Shown here piece after piece: positions 1 to 64,000 of a stretch of 64,000 nucleotides of DNA; within the stretch, counting starts at the first letter, position 1; every line of letters begins with the position of its first letter. This DNA comes from Reclinomonas americana ATCC 50394 (lineage: Eukaryota). The stretch is taken from positions 62,001 to 126,000 of the forward strand of contig PS015489.1 of the NCBI GenBank assembly GCA_048213135.1, in the 5' to 3' direction. The position numbers and the translations under genes are program-made. The notes beneath the pieces were generated by a model. It did not search any database, was not told where the DNA came from, and was given only the letters and a program-made list of their open reading frames with translations.

Positions 1-3000
1 GCATGAGGTGACGCACACAGCACGTCCAGCAACTATGTTCCGACCTGCACTGCACTTCCTTGCATCACGCGGTCAAAGAGCGACACGCGGACAAAATGCA
101 ACACCAGTCCATCCACAAACTTCTTGCTTTCGGCCTACACGATGCATGCACAGAGAAATGAGCAACAACAGAATTCTCTTCGCCTCTCACGGTGTTTGCC
201 TCAGCACACCTGAATCTCCTCTTCGCGATTGTGCGTGGCCTGCATGAGCGCTGTCATCAGCATAATGCAACGACGTCCGACAGAGGTGGCGTCGGTGTTG
301 AGCAGCGTCGCAGCCTCGGCCGGATCAGGCTCTGTGCGGAACACCTCGGCCGGATCAAAGTCTGTCACAGCAGAGTGAGTGCGAGCCACAGTGGTGTGAG
401 TGCCGCTTATAGGAGCGCTTGCACACCGAAAATGGACTCGTCGACATGGGTGGCAAAGCACTGCGGCTGATGCACCGAGATCTCCAGATACGCATGCTGC
501 GCGGATGCCTGCGATCGGCGGCTGTGTGCAGGGCGTGAGAGTGATGAGAGAGGATGCACAGCGACGCGCACATGACCGGCAACGCCAGACCGTTCCTCAA
601 ACGCTGCAGCCTCCTCGACAATCTCGGTCTGCTCGGCCTCACTCGACGGTGCGCCCTCTCGCCGGTAGTACCGATCGATCTTCAAGTACAGCGACAGCGC
701 ACTGCAGACGAGCTTCAGAGATGCCATCTGTGCAACAGCCGCTTTTAGAAAAATGAAGAAGCAAGGAATGGAAAACAAACAAGACGTAACCTTGACGGGG
801 GCACTCGTTTCGGCGGTCACCAGCAGCGTCGCTGAATGCAACGCCAACTGGTCCAACGTGAGGTAAAACGAGCGACGCCAATCGTCGTCACTCATTCTGC
901 GGCGTAGAGTGAGTTCCACACATGCGGTACAGTCAACCATGCACCCCCACACACCTATGCGAGCGGCCGCGCGGAGGGGACACCAGTGCACCGCAATCGA
1001 CCTGCATCGGTTGTGTCAGAACGACATGCTGGAGACGATACATGAACAACAAAACAAACACACCTCCATGTGGAGAACATCGCGCACGCGCGACAGGTAC
1101 TCGTCGTGCAGTTGCATGCCGTAGACGCCACTGGTGAAGTGATTCGACGGCGTGTTTCCCTTGAGTAGGACGTAACCCGCGGGTGTCATGTAGCCAATGC
1201 GATTTACGTCTGTGCACACGCATGCAGATCAGCACCAGTCACCGCCACGCCCTCATTTAAACAAGGAAGCACGCAACTGGTGAACGCATCGGCGACACCG
1301 CCAGTAAGCATGGCGGAGAAGGGCATGCTCGGGTTCGTCGGCTGCATGTTCATCAGCTGCGTCATGGCCTGTCGGCTCAGAGGTCCGCGCGGACTCTCGG
1401 TGCTGTTCACGAATGCGAACGGATGCAGACGGCGGTTGCGACCACCCATCTTGCCGAGGATGCGCAGAGCCAGCGGGCCGAATGGGTACGGCGCGGGGCG
1501 CAAATGTGCACACAACACACTGCGTCGATAAGATAGACAAGGGTGTGAGCGAGAGGCAAAGGAAACATTGGCAACAGCGTGCCGCACCGCATCAACTGCG
1601 CCTTGAAGGGCGCAATGACCGGCTCGATGCAGTCCGGCTTCAACGTGTCGATCCAGATCTCCAGCGTGCGCAAGCCGAGACTGCACACAACAATGGCACA
1701 ATGAGTGTGAAATTCTGTGACTTTTGAGAAGGAAGAGTACAGCACCTGAGCAGCTCCGTGGAATCGTTGTGTAGCGCCTCAATCATCATGCGGAACATGA
1801 TGCCGAGATGCGGCAGCAAGACATGCAGGCGAGCCGGGACCGTCAGCGCCAGTTCAATGTACAGCTCGCGCAGTGGGCGCGTCGCATGTTGCACCAGCGA
1901 CTGCAGGCGCTCGAGAATGCCTGCACACCCATCCAACCACCCAGCGATCAGCCACAGAAACAACACCCCTCGCACAATTCACACATGAGCGCAACTCGGC
2001 AGCAGCGGTCTGAATTCGCCGTACAGCATGTCGAAGCGGCCGCCGACAATGCTGCGGAACAGGGCGCGCAGCGTCGACAGGTAGTTGATGCAGGCGCGGC
2101 TCTCCGTCGTGTGCGCCAGACATGCCGAGACGATCGGCGCAATGTACGGGCGCAGCACCGGCTCGTTCTGCGACACATTGATGGCCTGGAACACCAGCTT
2201 GAAGAGGCGAAGCAGCACTTGTGCTTCGCGCACATTGCCGTGCATTTTGCTGCAAAACAAATCAGTCCACGACAGCACACACATATGCACGAGTGTGAGT
2301 GCACGCAACTCGATGTTCTGCAGCAAGAACTTCAGCAAGATCTGCGCAAAGATGCTCGACACGGAGGGGTTTTGCAGGAACAGCGTGGGGATAACGAGGG
2401 CCAGCGAGTTTTCCTACGATCAAGGGAGAATGAGTGGCAAGAAGAGAGCACGAGTGGCAACAATCCGCACAACGTACCACAATGGCCTCGAAAAGAAAGT
2501 CCATTTGCTCCTCGAATGTGCAGCGGAAGGCCTTCAGGCTGATGTACGTGAAGAGAGGGGCGAACACATCCACACTCTGTGTGTGCAACACCGTCAGCCA
2601 CTCGACATTCAACATTGTTGAAGGAAAAACACGAACCTCCTTCTTCTCGTCAGGCGTCGCCGTCGGGCCAATCGTGTACACCATCAGCGAACGCACTCCG
2701 TTGCGCAGCAGCCGGCCATACAACCGCGTCTCGTCCAACACCTGCATGTCGGTCAGCAGACCGATGTGTTGCTGCGGGATCGGTGCGTCGGCCAGCACGG
2801 GGCCAGTTGTGGCGGGGATCTTGGCACCGGGCGGACGTTGGCGCATGGTGGACATGGCAAGAATGATGTTCTTCATGCCGTTGATGAGCGTCTTGACCAT
2901 GAGCCGCAAGTCCCGAATGTGCTCGATCGGCGACTGCGTCTTGCGGCCGGACTTGTCGCCACTGCCACCAGCTCCGGCACCACCGCCCGAGCCAGACGCA

Positions 3001-5053
3001 TCGTCGCTAGCGCCAGCACCACTGGATGACTGCACACAACAATCAGCGACACAAACACGAAAGAGGAGAAGGGTGAACGAATAAATGGAGGGTTACCCCT
3101 TCAGCGCCGCCACTGGCGGCAGCTGCCGAATCGCCACCAGGCTGGTCGGCGTCCATGGGCACACTGCCGCCGGCAGCCTCGTCCTTGCCCACGCCGCTGG
3201 CATCGTCTCCAACCTTGCGTTTGACCGCCAGCTCCTTGGAGACCGAGTCAATGGTCTCACGCAAGTGCCCGAACTTGCTCACAAACGAGTCCAGCATGCG
3301 GAGCAGGAGGACGCGACCTGCAAGCAAGAGGCAGTGAATAAATAAAAAAAATTCGCACCCTCCAAACAACCGCGGAAAGACAGAACAAACCGTTGCCGTT
3401 CTCGTCGTTCTCCATGTACACACGCTCGATCAAGTGCACCAGCAGCTTGACACTCATGGTCTGAATGCTCAGCGCCAGCGTGTTGTCGAACAGATTGCGC
3501 GTGTAGAATGTCACCACTCGGTAGACTTGCGGCAGCTGTGCAAAGGAAGGAGAGAGAGATATTCAGACGACGAGGGAATGAGGCAAGAGCATTGAGAAAA
3601 ACAGGAGTCGACCTTTAGGTGGTTGCGAATGTGGTGCACGAGATCGGCCAGCGTCGAGTAGGCCAGCGGACGCAGTGTCTCCAGCGCGGTGCGCGACCCG
3701 CCAAACAACAGCTGGTCGTCGAGCAGCCTCTCGATGAATCTGACAAACTGGTCGCGCATGTCAATGTCGAGCACGTGTCGCACAATCACCAGCAAATCCT
3801 ATCCCACACATCAACGGTAAGTGGATGTGGAAGAAAGTGCGTCGCTCATCACGGCGGCCGCAAACCTTGCGCGAGCTGGTGGCTTCTGGCGGGCACCGCT
3901 CCAGCAGTTCCGTCACCAGGCGCGGAATCTGCGTGCGAATGCCACCCTGCGCCTGTTGCGAGGCCTGTCGATTGGTCGTGCCACGCATAATGTACGTCAA
4001 GAACGAGGTCGTCTGCACGTACGGCAACACACAGCGCGTCAATTGTAAAGCAACCACACCAACAGAGCAAACAGAGCACGCACCTTCACGAGCGCCGAAA
4101 TCCAGTCTGCATACAGCGGTCGCAGATGCGGAGGGACTTCGCGCGGCACATTCTCGGTGCTGTCCAGCGCCCTCTCCATCTCCGACAGCAAATCACCCAG
4201 ACGTTGGTTCACAATCTCTCCGTAGATCTGCAGCGGAATGTGAACAACAAACACACGACGCTCTCGTTTGCCAACATCCGAACCTGGGAGAGCAGAACAA
4301 TGACGACAGGGCACTCGGTCAGCACACGGAAGGATTCGCTCGACGGCGGTCCAATAGTGGTGCCGGGGGCGCCACCCGCTGCGGCAGCGGGTGGTGGCGA
4401 CGCCGACGACGACACAGACGACGCCGCGGCGCCAGTGCGCGGCGCATCGGGCGTGCCAAAGTAGCGGTGCGCCACCGTGGGAAAGTTGATGTAGAACTGC
4501 TTCACCAGATCAAGAAAGTGGCCAACGTAGTCGTTCAGCGACGGGCGATACGAGCGATGCAGCTCGACCATCAGCTTGAGCGCCGTCAGCGCGTGCTCCT
4601 CGTGATCGTCCTGCAACACGCGCAGACACATGTCCATGATCTGGTGCGCGAACGGCTTCAGCTTGTCGTTTGCCGGCAGTCGCTGCAGGATCTCCAGAAT
4701 CAACGTGCTACAGCAACACACGTGAGTGAGTGAGTGCACGGATCGAGCAGAGCCTGCACAAGGCACGCGACTCACCGGATCTTGTTGGCCTCGTTGTCTT
4801 CGCGCACAGGACCATACGTGCGCAGAAAGTGCATGAACATCTCAAAGAACGCATTGAGGAACTCATCGTACTGCTGCTGAATCCACGGCGTGAGACTGTC
4901 GCGGATCTGAGTCAAGTGCAGACGAATGTGCTCCGGCTCTGCATGCACAGTGAGAGAGTGAGATGTGAGAGTGAGATGTGAGAGACTGTGTGTGTGAGAG
5001 AGAGACTGACCTGTCATGCGCCGAATGGCGGCAGCACGCTCGGCGAGCGACAT
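1..5053 (-). CDS. TRRAP: TRRAP/Tra1 PIKK-family scaffold, N-terminal part (multi-exon, runs off the window start)
   Basis: Spliced exons give KIRTLILEILQRLPANDKLKPFAHQIMDMCLRVLQDDHEEHALTALKLMVELHRSYRP, SFRVLTECPVVIVLL, ETLRPLAYSTLADLVHHIR, IQTMSVKLLVHLIE, LYIELALTVPARLHVLLPHL and GLRTLEIWID, all characteristic of Tra1/TRRAP HEAT regions. ATG at 5053. Confidence 0.93.
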
Positions 5054-5603
5054 GAGCAACTGTGAAGAGTGAATGCGTGTGTCAGCGAGTGAGTTGTGCA
5101 CGACATGCCGCACAGCGTGACACACACACACGCACTCCGTTACACACACACGCAGACAGAGAGTGTGTGTGATAGACACAAAGACAAGAGAGAGAATGAA
5201 GCGAGTGTCAAATGCATGCAAAGGTGAAAGTGTGACACCAGTGACAACATAAAATGCAAATACCGCGTGCTTCTCTTTGTGTGTGCTCTGTCACTGACGC
5301 AACAGTATGCGCGCGTTCGTGCGGCGAGTGGAGGCTTCTCTCTGTGAATGTGCTTGCTCCGACACGCGCGCGAAAGGAAATGGGCGGGAAAGTGACTCGC
5401 GCGTCATTTAGTGATTGGCCCTTCCGAGAAAGGCACAAGTCCAATGCAAACTCGAAGGCAACTCGAAGGTCCGCAGTTGCAGCCACGTAGCATCTGACAG
5501 CATCGTGAAACTCAAAGCAAAAGAAGCTGGCAAGTTGACTTCGACTTCAAGCTCAGCTGTGCTTCGATTACAGTTATGTTATTACGTGCACGTGCATGCT
5601 TGG

Positions 5604-8600
5604 TCAAAAAGCCGACGAGAGGCCTGCATCGTCGGGGTTGTACGACACCAAACACAGCTCCACACTGAATCCACAGCCGATGAGTTCGTCGATCCACGCG
5701 CGTTGCTGGTCCGACAGCTTGTCCATGCCGCCCTTGACCTCGACCAGCTTGCAGGTTCCTGTGTTGCAACCGTGTGTGTGAGACACACGTCGTTTCAAGG
5801 GAGATGAAGAGTGCTGGAGGAAAAAATACTGCGTCTCGCAACTTCGTTCCACGTGCCACAGGAAGAGATCCGGCACACCGCTCTGCCACTGGCGGTAGTC
5901 GCTGCTGAAGAGGGCGCACATACCCGACAGCTGCTCACCGCTCATGCACTGCACCACCTGCAGCAGCATGGACTCGGAGAAACGATCCCATTGAATGCCA
6001 CGAACCGCACACCCTGCAGGAGAGAGAAAAGTCAGGACGAGTGTGATTGTGCAACCTGCGTGCAGACATCATACCCTTGTGCTTGAACGCCTCACGAAGC
6101 AGCCGCTCCGTATTCTCCACCTCCCGGATCTCTGCCAAACGCGCGAGAATTGCATCGCGGCGCACCAGCATGAAACCCTCCGTTGTCAAATCCAGAGGCG
6201 CGTCTGCGCGTACATGGAGTGAGCTCCATTCTCTCGCAACAAAGCGCACTCACACACTCACTCACTCACCCTGGAAGGGCGTTTGGAACACATATGGCAC
6301 CGAATCATCAAACAAAATATCCAAAAACAGCAGGCCAAACAGCGTGCAAAAGAGACTGCCTTCGCAGTGCACGCCCTTCCACCCATCGGTTCGTCCGTAA
6401 AACTGCAGAGCCAATTCCTGTAGAGCCAGGTGAGTACGAGTCGCGATCCAGAAATCGAGGAGCAGCGCCACACCTCCACGCTGCACAGCTGGTCGTCGTA
6501 GCCAAAGAATCGCTGCCGCGAACCGCGAGCAATCAAGTCGTGTGGACGACCGGCAATGCGCGTCTCTGCCGCCGCTCGCAGCACCTTTAGTTCCACAGGC
6601 GGCGATCCCCATCGCAGCGGAGGCTTCCACAATCGCGCCAAACGTCTGCACACAGGGCGATGCTGTGAGACTGCGTTACGCAGGCACTCGCACCACAGGG
6701 AGCAAAACCCACCGCTCCACCGACACTCGATCACCGGCCTTGACGTGCGGATCGGCCAGTGCCTGCTCGCAAGCCACCACCGCATTCTCCTGCACAGCCA
6801 GTCAGTACACCGTTCATCCATCCCCCAATTCCTCGACACTCACCTTGCTCTTGCAGTGCTCCCAGTTGAGCGCCAGCCGGTTCCACCAGTGGCCTCGTCG
6901 ACTCGGGCAGTACTGCGTGTCCAGCAAGCACTGCAAGTAGAGAATGGCCTGCCGATAGTCCCTCATGTGTTCACACGCCGACACGCCCACTGTCACCGAG
7001 CAGGCGTGCACCCAGCCCGGCGAGAATCGCATCAGGAACGACTGCCGCAACAAAGTGAGTCGAGTGCGCAGAGCGGGGTGTGCTTCTTCGGTTGCCCGAC
7101 CCACCTGTCGTGCCTTCGGCACCTCACGAAACCGGATTCGATCGGCCGCCGCCGCATGGCACATGAGCTCGCACGCCTCCTGCACCAGCGCCATTGTGTG
7201 CTCGTAGCGTTTCGGCGACTGCTCGCCCTCATCCATGGGAACAACAACGGCGGCGGCGGAGGCGGCGGAGGCGGCCGAAGCTGACGTACACGGAGGCTCC
7301 GCCGACTGCGACGCCAGCAGGTGCTCCACCTCCTCATCGTCGACATACTCGGCGTCTTCGTCGGCCTCGGCCTCGGGCGCCACCACATAATCGCGGCATG
7401 CTTCACGGAATGCCGCACTGGCCACACGCCGGCCGAGCGCCACCGCCGCCTCGAAATCGTCCAGTCGCTGCCGCGACGGAAACACCATGACACGACCGAG
7501 ATCCACTTCTCTCCCTTCTTGCTGTCGCGCCGACCACACGCGGTACGGGAAGTACGTCAGAACACCGGCCGAAACGAGAGCCAACTGCGCTGACGAGCGT
7601 GTCGAGTTGAGCAGGAACAGGCGATCGACGCGATCCAGCAAGTCGCACAGTGGCTTGGCGATACGATAGCACTGCGTGGAGGAGGGTGACGTGAGGATCG
7701 CGGGTAGGAAGGCACAAGAGACAAAGGCACGAACCGGTCCAATCACTTGCATCAGAGCCTGGGTGATGGCGTCGCCCTGCGTGGCACTCTCGCGCACGAG
7801 GCAGGCCAACAGACTCTTCTTGGTCATCGACGTCCGTTCCATGCGCATGCGAGCCAGAAGCCCCACTTGCGCCGCAACCTCCTCCAGTTCCGCCTGCGAG
7901 TGGATGTGAGACAACAAGACGCCACGATACCAATAAATGCAAGTGCGCCCCCACACCTTGCTCGCTGGTCTCAACAGCTCAGTCCACGGATGATCGTCGA
8001 GGGAGAGCTCCTCCAGCAAGTGCACATTGCACAGCTGCTGAGCACAGCCAGGCACATCACGAATGACCGAGTATCGCACCTCCAGCTGCTGCACCGGGTG
8101 CCAGCGCAAGCGCTTTCGATTGGCAATCCGAACAAACAGGCGCAATGCATGACCCTCTTGTCGACTGTCAACGAGAGAGAGAGAGAGAGAGAGAGAAGAA
8201 TGGTCACAACAGCGAACAGCGACATGCGTGTGTGGATGATGGACAGCTGTGCGCACGCACCGCAGCAACTCCAACACGCGGATTTCATCCTCCAGCAGCA
8301 ACTCTTTGTACCGATCGCACACCGCATTCATCGCCAGCAAGAAGTCGTCCACGTAGCGCGCCACCGATTCTGCTGACGTGCATGAGTGGCCATCAACAAC
8401 GCACTCAATCACTGGGCTCCAGCGAGACATACCAGCAGCTGGTGGAGGAGGCGGTGGAGGCGGTGGTGGTGGTGGAGGAGGAGGCGTGGCTGGACGCGCC
8501 TGCGGTGACAGAAAGTGCAGGATCGAGCGTGGAGTCGACGATGGCGAGGGCGTGCTGCTTCCACTCGACAGGCGACGACGCGCAGGCGCAGGTGGTGTGA

Positions 8601-9042
8601 CAGCAACAGTGGCTGGCGATGGAGGTCGCGCCTTGCCTTTCCATTTGGCAAACACAGATGTTGATGACGAGGAAGAGGAGGAAGAGGAAGAGGAGGAGGA
8701 GGAGTTGACATGGCGTCGCTTGAAGGGGAATGGTGAGGAGTCCTGTGTGCGAGTATGTGAGGAGTGAATGAAGAGAACATGAGAGGTGTGGCCTTCCTCC
8801 CACTCACAGTTGTCTTGCGCTCTGATCCACCCTCTCCATCGTCTTCATCGTCTGCAGGCAGTGGTCTCTTGGCTGCGCACACAAGAGTGTCAGTAAGAGC
8901 GCAAGAGTGAGAGAAAGATTTTATCAAACCGCGTCTCACCTTGTGCGCGTGTCACTGCCGAGGCTGATGAGGAGTAGGCAGAGACGAGATCCTCACATCC
9001 AACGACCTCACACAGCGATGAGAAGCCAGTGAGGAACGCCAT
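5604..9042 (-). CDS. FAN1: Fanconi-associated nuclease 1 (VRR-NUC), multi-exon
   Basis: Motifs RRGHWWNRLALNWEH, GWKGVHCEGSLFCTLFGLLFLDILF..VPYVFQTPFQ, APLDL, SGVPDLFLW and LVEVKGGMDKLSDQQRAWIDEL (PD-(D/E)xK). Start inferred through two short 5' introns. Confidence 0.92.
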
Positions 9043-9135
9043 CGCGCGCGCGCGAAAGACAATTGCACGAGGGTTTGCTTGCCACGTCATTTTCGCGCAC
9101 AAAAAAATTGTTCACTTTTGCGTTCTAGGTTTTTT

Positions 9136-12100
9136 CTAGTAGAAGTTGGCCATGGCCAGCAACACCAGAGAGGTCCAGCCGGTGAAGGGCTTGACGCCCT
9201 TGCCACGGCCGGTTTCGGGGACGTAGCTCTCCCACAGGTAGCCGGTCTCCTCGAACTCCTTGACGACGCAGGTGATGACGCGGTCGCGGACTTGCTTGAA
9301 GAGCGCCTGTGCCTTTTCCTGTACTGGCGAACCGTCTGTGGAGAGGGAGCAGGCGCGCAGAATTGTGAGTATGTTTTCGTCACTGACACGGAAAGCGAGG
9401 ACCGGCAACGCACTCTTCATGTAGGTGTTGTGCAGCGCGGAGAGGAGAAGGTAGTTGAAGTTCATGAACACGGCTCCGCGCCAGTAGTTCTCTCCCTTGC
9501 CGTAGAACGAATCGTCGGTGTGCAGCGAGCGGATGCCACAGCTGCCGGGGGGAGAAAGCGAACACAATGAGCTTCTCCCTCTCACTCCTCTCTTTGTCAC
9601 ACACGCACGCACCGTGACATCAGCGACTCGGCCGTCTCCAACAGCTTCGGCACCTGCGGTGCGTCGACCGGCAACAGCTCAAGCAGCAGCGGGAACAGAG
9701 TAATGTATCCAATGTGTGGCGAGTAGCCAAACACGCGGCTCTCCGGCTCCGTCACGCGACCCATGTAGTCGGCAAAGAGGCCGGTCTTCGGATCCAAGTG
9801 CAACTCCTCCAGCCGGCTGTACAGCTTCTCGTAGATCTTCTTGTACTTGAACGCGTTGTCGAGTCCGAGGCGGTCCGAGATGCGGTACAGTGCGCGACTT
9901 GCCGCCATCAGCCAGCAGTACAGATCGAGGTGACGCTCGTGGTCGTTGGCCTCGGGTGAGCGAGGATAGTCGTCCAGACCTACAGCACTCAACATTAAGC
10001 AACTGCAGACGCACTCAAATGCCATGAAAGAGACTCACGCACCCGACGTGAACGTGTGATTGGTGGAGCGACCGGCCCACATGAAACCGAGACCGTCTTC
10101 GGCCTCGTGCTTCTGGCGCAGGAACTCAAAATGATGCACCATGCGCGGCCACACATTCAGCAGGAATGTGCGGTGCGTCGTGGACTTGGGGCAGTTCGGC
10201 TTGGCCAGGTGCGACGACGACGCGGAGACTTTCGAGGCGGCGCCCTTGGCGTCGACGGCCACACTGCAGCGAAGAAGGGAAACTCAGTCTTTTTCTTTGA
10301 CAAATGGACCAGAGGGAAGAGGGGCGGACGCAACGCTTCCTTGCCGCCCAACGTGCACCCCTCCAGTGCCATGCGCTCCACCGCCAGGAAGAGCGTCGGC
10401 GGATTGGCGTGGCCGGGGAACTGGCGCAGGAACTCTGGTGGCACCTTGGCGCGCGCCTCCGGCCCCAGAATCTGCTCACGCGGAATCCATCCGTCTTCCT
10501 GAATCGTGCTGAACCAGGACGCGATCATGATTTTGCTGCGCAGCGGGTGTGAGTGATCACCCACACAAGCTCGTTTCCTTTCTTTCCTTTTGCCCCGGTG
10601 CCACTCACCTGAGGTCGGGGTTCCATCGCTGAATGACAAGCTGGTGGAAACCCTCGTCCCAGAAGAATCCACGCGGGAAGTACGACCGGTTCGGCACGGC
10701 AGTCATGAGTGTGCGCGCAGCCAGCGGCATGGCACCACGCGGGTGCACCAGAGTCGAGCCCCTGTTGGAGGGGCCAGCAAGATCAGCTACTGCACACCAC
10801 CAACGCAGCAATAACAGGGAATATGGCACCGCACGCACCAAAAGTAGCCGACCGACCCGATGAGGTTGGACATGGCGAACTTGGCCGACTCGGTCCACTC
10901 GCTCGACGCCACTTCCGCCCCGAACTTGGCCACAAACTTCTTGTCGAAGCCACTCTCGGCCTCCGACAGCAGCTTGTTCAGCGACTTGCCGCGGAGATCC
11001 TCCGAGGCCGCAAACACGTCGTCGGGATCGACAAACTCGTGATTCACCATGACAACATCCATCTGCGCCGCGCGGTGAGAGTGACGACAACGGAGCGACG
11101 GAATAGTGTGGAAAGGGAAGAACGCACCACAAACGGCAGCTCCAGCACCTGCTGCACCAGAGCCACATTGGCCATGCGACCGCTCTTGTTGTCGAGCGTC
11201 TGGAAGCTGACGCAATCTGGTGAATGGGATGAGTGACAGACGAGGAGAAGACTGGCTGGGTGCTGCAAGCGACAAACCCTTCTGGCGCTTGCGGCAGGCC
11301 TTCTTACGCAGGTGGCGTGTCAGAATGTCCTTGATGTCGCGCGCAGCACCACCCGGCTGCACATCATCGGTGGTGGCCGTGAATGTTTGCTCCGATTTTT
11401 GCGCTGCACGAATCGTCAGAGACCGGCAATCACACACGGGTTGGATAGGAGAAGCAACGAAACAGTTGAGCACAAGAATGGAGAAATCGCCGACACCATC
11501 GGCCGACGCCTCAATATGCACACCACCAGCGGCTTTCTGCAACACACGTCGTCAGTGAGGAGAGAGATCGAACACGGCAAAAGCGGACACGACCAATGCA
11601 CAAACCTTCTTCTTCACACTCAACGTGTGCTCTCCCTCCACAATCGTATAGTACCACAGCAGCAGCTTATCGCCCTTCTTGCCGCCCTCATACGGCGCTC
11701 CTCGCACACGCATGACCCAATCACCGCCTCGCGACGCCACTCCGCCCGGCACATCCTTCTGCCCTCCGTCCAATCGCCGATACATTTGCGTCGACAACGA
11801 CACGCCGTTCTGGTGGTCTTGAATCACCTGCGTGCCATACGACATGCCATCGTGCTTGTTCCACCCAAAGCGATCCATATCATCGCGTTCCTCGCACGTG
11901 TTGCGAATCGCTGGAAAATGCCTTCAGCAAACAACAACAGATGTGTGAGAGGCAAAGCGTCGCACCTCCATCCTCCAGTGCCGACCACATGATACCCGTG
12001 ACCGCTGCAACAACAACAGACGAAAGAGTCAGGCATTTCCTCGTGTTGACACGCACGCGCGCGCACGTTGCCCTCGCTTTCACCTGCGTTCTTTTGTGTG

Positions 12101-12461
12101 GAGCGCATGCCAAAGTACACCTTTTGTTTCGCACACACAGACAACACGCACGATCAACCATGTGTGCCACGTGTCATTGACATCACTGTCACTCAACTTG
12201 CGGGCGATACGTGCCCCACATGATGCTTCCGGGGCTAATGTGGCCCTCGGTGACGCTCAAGTCGAGGCCCATGGAGGGTGCCAGCACAGTCGAGGTGTCC
12301 CACTGGTCATCGTACTCGCCACTCAACACCTTCTTTGTGTGCATTGATGACGAGGTGGGTGCGCCCTCTCCTCCTGCTCCTGCTCCCGCTGCTGCTGCTG
12401 TTGCAGAGGCATACAGAGCAAGCAGCAGCAGCACTGCCACAGTGAGCAACACTGTGCGCAT
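9136..12461 (-). CDS. MOGS: Mannosyl-oligosaccharide glucosidase I (GH63), multi-exon
   Basis: N-terminal hydrophobic anchor, [77 protein letters not shown]-terminus [17 protein letters not shown]. Confidence 0.95.
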
Positions 12462-12534
12462 AGTGTGAGAGAGAAAGCCGTGATTGTGCAAGTCGTCGAT
12501 CGACGGATGAATAGCACTTTTACCTCGCCTTCTC

Positions 12535-14254
12535 ATGGTGCTTTCATCATGTTCCATTGCGTTTCTCATAGTCAACGTACTGGTCTGTCTCTCTCTGTGC
12601 GTGTGTATCTTTGCGTTGTCACGAGCTGACCTCCACACACACACAGTACTTTTGTTGCGGTGCAGTGGCGCTTGTGTTGATGCTCTTGTCGTGTTACTGG
12701 CAGTGGCTTGCACGCAAGTTGCGCATGTCTGTGTCTCTGTCAGTGTGTGCATGTGTGCGTATCACTCAATCTCTTTGTAGACGTGGAGGCCCGCCATCAT
12801 CGAATAAGAACTGGCCAGTGTTGCAAGGCTTGCGACTGGTCATCTTTATCCACTGTGTTTGTTGCGTTCTCTGTCTCTTGCTCTCTCTCTCTGAGTGTGG
12901 CAAGCGAGAAAGAGAGAGCTGAGCATTCGTGCAGTTGAGGGATCGTATGGCATTGTGGGATTTCCATGCACGCAAAAGCAATCCGATGTGCTCTCTGTGG
13001 TCGTCTACATCACCGCCGACTTGATCATTGGATTCATCATGTTGCTGCTGTTGTGTACCATTGTTGTTGTTGCAATGTCGTTTGCCCTGCCTGTCGCTTG
13101 TGTGGGCCCACATTCGTCGTCGTGTTAGAACGCGGTTACTTGCCGCCACCAATGCCATTCCGGCGTCGATGACCAAGGGCATTCTGATCATCTCGTGGCT
13201 GCTGGTCGCCTCGTCGGCGACCATCACCGTCCTCAACGTGTTTGTCACCCAGGTGCAGCCAATACGCATCGCCAACTGGGTGGTGCGTGAGATGAATCGA
13301 TTGCGCGCTGTTGTGCGTTTCTCCGACTCATTCGCGTGGATGCAGACGGTGCTGTCGTTGTATGCGCTGGTGCCGGTGACCACCATTGTGCTGCTGTTGA
13401 AGATGTACTGCACCAAGTCGATGAAGCCGGAGTACGGTCGCATTGTGCGCAAGGCAGTGTGGAAGGTGATGAGAGTCATCGAATCGCCGATGTCGTCGTG
13501 CAGTCTACTCACACACACGTGCCTTCGCATGCGCGCACAGTTGGTGGTGGTGGCCTGGTTGTACTCGTGTACGGGCCTGACACTCGGATTCGTGTATCTG
13601 GCACGCTTCGCGCAGAGTCGCGTCAGCGACGATCTCTCCGGACTCCTGCTTGTCTCCTTGTTATTTTACGCGGGACAGGTGCGCGCGATGCATGCACACC
13701 GTCGGACCATCGTGCACAGTCGCTCTCTCATTGATCGTGTACACGCACAGGTGCTGGTCTTCAATGTCATCTTGCTCGTCATCAGCGATCGGTCACCGCG
13801 AGAATCATCTCGCGACGCCAAGAAGGGCCGTGTGGTCATCGAGGCCGGTCTGGCCAAGAAGGCTCACCGCACACACATTGCGTGGACCTCCGACGATTAT
13901 GTGCTGGCCGAGGCCGAGGACGCGCTGCTGGAGAGTGGCGGTGCAGTGGTTCGTCTCCACCGACGCCGCTCCTTTCTGCCTCACCGAGACTCACTCGTTC
14001 CGCAGGCGCTGCTACCACGAGACACCTCGTCCGAGGTGACCGAGCCATTGTCATCGAGTGCACCCTACGCGGCCTCGGCACCGTTCGCATCAGGGCCGCG
14101 CGCCACGCTTCGTGTCGAGCGCGATCGTATCCGCAATCTCACACCATCCCACCAATCACCGGAATCGGCCAGGAGCGAACGTGAGTCGCCGGCGCCGGAG
14201 AGCGGTCAGTCGCTGTTTAGTTATCAGTCCATAGTTGCCAGTGATTATGAGTAA
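12535..14254 (+). CDS. Multi-pass membrane protein with long Ser/Pro-rich cytoplasmic tail (possibly 7TM/GPCR-like)
   Basis: Series of hydrophobic helices across GT-AG spliced exons (e.g. GILIISWLLVASSATITVLNVFV, TVLSLYALVPVTTIVLLLKMY, LVVVAWLYSCTGLTLGFVYL), followed by a polar tail. Family not recognised. Confidence 0.55.
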
Positions 14255-14404
14255 GGAGTCGGGGTAAGGCGGGGGAAAACTGTAGCGTGTTTAGTGTAGT
14301 GTAAGATCCGATCAATGCGGATATTCTTGCTTCATTAGTTTGTTGTTTGCAAGTTGAGTGGTTGGACGAGATGACTGAATGCGTTAGGGTCCTGCTGCTG
14401 TGTG

Positions 14405-15367
14405 CTATGACGCACTGCCGTGCGCGTGCAGCAAGTGCTCGTACAGCTGCATGGGCCGACGCACGGCCGGACTCTTGCAGCGCATGATTAGGACGAGGGG
14501 AATCACGGAGAACACAATCGCCGCCAGCAACAGCTCCGACCACATGTACGTGCCGCTGTAGCGAACCAACTGCAACACCGGCAGCTGCAGGTACTGCACG
14601 CACGCGGTCAGCAGGTAGGCGCAGCCGACGAGTCTGCCGAAGCTCTTGGGTGCGAATCTGAGGCGACGATGTTCAGTGCCGTGCGCGTGTGGGCGATGCA
14701 AGCGACAAGTCGAGGGGGGCACGCAACAGTTCCGCAAATGCGACAAACATGACGGCGTAGAACTGGCCACGGGCCACCGACACGGTAATGGAGGCCGCCA
14801 CCATGCCCCACATGTGCGGCACGGACATGAAGATACCGTGCAGACCAAGCAAGGCCATCACCTACATCACGTGTGAGTCGAAAAATGAAAAGATGCGCAA
14901 CAACCAACTGTTGCCGCCACACCTCGACTAGCGCCGCAGCAATGCCATAGTATGCCACCAACAGCTCGCTGATAAAGTTCCACACGGCTGTGACGGCAAA
15001 GAGGACGCTAAAGACCTGCAGAAAGACGTGAGGTGCGGGCGAAAATCGCATCTTGGTGGAGTGGGTGGCGCAGGTACCGAGAGCATGAGGCGCTGCTGGC
15101 CGATGTCGTCGGTCAGCACCTCAATGTGGTCGTTGATGGTGGCGAGAGTAAAGTTCTGCACCAGCGTGCCCGACACCGAGTACAGCACAACCACGAGGAA
15201 CTCCCACGAGCACAGCTGCGATACCAACAGAGACATGCCGCTGCCGCCGTCCTTGTCAGCGGCTGCCGGAGCCGTCAGCGCATCGGAGGGTTGTGCGACT
15301 GGCGAACTCGCCAACTCGATCGCCTGTCCTCCTCCTCCTCCCTGCTGATGCTGTGGTGACTGCTGCG

Positions 15368-15401
<34 letters not shown>

Positions 15402-16904
15402 ACGGCGACTTTCACGACGGAGCGACCAGGACGTGGCCGAGTGCATCGCCACATTCGGCATCTCTCGCTTCACGTCGGAGAGCGAGCGAATGCGCGTCAG
15501 CTGTCCAGGTGCCGACATTGGCGACCCCGGTCCACTGCTCCGCGACGACTCCTCGTCCTCGGGCGACACCATCGGGTTGCTGCTGCCGCCCTGCGCGGAA
15601 TTGGAGCTGGCCGGCAGCATGGGCACCGAATCGCTGTCGTCCTCCTCGTCGTCGGAGGTGGGAGTCGGCGCCACTACCGTCACGCCTTGTGGTGGACGGC
15701 GCAGATGATCGCCACTTGCGCCGTCGCTGCCCTCGGTGCTGGCCCACTCCTCCGACACGCGCGGAATGGAGGCCAACAGGCCGCCGAACTCCGGTACGCT
15801 CTTGCCGCGGCAGATTTCGCGCGTGGCCAGCGTCTTGTCGACGGCCTGTGGTGGTGCATCGGCGTGAGAGCCGGTGATCGAGTGCCGTCGAACACTCTGC
15901 ATCTCAATGTCCACCGGCTGCAACTCCACTGCGGTGTCGGCACGGCGTGCGGCCGCATCCGACGACGCCATCCGCTCTCCATCCGTCTCGTCCTCCATGC
16001 GCTCGTACTGACCGGAGCGAACGCGCGCAATGCTCTCGCCGTTCAGCCACCACAGCACATTGAGGAGGATGTGAATGGTGAAGATGCCGCCGGCCCACAC
16101 GTACAGCATCGTGGAGAGGCTGGCGAGCGGCAGCCACGACCAAAACACCAACGCCGTGCCGTATGCAAAGTCGTTGAGCGCCGACGTGATGGAGATGATG
16201 AGGGTGCGACGAGTCGGAAACAAGCCCGCCGCCTGCACGCTGGCGAAGAAGTTGCCGGTGGTGGCCACGGCCACACACGCGAGTGCTAATGGGAGCCATA
16301 GCTGCAGAATGGGGGGACGGAGTGAGCAGTTGTGCACGCAGGGGGAGGAGGCGGGTGAGATGCGCAGCAACCTTGTTGGCCAGCAGCACGAATCCAGTCG
16401 CCTGAAACATGCCGCAGATGAATTCGGTCACCCGCGGACCCCATCGATCCAGCACCGCACCCGTGACAATCGACGACACCATCTGCCACACACACACACA
16501 CACGCAGTCAGAGAGCGACAGAAACCACGCGTGGTGCGCCACGTCGCATCGCACAAACCATCGTCGACACGCCCGTTGCAAAGATGAACGACGATTCCCG
16601 CACATCCAAGTCAAAGCTGCAAGGAGAGCGAGCGAGAACGCATCAGCAGACAGAAGGCAGAAGGCAGGAGGAGGAGGAGGAGGAACAGTCGACTCAACTC
16701 CTCCGTGCGTCGCCACACATCGACCAGGATCGGCCACGCATAAAACACACCACCCGCAAACAACTGCTCCACAAAGATCATCGCCACCAGCAGCTGCGCT
16801 CTCCGTCTCTGCCGCGAGTCCATCCCATCGCCACCTCCGCCTTCACTCATGGTCGTGGAGGCTGGCGATGAGGCCGATGACCACGAGGAATCTTCCGCGT
16901 CCAT
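14405..16904 (-). CDS. MFS transporter, SLC43/FMP42-like, with large central low-complexity loop
   Basis: LLVAMIFVEQLFAGGVFYAWPIL, GAVLDRWGPRVT (MFS motif A), AGLFPTRRTLIISITSALND, RFAPKSFGRLVG; two TM bundles separated by a Q/S-rich loop. Confidence 0.75.
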
Positions 16905-17289
16905 CTCCGTCACTGCTGCACACACGAGCGCGCGCGCGCGGAAAAGGACAACTCCCCGTGTTCGTGTCTTCTGCACGACTCGAACGACCGCCACAAAGCG
17001 GACACTCGCACTCACTCACTCTCTCACACACACGCGTGTGCTAAAGTTGGTCACGAGTGGTGTGTGCGCCGTACAATGGTGACGGATTGATGTGTTTTTC
17101 GGGCTGTCCCGTCGCAAACGTCGCCTCGTTCGCCACGCATGCACGAGCCTCTCTTGGTGGTCTGCAAGGTGCGTATGGCCCGTCCTCCTTCCTAGATGCA
17201 AGATGCCTCTCACGAGCTGAGAAGAAGAGGGTCAAGTGCACTTCGCGCGCGCGCGCGCGACGATCCAGTTTGCAATTGCTCATGATCAG

Positions 17290-17592
17290 CAGCTGCAGGA
17301 AGGCGCGTCGCAGGGTTCTGGTCGCCGGGCACTTTGCACTATACCATGCCTGCTGCAACAGCAGACGCTGTGCATGCTGTGGGACACCTTCTGCTGCTGT
17401 CGTCGAGCAGCGCAGCGATATCGATGGATGCATGCGCAGTCGTCAGGCCAACCGGTACCGTGCCGTGTCAGACGGACTCGTTGAGTACGGAGGAGATTCC
17501 AGTGCTCTCTTTGTGGACGCCGGGCAGGACACCACGTCGGCGGCTTTGAGCTTTGCGTTGTACGACGCCTAGCGCACCCCGACATCATGATC
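17290..17592 (+). pseudogene. Decayed cytochrome P450 fragment (I-helix region)
   Basis: AGQDTTSAALSFALYD resembles the P450 I-helix. LSTEEI just upstream and LAHPDIM just downstream sit in shifted frames. No ExxR or heme-Cys motif was found. Confidence 0.5.
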
Positions 17593-18027
17593 ACCACGGA
17601 CTGTGTGCAAGATATCGATGCATGTGATTCAGCTGTGTGTCCGATCTGATGACCGCTGACTGGACAACAAGCAATATATAAACAAAGCAGGTGCGGTTGC
17701 ACTTTTCCCTCACATTGGCTGCCGTCTCGTCTGTGGGACACCAAGGCCACCTGCTAGCTGCTGCCCATGGATTGCAACAAAATTGGCTTCGCGGCATTTA
17801 TGCTTCGAAGTGTTGCGTTTCGTACTCACGAGGCTTCAAAGTCAACCTTGACCTCCGTGTCCAGTTCGCCGGATTTCTACCCGGCGACTGACACTAAGTT
17901 TAGGCGCCGGCTGACGATAGCTAAAAACCCACCAGATGAGCTCGAGACCTGATTCGAGCGCAAGTACTTGCGGATCCGCAGCGGAGCCAAGACAATTTGC
18001 AGGTGGCAATTGCCAACGACAGCCCAC

Positions 18028-18573
18028 ATGTTGCGTCGACTGATCACGAGATCAGACAGCAATGGCGTTGGCGGTTGGGAGTGCCCCGGCTGCGGAAATC
18101 GTGACTACAACTGGTGCTGCGGATGCAGGCGCCTCGAAAATGGCACATGGCAGCGGTGGGAGTGCCCCGGCTGCGGAAATCGTGACTACAACTGGTGCTG
18201 CGGATGCAGGCGCCTCGAAAATGGCACATGGCAGCGGTGGGAGTGCCCCGGCTGCGGAAATCGTGACTCCAGCTGGTGCTGCGGATGCAGGCGCCTCGAA
18301 AATGGCACATGGCAGCGGTGGGAGTGCCCCGGCTGCGGAAATCGTGACTCCAGCTGGTGCTGCGGATGCAGGCGCCTCGAAAATGGCACATGGCAGCGGT
18401 GGGAGTGCCCCGGCTGCGGTAATCAAGACGAGCACTGGTGTTGCGGGTGTCGGAGGCGAGACGACGGCACATGGGAACGATGGGAGTGTCCATGCTGCGG
18501 TAATCAAGACGAGCACTGGTGTTGCGGATGCCGACAGCTGGAGAACGGAACGTGGGTCCGAGAGGAGGAATGA
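18028..18573 (+). CDS. Cys/Trp-rich tandem-repeat protein (six 27-aa C-x2-C-x7-C-x2-C units); 5' end uncertain
   Basis: Unit WECPGCGNRDYNWCCGCRRLENGTWQR. Divergent copies carry synonymous changes in this frame (tgc/tgt, gga/ggg, aat/aac, aca/acg). Confidence 0.65.
   Translation: MLRRLITRSDSNGVGGWECPGCGNRDYNWCCGCRRLENGTWQRWECPGCGNRDYNWCCGCRRLENGTWQRWECPGCGNRDSSWCCGCRRLENGTWQRWECPGCGNRDSSWCCGCRRLENGTWQRWECPGCGNQDEHWCCGCRRRDDGTWERWECPCCGNQDEHWCCGCRQLENGTWVREEE
18076..18561 (+). repeat. 81-bp tandem repeat, 6 copies
   Basis: Copies start at 18076, 18157, 18238, 18319, 18400 and 18481. Copies 1 and 2 are identical, 3 and 4 are identical, 5 and 6 are diverged. Confidence 0.97.
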
Positions 18574-18731
18574 GACGGATCAACCAAGTATTGGTATCAG
18601 AAGTCCACGCATAACGAGTCTCTCTCTGACAATTCGCAGCAGCGACCACAACTGACCCCAGCATGGCGCAGTGAATGACACTATTACCGTGCACCGCTTT
18701 CCACTTGTACCTCTCGGCCCTCGTGCAGTGA

Positions 18732-19560
18732 TCAAGAGATAGTATCTGTCACATGTGTCATGTCGGCGGTGGTCTCGTCAATGACCCCGATCGCGAGGAC
18801 GGCAGCGCCTGCACCTGCCACAAACACAATCCCCGAGAGCAGCCCCATGGCACCAAAAGAGGTCACTGACGACGTGTGAATCTGCATAACGAGACCACAT
18901 GAATGCACTCGGTGACGCAAGACAGCACATGCATGCTCACGCGCCACCAGTGCCGGATCGATGAGCATGAGTGCTCCCTGGCAGCGGCGCATCGTGTAAG
19001 CGAGCAAGACGACTGTACCCACACACGCACCGACGCACCTGCATGGCGTAGAAGCCTCCGATAACCAGTGCCAGACGCACAGGCGAATACACACCCTCGG
19101 CAGTGAAACCCCACTCGCGGCGCATATGCGCATAGCTTTCGGCATCGCTGAGCACAACAGCAGCAGCAGCAGCAGCGCCTCACCTCTTCTCCTCCGCCTG
19201 CACCACCACCCTACCGTGCCGCACCGTGACCACCGAGCGCGTTACAATGTACAACGCCAGGCGCAGTCCCCACACGCTGAGGTACACGAGAAACGCAAAC
19301 TGCGACGACGACAACACCGACGACAGCGTCGGCGTGTTATCTGTACGCCACGCAGCGGAGGTATGAGACTCAGCAAGCCATGCACCATCACTCTGCCAAC
19401 GCACTTGACGATCCGCTGGTAGTCTCACTGGCCGACACAGCGCTGCCTCGCGAGAACAGAACGCCCACGCGACATCCAACAGTCCATGATTGCGCAATGC
19501 AGTGGCCATCAAAACCGCACCACCAAGCAGCGCCATCTGATACCACGCCGCAGCCGACAT
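18732..19560 (-). pseudogene. DUF1295 / steroid 5-alpha-reductase-like membrane protein, apparently 3'-truncated
   Basis: ALRNHGLLDVAWAF, VYLSVWGLRLALYIVTR, EEKR and AIGVIDETTAD resemble the DUF1295 N-terminal half. The conserved GLWxxSRHPNYFGE half was not found. Confidence 0.5.
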
Positions 19561-20467
19561 GACCGCAGGAGCACGCGAGTGCGCCTGCAAAAGTGAGGAC
19601 GCTGCATATGAAATCAGTCGCTGAGTGACGGAGAAGAGAGAGTGCGTGCGCGTGCGTAACAAAAGAGCACTCCAGCCAAGGTGCACACGCACAGCAGGCA
19701 GGCGACAATGGTGAGGAGAGAGAGCTGAGTGCGCGCGCGTCAGCCATGCACTCTGTCGCTTGTTGTTGTTGTTGTTGTTGTTGTTGACAGAGTTGTCTGC
19801 GCCCTGTGCTTGGTGATCATGGCAACGGGTGGGATGCTCTCGGTGTGACTTTGAGTGATGCTGCCTGCAGAGTGCTTGTGGGACACCTCCTGTCGCTGCG
19901 AGCAGCGATTTCGATGGATTCATCGACACCGACGCGTGCGACGCCGCCACTCAAGATGGGCATTGAGGGCGGCCAACTGCGCCGAGTGGTGGACAGATGC
20001 TGCGTGGAGATCCTGCGGGCGGACTACGCGATGTTCGCTTTCCGCTGTGCTGGTGGAAATCATGATCAGGCTCAAAACCAGAACCAAGCAAACAATCTCC
20101 CACCCGCAGCAGCTGCACCGCAGCCTCAGGGCAACTAGAACCATCGCGTCGCTACTGCGGTCAGCAGCAGGTGGCCTCTCGCACATGCTTCCGAGCCACA
20201 GCGCAGCCAGTCGACGTCGACATTCGGATCCATTTTGACGTGAACGTCGCTGTGGCCATGCACGCCAGCGAGTCGAGTGTGCTTCTACTTGGCATCCCCT
20301 TGACCGGTTGCCTCCACTTGGCAGCACGAGCAACATATCAGGGAGGTGCACTTTGACGTCGCGAGCATTCCTGACAAAGGTTTGCATCGACCACTTTCAT
20401 CGTGTAAGCGCGCGGGTATGCATGCGGGTGTCTTGTGCCTTTCTTCTTCTCTCATGCCTCTCCACTC

Positions 20468-20507
<40 letters not shown>

Positions 20508-20861
20508 TCAGAGTGTATTGCAATGTCGTCGCACGCAGAGGCCATGGATGAGGACGATGGAGAGGTTCATCCTGTGATGGCTGTTGCGTGGAGGAGTGAG
20601 GCGCACAAACACACACAGGCACATGCGTGAGGCAGTGTGACTCACTGTTTGTGTGTGCGTGTGTGTGTGCGTGCAGATTGATGAGGACGATGGTGACATG
20701 CGACAGCTGCTGACATCCAACGGAGATGATGACGATGATGCCGAGGAGGGTGCAAGGTGCGCAGAGTGGGTGGAGGAGAGTGGATAGAGAGATGCATGAA
20801 TGGGACACAGTGAGAGAAGGCATGCAGGAGGGGTGATGCATGAAAGAGAATGCACTGAGAC

Positions 20862-20865
<4 letters not shown>

Positions 20866-20911
<46 letters not shown>

Positions 20912-21031
20912 CGTGTGACGAGTAGCGACGTGCGCGAGTAGGAGGAAGGACGAGTAGACGAAGAAGAACGTAACGAACGAACGAAGAGTACGACGACGTA
21001 ACGAACGAANNNNNNNNNNNNNNNNNNNNGA

Positions 21032-21095
<64 letters not shown>
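20866..21095. repeat. (GA)n microsatellites and short ACGA repeats flanking a 20-N gap
   Basis: Directly visible; N run at about 21010-21029. Confidence 0.95.
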
Positions 21096-21099
<4 letters not shown>

Positions 21100-21307
21100 C
21101 TGTGCGGAATGCATGCGCAGTGAGAAGGCATGCAAGAGATACACGACAGAATGCACGTAGACAGGAATCCATGCGAGATGACGCGAAGACCCTTTTCCTC
21201 CTCTCTCCTCTTCTCCGTGCCTTCCCTCTCTCCACTCTTCACTCACCGTTGCGCACAGCCAAAAAGCGGCGCCGGCACTCGACTTTAGCTTCTCGTCGGA
21301 TGTCTCC

Positions 21308-23815
21308 ATGGCGCCAGCCAAGTTTCGCTGTCCTTGTCTTTCGTTCCTCGTTGTCGAATGATGCCTGACAGCCGTGCGCACAGAGTGTCGAATGGACACG
21401 CTGCTGCTGCTGCGTCAAAGTTGCGTGTGGCCCTTGTCCGTGCATTCACCCGTGTTGGTCTATTCACTGCCTCTTGATGTCGGGCAGTTCAACAGCAACA
21501 GCAGCAGCGCCGTCCTCGTCGATTGCAGCTGTTCTCTCGTGCGTCACAAAGTGCCTCTCTCTTTGCACACACTCTTCTTCTCTCGCTCATGCATGCTGTT
21601 GCAGGCAAGCCATTGGGTCACGAAACGCTGCTGGTTCCTCGGCTTCGCCGACATCGTCGTCGTCGTCGTCGTCGTCATCAACCCGGCAGACTGCGCCCGC
21701 CGCCACCGCCTCGTGAGTTCCCCTCTCGTCTCTGTCGCCTTTCCGTACTCACGTCCTTGATTAACTCGTCGCATTGTGTGCAGTAATGTAAAACCGTCGA
21801 CGGCGACGTCTGCGGCGTCTACGGCATCGTCGTCATCCTCGGGGAGTGGGGCCAAGTCGGCGCCGGCAGCACCAGCCCCCGTCGCGCGAAACGTCGCCGT
21901 CAAGCCCACTGCTACGTCGTACACTCCGTCCACTACCACCACCGCCGCCGCGGCGGCAGCAGCGAGCGCCAGTCCACCGAGCGGCTCCTCACCGGAGCTG
22001 TTCTTCAGCGTGCAACCGGGGCGAGTGTGGGCCGGCTCCATGCAATTCGTGTTCACCAACCACAATTTCAGCAACGACGGAGAGATGTGGGTCGGTGCAG
22101 TACCGCATCCGACACACACCCCGGCATCAAATTCACACGTACAGTTGCGTGCACGCACCGACAAGGATGCAGGGGAAGTGGCGACTTACTCATTGGTTGT
22201 GTTGGCGCAGTCCGACCATTACTTCCGTGTTCAAGTCGCTCCCGGAGCGCTTTGACGTGGTGCTCCAAGTCGGCTTCCCCTTCCAGAACCTTGAAGAACT
22301 GCGGTCACACACGTGTGCGCTGTATCGACCAAAGGCGCGCTCGAATGACTACAATAATGTCACCGGCACAGTCAAGCCCGAGCGAGGCAATTTGCCACAG
22401 GTTTGGATCACCTTTTGTTGTGTGCTGCATCTCTGTCTCTCTCTCGCGTACTCACCCGTGGTGTTTGCCAGTATGCGTTTTGGAGCACGCAAGCAGTGGG
22501 CGTCATCAACGATGTGGCACACTACCTGTGCTTTTTCTCACCAGTGGCGCTGCTTCCGCGCAACGGTTACCGCGAGGATCCATGGTAAAGTCTCGCATGG
22601 CGTTCTCTCTGCTTGCTTGTGGTGCGTGAATGCTCACTGATTGCACGCCCCAGGTTGTACGGAGTGCTGGTGCGAGCAGAACTCGCCATGGCCATGTTTA
22701 GTGGCGCGAGGCGAGTGTGTGAGAGAGGAGCATGTGTTTTGCATATCTGCGGTCGCTAACAGTCCACCTCGTGTCCCGCCAGTTCGACTGTACAGAGCAG
22801 TGTGCAGCCATCGGCTGCTGACTGGCCATCCTCGTTGCGACCGCTTATTCCTTCGCATGCACGCCTTCCAGGTTGCGACTCATTACCTTGCTTGTCAGAT
22901 CCGGCAGCCGAGCGCAAACAACTGCCCCTGCTCCCGTGACACCGGCGACCGCAACCCCACCACCACCGCCGCCACCACCACCGCCGCCACCACCGCCTCC
23001 GCCTCCACCACCGCCTCCACCACCACCGACCTCCTCGTCCTCCTCGTCGTCGTCTTCTGCTGCAGCTGCACCGTCACCTTCTACGGCACCACAGCAACAA
23101 CAGCAGGCGGCGCCAACCGGTCAGACTGCCGCCATTGCCGCCGCCGCTGCTGCTGCCGCCGCTTCTTCCACACAACAACAACAACAACAACAACAACGGT
23201 ATCAGTGGACGCTGTCATCGTGTGCATGCGATTTCTTTTGCCTGACCTCTTGGTGTTACATACAGGAGCATGCCGCCTCCCGCTCATCAGCCTGTCGTCG
23301 CTCAGAAGAGACCTGTGGAGAGCACGACGGCGGCGACAGAGTCGGCGTCCAAGTCGAACGACGACAGCGAGCCTCCGAGGAAACGAGCCGCAACCGCCGC
23401 CACCATGTCGCGGCAGGCGCCGTCCCCCTCGGCCACCGCATCAGCATCGTCGACGGAGTCGCCAGTCGTATCGACAACGTCGTTTGTGCGCATTCGTGTG
23501 ACGGGCGAAGACGATGTGCTGTCGCAACAAAAGGCGCTGTCACTCAACGTGGCAGTCATTGTGCCCATTAGTCCGTCCGACACGTGGCCACGGTTTGCCG
23601 AAAAGGTGCTGGAGCAGGTCCGCGGCGCTCTCATGCGTCGTGACTTGTACTTGTCGTGCCTGTTTGTCGACGAGCCTAGCGAGCGCAGTTTCATTAACCA
23701 GCTGGCTTTCGAGTGCGGTTACCGAGAGGTGCTGCTGCGGAACCCCAGCATCAAGTTGGTAGTTTTCGTCACAGCGGCCGACTGGAGGAGACACGATTCG
23801 TCGGCTGCCGATTAG
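21308..23815 (+). CDS. Hypothetical multi-exon protein with poly-P/S/Q/A low-complexity tracts
   Basis: GT-AG spliced exons, e.g. RFDVVLQVGFPFQNLEELRSHTCALYRPK, YAFWSTQAVGVINDVAHYLCFF, and C-terminal FVRIRVTGEDDVLSQQKALSLNVAVIVPI...SSAAD*. No family recognised; start uncertain. Confidence 0.5.
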
Positions 23816-24097
23816 TCGTCACCGTTCGTTCTACCTTTTTTTCCCCTAGAGGCGAGACAAATGCACGCAATGCCTTTGATACTACTGCAGCTGTTTGTGT
23901 TGTACACATTGTGGTTTCATAACATTGTCATTTTGAGAGAGCAAGGGAGAGGCGAGGGAGGGAAGCAGGAGAAGACAAGAGAGAGACGGCGCGGGCGCGG
24001 TCATTAAACAAAGAGCGCGGTGTGAAATACGAAGAAACAAATCGCTCGACATCCTCCTCCTCGATAGGTATTCACCCTGTTTTTCGTCGTCGCACAT

Positions 24098-25630
24098 TCA
24101 TGTTTCGAGTGGCTCGGCTGGTGGTGGTTGTGGTGCCGACTGCTCGATCGCGAGCAACAGCGCGGCCACGCCCTCATCGTCGAGAGTGTCGAGATCGATG
24201 CAAAACTGCTTCAGTGCGGGGTTGTAGTAGTCCGACAAGACCTACACATTCGCAAAAAGGCGTGAGTACCAGCAGCAATGACCCCTGGCAAAATAAAACC
24301 CCGCCACGCAACATCCAGTGTCTGTCGAATTGCGTCGAGATGCTCCGGACTCTGCGGACCGCGCGACACCTCGGCGTGCAACGAGTGCAAAACACACGTC
24401 GTAAACTGCGGGTTCTGCTCAAACATGGCCCTGATCCTCTCCCGCGCCACCGCATGCAGCCCTCCCATGTCCTGCACCTTGACATAAAATCGTTCCTATT
24501 CCAGAGGGAGGATCAGCCATGGGGGAGGGAGAGGGAGAGGGAGACGGAGAGGGACGATGCACTGCACAGTACCAGATAGCGGAACACTTTGCACGCAAAG
24601 CCAATGGCTCGCTTAAACGCCGACCACAGCGCTCCCAACACCGCCGTGGCATCATCCTGATTCGCCTCCACCTCCATCAGCATGCGCTGCACGTACTCCT
24701 CCAGCCACTCCACGTACTTGCCAAAGAACAGCTTCTCGTACTCCTGATCGATATCCGACTTGACGCACAGGTTGAAGATCCGACTGCGGTCCACAAACAA
24801 CAACAGTCAGAAGACGAAGGGACATCCAAAGCGAGACTGTGGAGGTAGAAGGACGAGGAGGAGGAAGAGAAAGTGAGAGGAGAAGGAGACGGAGAAGAAG
24901 AAGGAGGAGAAGGAGAAGAAGGAGAAGAAGAAGAGGAAGAAGAACAAGAAGGAGGAGAAGGAGGAGAGGGAGAAGAAGGAGAAGAAGAAGAACACCAACA
25001 AGAAGAAGAACATGGAGGAGGAGGAGGAGAAGAAGACCAAGAACAAGAAGAAGAAGAAGAGGAAGAAGAACAAGAAGAAGAAGAAGAAGAAGAACAGGAG
25101 GAGTAGATGAAGAAGAGTGTGTTATATGGTGATTTGACCCGACGAGGAGACAACAATAGTCACAACAAAGATGAATGACGTTCTCAGCTGCGACAGACTA
25201 CCCTTGCACCCATACTTGCAAGAGGTGTATATGTGTGTGCGTGTGTGTGTTCTGTCTCGTGCGTGCGTCACCATCTGTGTGTGTGTGTGCGTGATTGTGT
25301 TCCATACACAGTGACAAGTGATTGACTGATTCCACCACCACCAAATGACTCAACGTATAGACATCACACAGCTCAGTGCCGTGCAAGTTGCGCAGATTGT
25401 GATCCTGCTCAAACTTGCGCAGCGAATGCGCCACGCGGACCCACACATGCTGAACTTGCTCCTCGGGTCCCACCAACCGCAGCTCAGGCTCCACTGTCTT
25501 CTGTCGCATCTCATCCTCCGCGCACCTCTATACTCATATACACATGAGAGTGAGTGAGTGTGTGTGCGAGAAGGAGACTGGACACAATGAGTGTGCGTGC
25601 CTTGCGTTCAGATTTCTTGCGCCTGTCCAT
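24098..25630 (-). CDS. Short protein with only a cullin N-terminal repeat (CACUL1-like)
   Basis: Spliced ELCDVYT|RIFNLCVKSDIDQEYEKLFFGKYVEWLEEYV...LWSAFKRAIGFACKVFRYL|..FYVK resembles cullin repeat 1. The gene stops after about 200 aa. The first intron appears to be GC-AG. Confidence 0.65.
24845..25116. repeat. Purine-rich (GAA/GGA)n low-complexity tract inside an intron
   Basis: About 270 nt that is almost pure G/A on the + strand, within the inferred intron ~24786-25354 of the cullin-like gene. Confidence 0.9.
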
Positions 25631-25796
25631 CTTTTCGCACGCACACGCACAGAGGGAAAGAGAGAGAGCAAGCAAGGCACACACGCACAGACACACACAC
25701 GCGCGCGCTTGTGGCGTGTGCAAGTGCTATTTTGTTAGAGGACGAGGACAAGTCGACTCGCAGTCGGTGTCGTTTTCGCTCGACTTGCTCTTCTTC

Positions 25797-26506
25797 ATGT
25801 CGCGCGGACACTATCACGATCCCAGCGCGCCCACTCAGAACAGTGGTGCGTGTGCCTGTCTTTACACTCCTGACACGCGCGCTCGTGTGTCTGTCTCAGT
25901 GTGTGCGTGTGAGCAACTCACAAGCTCAATAACGGTTCAGGCAACACACTAGGATCGCGCAGCTGTGTGCGCCAAACACGACTGTATCGCCAGTACGAGT
26001 CAGGCAACGCGATCAAGGCACTGCTCGGGCAAGATCACCTGCAATGGGACACCACGCGCAAGCAGGGAGCGCTTTCGGGCCCTGTGTGGGATCACTTGCG
26101 CGATGGGCCAGCCGCACCTCAGCAGCGAACAGTAGCAGCTGCTCCTCCTGCGCCTGTTGCTGCTGCGCCTCCTCCAAAGCCCGCTGCGCGTGTCTCCTCC
26201 ACTGCGCCTCCATGGGCGACTGACGATGAGCCTCCTGCGCCTGTTCCGCGACGCCCCTCTGTGCGCATGGACATTGGCTTCCACGATGAAGAAGCCGATG
26301 ACGATGACGACTATGACACTACTGCAGCTGGACCAGGCGCGATGAGTGTCTCGCGCAGTGTCGCACCTGCGCGATCGGCGCCTGTTCCGCCCCCCTTGAC
26401 GCGCTATCATATCGCGGCCAAGGCCACGGCGACTACGACTGCTGCGTCTGCGGGAAGAGGAGGAGGTGGAGGACGGGCACAGGCACCAGCTGCGCGGAGG
26501 AAGTAG
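25797..26506 (+). CDS. Hypothetical small Pro/Ala-rich protein
   Basis: MSRGHYHDPSAPTQNS, then an intron, then GNTLGSRSCVRQTRLYRQYESGNAIKALLGQDHLQWD...PPWATDD...ARRK*. Confidence 0.5.
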
Positions 26507-26536
26507 TGAGGAGAGGGGAGTTCATTGTAGTGTATC

Positions 26537-28497
26537 ATGTTCAGCTGCTTGTCCTGCTGCACTCTTGATCATTACATTCATGAGGCTTCTTGCGCGATGC
26601 TTGCCTCGGTTTCCGACTGTGTGTCACCGCCTCTTTACCAGCAGCAGCAGTAGTAGTCCCATAGTGGGCACCTCGGCGCTGTTTCCTGGCATGCGCAGTG
26701 ATGAGATTGAGAGTTGCATTGTCTCTCTCTCAGTCTCAGTCGCTCTCTGTCGCTCTGTGTCTGATCGTCTCTCTCGCTGATGCAGACACCGCGGTGCACA
26801 TTCTCATGCGTGCCACTGCTGCCTTTGCTGGCACTGTGGGCGACATTGCGCACATTGCAAGCATGTTTGAGAGCACAGGCAGTTGCGCGTGACTCTCTCT
26901 CTTGTGTTCTCTTACGCGCTCGCTGTCTCTGACTCCACTGTGCCAGTCATTGTGCCCGACAGTGCTGCAGTGTTCCTCTTGCGTGGTGCCGTGAGAATGC
27001 ACAGCAAGGAGAGCGTGGAGGATGCGTATGGTGATTTCCTGGCCTCCTCCAAGTACTCATCTGCACCGGTCTGCTCTCTGCCCGCTCTCGCCATACTCTG
27101 GCCGCTACTCACGCCATTGATGCAGTACGCACTCGGGTTGCTTGGTCAGGGAACACTGCTGCGCCTGCTGGAGTTCTCACCGGCTGAGGACGAGGCCGAG
27201 GCCATGCTGCAGTCGATCATGTGGAAGTACAAGATGCCGTTGCCTGACGACTATCAGCGTGGCGATCTCTCCATGCACGTGCTCAACGAGGCTGTCGCGC
27301 TGCTGGAGGCGGAGGAGAGTGAGTATGTGCAGCAGGCGTTGATCCAGCGCGGACTGTGCCACCTGCAGGGCGGCGATCAAGAGATGGGAGACCGCGATTT
27401 GCGTCGCGTGTCGTCGACGACCGCCGAGTTGGAGGATCCCGAGTTGCTGACGCAGCTCGGACAGGCCTACGAGGATTGTGGTATGACGGAGCAGGCGGAG
27501 GTGCTCTTTGCCAAGGCCGTGCAGGCCGATCCGGAGGTGCGTGGAGCAGATTGCCGTTGCTTCCGCGCGTGGTGCTCATGCAATCTGTGTGCGCAGACAA
27601 TGGAGACGCATTTCGACCGTGCCGCCTCGCTGCATGCGCAAGGCAACATGGCCCAGGCTGTGGTCATCCTGAATCGAATCCTGCGACTGAGCGACGGGCA
27701 GCACAGGCAGGCGCTTCGGTTGCGCGGACTCTGCTTCTCGGGCATGGGCGAGCACACTCGCGCCGTGAAAGGTTCGTGTTGTGGCAAAAGGGAAAAGGAA
27801 GTGCAAGGCTCCTCGCTGACTGCATCGCACACAGATCTTAACGAGGTGATCGAAATCGATCCCGACGATATGCAGGCGCTGTGCGGTCGCGCAGCCGCTC
27901 TCATCCACCTCGGCCGCCTTGCCGAGGCCGAGGCGGATTTCGCCAAGGCTCTCGACGTGCAGCCGACGCTGGAAAAGTGTGTTGTCTCGTGCCTTGTGCC
28001 TTGCTCCTCATATCACCTCCTCACTGCTTTGCAGCACCGCGGACGGAACATGGAGGGAACTGCGTTGCGTGTCGTACCACGAACGCGGGCGACTTCGCTT
28101 CGAAATGCGCGATTGGAGTGGCGCGCTTTCCGACCTGAACAACGTGCTGGAGCTCGATCCGCAGCGTGTGGGCGCGTTCATTGATCGTTCCCGTGTGCAC
28201 ACACGCACGGGCGCCATGGACAAGGTCTGTGTGAGGCATCGTGCGTCCACAAAAAAACGAACAGCCTTGCTCACCCTCTCCCGACACAAGGCGCTGTGCG
28301 ACTTGGACTCGGCCCTGGATCTCAACCCGACCGATCCACTGGCTCGCATCTCTCGCGCCGGCCTCTTTGTGCAGCTCGGCCGGTTAGAAGAGGCGCTGGC
28401 CGACGCCGAGACACACGCGGAGGACCATCCCGACGATCCACTCGGACCCATGTTTGTCACCAAGCTCAAGTCGCTGCTGGGCGAGCGGCAAAGATAG
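26537..28497 (+). CDS. TPR-repeat protein, multi-exon
   Basis: Repeated 34-aa TPR motifs (ALRLRGLCFSGMGEHTRAVKDLNEVIEIDPDD, ALCGRAAALIHLGRLAEAEADFAKALDVQP, ARISRAGLFVQLGRLEEALADA). 5' end approximate. Confidence 0.85.
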
Positions 28498-28637
28498 AAA
28501 TGTGGGGGGAGAAGATGTGGTGGTGGCGATGCAACTATAGAGTAAAGCGGATAGGGTTCAGGAGAGTGACAACGAACGTCGCGACAACAAGTCCTGCTGC
28601 ATTGCATTCTTTCGTTGTTGACAACGAAACAGAAGCG

Positions 28638-31600
28638 ATGGCGACTGAGCGTGCGTTTGGTGAATGGAGTTCCGGGATCAACAGTGTGAGTGTGCATGCT
28701 GCAGCTGCATCATCTTGAGTGAGAGTCTCTCTCTCTCTGTCTGTGCACAATCATCACTGACTGCCACATCATGATGACTGCAGGACTTGCTCACGGTGGC
28801 AGCTGTGCGTCTCACTGAGCTCGAGATGAAGGACAAGGTGGTGTTCTGGACAGAGGGACGGTCTGTGGAGACATGCACGCACATCTGCATTCATGCATGC
28901 ATGCTCACATACTTGAAAACCGCACTCCCACAGTCCCGAAGAAGGCGGCCGCAGTGCACTGGTGGCGCAGTCACTGGAGGCCGGTGATGCTGGCCCTGTG
29001 GACATTGTTCCGCGCGATGTCAGTGTCGGCACTCGAGTGCACGAGTTTCGTCGTGACAGCACTAAGAGTGACTGATGCATTGCCTGAGCTTCTCTTTCTC
29101 GCCTCCAGGTACGGTGGCGCTCCGTTCGTGGTGGCCTCGGACCTGCGCGTGTTCTACTCGGAGCCAAAGACCGGCTGCATCTTCCGCATTGATCTGGTGG
29201 ATCGCGCCACGCTGCGGTACTCGGAACCGGTGGCACTGACGGTCGAGTCCAAGCGACGCTTTGCCGACTTTGCGCTGGATGAGACTCGCCGTGCGTGCTC
29301 CTGTTTCACCCCACAAATTGTGTGTTTATGTTGGAGGCTGAGAGACAGGAGCTGCTGCACAGATGTGTTGTATGCGGTGTGCGAGGACCACGCGGGCGAG
29401 GGTCACGAGCCGGCGGCGTCGATTGTGGCGATTGACACGCGCGAGGTGCACGAGGTCCGCACGGTGTACCAGGGCGACGACTTTTATGCAGCGCCGCGTG
29501 TGCACGCTGCATCGAATCGCCTCTGGTACGCGTTTCAGTGCCCGTCAATGCGAGCCGTGCGATGCTGACTTGCTTGCCCCGCAGTTTCTTGGCCTGGAAT
29601 CACCCGGCCATGCCGTTCTTCTCCACCTCGCTCTTTGTTGGCAAGCTACAAGAGGATGGCACTCTTGGTGAGGTGCAGCAGCTGGCTGGCGAGGCTGGCG
29701 AGAGCGTGGTGCAGCCCCTGTGGATCGATGAGGTCTGCTTTCGGCAATAATCCTGCCTCTCTTCCCACCTCTCTCACTCACGCACGCTTGGCGACGCAGG
29801 ACACGTTGTTGTATGTCTCCGACAAGGGCGAGCAGGGCTACTGGAACCCGCACGTGCACACGCTGTCAACCAACACGGCTGTCAACATCTGCCCATCCGC
29901 GCGCGAGGTACGCAGTGTGGCGGAGGTGGTTGTCCTTGCGTGCTCCTGCCATCGTCATCTGACATGCGCGCAGTTTGCCGAGCCAGCGTGGCTGTTTGAT
30001 CGTCGCATGGTGGCCGTGGAAGATGCTGAGCATATCATCGCCGCTTGTTGCGTTGCTGGCTTGCTTGCGACGCACGTTACTTTACGACCTGCTGATTTCG
30101 CGTGCACGCAGTTATCGAAAAGGGCTTTTACTCGCTGGTGCGCATCAACATTCGGACGCACGCAGTGGAAGGTGAGTTTTCCTCGGCACCGAGCTCCACC
30201 TGCATGTGACTGACAGTTGCAGCAGCCGTCGACTCGCCCTTCACTGTCGTCGGCAAGATCACCACCGACTCGGGGTTCCTGGCGCTGCTCGGCGAGAACA
30301 GCATGACTGCTCGCTCTGTGGTGGTGCGTAGTCTGGCTGCCGGTGGTGCCGACGAGTGGAAGGTTCTGCGCGCCTCGTGCAGTTTCTGCCTTGAAGTCGG
30401 CTACATTTCGGTGCCGGAGCCAATCAACGACGTGCCGTCTGGTGGGACAGTGCATTCCTGTCGTTGTCTGTGGTGTCTCTCCTTTGCTCACCACCACCAT
30501 CTCTGTTGCAGGCGATGGCGTGACACATGCGCTGTTCTATCGCCCGAAGAACCCCCGCTTCTCGTGCTCCACTCAGAAGCCACCGCTGCTCGTCAAGACG
30601 CACGGTGGACCGACTGCGGCGTCAGCGCCTGGTCTCTCGTTAGTCATTCAGTACTTTACCAGGTGAGTGCGCGACTGCGTGAATGCATTTTCTTGGAGAC
30701 TGTACTCACATTCCTTTGTTGAGCAGCCGAGGATGGGCCGTGTGCGATCTCAACTATCGGTGAGTGCTGCCTCCTGGGGCGTTCTTCACTCACCTTTTTT
30801 CTCACGCTGCATGCACGCAGTGGTTCGACTGGCTACGGTCGTCAGCACCGAATGGCTGCTCACGGACGCGTTGCGTTGATATCATAGTGGCTTCCAAGCA
30901 GTGTTCGAAAGCACTGATTCTGTCTCGTACATGACTGCAGTGGGGTGTGGTCGACGTGGAGGACTGCGTGTCGATTGTGAACTGGCTGGCCGACCGCGGA
31001 GAGAGTCCGTCACGCCTGTTTTCTCTCTCCTGTTGTTGTTGCACATCTTGCATGACACTGTACTCGCAGTCGATCGGCAGCGTGTGTGCGTCGACGGCGC
31101 ATCGGCTGGCGGATACACCACGCTGGCGTGCCTGGCGTTTGCTCCGTCCACCTTTGCGGCCGGCACCTCGTACTACGGCATCTCCGATCTGGTGCTGTTG
31201 GCGCAGGATACGCACAAGGTGCGCCTGTCGTGGAGAGAAAGGGCGTAGTGTGTTCTTGTCTAATCGTTATATTGCAGTTTGAAGCGCGCTACCTCGACAC
31301 GCTGAGTTGCGTCCACTTGATTCGAAGGTCACGTCGCTGCTCTGTCTTTAAATCCTCCCGCTGGCAGTCGGTCCGTATCCGGAGGGTCGCCAGTTGTACG
31401 TCGACCGTTCGCCCATCACGCACGTGGCGGCCATCAAGGCACCGACGCTGTTGCTTCAGGGTCTGTATCTCTACGATGCTGTTGCTGGTGTTGTGACTCA
31501 CGCTCGAGGCATGCAGGACTCGACGACAAGGTCGTGCCGCCGAACCAGGCTCGCCTCATCAGCGAAAGCCTCAGCGAACGTGGTGCGTTGTTTTTGTTTA

Positions 31601-31951
31601 TCCAGTTGTTGCGATTGCACACGTCTCACGATCGCGTGCAGGAGTGCCGGTGGCTCTGGTCGAGTTCGAAGGTGCGTGTGTGTGTGTGTGTGTTGTGCAT
31701 GGTCCTTCTCTATCACCAGGTATGTAACAATGGAAGTGGTACAGGCGAGGGACACGGCTTCCGCAAGGCATCGTCGATCGAACAGAGCCTCGAGGCGGAG
31801 AACATGTTCTACGCCAAGGTATGGCCACTGTTCATCCCGTGTATTGGTGATGCATCGCAGCCCACATGTCATCACCGCGCAGGTGTTTGGTTTCCACCTT
31901 CCCGAGGCGGATTTCCTGTTCTGCCCGCCCATCAAGAATCTCGACAAGTGA
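28638..31951 (+). CDS. S9 family peptidase (dipeptidyl/acylaminoacyl-peptidase-like), multi-exon
   Basis: AFGEWSSGI, LAWNHPAMPF, PPLLVKTHGGPT, NYRGSTGYGR, WGVVDVEDC, GASAGGY (catalytic Ser), LLQGLDDKVVPPNQA (Asp), FEGEGHGFRK (His). Confidence 0.93.
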
Positions 31952-31995
31952 GCGCACCCACATTATGCCCCTGCGCGTGCGACCGACATCGGTCT

Positions 31996-34279
31996 TCAAT
32001 AATGCACATCGTAAAAATGAACCTTGCGTCCCCCGCTCGCCCACTGGCACGTACGCAACGGTGACGACTCGTGGTCGGTGACCAGCAGCGTCGGTGTGCG
32101 TGTGCGTGCACCGGCCAGCACCGGGTACGGCGTGGAGTCTCCTATTATGTAATCCACATCGCCCAGCAGCATCCAGCGCGCCATCTCCCAGGCCACTCGG
32201 CCATCCACATCCGTCACCGATGCTGGCGGGTCGATGCTGTCTCGCACCTGGAGTGATCACGACGGGGTGTATGAGTACCAGCTGCGACTGCGAGAAACTC
32301 CCGGGCTCACCAGCAACGCCTTATTGGGTCCCACGAGCTTCGTCACAAACTCCACGACAGCATCCGAGTCGGTGCGCAGCACGACCAGAGTGGTGGCGGC
32401 CGACGCTTCAGTGACCCCCTGCCACTCCTTGATTGCCGTGTCGACGCAGTGAGAGATCTCGTCGAGTCGTGCGGTGGAAAACTGAGCGTCAGGCTGGTGA
32501 GTGGCTGCGAAGGAATGCAGAAGAACGAGATACAAAACACACACGCACCGGCGTACCGCGCTCCATCATCCACAGACCGATGCGGAGCTTCTGGCCCTCC
32601 TGCCACATTTGCTGCTGTCGGAGGGCACCCATCGCCGAGACGAGTGGTGCACGAGGCCGTGCAAACAGTGTGTTCAACACTGGCAGCACAAATAAGTCGG
32701 ATCGCAGGCACAAAAGCACTCCCAACTCACAGACCTCGCGCGGCGAAATCGTATCGCGATGGTGAGATGCCGATCTGGTTCAGCAGGAAGGCGTGCGTCT
32801 GGCACTCTTGCAACATGCGCTCGAACGAGCGATTACCGGAGATGGCCAGCAGCGTCTCGGGATACTGGCGATTCACGTGACAGTCTTGCACACTTGAACA
32901 GGCGCAGTCAGAGACACGCACTTCATGACGACGACACAGGGGGAGCAACGCAACGCCGCCATGAATGTGCCGTTGGTCACACTTGTCTCCGCAATCGTCG
33001 ACGCGTCGCTCACGTACATGGACGTGCGTGCCGACGCCAGTGTCAGTGGCGAGAAGGGCGCCTCGAACAGCACATCTGGGTGGGGGGAACGAGGCAATTG
33101 TGATGAGACGCACTTTCTCACAAGTTTTCGTTCAGCAAGCAAACCATACGCCGGCAAATCCCACAGCAGCACTCGATCCGTGACCTGTTGCGATGAGGTG
33201 AGAATGGATGCATGCACGGAGCAAGGCCGTACATAATACACACACCAGGGCCAGACGCATGCCACTCAAAAGCAAGCGCAGCGAACCGCTCCACGCCTCC
33301 ACGTCGAGAATCTCACGATCGGCGGCACGCACCACCACAAACCGTGGCGGCGGTGGCGCAGCCGATGGCGGCAGATGCTCGTCAGGCGCAGGCGTCAGCA
33401 GCAGCTGCAAGTGTCTTTGGTACACCTCGCGAAAGCTAAACATCACCGGCGCCTTCATCGCCTGCTGCGTCACGTGTATCCTCGCTGGCAAGAACCTCAC
33501 GGCATCCGGCGCAAAGTTGTTGCTGCTCCAACTGCGTGAGCGTGCAGCATCGCAGAAAAAGACAGCGACAACGGCATGCTCAACCTGGGCGCTCGCACCA
33601 CTGGCACTCCATCGACCTCCTCCACTGGTGGCGTAAACAGCGCCGCCTCGGCCTCCTCCGCCGCCGACGGTGCCGTCCACGAGCGATACACCGCCGCCGC
33701 CACCGACATGAACAGCACCACCATACACATCAGCGTGATAATCACCACCGAGGTGGCCTTGCGCGGCGGCACGGCCGACGATTCTCCCAGTCGCCGCTCC
33801 CCACTGGCCTCTTGCCACTGAATCGTCGACGGTGACAGCCCCACGGTCGATGACGCCCGCGAGCCTTGCCGCGACTCCTCGCGAAGCCACATGGGAGACG
33901 AGAACGCCGCGCGACTGCTTGTGCATGCGTGTGGGTTTCAAATTGGATCATGCATGCGAGTGAGAGGAATGCACACGCAACTCGGCAGTGGCCACTGGCG
34001 ACCAAAACGCGGCCGACGACGCCAGCAAGCGCGACGACTGCGACACCTAACAATGGACACATGAACGACTGTCGATGCGCGTTCCAGAGAGCGTGCGCAC
34101 ACGTGTACCTGTGGCAGCTGCTGTCGCTCATCCGCAGCCTCATACTGCAACAACGCTGCGTCCTCCTCATCGCGCTCATCATCCTGCTCATCGACTGCGC
34201 TGGTGTCCTCTAATGAAGACGATGCACCACCAGCGGAGGAGGCGAAGCCGCGGATCAGCCGCAGCTCTTCTTCCCTCAT
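31996..34279 (-). CDS. Hypothetical type II membrane protein, multi-exon
   Basis: Acidic N-terminus, a single TM segment (VVIITLMCMVVLFMSVAAAVY), then a globular region over several GT-AG exons. Family not recognised. Confidence 0.5.
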
Positions 34280-34314
34280 GAACGACAACGATTGATAACA
34301 CATAGAAATTTTAC

Positions 34315-34579
34315 TCATCGTTTTGTGACGACATGATTGCATCGTACACTGTCGAACGCGCGCGTGAGTGTGAGCGACAGTGTGTGAGAGAGCGGGTTGA
34401 AGAGCGCGCACTCACCACGCCATGTAAATCGCAAAGCTCGTCTCTTTGGTGTTGAGATTGCCAAAGAAGAACGCCGCCTGCGCACACACATTCCAACATG
34501 AAATCGACGCGAATCCACAAGAGCTGCACACGCAAGCACACACAGAGAGAGAGAGAGAGACAGCACAACACACTGCACG

Positions 34580-34622
<43 letters not shown>

Positions 34623-35064
34623 TGTTGTCTCTCGCACGCATCCACTCTGCACTCTCTCACACACACATGCACACACACACACAGAAGCACAGCAGACACA
34701 GCACACAGCACACACTCTTGCCTCTCTTCTTGTTGTGTGTGTGTGTGTCTCTCAAGCACACCCTTGCCTCTCTCTCTCCCTTGCCTCTCTCTTCTCTCAC
34801 CTCCTCATGATGGCAATTAGGGCACGTATGCACCGTCCTCTGCAACGTGCGATCCGCCGCATAGTTGACCGTGCTGCTGGCCTCGGCCGAGCCCGTCACA
34901 CCCGCCGCCGCCGCGGCCACCGGGTCCAGTCGATTCGTGTACACCACGGGTGAGTCGGCGGCCACTGGCGCCGACCCACAGTGCTTGCACTGATAGATCA
35001 GCCGCTTCTCGTGCTTGTCGGCACTGGCGTACATGATGTTGTTGCAGTCGGGGCAGAAGCGCAT
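34315..35064 (-). CDS. RPB9: RNA polymerase II subunit RPB9-like (two zinc ribbons), 3 exons
   Basis: MRFCPDCNNIMY...LIYQCKHC ... ADRTLQRT.HTCPNCHHEE|AAFF...FAIYMAC|VRCNHV. The first intron is filled with GA/GT microsatellites. Confidence 0.88.
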
Positions 35065-35115
35065 TCTCACGAGTTGTCAGCAAACAAAGTCCACTACACT
35101 GGCGCCGGTCGATTG

Positions 35116-35649
35116 ATGATCAGTTACAAGGCGGCAATGGAGGGCGCGCGCATTGGCAAGGTGTGTGGCATTGCGCGTGTATGTGTGTGTGTCTATGTGT
35201 GCGCGTGTGTGTGTCTGCGTGCGCGCGCGTGGCAGAGGAAAAAGTAACGGTGGGGCTTCTGTTTGTTTTTTTGGGAGGGAAATGTTCACACTTGTCACAC
35301 ACAGAGGAAGACACTGGGCGGGTTTGTGCCGAAGGGGCCTGCGCGTGCGCTTGGTCGCGTGGTGTACATTCACAAGGGAATCACGTACCACGGACGCATT
35401 CAGGAGGACGGCATGATTGTGCATGTGGGACTGGCCAGCGACTCATCTTCACACTCCCCTTCGTCGTCGTCGTCGTCAGCAGCGGGCACCACCACGCCCA
35501 CTGGTGAGGGACCGAGTCCATTTGCGTCGCCACTGGAGTGGACAAGATACGTAGAGGAGCTGGCGGATGCAGAGGAGTTGCGACGACAGCAGCTGGCGGC
35601 CGCCGCGCAGGAGGCCAGCAGCGACAGTGATGGAGGAGCGGCACCATGA
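35116..35649 (+). CDS. Small stand-alone RAMA-domain-like protein, 2 exons
   Basis: GFVPKG...VVYIHKGITYHGRIQEDGMIVHVG-[Ser/Thr linker]-PFASPLEWTRYV resembles the RAMA consensus (Y+G+++.A.L..DG.I...G..F.SPS.WA). Confidence 0.5.
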
Positions 35650-35802
35650 ACGAGGGAGAGGGGGACTACTACTGTGTGTGCTTGCTTGCTTGCTTCCCGC
35701 CTTTGTGCGGTCGGCGTGCGTTTCGATGCCTTTGTGTGTGTTGTGTGTTGTGTGAGAAAAAATCAGCTATTTCTATTGCATTTGTGTAAAACGAGTATGA
35801 GG

Positions 35803-37541
35803 TCACGCTTTTCTCGGTGCCTCCTCCATGGCCTTGCCGTAGGAGTAGCCGGCGAGGCCTAGTAGTACGACAAAGATGCCGAGGCTCTTGCGCGCGTCCA
35901 GCGTCTCGTTGAAGAGGAGCCAGCCGCCGAGCAGCACCATTACCGTCTTCAAGTAGCCGAGCACGTTGACGCTGGGTATGTGTGAAGTGTGTGAGCGACT
36001 GAGTGTGGGGGAAACGGCGAGAGAGAAGCAAGGAGGTGCGCAACGTCAGTGCCGTGGTCACTCGTGACATTTGGAAGAGGGCCAGCGTCAATCCGAACCC
36101 ACACATTGCCGAGAGCAGCAGCAGCGACTGGGGAGGGAGTGAGCAACGGCAGAAAACAGAGTACCAAAAACGACGACAGTGAACGCACAATGATGCTGAA
36201 CGACCAGGTGACCTTGTGCAACTCCGACACGCGATCAAAGAACGGCACAAAGAACAGCAGGAGCACCGACGAGATGCCGGACTGGTACATGACGCACTGC
36301 TGCGGTGAGCAGTCGAGTCGCTTCTGAATGTCGCCCACCCACTGCGCGCACACACAGAGATGTTTAGCGACCTTGACACAAGAAGAAGTTGTGTACTGAG
36401 CGGGCACGCAACAATCGTGTAAAACGCGTTGGAGAGGCAGGCCAGACCGCCGACCAGCAGACCGGCGGCCGTGGTCGACACGTCGCTGACCACCATGATC
36501 GAGGCACCGACGCACATGACCACCACGCACATGATACTCCACGTTGAGTAGGTAGTGCCGTTGACCTTTTGGATGGCGAGAATCGTCGGCGACACCAGCA
36601 CCTTGAACATCTGCCGATCCGGCACACAAAAAAGGAATCACTAACCATGTTCCGCTCGCCAGGCAATCCCATCACGACGCACCTGATACACCATGACGCT
36701 GTTGTAGAGCAAGCTGAGATTGCCAAACACCACGTAGCCACTAAACGAGAGCGCCAGCTTCGACATCTCCACCATATTCACATCCTTCAACTCAAAATGC
36801 CCCCTAAAGTGCAGCACCGTCAGCAGGCCGCATTGCACACTCAACCCAATCACCGTCAACAGAGTGCCTGCGCGCGCGCACGTGATGGAAACGATGAGCA
36901 ACGCAGCGACGACAGCAGCAACAGTGATATGCGAACCGAATTTGAATCCCATGATGAAAAGGACCTTGTTGAGAAAGACGACGCCCAACGAGCACACCAC
37001 ATTGATGCCAATGATCAGCACGGCATACATCGAGCTGCCACCGCGCGACTCCTGCATCCCACACAACATCAGGCAAACACTGCAAAAAAGAAAACTTCCG
37101 ATGCGTGCTCACCGGTGCCAACAGTGGCGCTGTTGACGATGCCGACGATGACGACACGCCTCCCCCCACACCCGCCACCGTCGACGGCGCATGATGATGA
37201 TGCAGATGATGCTGGTGACCGTGATGGTGATGGTGATGGTGATGCTGAGTCGACGAAACAGCCACTCCAACTGCTCCTCCTCCACCAACACCACCAACAC
37301 CACCAGTGCCTCCCACACCAGTGGCAGTCACGCCGACCGCACCTTGCGACAGTGGAGGCGCTGCGGTCGATAGTGGAGGAGCGCCAGTGGTTGGTGGTCG
37401 ATGCTTGGCCACGCCCGTGGAGAAGCTGTTCAACTCAATGTCGGCGCCCTCGGCTGCATTCACAGCAGCAGAGGCGCCACCGTTGTGCAGAAACGCTGCA
37501 GAGAGACGCGTGGCAGGGTCCACTGCGCCTCCGCTGGCCAT
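35803..37541 (-). CDS. Nucleotide-sugar transporter, SLC35E3-like (TPT/DMT family)
   Basis: INVVCSLGVVFLNKVLF, FSGYVVFGNLSLLYNSVMVYQMFKVLVSP, TTALTVNVLGYLKTV; long His/Gly-rich N-terminal tail. Confidence 0.85.
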
Positions 37542-37738
37542 CTCCTCTTCCCCCGCTCACGCAAACACACACACAAAACAGAGACACAAAACGCAATCAC
37601 AGAAGGAAGGAGGCAAGAAGGCGAGGGGAATGCAGTCGAGAGCAGACGATGCGCACTTGAAGAGAGAGAGAGATAAGAGCTGCGTGGACATTCGACCGGC
37701 TCGCGCATCCGCAACTGTCCATTGTCACTTGTCTCGCG

Positions 37739-39996
37739 ATGGGGTGGACGGCCACTCAGATCGTTGGCTCCTTTGTGGCTGCCTCGATGGCGTGGGGCAT
37801 TGGTGTGCTGCTCCTTCTCATCTCCTCACTTTTCATATGTACATTGACTGATGCATTGTCACAGGTGCAAGCGATTGTGCCAATTCATTCGGGTGCGAGA
37901 CACAGTGCATTCCCGTCTCTCTCTCTGTGTGTCTCATTGCGTGTCTGCAGCACGAGTGTGGGCTCTGGCGCCTTGTCGCTGCGAGTGGCACTGATGCTGG
38001 CGACCGTGTTCGAATTTGGCGGATCTCTTTTGATGGGTGGCTCCGTGTCTTCGTCGCTGGCGTCGGTGGTGCACGTGGACATTGATCCGGCGGATCCGGC
38101 TGCTGCCGACAAGTACTTTGTGTTCCAGTTGGTGATGCTTTGCACGCTGTTTGGTGCCTCGGCGTGGGTGATTGTGGCGACGTATTTCAAGTGGCCCGTG
38201 TCGACCACGCACTCGGTGGTCGGGGCGCTGGTGGGCACTGGAATCGTGGCGTACGGGTTTGATAGCATCAACTACACGGTGGTCGTCACTGCGGCGATTT
38301 CGTGGGTCACGAGTCCGGTGCTGGGCGGACTCGTGTCGTTCTTCATCAACCTGTTGGTGGAAAAACTGGTGCTCCGGCACCCACGGCCGCTGTCGCGTGT
38401 TCGCTGGGTGTTTCCGCCCATTGTCGGCTGCTCTGTGGGCGGTCTCTTTGCGTTTCTCGTCACCAAGGGTCCCAAGTTGAGCGCACCGTCGTTGTCGTCT
38501 TGTGCGCGATGATCGTTGTTGACCGCGAGTACTGCAGGTTGCTGTTGATTCCTCTCGACGCGTGGATCATTTGGCTCACCGCCCTCGGCATCTTTGTGGT
38601 GGTGACCACGGCCTCGTGCTTTGTGTTGCCGGCGATGCAGGTGGCCATGTCGGCCAAGTCGAAACCATCGCTGCTCTCCACGCAGTTGCGTTCGAATTAA
38701 TATGCACACCCCTTCACACAGTTCCTCACTTACCTCTGCAGAGGCCATCACGACGAGGACGATGCGGCATCGCCTACCACGGAGGCCGTTGGCATCGAGA
38801 TGCACGACATACGCCGGACGATGGCTTCGGCGGGAGACGACTCGGCTGATGTCGAGTCTGCGAGCGCTCACAAGGAGGAGCAACGAGTGGTGGCCGAGCT
38901 CGGCATCGCTGCCTCTTCTGCGTCACTCGGTACCGCCACTGCCGACCACGGTGACGACGACGATGACGACGACGGCATCAGTGACACTCGAGCGGGCAAG
39001 AGAAAGGCTGCAGCAGCTGAGGAGAAGCGTTCACTCAAGGACAACGAAGAAGAAGCAGACGGTGACGGCGAGAGCAATGGCAGCTCTTCCTCTGCCATGC
39101 GCCGAGTGACCACCGACAACGCATCCGGAGAGGCGTCAATGCACCCGTCTTCGGGAACGAGTCCACCCGCAGCAGCAGCAGCGGGCGAGGAGGAACACAT
39201 GGATGAGGGAAGGCGGCGCGAGATTGAAATCGTGCAGCGTCCGTTCCGCTACCTGATGGTGATGAGTGCCAGTTTGCTGGCCTTTGCGCACGGAGCCAAC
39301 GATGTGGCGGTGAGTGTGGACACACGGTCGCACTCTCAGGGCTGTGTTGTGTCGCTCATCTCCGAGGTTGATTGTAGAATGCGATTGGACCGTACGTGGC
39401 CATGTTGCAGACCGCCAGCTACACGAGTCCCGGCAGCAAGTCAGTGGGCGTGCCGTTCTGGGTGACTTGTGGTGGCGGCGCATTCATCTCCTTAGGTCTC
39501 CTCACGTGGGGCTATCGGTGAGCGTCGTCGGCGACAAAGGAAATGAGGAGTCGAGGATTTCTCACCTCTCACGTCACGCGCAGAGTAATGGGCACCGTGG
39601 GCAAGAAGATCACCAAACTGACATTCGTGCGCGGCTACGCTATGGAATTCTCCACCGCGCTGAGCGTCCTGGTGGCCACTGTTATTGGTGCCCCAGTGTC
39701 GACAACGCACGTGCTGGTCGGCGCAGTTGTCGGCGGTCAGTGACAGCTTTTCTATCACGCCTGCATCACCACTGCCGCTAAACATGCACGATACAGGTGG
39801 TCTGGTCGAAGGCACCAAGAACGTCAATCTGCGGTGAGCAGCCTCCTTTCCGACGTCTGCATTCTCCTCCTCACTCACAATGCATCGCAGAGTTGTCCGC
39901 AGCATTGTCATGTCGTGGGTGATCACCATCCCCGCCGCCGCCGCCTGCTCCATCCTTCTCTTCCTCATCATCCGTCTCTTTGTCTCGCTAACATAA
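37739..39996 (+). CDS. PiT/PHO4 (SLC20) phosphate transporter
   Basis: [79 protein letters not shown]. Confidence 0.94.
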
Positions 39997-40081
39997 TTGT
40001 AAAAAGAAAAAGCATAATCGGAGTCATCCTTGTCCTGCAGCCGCCTTCTTTTGGGACGCTTCTTTTCCTTACACCTCCACG

Positions 40082-41980
40082 ATGGCGAGCTACTCCAACT
40101 GGACCTCGCTAGTCACCTCTCCGACCACGCCCACACACGACAGTGGCGCAGGAGATGACGACGAAGGCGACGGAGATGACGGCGGAGATGCGGCACTGTG
40201 GGATGACGACTACTATCGACGAAACAAGTCCTCCTCAGGCGGAGGCACCACCACCACCACCACCACCACCTCTGCCTCCTCTGCCTCATCATCGTCCTCT
40301 TCCACCAAGGACAAGAGCAAGAAGAGCAAGAAGAAGAGCAGCAGCAGCAGCAAGAAGAGCAAGAAGAAGAGCATTGATTATCATCATGCAGCAGTCGACG
40401 AGGACGAGGAGAACGATCGCATGTCGTCGCTGTTGGCGCAGACACCGCCGAATAGCGCAGTGTCGAGCTCGTTGGGATTGCTGTCGGCCTCCGCGCCCAC
40501 GTACTATCTGCGCCCGCAGTCGGCAGTGTCGCCACGGTCGCCCATGATGACATCGCCGCAGACTGCAATGGCGACGACTCCGGCGACTGCGGGAGGGCGA
40601 TCGCTGGGTGGTGCGTCGTCGGGCGCGATGGCGATCTCGCCGCGTGTCTCCAACGATGCCATGCTGATGATGATGGGCGGCGATGGCATGGGCATGGGCA
40701 TGGAGTCGTCGCCGTTGCCGAGTTCGAGTGTGGGCGCCAGTGCGACGCCGCGGTGGCGGTCGCGAGTGGAACGCACCGCAGTGGGAGTTGCGATGCGGGC
40801 GATACCTGTTTGTGGAAACGCGACGTGGCGCACTCACTGTCGTCGTGCTGCAGGTGCATTCGGTCAACATGGACGCAGTGGTGCCGGAGGCGCGGGAGGT
40901 GAGCCCGCACTGGACGATGCACCTCAACGCGCTCGATCGCCGCCGATCGGAGAAGGAGTTGGTGGATGCACTCGAGTCGCACGGGATCATTTGCTCTGTC
41001 AGTTCGTTTGTACAGACGGTGAGTTCACCGTGCGTTTGGTGGAAGAGCGTCGGTGAGGCTCATCGTCGTGTGTGCAGTCGACGGCACATCGCGCCACGCT
41101 GCTGTCGCGTTCGTTCAAGTTGTGGTGCCGGCGCGAGACATTGTGGCGGCTGGTGACCGACGCGCTGCAGGCCGACTCGCGGCCGCTGCGTGAGCGCTTC
41201 GATGGGCGAGAAGAGGACGGTGACGAGGAGCTCGCCTCGGTTCGCGACGGGGTGCCGCGGTCGCCGACGCGCGGCTCACGCACCTCCTCGTCCTCCTCCG
41301 CTGCGTTTGAGGACGACGACGATCTCACGCCACTGGCTGTCGGCTCGCCCAGCGGAGCGCGGGCGGGCAAGGTGTACCGGCCAGCCGTGCTGTGCTTTGA
41401 CCTGAACGAAACGCAGCTGTTCCACGAGAGCAGCTTTTGGATGATTGCGCAGGTGGGAGAATAGGACAGAGAGAGGGGAGAGGCGAAACACTTGCTCATG
41501 CTGTGTGTGTGCAGGAGGGGCAACTGTCGGTCAGTCGCGGACGCATCACGTCGCTGTTTACCACCTGTTGCGTTGGCACATTGGCGCCTGTGTTGCATTA
41601 TTCCCCCCACGCAGCGCTGACGCACTGGGCTTGCAGACGACTCGGAGGACGAGACGCGCAAGATGTTGGGAGCGCGACTGCAGAGACGCATCCGTGGACG
41701 CAAGTACGCCTGCTGGTCTCACCCATTCATCAATGTGTTGCTCTGCTGCATTCCCATGTGCTGCTTGCATCACGGTTGCGTCGTCTGCTCGATATGGCGC
41801 GCGCGTGGGAGTGTGCATTTCGTACTCACGCCACATCTCTACACGTGTGTGCGCGCAGAAAACACGGCCGAGAAACAGGCCGCCGGCAATCACGACCTGA
41901 CGCTGCTGTTCCCCGAGGCTCCGTTCCCGGGCGACGTGTCGTCGGAGAACCTCACTGGATGGTGTCCAGAGTTGCTTTAG
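40082..41980 (+). CDS. Hypothetical protein with low-complexity N-terminus, multi-exon
   Basis: Long ORF followed by GT-AG linked exons (VHSVNMDAVVPEAREVSPHWTMHLNALD, KVYRPAVLCFDLNETQLFHESSFWMIAQ, ...NLTGWCPELL*). Confidence 0.55.
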
Positions 41981-42145
41981 AGACGGGAGGGTAGAAAGAG
42001 GAGAGAGGGAAGCATAGAGTAATGGAAAATGGAATGGCAACTTGATTTTTTCTCACACACTTCCGTCCCAAAGTGGTTTCGTTTTTTTACCGAGATTGAT
42101 TATTCGACACATACATACACCACTCTATGCGCTTCACGAAAGAGA

Positions 42146-43950
42146 TTATCGGCTAAGATCGGCCAGTGTGCTCGATTCGGCGTGCTCGCGAGGAATGCGG
42201 CACAGCAGGGCGCCGAGGGCACTGATGTAGCCCTCGTGCGTCAGGAATCGCGCCTGTAAGGCACGAGATGGGTGAGTAACGACCGCAGTCTCCAAGAAGC
42301 AAGTTCTGCCTCACCTGCATCTGGCCCGACGACCAGTAGTTGAGAGCAAACGAGATTTTCGACTGCGTGATTGGGTGGTCGCGAATGTACGAGCCCGTAA
42401 AGTATACCCGCTGCAGATTGAAGCGCATGGCGTTGAGGTAGGCGATTTGTGCCGTGTTGTTGGCAAACATCAGCAGTAATGAGCGGATAATGTCGGACTT
42501 TCTGCACTCGACACACGGAGGAGTGAGTGACAAAACACTCATCCAGCCGTCCAGCAAAGCAAGCACAACGAACCTGAAGTTCTCGCGCACAGAATGACCA
42601 GGCTCGACCTTGGCCGCGATTACGCGACCGACACTGGACGCAATGGTGCTGCCGGGCAAGCCGATCTTGTCATAGTCACCACCGTAAATGTCTTCCACCT
42701 TCATGTCGACATTTTCGTTGTTGCCTGTGCACAGACACACCCGCAGCGTGAGCATCACCATAGGAAGATTGGCAAGTGCCGCAAGAGGTGCACAATAATG
42801 TACCTTCGTGCGCCAGCTCGAGCATCTCGTCAAAGTTGGAAATGTCGGTAATGAGTCGGCACAAGCCGAAAAATGTGCCTGTACACACTCTCCTGTCAGT
42901 CACCCGCACACACACCCCCGCCCATCGGCGCTCTCTGCACACGCACCTCCGCCTACGCTGGAACCCGACACACGTCTCGACTCGTCGTTGCCGTCCACCT
43001 TCAGAATACTGATGCCGGAGCCGACATTGACCACCAGGTACGGGAAGATGCCCTGCAGCCATCCATCCAAAAAAAAAGGTGAGAGGGCCGCAGCTGCTAA
43101 AAGGGAAAGGAAAGGGAAAAACCGTCGCACCGACTGATCCACCGGCAAGTAGTGCTTCTCCTTGGTGGCAGGGTCGACGTAGAACGACTCGTTGGGAGTG
43201 TTTTGCAACGCAAAATTCAGTCCGCGGACCAAACTCTCCATCTCGTCGACCTTTTGCACCGTCACCCCAAACCGCGACCGCAGCAGAGCCTCGTACTTGT
43301 GCGCACCGCCGCCGGTGACGCTCACCACCATCGGCAGCGGTGGGTGCTCGGAGATGAGGCCTTGCTCTGAGCGGGACGAAGGGTTGAGTAAAGGGGGTCA
43401 AACAAGAGAGAAGTGCACCCACTCACCGAGCAAGAACTGCAGCGCCTCCTCGACATTGGCGCTGGGGAAGCGATGAAAGTGGAACTTGCCACGCTTGCCA
43501 CGGACTGGCGACGACACCACCAGTGAGCAATGCGACACACAGAATCATCGCAGGCAGAGCACGCAACAGATGCGACGCAGGGCGCGATCCACGTTTGGCG
43601 GATGAAACGCGCCTTGCGGGAGCGACAGTGGAGACTCGCCATCTGCGCTGATCGAGTGGCGGCGATGCACACCGCTGCTGCCACTGCTGCTACTGCGCGA
43701 CACGGGATGAGCGCACAGAGAGAGCAAGCATGCAAAGATGCACAAAGTCTTACCTCGCGCCATCCTCATCTTCCTCCTCATCGCCACCATGCCCACTTGC
43801 TCCATTCGCTGCAGCACTGCTGCCACTGCCGGACCCCGATGCAGCGGGTACCTCATCGGAGTCAGGCAGCAACCAGGCGATCTTGATCAGTGAGCCTCCC
43901 ATGTCCATTGCCCAGCAGGGGTCACTGTGGAGAGAGGGAGTGAGAGAGAT

Positions 43951-43987
<37 letters not shown>

Positions 43988-44255
43988 GTGTGTGTGTGTG
44001 TGTGTGTGTCAACGCACAGTGGTGGTCGTGGGGACTTATCGGTGCTGCGTCGCTTGAGTGCCGGCTGCCAACAAATGCATCAGTCTCTCGCACAACAGAG
44101 AGAGTCGATCACACACTTCTCACACACAGACACACCTCATCTTCTGCGGGCACGGGCTCACTGGCCACCATGGCCTCATCGCCATCATCGTCGCAGTCGG
44201 CGGCGGCTGGTGTTGATGAAGAGGATGGTGTCGTTTCTTCTCTCGCTCGCTTCAT
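42146..44255 (-). CDS. PANK: Type II (eukaryotic/fumble) pantothenate kinase
   Basis: AMDMGGSLIK, VTGGGAHKY, DEMESLVRGLNF, FPYLVVNVGSGISILKV, GSSVGGGTFFGL, VDMKVEDIYGGDY, FLTHEGYISALGA. Confidence 0.95.
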
Positions 44256-44325
44256 TCTTTTTTTTTCTATCGGAGTTCACAACCAAGTCCTGTCTTTATG
44301 CCGGTCAGACAGCTTCGTTCTCCCG

Positions 44326-47300
44326 TCACCTCCGTTGTGGAGCCACATACGTGTGGAATCCGTATCCCTCGCCCGCATCCACGCCCTCCACTCGCACGCG
44401 ACACACTGGGCACTCGCCGCTCTTGCTCACCAGTCGCTCCGCGCACTCCCGACACAGAACCTGGTGCATGCACGGACGCAGTCGCGTCTCGCGTAGTCCG
44501 TCACACACCATGCACGCTCGCCGGCACGATAGCACCGTCAGGTCACTCAACTCGCTCGCCAGCTGTTGCGCCGTCGGACGACGTGCTGGTCGACCATCCA
44601 GGCATCTGCAGATTGGCCATGTATGACAGTCAGCGTGTCTCCTCGCAACACTCTCTGGGAAACACACAAGTACCTCAGTGCCAGTCGCACAATCCGCTCA
44701 CACACGGGAGCCGGCCACGGTCGACCGACACCGCTGTCCGCAAGCTCCACTGCGGCGTCGAGCAGTGCTTCGCCATTGACGCCATCAATGTCGTCCATCT
44801 CTTCCAGTGTCTCCACTCGTCGATGCACCTCCTCGATTGGAAGGCCGCTGAAGACTTGCAGCAGGACGAGACCGAGAGAGAACACATCCGAGCTCAGTCG
44901 CAGCTGGCCGTGCATGGCCTTGGGGTCGGCGTACTTTGGATCGCCAGCAAAGTGCACAGACAAGTGTGTCTGTGGCACGAGGGCGGGGAAGGATGAGGAA
45001 ATGGGAAGGGAGAGACAGTGCAGGAAAGTGTCACTCACCCCCTCGGTGCGAAACCAGTGCGCCACTCCCAGATCCGAGATGTATGCCATCCCGCTGTGGT
45101 TGAACAGAATGTTGGCTGGCTTCAGGTCGCGATGGATCACTGAGAGAGAGGAAAGCAAGTGAGTGGAAGAAAATGAACAGAGTGTTGAGGAGAGGAACGC
45201 GTACCATTCTGTGCATCCCAACAAGCACACAAAAAAGAACTTAAGTGAGTTAATAAAAAGAAATGTGAAGCAAACGCATACCACATCTCTCACATGTCTG
45301 CATCATCAGCAACTTAAGTCAGATAACATGGAGAACAAAACAAGAGACACCGAGGCACGTGACACGCAACTTGTGCAGCGAGGCAACAGCCTCGGCACAT
45401 CGCAGCATGCACGTCATTCGTGCCTCAATCGACATGGCCGGCAGTCCGCGCTCCGCCCACTGCAGCAGTCGGTGCTCCAAGTTGTGCTCACTGCGAACCA
45501 CGAGAAAGTGAGTGCAACATGGACAGATGCCCCCTCCAGGGAAAGACCACGAGGTGTCGTGGTGGTTTATCGATCTTGGCAGACGGAAAGGCAGGAAAGC
45601 TGCATCTAGAACTGACAAGCTGGCAGCCACACTTTCTCTCTCTCCCAGCCAGCCCTGCTCAACCCGCTTGCTCCACTATCGATGGTCGCACCATCCCGTA
45701 ATCGATGCCATCTCTGACTGCCTCTTTCCCTCACACTCACCTCATTGCCTCAAGCACCACACATCGCTTGCCGTCGTCCGACTCCGCAAACCCAATCAGC
45801 GGCACAACACCAGCCACACTCACCGCCTTGAGCTTCTCCAACTGAGATGCAAGCAAGGAAGGGAGTGAGTAAGAAAAACAAATTCTCTCCTTCTCGCATC
45901 CTTCCCCCCGTCCGCCACCCTCACCTCATTGGAGAACGACTCGATGCACCACGGCAGCGCGCTGTCAAACACCTTGATGGCCACACTCTGTCCGGCCCAT
46001 TCCCCACAAAACACCTTGCCCTGTCCGCCGTCGCCGCCCAGTCGCTCCGCAAAGTTGTTGCTCATCGACACCACTTGCTCCCACGAGAATGCCGTCAATG
46101 GTGCTGCATTCATCATCATCATCATCAAACAAAATCAGACCCCATCATCACACTTCCCCTTCCCCTCCTGCCTCTACCCCACGCACCTCGATGGGTGAGA
46201 TCACGCTGCACGGCGGCCAGATCTGCCTCGAGTCGCTGAGCTCGGTCATGTTCGCGCTGTCGCTGCTCGTCCACACGATCCAGTGCCTCCTGCAGCGCAG
46301 CTCGTGCGGCTTCTAATTGCTGGAGCGAGGCAGCGTGCTCAGCAATGGTTGCTTCCTGCTGTTGCACGCGAAATTCCCGCTCGCTTATCCTCGCTTGCTG
46401 CTCGTCCAGCTGTCGCCGCAATTCCTCCATCTGTTGTTGCGCCCGCACCACCGTCTCCTCCTTTTCACGCTTCGCCACCTCGATCTCCTGTCGCAGCTGA
46501 GCAGCGGCATGCTCGTAGTGCTGCACCTGAGCTTGCCACTCGCTTGTCCGCTGGCGTTGCTCCTCAAGCTCTTGCCGCACCGCATCGAGCTGGCGGAGAG
46601 CTTGTCCTTTCCCATCAGCCTGACCGATGGGGTCAGCCTGCTCGAGTGGGCTACGGGAGGAGGAGGAGGAGGAGGAGGAGGAAGAGACGGCGACGGGAGA
46701 AGGAGATGCTCCGGATACCTGCGGGGAAGCATGCCATATCAGCGATCGCGGCATACAAAGGAGAGGCCTGCGTGGTCAGCAACGGAACCGATGATCCAGT
46801 CGACGAATGAATGGCGTCGACAGGCACTGCGTTCACAAGCAAGTGAGTAAAAGGGGACGGTGAGTTGAACAGACACGACGCGTACTCACCCACAGAAGAG
46901 TCCTGCTTCCGCTTGGTCGCCTCTGTCTCCGTCTCCTCTCCTTTCCCGAGCGGTACTCCTTCCAAGCGCGTAGCATCCCCAAGAGCAGCGCGGATACCAG
47001 CCAGCAGCTTCTCATCATCTACCTTCTCGCCAAACTCAGGGCCGGACAGCCGGTCCCGCTTGCTCATGACTTCCTCCATCAGGTGTTCCGCTTCCTCCAA
47101 ATTCTCCACACCACCGAGTTTAGACATATAGGTTGCCTGGCTCCGAATACTTTTCACTGTGACCGGGGCGTCATCACCTTCATGCGCTCGTGCAAGAGGG
47201 AGAACTTCTCGACCAATCCGAACTGCCTCTTCGTAATTCTGGCAGTCCCCGTACGCGAGCGCAAGTTCACGCAAAGTGCTTATCATGACGGAGGTGTCAG

Positions 47301-48474
47301 GCGATGGCAATCGCTTCAGTCGCTCCAGTGTATCTCGAAGCAACGCAACGGCTTCTTGCGGTCGACCATACCTACGCATGACACCACCGAATTCCGCACA
47401 CACGACAAGTGTGTCCATGTCATCAGCGCCAGCCAACCGTCTCTGTCGCTCAAGCGCGTCCTCCATCAGAGCAACGGCCTCCGAACGATGCTCCTCGTCG
47501 TCGACGTCGAAGAGATAATTGATGCAGTTGATAACGCTTTGACCGAGGGCTTCATCGTCATCGCCATACAACATGCGATACCCTGCCACCACAGTGCGTC
47601 CCATCTCAGCTGCCGCCTTGCTGTCGCCACTGTTGTAGAGTGCTTCGGCAAGATGCTGCATCGTACCCAGCGTCTCCTTGCTGCCTTCAGGAAACACTTG
47701 TTGCTGAAGTCGCAGTGTGTCACGCAACAGTTCGACAGCCTCGCCATGCCGGTCAAGCTAGCATAGTACGTCACGTAGCTCCACAGTCACTTCAAGCGTG
47801 TATGAATCACCGATACCATGAACTTCGCGACTATTTTCGACAACGCGCTCGAGGAGAGTCACAGCCTCCGTCAAGTTCGCCGTACCGCCGACTCCCACGA
47901 GCGCCTGCGCAAGCAGAGACGAAGCCACATACCTGACTTCGTCCTCCACGTGCGAAGCAGAAGCACCCCGCAACAAGTCTCGAATGACGTCAACAGCCTC
48001 CTCGTACGATAGTGCGGCAATCAGAGCCTGAACGAGAGCCATCTGCACTGCCTGACGAGTCAGGTCGGTCTCTGCCAGTACGCGTTTGAGAGTCTCCAGT
48101 ATGGTACGCAGAATAACGAGGGCCTCGGGGACCACGACCCGATTCACATCAAGCAACCTCCCGCGCAGTGCGCTTGACGCGGTCGTCGTCACCCGGTGGT
48201 CATTACCGTACTCCCTACTGTATCGCGCCACCAACCTCCCAAGCTCCGGGATAGCGACTGCGGGGTCATCCAATTTCGACAAAGAGTAGATCTGCCCGAG
48301 AGCGACTTGAGCTGATATCTCGTTGTTGGCGGGGCCAAGAAGCTCGGTGAACTCGCGCATGCACTCGGCGAAGAGCGAAGCTGCCGCACGGTAGTCTTTG
48401 TCACTGTACGCCTTCTTCGCCACATTAAAACGCTCAGTTGCTGCCGCCATTCTCAGAAAGCGATCCAGGTCCAT
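44326..48474 (-). CDS. TPR (42-aa, kinesin-light-chain type) - coiled coil - IRAK/Pelle-like Ser/Thr kinase - RING protein, with an internal in-frame TAG at 47758-47760
   Basis: In-frame GT-AG splicing links the TPR exon, a linker, a coiled coil, FSWEQVVSMSNNFAERLGGDGGQGKVF, VAIK, HRDLKPANIL, DLG, SSDVFSLG, RRPT, and the C-terminal RING CMVC..LRPCMHQVLCRECA..CPVCR. Confidence 0.8.
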
Positions 48475-48883
48475 GTCGATGGGAGAGGGAGAGAGAGGGA
48501 GAGAGAGGGAGTGAGAGGGAGTGAGAGAGAGATTGCGTGTGTGCGAGTAGATCGTGGCTCTTTCTCCTCTTCCTTGTTGCGGTGGATGTGTGTGTAGGCG
48601 TGTATGGAGTGCGTGTGTTGCTCTCGCTGGTCTGCGCGCGCGTGTGTGTGTGTGTGTGTAATCTCCGGGACTCAGCAAGCTTGACTTCGACTTCAGCACA
48701 GGTGCATGCTTTGAAGTACGGCCTACAAGTCTCAGCTAGTCTTCAGTTGAAACAGCAGGGGGAAAGGGCGGTGCATTCTCCGTGACAATCAGCCGACGTT
48801 GCATGCAAGGAAGCACTCATCAAGCCATTTGGAGACCACCAGCAACTGGAGGCGCTTCACACTCTGCACTGAGTGCACCCCAT

Positions 48884-49913
48884 TTACGCGCTCGGCTCAG
48901 GATCCACGGTGACACGCCACACAAACTCGTCGTCGTCGTTGGTCACAGAGACCACTTCCTCGCTAGCGCTCCACTGGCTGTAGATCTTCGACGGTCCGTC
49001 AAAGTCGTGCTGATGCAGTACGTGCGCCAGCAAGGAGGCGATGCGGGTGCCACCGTCGGCGGAGGGCTCAATCTGGCACTTGAAGAGCGTGCGATCGTAA
49101 ATGTCGAGTGAGTTGGGCAGATCGACCAGCGGCAGGCGCAGGCGGCGTGCCATCTCCACCACTGGCGCGTATGTTCGCTCCATCAGCCCATGCAGCTTCT
49201 CCACGGCGCTGTGCCCACCGGGAATACGCTGCGTGACTGTGTGTCATCGTGACAACTCTTGCAAAGTGGAGCGCAAAGTGTTTCCTCACCTCCATCGCCT
49301 TGTAGACACCGTAGCCTCCACCCTCCACCTCCGTGTGATACGCCGGTCTGTATTGCATCATCAGCACGAGGCGTGGCGGCGCGTCGGGGTTGCTGGCGAG
49401 AATGCGCTCGACAATCGCCGGGTAGTTTTGCCAAAACTCGCCAATCCTCCTCTGCAGCTGGTGCATGGCACCGAGAATCTCACGGACATCGTTGCCGCCC
49501 ACGCTGAGCACCGCAGCCACTGCTGTCGCCTCCGACTCGGCACGCACGAGCTTCTCCAGGTGATCCAGCGGGCGGAACGACTCCTCCGGACCCGTCGGAA
49601 ACGCATCCACGCGGGTCGCCTTGCGCGCTGCGTAGGAGATTGCCGGGTACGCTCCGTGCAGCATGTGCGACGAGGTGAATCCATCCGCAGCGTAGTTCAC
49701 GACGCGGCAGTCGTCGGGCAACAGCGCGCCCAACTTGGCCGGCACACTCTCCTCAAAGCCGCGCACCCACACCACATTGTCGAGCGTGGAGTCGCCCAGG
49801 AGAACAACGCGACGGAACATGTTGTTGCTGTGGGGAGTGGCGAGTGCCAGTGAGACGAGTGCACAGCAAAAGGCGAGATGGAGGAGACACGCGTACGCGT
49901 CACGGCGTTGCAT
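48884..49913 (-). CDS. Secreted SGNH/GDSL hydrolase, 2 exons
   Basis: Signal-peptide-like N-terminus, VVLLGDSTLDN (block I), SVGGND (block III), C-terminal QIEPSADGG. Confidence 0.8.
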
Positions 49914-50346
49914 GATGCGGTGACACGTGTGCGTTTTTTTGCACAGGACACCAATGGAAACTTGCCTTGCTTTGCTGCTGGAGGTGGTGGTGGTGGTGAT
50001 GGTGGAAACGAGTTGTCGTGCGCACGTGTGAAAGACAAAAAAAGCAATCGGAAAAACCGGACTCTCACAGGCGCTCGACGTCGACAGCCGAGGAAGCTGT
50101 CACAGCACAGTGAGAAGACTCCTTAGTACACATACCACTTGATGCAGCATGAGAAGCGCGAGTTTCCATTGAACGTCGACGTCGATATTGTTCTTTCGAA
50201 TTCTCTCTTCCGGCTCCCTCTCTCTCTCCCGCTGTCTTCTTACTTGTACTGCAACACAACAGCACTCCACACATGCGTTACGCACCTCGCAACCTCCCCA
50301 CGCCCATTGCACAGGACACAGACAACTCCGTCTTTGATTTTGAAGC

Positions 50347-52439
50347 ATGTTGAGAGCGCGGTCATTGTTCAGACCGCTTTCCACTGCTTCTGCAGCAGTG
50401 TATCAGACACTGAACCCGGCAACAGGTCGCGTGGTGGCCTCGTTTGAGCTGGACTCGCGACAGTGTGTGAATGAGAAGGTGTGAGAGATTGGAGAAGAGA
50501 CAAGTCTGGCCTCCCTCATTCACACGTGCGCAGTTGCATGCACTGCATGATGCATACGGCAACTACCGCGCCTTGTCTCTGGCCCAACGAGGCTCGTTCT
50601 TGTCACATGTGGCATCGGTGTTGTTGCGTGTGCATTGCCTCTCTCTCTCTCTCTGTCTGTCGACTTCTCTCTCTCATGTGCTTGCCATCAGAGAGGAGCG
50701 CACCAAGCATCTGGCTGACCTGGCGACACTGGAGATGGGCAAGCCGCTGTGGCAGGCCGAGGCCGAGGTGAAGAAGTGTGTGGCCACTCTGCGGTGAGTC
50801 TCTTCTCCTCCTCCATCCTCCTTCTCCTCCTCCTCCTCCTTCTCAAGCCCGCGTGCTGCATCAGCTACTTTGCCGTCAATGGTGCAGAGATGTTGCAGTC
50901 GCGGCCACTCAGCTCCGATGCCTCGCAGGCGTATGTCGTGTACCAGGTGCACCGAGACAACGAGAGCGCCTGTTGCTTCATTGATTGCTGACACTCTGTG
51001 CTTGTGCAGCCGCTCGGTGTTCTCTTTGGCATCTTCCCGTGGAACTTTCCCTACTGGCAAGTGTTCCGCTTCGCCGCGCCTGCGCTGATGGCCGGCAATG
51101 TGTTTATCATGAAGGTCGGCGTGCATCGCGTCGAGTTGGAGCACACGCACGTCACGCTGCTGATCTCTTCTTCTCCGTGTGCCTCGTGCAGCATGCACCC
51201 AATGTGCCGCAGAGCGCCGTGGCGGCCGCCGATGTGTTCAACGATGCTGCGCGGCGGGCCGGTCTTCCGTGCAATGTGGTGTGCGCCAATGTCTTTGTCG
51301 ACAACGATGTGGCGGCCGACATTATTCGTGATCCGCTGGTGGCGGCCGTGTCGTTCACGGGAAGCACGCGTGGTGGGGCCGCTGTGGCCAGTGTCGCCGG
51401 TTCGGCCATCAAGAAGTCGGTGTTGGAGCTGGTTTGTTGAAGCAAATGCGGGAGGGTGCGAAAACAGCGGCTGATCCCTCCGATGCAGGGCGGCTCCGAT
51501 CCGTTTATCGTGCTGAAGGACGCCGACCTGGATCTGGCCGTCAGTCAAGCTGTACTCGCGCGCACCGACAACAAGTTGTGATCCTCTCTTTCTCTCTTTT
51601 GATCCCTCACTCGACTCACAAATGCGCCACTCCAGTGGACAACGATGCACGGCCGCCAAGCGCTTCTTCATCGAGGCCCCGGTGTACGAGGAGTTCCGCT
51701 CGCGAATGGTGGCCGCCATGTCGGATGTGGTGGTGGGCGATCCACGCAACCCCGACACCAAGCTGGGTCCGCTCGCCCGGCAAGATCTGCTGGAGCAACT
51801 CGAGCGGCAAGTGGACAGCAGCGTACAGCAGGTGCGTCGGCGTCAGTCGGGCATTGCCACTCTCTCGTTGGGGTCTCACTCGCCAATCGCCAGGGTGCCA
51901 AGGTCGAGATCGGCGGGCGACGCGTCGGCTCCGAGGGCTTCTACTACGCACCGACTGTGCTCTCCAACGTCACACCCGACATGGCTGTCTTCCAGGAGGA
52001 GACGTTCGGCCCGGCAGCACCGCTGATCAAGGTCGCCAACGTGGAGGAAGCGATTGAGTTGGCCAACAGGACCGAGTATGGGTTGGGTGGTGCGCATCGC
52101 TCCCTTGCGCGCATGTGTGCACACGTCTCCAGTGTCATCTCACCGCGTCACTCCTTGGCAGGTGCCGTGTTCACTCGCGACGTCGCCCTTGGCCAGCAGG
52201 TGGCTCATGCCCTCGAAGCCGGCATGGCCTTTGTGAATGGCGCCGTGAGTCCACCACTCTCCACTCCTGCTCTACTTCCACACGACGGTGGATTTTTCTC
52301 ACGTGTGATGTCCATGGCGCAGGTCAAGACCGAAGCCGGCATGCCGTGCGGTGGCATCAAGCGGAGTGGCTATGGCCGCGAATGCGGCTTTGCCTCGGTG
52401 CTCGAGTTCTCCAACGCCAAGACCGTGTGGATCAAGTGA
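50347..52439 (+). CDS. Aldehyde dehydrogenase, succinate-semialdehyde dehydrogenase GabD1/Sad-like, with probable mitochondrial presequence
   Basis: [17 protein letters not shown] presequence, [87 protein letters not shown]. Confidence 0.92.
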
Positions 52440-52487
52440 GAGAGTACACGTACGTGGCATGGGCTGATGATGATTATTAGTTTACGA

Positions 52488-54286
52488 TTACGAGTGGGGG
52501 ACTTCTACGGTGGAACAGAGGGCGAGGAAAATCGTGCACCATATGGGCAGCGTTACCGTCGCCGCCAGGTAGTGCCAAAGAAGCAGCTCGGAGGTCGCGT
52601 CCTTGCCGTGATTGGTGAGCTGCGCAATGGTGCTCAGGATGACTGCATAGCAGCAGCAGCACGATTTCAGTTTCTCAGCGACAAACAATGACCACTTTGC
52701 TACGATTGCATACGTAACCGGCGCTGGGCGTGGCAGTCTCGATGAGCAGCACAAAGAGGAGAACGCGGTCGGCGGGCACCACTCCCACCACGAACATGCT
52801 GTAGATAAAGGTCGTCAGCAGCGCCGGAAGGACGATCTGCCGACTGGCGATGCTGATCAAGATGAGCGACGTCGTGATGGCGGTCTCCGGCTTGCGCTCA
52901 TGCGTGGAGGACGACGGAGGCGAAGGAACCGGAACGACGGCCAACGATTCATCGGCCGGATCTCGTTCCGCTCGCAGCTCGTGCATCTCCACGGCACTGC
53001 TGCTCGTGTCGTCGGTCGCCACAGCTGCGGCTGCCGCCGCCGCCTCAGCGTCAGCCTTCTTTTTGCGTCGCTTGTCGCGAAAGGTGACTGCCAGTGCACC
53101 GCCGACCGACATGAGAGCGCACAAGACAAAGCTATCGCCCAGGACGCGAATGGTGAGCACCACCGGCCGAAGCATGAGCGGTGGGTGCTTGAAGGCGTTG
53201 CTGATCGGTGGAATGAACGCCGCAATGACCGCCAAAGCGGCGGTGATGGTTGGCGGATTCAGAAAGGGCTTGACGAGTGACTTCCAGAGTGGTGGTCGCG
53301 GTGTCGCAGCAGCAGCAGATGGTGTTGTCTCTTCTGCGCTCGCGAGAGGTGTGAGAGTCGAGGCAAGCAGATCACTGCTTGGCGTGACCGCACAGACCAT
53401 CCAGCTGTTGGTACGACTGTTGCTTGGGAGGCGAGAGCATCGGCAGTGCAATGATCCACGGAAGCGTCGCAGACAGCACAATGAACAGCGACACGTAGCT
53501 GCGTGCACATGCATGGTGATCAGGAACCATTGCAAGAGAGAGAGAGAAAGAGAGACACCCGCGCAGCAACGCACCCACTGGCCAGCGTCGGCAGATCAAC
53601 GCCAGGCTCCGCCACACTCGTAAACACATCGCTCGACACAATCGTCGTGCTCATAGTCAGCGGAATGCTCCCTGCCAAACAAGCAGGCAACTCTGAGCAG
53701 CACACCTCGCCAACACGACACAGCATGCACAACCAACCATTGTTCATAAACACCGCACTGGCCATGAGAACCGGTCGCAACGATCGATGCTGTGGCGATC
53801 GCATGCACAGACCAAAGATGATCCATGCAACCAACATCCCGATTCCTGTCACGTGGTCAACATAGATGAAAGAGAGAGAGAGACACACAGGAGGAGAGCA
53901 CTTCATTACTCACCATACACAAAGATGGGCGCCACCATCAGCACCCACAGTTGCGGCAAATCGTCGACATTGACAGTCGCGACAATCTGCACGGATGATG
54001 AGATGATTGTTTCCTCTTTGCCTGCCTCTCGCACAGCTCTTACCTTGCTGAAGAGGAATGCTGGAATGATGAGGTAGAACTGCATCTTGGCCAGCACCTC
54101 CGAGAACGAGTCGTGCACCCATTTGCCAATGATCAGCAGCGCGCCTGCATTGCATTCACAATCACTCTATCGCCTGTGTGTGAGAAAGAGGGAGAGCGAC
54201 GCACCACTGCCTGCCAACAGAATGACCAGGAGCACAGAGGCTGCTGCATCGGCAAAGAGCCGCAACAACAGCGCTCCGTCGAGCAT
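52488..54286 (-). CDS. PIN-LIKES/auxin efflux carrier (AEC, Mem_trans) family transporter
   Basis: LAKMQFYLIIPAFLFSKIV, FMNNGSIPLTM, PFLNPPTITAALA, VLGDSFVLCALMSVGGAL, DRVLLFVLLIETATPSA, TIAQL..GKDATSELLLWHY. Confidence 0.85.
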
Positions 54287-54383
54287 GCACACGAACACAG
54301 ATGACGAATTCGTTTTTCCGATTCACTTGAACAATCGCTGCGTTCTCTTTCTGTCGCTCGCTGACGTGCATGTGCGAGGCAGG

Positions 54384-57300
54384 CTAGTGCGGGAAGAGCA
54401 CGAATTCGACGGCAGGCGGAGGCGAGCGGATGAGATCGGTGGCGTCGGCGGCGATCAGGCGCACGGCGAGGAACGACATTTGCTCCAGAGCCACCACAGT
54501 GCTGTTGGCGGCCCACGTGCACACCATGCGTTTTACGAAGCCGCTGCCGTCGCGTGGGAAGGCGTTGGGCGAGCGTGAAGATGTGGGCACCACCGGAACG
54601 CGGACCACGTGCATCCATGTGGGGTACGCCACACGGGCGCTCTCAAATACGCGCGGCCAAGGGATCTGTGCGGGAACGGGAATATGAGTGGCTGTCTCGC
54701 CAAGAGTCGAAGAAGCATCGGCAACGTGCAACTCACCGATCGTTCGTAGCCATAGTACGGAACGTAGATGCGGATGGCGCGCCAGTCAAAGTCGAGCACG
54801 CACGCAGTGCAGCATCCGTCGAGCACAGAGGTGGCTCCGCGAGCGGCCAGTAGCTGCGAAGAAACCACGTGAGACCACCGCTTCGTTCGCAGAGAGAGAG
54901 AGGTGAGTGCCACGCAACTGCTGCCTGCTGCCTCAAGTTCTCCTGCACAAACAGCTCGGTGACTTGCTGCTGCACGTCACGTCTGAGCGACGTCAAGCGG
55001 TCGTGATGGAACATCTGCGAGCGTCTTCAGTTGCAGCTTTCACACATTTGGTATTCTATTTCAACGAACGTACCGCCCGGCGCAGTGTGGTGCGCGTCGG
55101 CATCGACAGCTTCTGCCCGATGCTCGTGCGCAGCATCTTGTGAACACCGCGATGCACCAGCAGATCCGAGTACCTCCGGATCGGACTGGTGAATTGCGTG
55201 TAGGCGTCGACGTTGAGCGAGAAGTGCATCAGGCCGGCCTGCGCGCGACCACACGTACTGTCAAGGAGGAGTAGAATATGCACAGCAAACACAACGACAA
55301 CGCACTATTGCTTCGGTATTGGTGGTATCTGACACATCAAAAACGGTGTATCCGCCGGCACGCATGTACCGTGAAAACAGGTGAACCAGTGCCTGTGCGT
55401 GCACCATTCTCGAGTCAGTCTCATGTACCGTCTCTCTATTTCGCGAGACGATAACAGTACCTCCTTCCTGACGTCCGAGTCGTTCAGTGCATCGACCAAG
55501 CGCATGCAGCGGCGCAAGTAGTGCAAATCGTCCTCTCCACGCTCCTCTTGCACTCGGAAAATGGCTTCGACGCAGCGCGCAAACGTCTGTCGGTGTGGTG
55601 ACGGATCGCTGTTGCGTGCTGGTTGGTGGCGGAAAATGGCACCAAACTCCTGCAACTCCTGCCACTCCTCGGCCGTGCGTTGCTCCTCCGCAGGGCACGG
55701 TATCAATTCGCACACCGGTCCGAGTGTCGCCGGCACCGTCACTTCCGCTGCGCTCACAAACAATCACGCGAGGTGAGCTCACATGTGCGACGGTAAACTG
55801 CATCTTCGAATCACACCTTTGCCGCCACGTGAGGCACTCAGGCTCAAGAAGCGACGGAGATGAGCGGCGCAGTGCGTGTTGGCCAGATTCATGAGCTCCT
55901 CAATCATCTGTGCGGCCAAGTTCGGGCGCTCGAATGAAAGCTCCACAGAGCCCACTGTGTGCGTTGGCAGGGTGTGAGGCGACAGGGGGGAAATGAGGCG
56001 ACACCAAACGACGACACTTGCAAGCACGCTCACCACCCGGCAACGCTGCGTCCTTGCGGTATGTGCCACCAAACACCTTCTCCGGACGATCGAGCGACAG
56101 CGCACCGCCAACCAGGCGCTGGCGGCGCAGGCTGGCGGTGATTCCGTACAGTGAGCGCACAGCGTTGAAGACATCCTCCACGCGCTCCGGCGGCACCGAA
56201 CGCAAAGCGGCGGCCGACGGTGGGAGAGTGCCGTCGAGAATCGACTGCGCCGTCGGGTAGTCGAGAGCGACCCACGACGACACAACACTGGTGCACAGAC
56301 GCGACGAGATGACGATAAAGTCGCCCGAGCCCTGTGCACACCACAAAAAGAGTGAGTGCGCACGAAAGATGTCACACGCATCTACTGAAGCAAACTCACC
56401 GGATCGTGGCGCACGCGCACGAGAACCGACAAGCACAAGCGCTCCGTGTTCGGGTTCAGGCTGCAAACGCCGGCCGAGATGCGCTCCGGCAGCATGGAGT
56501 CCACGGCACCGAATGGCGTGTACATGGAAATCGACGCCGCCTTGGCCGCCAAGTCGAGCTCCGATCCCTCGGGCACATAGGCCGCCACATCGGAAATGTG
56601 CACACCCAACTCAAACTCGCCACCTGCGACTCGCAAATGTCAGCTGCAACTGCACGTACGAGTGCGGCAGTGAAGACGACAGACAAGCACGCACCACCGA
56701 CATGGCGCAAGTGCACTGCATCGTCCATGACGTTGGTGTCGGGTCGGTCGATGGTGAAGACGCACTGTGCGCGCAGATCAACACGCTCCTCCAACACTGC
56801 ACAGAGCATCTCGTGAACACATGCATCATCTGTCAATCCCACTTCCACCGACATGCAGCAGCGTACCCTTTGGATCGACACGCGCCTCGCTGCGCATGAG
56901 TCCCGGATATCGGTCGTCGACTGGCGCCGCTGTGGCGAATTCGGGGAGGCGGTAGAACAGTTCGGCGGCCTCGTCACGCACGCACTGGAATTGCAAAAAG
57001 TAGGCCACCTCCACGGTCTTCAGGTTGGAGGCGTCGCCCAGGACATCGGCCACACGTCGCACCGACGGGAAGCCTCGCTTCTCCGTCCAGTCGCCCAACT
57101 CCACCGAGAGGATCTTGCCCATCAATCCTTGCGGACCCGGCAGTTTGTGCGCATGCGCCGCACCCGTCATCTGCTTAATGTGCACGGCGCAGCGCGGCAG
57201 ACGGCTGTTCAGCGGCTGAAGCAACGTGAAGAATTCGCCGAGATTCGTCGAGTCGTCGAGGATGCCGACGGCGCGGACCACGCGCGGTCGGTCGGCGTAC

Positions 57301-60195
57301 ACGATCTCGCCAGTCACCACTGTTGCACAAACACCAGCAAATGATAACCAAGCACGAAACAGGGGGGAAATGCACAGGCATATCGCGGCACCTTCAGACA
57401 GTGTCCGGTCGCGCAGCGGGATGGGTGACGCGCTAACCTCGCCATCAGAAGTCGGCTGTGGCGCACAGTGAGCACGTTGCTCCTCAAACAGCACACATTG
57501 TTATCAATCCTCACACGTACCTCGTACAGGCTGACCACCACGTGGTCGCCATCGAGAGCACGATTGCGCAGCGTGGCTGACAGGATGCGCACGACACCAC
57601 CATTGTCCAAGCCGACTTCGGCGTACGAGTCGCTCTTGCAGTAGAGGGTGCCCTCCATCAGCTTTCCCGATCGGCAGCCGGCGTCGAGTGACCGCGGCGA
57701 CAAGTACGGAGTGTAGTTGTTGCTCGGCAGTCCTGGCGGACCGACTGCCTTGAGCGACGAGCCGCGTGGACGACTGCCACCGGCGTCAGCTGTGTGGCGA
57801 GGTGAGTGACAAGCACCCGACAGCAGGAGACATGAAGAAGTATGGACGAACCAGCAGCCGAAGCAGAGGGGAAGAGAGGACCACTGGTCACCTCGTCGAC
57901 TGAGCCACCGTGCGCCTGGTTGATGAGGATGGTATGTGTGCGAGCGCACGCGTCGACCAGCGCCTTGAGCAGCGGCGGCTTGTTGAAGGCCAGCAGATTG
58001 CAGTCGAATTGGACCGGATCCACTGCGCGAGTAGGGAAAGAGGAAGATGAGTCGGGGGAAGTGATGCAGTGCGCTCTCGCCAGAATGCATGCACGTACCG
58101 ACTACGAATTCACGCGCGTCATCTCCGACACGGTGAGACAAATGCACCGAGAGCGTCAGGTGATGGAGCGAGCACACGGCATCGGTTTGCCAATCAAAGT
58201 CACGCAGGTTGCCGAACAGCGAGAAAAAGTCGGCCACCACTGCTTCGGTCAGCGAGTCCTCCTGTTGACGGAAAAGCAGCAACATGAATACTCATAGAGC
58301 AAGCGCGCACACCACGCATTGCACTATCTCTCTCACCTTCTTGGTGGGCACCGACAGAATTTCCGCGGCCAGATCCGACATGAGGAACGCGGTCTCGTCG
58401 TGCGACTCGGGATGGCGCACATCCTCCAGGCCGTGCGTCACCCACCCGGCCTGGAAGGCCTGCGCGCCGACCTTGACCATGAAGCCGCCAATCAGATCGG
58501 TCAGTGCGGGGAGGGCCAGGGCCGTCGAGTATGTCAGAGCTGGAGTGATCTGTGTTGACGTGCAGTCAGTCAGCATTGAGGGGGAGAAAGAGAGTTGGAG
58601 GAAGAGAAGAAACACGCAACATGTGGGTACGGCGCCAGCTGCTGGATGCGTGCATCTTGGAAACGCGCAAACACCACTTCGGCTAGCCGATCCAGCGCCT
58701 CAATACCGTCGGCACGCCGATTGCGCGACGTGCGCTCCAACACAAAGTACACCACCATGTGGGCGAGTGCCTCGAGCGAGATGGAGTCGTCATTCTCGAA
58801 CCCCAACAGATCGGCACGGCACCACGCGGTGAGTGACGGCAGCTTTGCTTGCAACGCCGCCACCACCTCTGCCGGATCCTGCAAGTACGGCACCGCGTAG
58901 CCACACGTGCGTGCCCAGTGAATGACCGCATCCAGCAACTCCACAATCAGCTGTCGCTCTCGCGGTGTGTACGTCTCCAGTGCCTCATTCAGCGCCGTCA
59001 TCTGCGACTCTAGTGTCAGTGGTTGCGGGGAGGGACACGACTGCCGAGAGACGCAACTCCAGCCATGCGCCAAAAGATGTTGATCGAGACGTTGAATCGC
59101 TGACTGGTGCACATGCAGTACAGACCCGACTTGGCGCGATGCTTCATGCGCACGTCGGTGTAGTTGCCGGCTGAAGCACACACACACGAAATGGAAACAG
59201 AGTGTCAGAGGTAGTTCGAGAGGCGGGAAACAAAGGAGCAGAGAAGAGACAGCGCATAGAGAAAAAACGACAGACCTCTAGAGAAGGTGGCATGCTTCTC
59301 ATTGAAGCAGAAATGTAACACTGAGTGCGGAGAGAGAGAGAGAGANNNNNNNNNNNNNNNNNNNNNNNNNNNNNNNNNNNNNNNNNNNNNNNNNNNNNNN
59401 NNNNNNNNNNNNNNNNNNNNNNNNNNNNNNNNNNNNNNNNNNNNNNNNNNNNNNNNNNNNNNNNNNNNNNNNNNNNNNNNNNNNNNNNNNNNNNNNNNNN
59501 NNNNNNNNNNNNNNNNNNNNNNNNNNNNNNNNNNNNNNNNNNNNNNNNNNNNNNNNNNNNNNNNNNNNNNNNNNNNNNNNNNNNNNNNNNNNNNNNNNNN
59601 NNNNNNNNNNNNNNNNNNNNNNNNNNNNNNNNNNNNNNNNNNNNNNNNNNNNNNNNNNNNNNNNNNNNNNNNNNNNNNNNNNNNNNNNNNNNNNNNNNNN
59701 NNNNNNNNNNNNNNNNNNNNNNNNNNNNNNNNNNNNNNNNNNNNNNNNNNNNNNNNNNNNNNNNNNNNNNNNNNNNNNNNNNNNNNNNNNNNNNNNNNNN
59801 NNNNNNNNNNNNNNNNNNNNNNNNNNNNNNNNNNNNNNNNNNNNNNNNNNNNNNNNNNNNNNNNNNNNNNNNNNNNNNNNNNNNNNNNNNNNNNNNNNNN
59901 NNNNNNNNNNNNNNNNNNNNNNNNNNNNNNNNNNNNNNNNNNNNNNNNNNNNNNNNNNNNNNNNNNNNNNNNNNNNNNNNNNNNNNNNNNNNNNNNNNNN
60001 NNNNNNNNNNNNNNNNNNNNNNNNNNNNNNNNNNNNNNNNNNNNNNNNNNNNNNNNNNNNNNNNNNNNNNNNNNNNNNNNNNNNNNNNNNNNNNNNNNNN
60101 NNNNNNNNNNNNNNNNNNNNNNNNNNNNNNNNNNNNNNNNNNNNNNNNNNNNNNNNNNNNNNNNNNNNNNNNNNNNNNNNNNNNNNNNNNNNNNN

Positions 60196-60277
<82 letters not shown>

Positions 60278-61126
60278 GGGAGGGGGAGGGAGAGAGCCCA
60301 AGAAGATCCCCAACTCTGGAGATGCGAGCGTGCTCCTCAATGAAGCAGACATGCATCACCAACTGCTCATACAGAGACCAAGAAGAGATCTCTGAACTCT
60401 CAAACTCAGGGGAGACAAGAGCAATCAGTGAAGCAGACATGGTGCTCACAGAGAGACTGTGAGACCAAGAAGAGATCTCTCTCAACCCAGCTTTGGCAAA
60501 GATGAGCACGCTCCTCAGTGAAGCTGCCATGACGCACCAACCTCATTCACTGCTCTTCCCAACTGCTCGTGGAGGAGAGATCACTACCCTCACTTCCCAA
60601 TGCTCAGTGAGCGCCACCCATCTCCCATCTCCCATCTCCCATCTCCCTTCTCACCCTGCTTGAGTCGCCGAATGACATCCTTGATGGCGGCGACGCGTGC
60701 ATCGGGATCGGCCTCGCACGTCGGCACCGCCGGCAATACCACATGCGACACCGACGCATCGACAAACGCCGGCACCGACTCGCGCTCAATCAACGACACT
60801 TGCAGAATGTCGCGCGTCGAGTGCAATGGCAGAAACGGCGACGCAGACAAGAGCACAGGATGACACTCAATGCCTACACAATGCGCGCCAAAAATTGATC
60901 AGCAATCAGAGACAAGTCAAACTGTCGCTGTTACTTCAGTGCGCGCGCATGTATATGTGTATGCAGAGAGAGCAGAGAGAGAGCGAGCGTGTGTGTGTGT
61001 GTGAGACAAGTGCGTGCGTTTGTGCGCGCGATGGTCGTGACACATGACCACGCAACTCTTGTGTGGCACGGCCAGTGCGACTTCCAGCTCGCGCAGACAT
61101 GCCGCGCGTTGTGCGTCCAAGTCCAT
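54384..61126 (-). CDS. DIS3L2-like RNase II/RNB exoribonuclease with N-terminal degenerate TUTase/poly(A)-polymerase-like (NTase + PAP-associated) region
   Basis: RNB half: YTPYLS...[94 protein letters not shown]-terminal half: [76 protein letters not shown]. The checked junctions (exon 1 through the cold-shock region) join in frame via GT-AG introns. Confidence 0.85.
59277..60545. repeat. Degenerate ~80-90 bp repeat (core CTCA[A/G/T]TGAAGCAGACATG, AGACCAAGAAGAGATCTCT) plus (GA)n tracts flanking an ~850-N gap
   Basis: Three copies at about 60298, 60373 and 60461, and one partial copy at about 59277-59320 on the other side of the gap. Confidence 0.75.
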
Positions 61127-61399
61127 TGTGAATGCGCGGGCTTGTCACAACAACCACGACAAAAAGGAGTTGTCCTGCAGCTGCATGCATGCAAACCCAG
61201 CGACGTCGAAGCTAGTCGTTCGCTGCCAGCTCATTCTTTGTACGCTTTACATAATGCTGCATACAAGTCGTCTGTGCAGCGAGCCTGATCGCGTCACGTC
61301 CATGCATCTTGCGCGACGTCGTGCATTGCAAACTTCGCCGTGAAGAATGCACCAGCTTGCTTCACACAACATGCACTACACCGCTTGAAGATGCATCGT

Positions 61400-62688
61400 A
61401 CACCACTCTGTCTCAGAAGAAAGCTGTGATCGCATGCGCACAGGACACGCGATTGCACGGACCCCCACCCATAAATGCGTCTTTTGAGCGCAACTTGCTT
61501 TGCACTTGCTCTGTGCCTGGCCGTGGTGCTGTCGCTCAGCGCAGCGCCCACTCATGCAGTGCCACCCACCATGCCTCTGTACTATCAGATGGAGTGGGTG
61601 CTGTGGCATGTTGCGTTTGTGTTTCTCCGAGGTTGACTGCACACACTCCAACTCACTCGCGCGCACATCAGGTGGACGAAGACAACATCCCGCCTCCATA
61701 TGGACTCACTCCGCCTCCGAATGCGCATGTGGAACAAGGCCGCGGTCGCACGTTTTACGACTGGACGCAGCGCGCAATGATCGAGATGTGTGTGCACAAG
61801 AAGAAGCTTGTGTATTGTGTGGATCGTCAGCTGCTCATCTTGTTTTTTGGTTGCAGTTACGACGACTTTTGTGTCAACATCTTCCCCGATCCCACTGACC
61901 ATCCGGGCCCATGCAAGTTCCTCAATGTCAACGAGACCTCGTTTCGCACCACTCTGCGTCGACTCATCACTCGCAGCCGGAGGTCTCACTCGTTTGACTG
62001 AACGCAGGTACTTGATCAACAGTGATCCGGTGCACTACCCCAACGATCCCGTGTGCTGCGTGTTTTCGGTGCGTTTTTTGCCGCGATGCTTGTGATGTCG
62101 TGTGTCGTCTCACTGCGGCAACAGCACAACTTCCATCCTCCGGCGCCGACCTTCTTGATCGACAACAAGGATGTGATCCCGAATGGAGTTGCGTGACTCT
62201 CGCTTCCGTCTCTTGCTCTCTGTCTGCGACCTCTCATCTGTGCTGTGCAGATGTCGTACATTGGCTCGGCTCCGGTTCGTGGCACTCATGCGAAGCGAGA
62301 AATGCGTGCGCTCACTCACGTGTGTGTTGCAGGTCACCTGGTACGAGGTGCCGAAGGGTGATGGCGCGCCATTCAACTATGGGTGCGGAATATCTCCCGT
62401 CGTCACTCATCCTCTGCAGCACTCTTGCTCACCTTCTTTGTCCTCGCTCAGCTTCTACGACGAGAAGGCGCCGGTGCCGGCCGCCTTTAGCTTCCCTGCC
62501 GTCACGGTTCGTGGGCGCGTGCTGTGCTCACCGTGTCACGCCTTCGTGAGTTCTCACCTGTGCAATTGCGCACGCAGGGTTGGGACTGGCAGCGCTTCTA
62601 CAACTTCCGCGCCGCCAAGCCTGATCCGAGCGTCTTCCACCTGGATCCGCGTTGCCTCACTGCCGACTACTGCAAGATCCACCTGTAA
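61400..62688 (+). CDS. Ependymin-related-like (putative secreted/lysosomal) protein, multi-exon; start uncertain
   Basis: GRGRTFYDWTQRAMIE, YDDFCVNIF, PVCCVF..FHPPAPTF, VTWY, C-terminal WQRFYNFRAAKPDPSVFHLDPRC resembling the ependymin-like PDPSVFxxPxxC ending. Confidence 0.55.
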
Positions 62689-62889
62689 TGCGACGCCGCG
62701 TTCACCAACAACAGCAGCAACAACACAACACAACAAATTTCAATTTTTTCAACGTAGGCACAAAAAACATCTCAACATTTCGAGAAAAAACACAGTGAAC
62801 AACAACAACACAGAGAAGCACACGCAGCTAATCACGGTGTTCTCTTTTTTAAGAGTACAAATACAGCAGTCTTGCAACTGCAAAACGGA

Positions 62890-64000
62890 TTAGAAGAGTT
62901 TGGTGAGGACGTCGCCGACTATCAGTTCCACGCCGAAGCAGCCGCACAGGGACATGGTGAGGAGTTTGATGGGCTCTGTCAAACGGCGGTTAAGACTCTG
63001 CTCTGCTGCACAAGCGGCGCGTACATGTAAAGCACACTCACCGTTGATGAGCCAGTCCTCGAGAATGCTGAAAGCCGACGAGTTCAACACCGACCGTGAT
63101 TCGGATTTCACCAGAATCGCGGCCGTGTTGAGCAGCGCCAAAAACGTGCAGAAAGCACCTGCAGCACATGTGTTAGGGGGACGTCACAACACCAACTGCT
63201 GCGGCCGCAACGCACACACACGTACCAATAGTCCAGCACGCCGCCAGACCCCAGTACTGCGTGGGGAAAATGCCAAAGTTAGTGATCAGCAGCAAATGCA
63301 CGCGCGACGACAAGAACAACGTGTGTATCGCACCACGAGTGTGTATGGCAGTGTTTTGGCTCGATACCGAGCAAAGAGACGACCGAACCAGCCTGAACAT
63401 GAACACACGGTGGAGTTGGTATTGTTTCATGCAACAAGTCAGGGGATACTACGACACCTTTGCCGGTGACATCCGCAGCGACAAACTCGTTATCCAAGAC
63501 ACTGTTCAAGTCGGCAGTATTCTCGTTTGCTTCCGCGGAGCTGTCGTTGTTGTCCGGAGATCGCAGTGCTTTGTGGCGCACCAACGGGACTTTAACAGGG
63601 GTGCCCGAATGCGCCGACTCCACGTCCGACTCTGCCACCAGACGACTTGATCATGAGCACACAAGCATGCACAAAAACATAAAATGAATGCAACACTTGC
63701 CATCGTCACTCCACGAAGCAACGTCGTCTCCAATCAGCAACAGGTGCTTTGTTGGCGTGCCCTGTCGGTGAAAGAAAACAATCAATGAGCACGGCAGGAA
63801 TGAACACATAATTTCTGGCGGCACGCACCGGAAGGGAGCCACCGTCGCTAGCGAGCGCACCGGTCATCCTCTGTCGTTGTTGGTTGGCCAACATCAACGG
63901 CAGCGGCGGAAGACGATGCCTGCCCCTGTGTTCATCCGGCTGTTGTGGCTCGCCTTGCGCGCCTCTGGCCGCCAGCAACCTCGTCAACCATCCACTTTGC
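62890..64000 (-). CDS. 3' part of a hypothetical membrane protein (starts beyond the window)
   Basis: Spliced exons with hydrophobic segments (LLLITNFGIFPTQYWGLAACWTI, FCTFLALLNTAAILV) ending EPIKLLTMSLCGCFGVELIVGDVLTKLF*. Confidence 0.45.

Follow-up and report, generated by a model that had tools for sequence, protein, structure and literature searches.

A candidate pseudo-nucleotidyltransferase joined to a DIS3L2-like exonuclease in a single spliced reading frame of Reclinomonas americana

We describe a single gene whose predicted product of 1293 residues would unite a pseudo-nucleotidyltransferase (pseudo-NTase) with DIS3L2 in one polypeptide, a reading to which we assign a probability of about 0.55. 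Uridylation-triggered decay is viewed as a relay of separate enzymes, in which the tail is added by a TUTase and then read by DIS3L2, which degrades the RNA; in animals and yeast, the two functions reside on different proteins. In the proposed protein, residues 1 to about 444 would derive from a Cid1/TUT-type terminal nucleotidyltransferase and would have diverged strongly from it, with a palm that no longer carries the catalytic signature, followed by a helical middle and a PAP-associated domain. A Gly/Ser/Pro-rich linker of about 20 residues would separate this module from a complete DIS3L2-type 3'-5' exoribonuclease, which would consist of two cold-shock domains (CSD1 and CSD2), an RNB domain and an S1-like tail. 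Nucleotide addition by the N-terminal module would most likely have been lost, and the module may instead be an integral platform that binds the RNA 3' end or a partner, for example an active tailing enzyme.

Results

Gene model

Coordinate enumeration of GT-AG introns in the window (the whole stretch of DNA that was analysed, 64,000 nt in length) joined 20 exons, across 19 introns, into a single open frame on the minus strand from 61126 to 54384 (Table 1). The coding sequence is 3882 nt long (1293 codons plus the stop), begins with an ATG at 61126, terminates at 54386-54384 and contains no internal stop. The gene limits proposed in the earlier note (54384..61126) are identical to the start and stop of the assembled model, the peptide stretches quoted there were all recovered on the minus strand, and the central observation, one spliced frame spanning both modules, is confirmed at the sequence level by the complete stop-free model. 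The introns are uniform, 17 of the 19 being 56-97 nt in length and 18 of the 19 having CAG at the 3' end. A tblastn search of the 64,000-nt window with the spliced protein revealed no second copy, the sole other match lying at 6781-6930 (E 0.096). The intergenic spaces flanking the locus are roughly 200-350 nt, and a divergent neighbouring gene starts at 61475, about 350 nt from exon 1.

Table 1. Features of the predicted gene, with positions numbered in the window
Feature	Position	Strand	Remarks
Whole coding region	54384..61126	-	Spliced model without internal stop; in-frame codon bias in every exon
Exon 1 (aa 1-24), start ATG 61126	61057..61126	-	In-frame stop immediately upstream of ATG
Exon 2 (aa 24-97)	60655..60873	-	Expected NTase palm site (strand, turn, strand)
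Intron 2, 1484 nt, phase 1	59171..60654	-	Contains N run 59346-60195, bordered by (GA)n and a 7-nt repeat
Exon 3 (aa 97-134)	59058..59170	-	Expected strand of third catalytic carboxylate; Asn, not Asp, in the motif named earlier
Exons 4 and 5 (aa 135-332), intron 4 = 58620-58550	58337..59001	-	Putative helical middle of N-terminal module
Exons 6 and 7 (aa 333-444), intron 6 = 58098-58023	57852..58261	-	PAP-associated-like region, then Gly/Ser/Pro/Ala-rich tail
Intron 7, 62 nt, GTTCGT...ACACAG, phase 1	57790..57851	-	Joins N-terminal module to exonuclease
Exon 8 (aa 444-533)	57521..57789	-	Linker of low complexity followed by cold-shock domain 1
Exons 9 and 10 (aa 534-706)	56867..57455	-	Cold-shock domain 2; OB_Dis3 PF17849, 29.2 bits
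Exons 11-17 (aa 706-1129)	55074..56796	-	RNB catalytic domain; RNB PF00773, 74.7 and 50.1 bits on two pieces
Exons 18-20 (aa 1130-1293)	54384..55014	-	C-terminal region; aligns with S1 domain of bacterial RNase R, no Pfam match

The exonuclease half

The C-terminal portion of about 830 residues is an RNB exonuclease and, among solved structures, is closest to DIS3L2 proteins. In Pfam, RNB (PF00773; cut-off 29.3 bits) was matched at 74.7 bits by the piece containing exon 12 and at 50.1 bits by the piece containing exon 17, and CSD2 was recognised as OB_Dis3 (PF17849) at 29.2 bits against a cut-off of 22.8 bits. CSD1 was detected weakly: the best three PDB matches of exon 8 were all to DIS3L2, with E values of 0.11-0.2, and covered human residues 39-115. 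In the PDB search, DIS3L2 was the best natural solved relative of exons 8, 11 and 12; for exon 12 it scored better (E 1.9e-11) than Rrp44 (1.3e-6) and DIS3L1 (1.3e-5), and RNase R was also matched. With RNB and OB_Dis3 above the Pfam cut-offs and DIS3L2 as the best natural PDB relative, the DIS3L2-like cold-shock/RNB region claimed previously is upheld. Absence of a PIN domain and of the CR3 motif sets DIS3L2 apart from DIS3 and DIS3L. No PIN family was found by Pfam in any N-terminal piece, and a DIS3/DIS3L-type PIN domain was dropped as a candidate because of this lack of a match.

The active-site aspartates of RNB enzymes are Asp201, Asp207, Asp209 and Asp210 in E. coli RNase II, Asp209 being the most critical according to the part of PMC3293843 that concerns these residues. 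RNB motif I of the predicted protein reads Asp, Val, Asp, Asp, which means that three of the four active-site aspartates are kept, including the equivalent of Asp209; the equivalent of Asp207 is Val, both in an alignment with eight bacterial RNase R proteins and in comparison with human DIS3L2 and Rrp44. In the RNase R alignment, conservation extends to the remaining RNB motifs. The RNB domain also has an insertion of about 40-60 residues near residues 960-1040, and MAFFT places residues 1162-1227 opposite the S1 region of RNase R, with no S1 match in Pfam. Because one active-site aspartate is replaced by Val, the nuclease, too, may be impaired.

A PAP-associated-like segment in the N-terminal module

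When the seven exactly bounded N-terminal exons were searched against Pfam at E<=10, PAP_assoc (PF03828) was the only family matched. The match came from exon 6 alone (E 0.042; a score of 14.6 bits, where the cut-off is 22.6 bits) and aligns residues 9-38 of the exon, a stretch of 30 residues, with positions 6-33 of the 60-position profile; the remaining profile positions would extend across intron 6 into exon 7. The match was lost when exon 6 was searched inside its 325-residue stop-to-stop frame, which gave nothing at E<=1. As controls, 42 ORFs of this locus that are off-frame or antisense were searched; none matched PAP_assoc (0/42) and none matched any family at E<=0.1 (0/42). For one pre-named model among 24736, an E value of 0.042 amounts to a per-model P of about 2e-6. 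The earlier note had read this half of the protein as Cid1/TUT-like, and that reading survives in part: exon 6 resembles PAP_assoc where this had been predicted, at a sub-threshold score, but no NTase palm was detected by Pfam, by phmmer against PDB or in the ESM Atlas. The match weakly suggests that the N-terminal module is related to PAP_assoc.

It is possible, but in our view unlikely, that a real fusion carries, as its first 444 residues, a domain specific to this lineage and without kinship to nucleotidyltransferases, with the PAP_assoc match and the motifs named earlier arising by chance; the gene would then encode a DIS3L2 homologue that bears a long orphan extension. Such a view accords with the fact that the sole statistical link to NTases is the sub-threshold 30-residue match, and that single-exon searches yielded no palm, PDB relative, homologue or confident fold. 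On the other hand, a chance match would have had to strike the one family of the 24736, and the one exon, that had been predicted beforehand; the 42 control ORFs gave no match of this kind; and the part of the profile that is absent from exon 6 falls where intron 6 splits the domain. In the ESM Atlas, exon 6 retrieved RRM clusters at 0.75-0.77, which is below the noise level of the tool.

The junction and the coding signal

A 62-nt intron at about 57790-57851 had been proposed to join an N-terminal region of about 450 residues to the exonuclease. In the region 57870-57775, the intron 57851-57790 is the sole GT-AG pair (1 of 1 listed) that links both frames without a stop, which bears out the proposed join, and the model contains 444 residues up to this point. 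The donor and acceptor types of intron 7 and its length class are like those of the other introns of the gene. The first in-frame Met after the junction is residue 488, which already lies inside CSD1; exon 8, which encodes the conserved beginning of this domain, therefore needs a coding exon upstream.

A codon model trained on exons 8-20 only was then applied to the N-terminal exons. In all seven, the score was above zero in the modelled frame (+0.25 to +0.50 per codon) and below zero in the other two, and the pooled introns scored -0.08 to -0.30. The GC content at codon positions 1/2/3 is 0.66/0.43/0.75 in exons 1-7 and 0.65/0.47/0.77 in exons 8-20. The coding signal of the N-terminal exons exceeds chance, and their bias is the same as that of the exonuclease exons confirmed by homology. 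Since the codon bias of exon 7 is frame-specific, an alternative frame through this exon is not coding; over exon 8, the off-frame codon scores are -0.38 and -0.52. From the reading frame, we infer that one transcript would encode both modules.

Two products from the locus would require that the module is translated from its own mRNA, which retains intron 7 and ends at the stop at 57658, and that the exonuclease is expressed either from a promoter within the gene or by way of an alternative first exon. This arrangement would fit the situation in the studied organisms, where TUTase and DIS3L2 are encoded by separate genes as far as the relevant portions of two sources describe them (PMC7988573, PMC6344859). 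We nevertheless regard it as quite improbable: CSD1 starts in exon 8 without an ATG of its own before residue 488, codon bias marks the read-through frame over exon 8 as non-coding, and the 62 nt between the two modules carry standard splice signals and are too short for a terminator plus a promoter.

An undetected palm and a missing catalytic signature

The signature of a Pol-beta-type palm is an hG[GS] turn followed by [DE]h[DE]h, with three catalytic carboxylates. For the nucleotidyltransferases considered here, three catalytic aspartates are described in the pertinent section of PMC7988573. A pattern scan of residues 1-466, which reads around the 850-N gap in intron 2, found no hG[GS]x7-15[DE]h[DE]h and no G[GS] before residue 282. 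In exon 2, the same kind of scan found neither a G[GS] nor a DxD in strand context, and the exon had no Pfam or PDB match. Neither NTP_transf_2 nor a related Pfam family was found in the N-terminal exons; exons 2-5 and 7 matched nothing in Pfam, so that exon 3, too, is without a family match. Searches of PDB by phmmer with exons 2, 4, 6 and 7 returned no matches, or unrelated ones at E>0.6, and exon 4 had no usable match in the ESM Atlas. AlphaFold models, made from each exon alone and of low confidence, consist of three strands and a helix for exon 2 (pLDDT 50.5) and are all-helical for exon 4 (pLDDT 47.9). With the low-confidence exon 4 model, Foldseek found nothing at E<=0.001 and only unrelated helical proteins at E>=1.5, and we give no weight to the single-exon models or to this search. 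Given that no NTase palm is detectable and that the G[GS]...DxD signature is absent, the N-terminal module is probably catalytically dead; the qualifier 'pseudo', under which the TUTase had been introduced, fits the absence of G[GS]...[DE]h[DE]h from residues 1-466.

The 850-base run of N means that the join between exons 2 and 3 crosses unseen sequence and that exons 1 and 2 lie across the gap from the rest of the gene. The splice phases of the two exons match. The readable flanks of intron 2 show no coding signal, and an extra exon in this readable sequence was therefore dropped. The gap falls exactly between the exons expected to form the palm, as would suit an active non-canonical tailing enzyme with unorthodox or gap-hidden catalytic residues, which would turn the protein into a single-chain tag-and-degrade machine. 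Such an activity is very unlikely, because exons 2 and 3 are phase-matched and already supply the expected order of elements, the gap is bordered on both sides by (GA)n and resembles an unassembled microsatellite, and the readable sequence has no NTase signature. A decaying pseudogene, or an artefact of scaffolding, from which no protein is made is a highly improbable explanation. It would fit the loss of one RNB active-site aspartate and of the NTase signature, the gap within the gene and the lack of relatives in the searches with exons 4 and 10. However, the 3882-nt frame runs over 19 introns without a stop or a frameshift, none of the splice sites is damaged, the codon bias is specific to the reading frame in each exon, and the remaining RNB motifs are conserved in the alignment.

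Homologue and literature searches

For exon 4, no relative was found among 4731 word-sharing candidates from longer proteins or, at E<=0.001, among 1,835,955,588 representatives, and none of 597 pattern matches in JGI metagenome contigs was confirmed. Exon 10 likewise gave no relative among 709 candidates or 262 pattern matches and no match in PDB. Exon 12 matched 24 longer proteins, all of which (24/24) have an RNB domain and none of which has an NTase or PAP domain; the eight that are named are all ribonuclease R, two of them under bacterial (MAG) names. A scan of genome contigs with exon 12 gave 47 loci, in a collection that is prokaryote-only; neither of these searches yielded a eukaryotic relative. 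A search with PF03828 found no match in the one searched genome or in 14 control genomes. The literature search found no description of a fused TUTase-DIS3L2 polypeptide.

Discussion

Known systems also bring a tailing-type module and an RNB-family exonuclease together. The trypanosome mitochondrial 3' processome (MPsome) contains the TUTase RET1 and the RNase II-like DSS1. The predicted protein resembles the MPsome in that a TUTase-type part and an RNB-family exonuclease would occur in one assembly; the MPsome, however, is mitochondrial and is built from separate subunits with an active TUTase, whereas here a single predicted chain lacks the NTase signature. In Drosophila TRUMP, the TUTase Tailor, an active uridylyltransferase, is bound to Dis3L2 via its DUF1439 domain, as set out in passages of PMC6344859 and PMC7988573. 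As in TRUMP, a Cid1-family module would be coupled to a DIS3L2-type exonuclease, bringing 3'-end recognition or tailing and decay into one particle. TRUMP, however, consists of two polypeptides and has an active Tailor, whereas here the spliced frame suggests a covalent link and no NTase signature is present.

The putative binding role of the N-terminal module would have a parallel in human TUT4/7, where an NTase domain without catalytic function binds Lin28 and pre-let-7. NTD1 of TUT4 is an inactive NTase domain that is devoid of the catalytic carboxylates and serves as a binding module, according to the part of PMC6488673 that treats it. Like NTD1 of TUT4/7 (the Lin28-interacting module), as characterised there, the module described here would be a dead Cid1-type binding platform inside an enzyme of uridylation-dependent decay; NTD1 is fused to an active TUTase and is easily recognised by sequence, whereas the present module is fused to a nuclease and shows a 14.6-bit PAP_assoc match only. 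If the pseudo-NTase reading is true, this would be the second case, after the Lin28-interacting module of TUT4/7, of a tailing enzyme that has been recycled as a recognition domain.

A natural single chain, even one with a dead writer, would provide genetic 'Rosetta-stone' evidence that both activities share the same RNA end simultaneously. It would also offer a ready-made construct for structures that capture the transfer of a 3' end from a Cid1-type domain into the RNB channel. A bolder proposal, which we consider clearly unlikely, is that, in an isolated eukaryotic lineage, the TUTase-derived domain welded onto DIS3L2 makes a self-contained 3'-end surveillance enzyme, either as a tailer that uses an unorthodox site or a gap-hidden exon, or as a reader that feeds tailed or unprotected 3' ends to the nuclease.

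In its exonuclease half, the predicted protein follows the DIS3L2 proteins of mouse (PDB 4pmw), human (8e27/8e29) and fission yeast (4ro1/9cy7), with the order CSD1-CSD2-RNB and no PIN domain. Known DIS3L2 starts shortly before CSD1, the match beginning at human residue 39, whereas 444 additional residues precede this point here. The protein further differs from known DIS3L2 in that Val occupies the second of its four active-site Asp positions and in that its RNB domain carries the insertion.

Gene structure

The gene under study lies on the minus strand in a eukaryotic, GC-rich locus dense in introns. Building a model from all GT-AG pairs that link neighbouring open frames without a stop gave 20 exons and 19 introns, with a coding length of 3882 nt (1293 codons) and no internal stop. 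Seventeen of the 19 introns are 56–97 nt in length, whereas intron 1 has 183 nt and intron 2 has 1484 nt. The acceptor is CAG in 18 introns and TAG in the remaining one; donor sites are of the GTTGCG, GTACGT or GTGAG-like type. The rebuilt model agrees with the gene limits and peptides proposed earlier from the sequence, and it reproduces the 62-nt phase 1 intron (intron 7, GTTCGT...ACACAG) said to join the N-terminal module (exons 1–7, residues 1 to ~444) to the exonuclease part (exons 8–20). This intron is the sole in-frame, stop-free GT-AG choice within the junction region. Because intron 2 contains 850 N with (GA)n on either side, exons 1 and 2 are linked to the remaining gene across unseen sequence; the phases of exons 2 and 3 match over it, and no coding signal was found in its readable flanks. 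The N run looks like an unassembled microsatellite. On its upper side (GA)n amounts to 51.5 copies, and five copies of the 7-nt repeat CCCATCT adjoin exon 2.

A codon model trained solely on the homology-confirmed exons 8–20 scored positive in the modelled frame of all seven N-terminal exons (+0.25 to +0.50 per codon) and negative in both other frames of each, while pooled introns scored around zero or lower. GC at codon positions 1/2/3 is 0.66/0.43/0.75 in exons 1–7 versus 0.65/0.47/0.77 in exons 8–20. The sequence holds a single open spliced frame with coding signal throughout. With intron 7 left in, the upstream frame would extend as far as a stop at 57658, but codon bias marks its course across exon 8 as non-coding. 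As to a gene boundary at the junction, 62 nt with ordinary splice signals are too short to hold both a terminator and a promoter; the genuine intergenic spaces flanking the gene are roughly 200–350 nt. At the start of exon 8, a stretch rich in Gly, Ser and Pro precedes the conserved beginning of cold-shock domain 1 (CSD1), which HMMER aligned with human DIS3L2 residues 39–115. Since the first in-frame Met past the junction (residue 488) falls inside CSD1, the exonuclease part is without a start of its own. In our estimate, the main product is the fused mRNA with a probability of about 0.8.

The exonuclease part

The DIS3L2-like exonuclease of the earlier note is supported by Pfam, which found RNB on two pieces (74.7 and 50.1 bits), OB_Dis3 (cold-shock domain 2; 29.2 bits) and no PIN domain, and by the ranking of PDB matches. 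Exon 12 matched mouse DIS3L2 (1.9e-11), a bacterial RNase R (3.7e-11) and human DIS3L2 (1.8e-10), with Rrp44/DIS3 (about 1e-6) and DIS3L1 (about 1e-5) well below; the formal top row was a designed repeat protein without a passing stretch. The best PDB match of exons 8 and 11 was likewise DIS3L2, though weak. As DIS3L2 outranks Rrp44/DIS3 and DIS3L1 and no PIN domain is present, the label is reasonable, and by its sequence this part is a very diverged RNB exonuclease of DIS3L2 type. Protein, PDB and contig searches detected no relatives of exon 10.

Four active-site aspartates, Asp207 among them, are named for E. coli RNase II (PMC3293843). In RNB motif I (exon 11), the second of the four is replaced by Val at the equivalent of Asp207, where human DIS3L2 and Rrp44 have Asp, as seen both in a MAFFT alignment with eight bacterial RNase R proteins and in HMMER alignments with human DIS3L2 and Rrp44. 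The remaining three motif I aspartates, among them the one corresponding to the critical Asp209, are kept, as are the other RNB motifs in the MAFFT alignment. The nuclease probably retains activity, though perhaps at a reduced level. Relative to the eight RNase R proteins, RNB also carries a lineage-specific insertion of ~40–60 residues (exons 14–15, ~aa 960–1040).

The N-terminal module

By sequence, the N-terminal 444 residues are an orphan. Exon 4 (127 residues) had no match in 1,835,955,588 representative proteins, among longer proteins or in metagenome contigs; no Pfam family of relevance was found in stop-to-stop pieces of the module at E<=1, and exons 2, 4, 6 and 7 gave nothing relevant by phmmer against PDB. 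When the exact exons were scanned against 24736 Pfam models at E<=10, a single family was found, PAP_assoc (PF03828, 'Cid1 family poly A polymerase'), in exon 6 (E 0.042; 14.6 bits, below the 22.6-bit cut-off), residues 9–38 of the exon aligning with profile positions 6–33 of 60. With one model of the 24736 named in advance, this E-value amounts to P of about 2e-6. Intron 6 interrupts the domain where the last third of the profile is unmatched, and the Asp-Pro...Asn element pointed out beforehand is present at the start of exon 7. Among 42 antisense or off-frame control ORFs of the same locus, none matched PAP_assoc or anything at E<=0.1; three unrelated matches (E 0.15–1.3) occurred in two of them.

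The pattern hG[GS]x7-15[DE]h[DE]h is absent from residues 1–466, and no G[GS] occurs before residue 282; the module therefore lacks the catalytic signature of a nucleotidyltransferase (NTase), a signature that would have been lost in the case of an NTase relic. Modelled on their own by AlphaFold, exon 4 gave six helices (pLDDT 47.9) and exon 2 three strands and one helix (pLDDT 50.5), shapes that would fit helical fingers and a beta-rich palm; we do not count these models as evidence. Foldseek with the exon 4 model returned noise only.

For the (pseudo)TUTase proposed earlier, the predicted family thus appeared at the predicted place, although below cut-off and with the NTase palm undetectable, and the data argue weakly for a PAP-associated relationship. 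In non-canonical tailing enzymes, as described in PMC7988573, the NTase domain comes with a PAP-associated domain, which canonical poly(A) polymerase lacks. This makes descent from the non-canonical tailing-enzyme family the best reading, and we consider it likely.

Possible function and novelty

We infer that the module may be a tailing-enzyme domain that has lost catalysis and been kept as a binding platform. Its putative target would be the 3′ end of an RNA, or else a partner, for instance an active TUTase; binding would bring substrates to the RNB channel within one and the same chain. A precedent for a non-catalytic NTase domain as a binder is human TUT4 NTD1, reported in PMC6488673 to lack two of three catalytic carboxylates, to have a closed pocket and to bind Lin28 and pre-let-7. 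In Drosophila TRUMP, a TUTase and Dis3L2 are described as physically coupled (PMC6344859, PMC7988573), but as two proteins, whereas the present gene predicts one chain. Full-text literature searches returned no paper on a natural TUTase–DIS3L2 fusion. The uridylation–decay pair itself is known; in this gene it appears covalently joined, with a degenerate writer.

Other features of the window

The six Pfam-named neighbours are ordinary eukaryotic genes, each cut by many short introns.

Coordinates of the gene and other features in the window
Feature	Position	Strand	Basis or remark
Tra1/TRRAP central region	1643-4192		Pfam on ORF pieces
FAN1 (VRR_NUC + FAN1_TPR)	5607-8844		Pfam on ORF pieces
Glycoside hydrolase 63	9139-11923		Pfam on ORF pieces
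N run	21010-21029		20 bases, scaffold gap
Short ORF	24877-25107	plus	77 codons
PHO4 phosphate transporter	37661-39462		Pfam on ORF pieces
Fumble pantothenate kinase	42156-43397		Pfam on ORF pieces
Aldehyde dehydrogenase	50471-52436		Pfam on ORF pieces
Studied gene	61126-54384	minus	ATG at 61126, stop at 54386-54384
RNB insertion region	55461-55954	minus	exons 14-15
RNB motif I	56696-56794	minus	exon 11
Intron 7	57851-57790	minus	junction
N run in intron 2	59346-60195		850 N
(GA)n in intron 2	60196-60296		upper side of N run
CCCATCT repeat	60617-60652		adjoins exon 2
Divergent neighbour gene	61475-62690	plus	several short introns

The divergent neighbour begins ~350 nt from the start codon of the studied gene, and the two may have a common bidirectional promoter; it has a hydrophobic signal-like N-terminal segment and no Pfam family. 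The short ORF has no Pfam match and a codon-bias score (94.9) unusually high for its length, and may be a small highly expressed protein or a compositional repeat.
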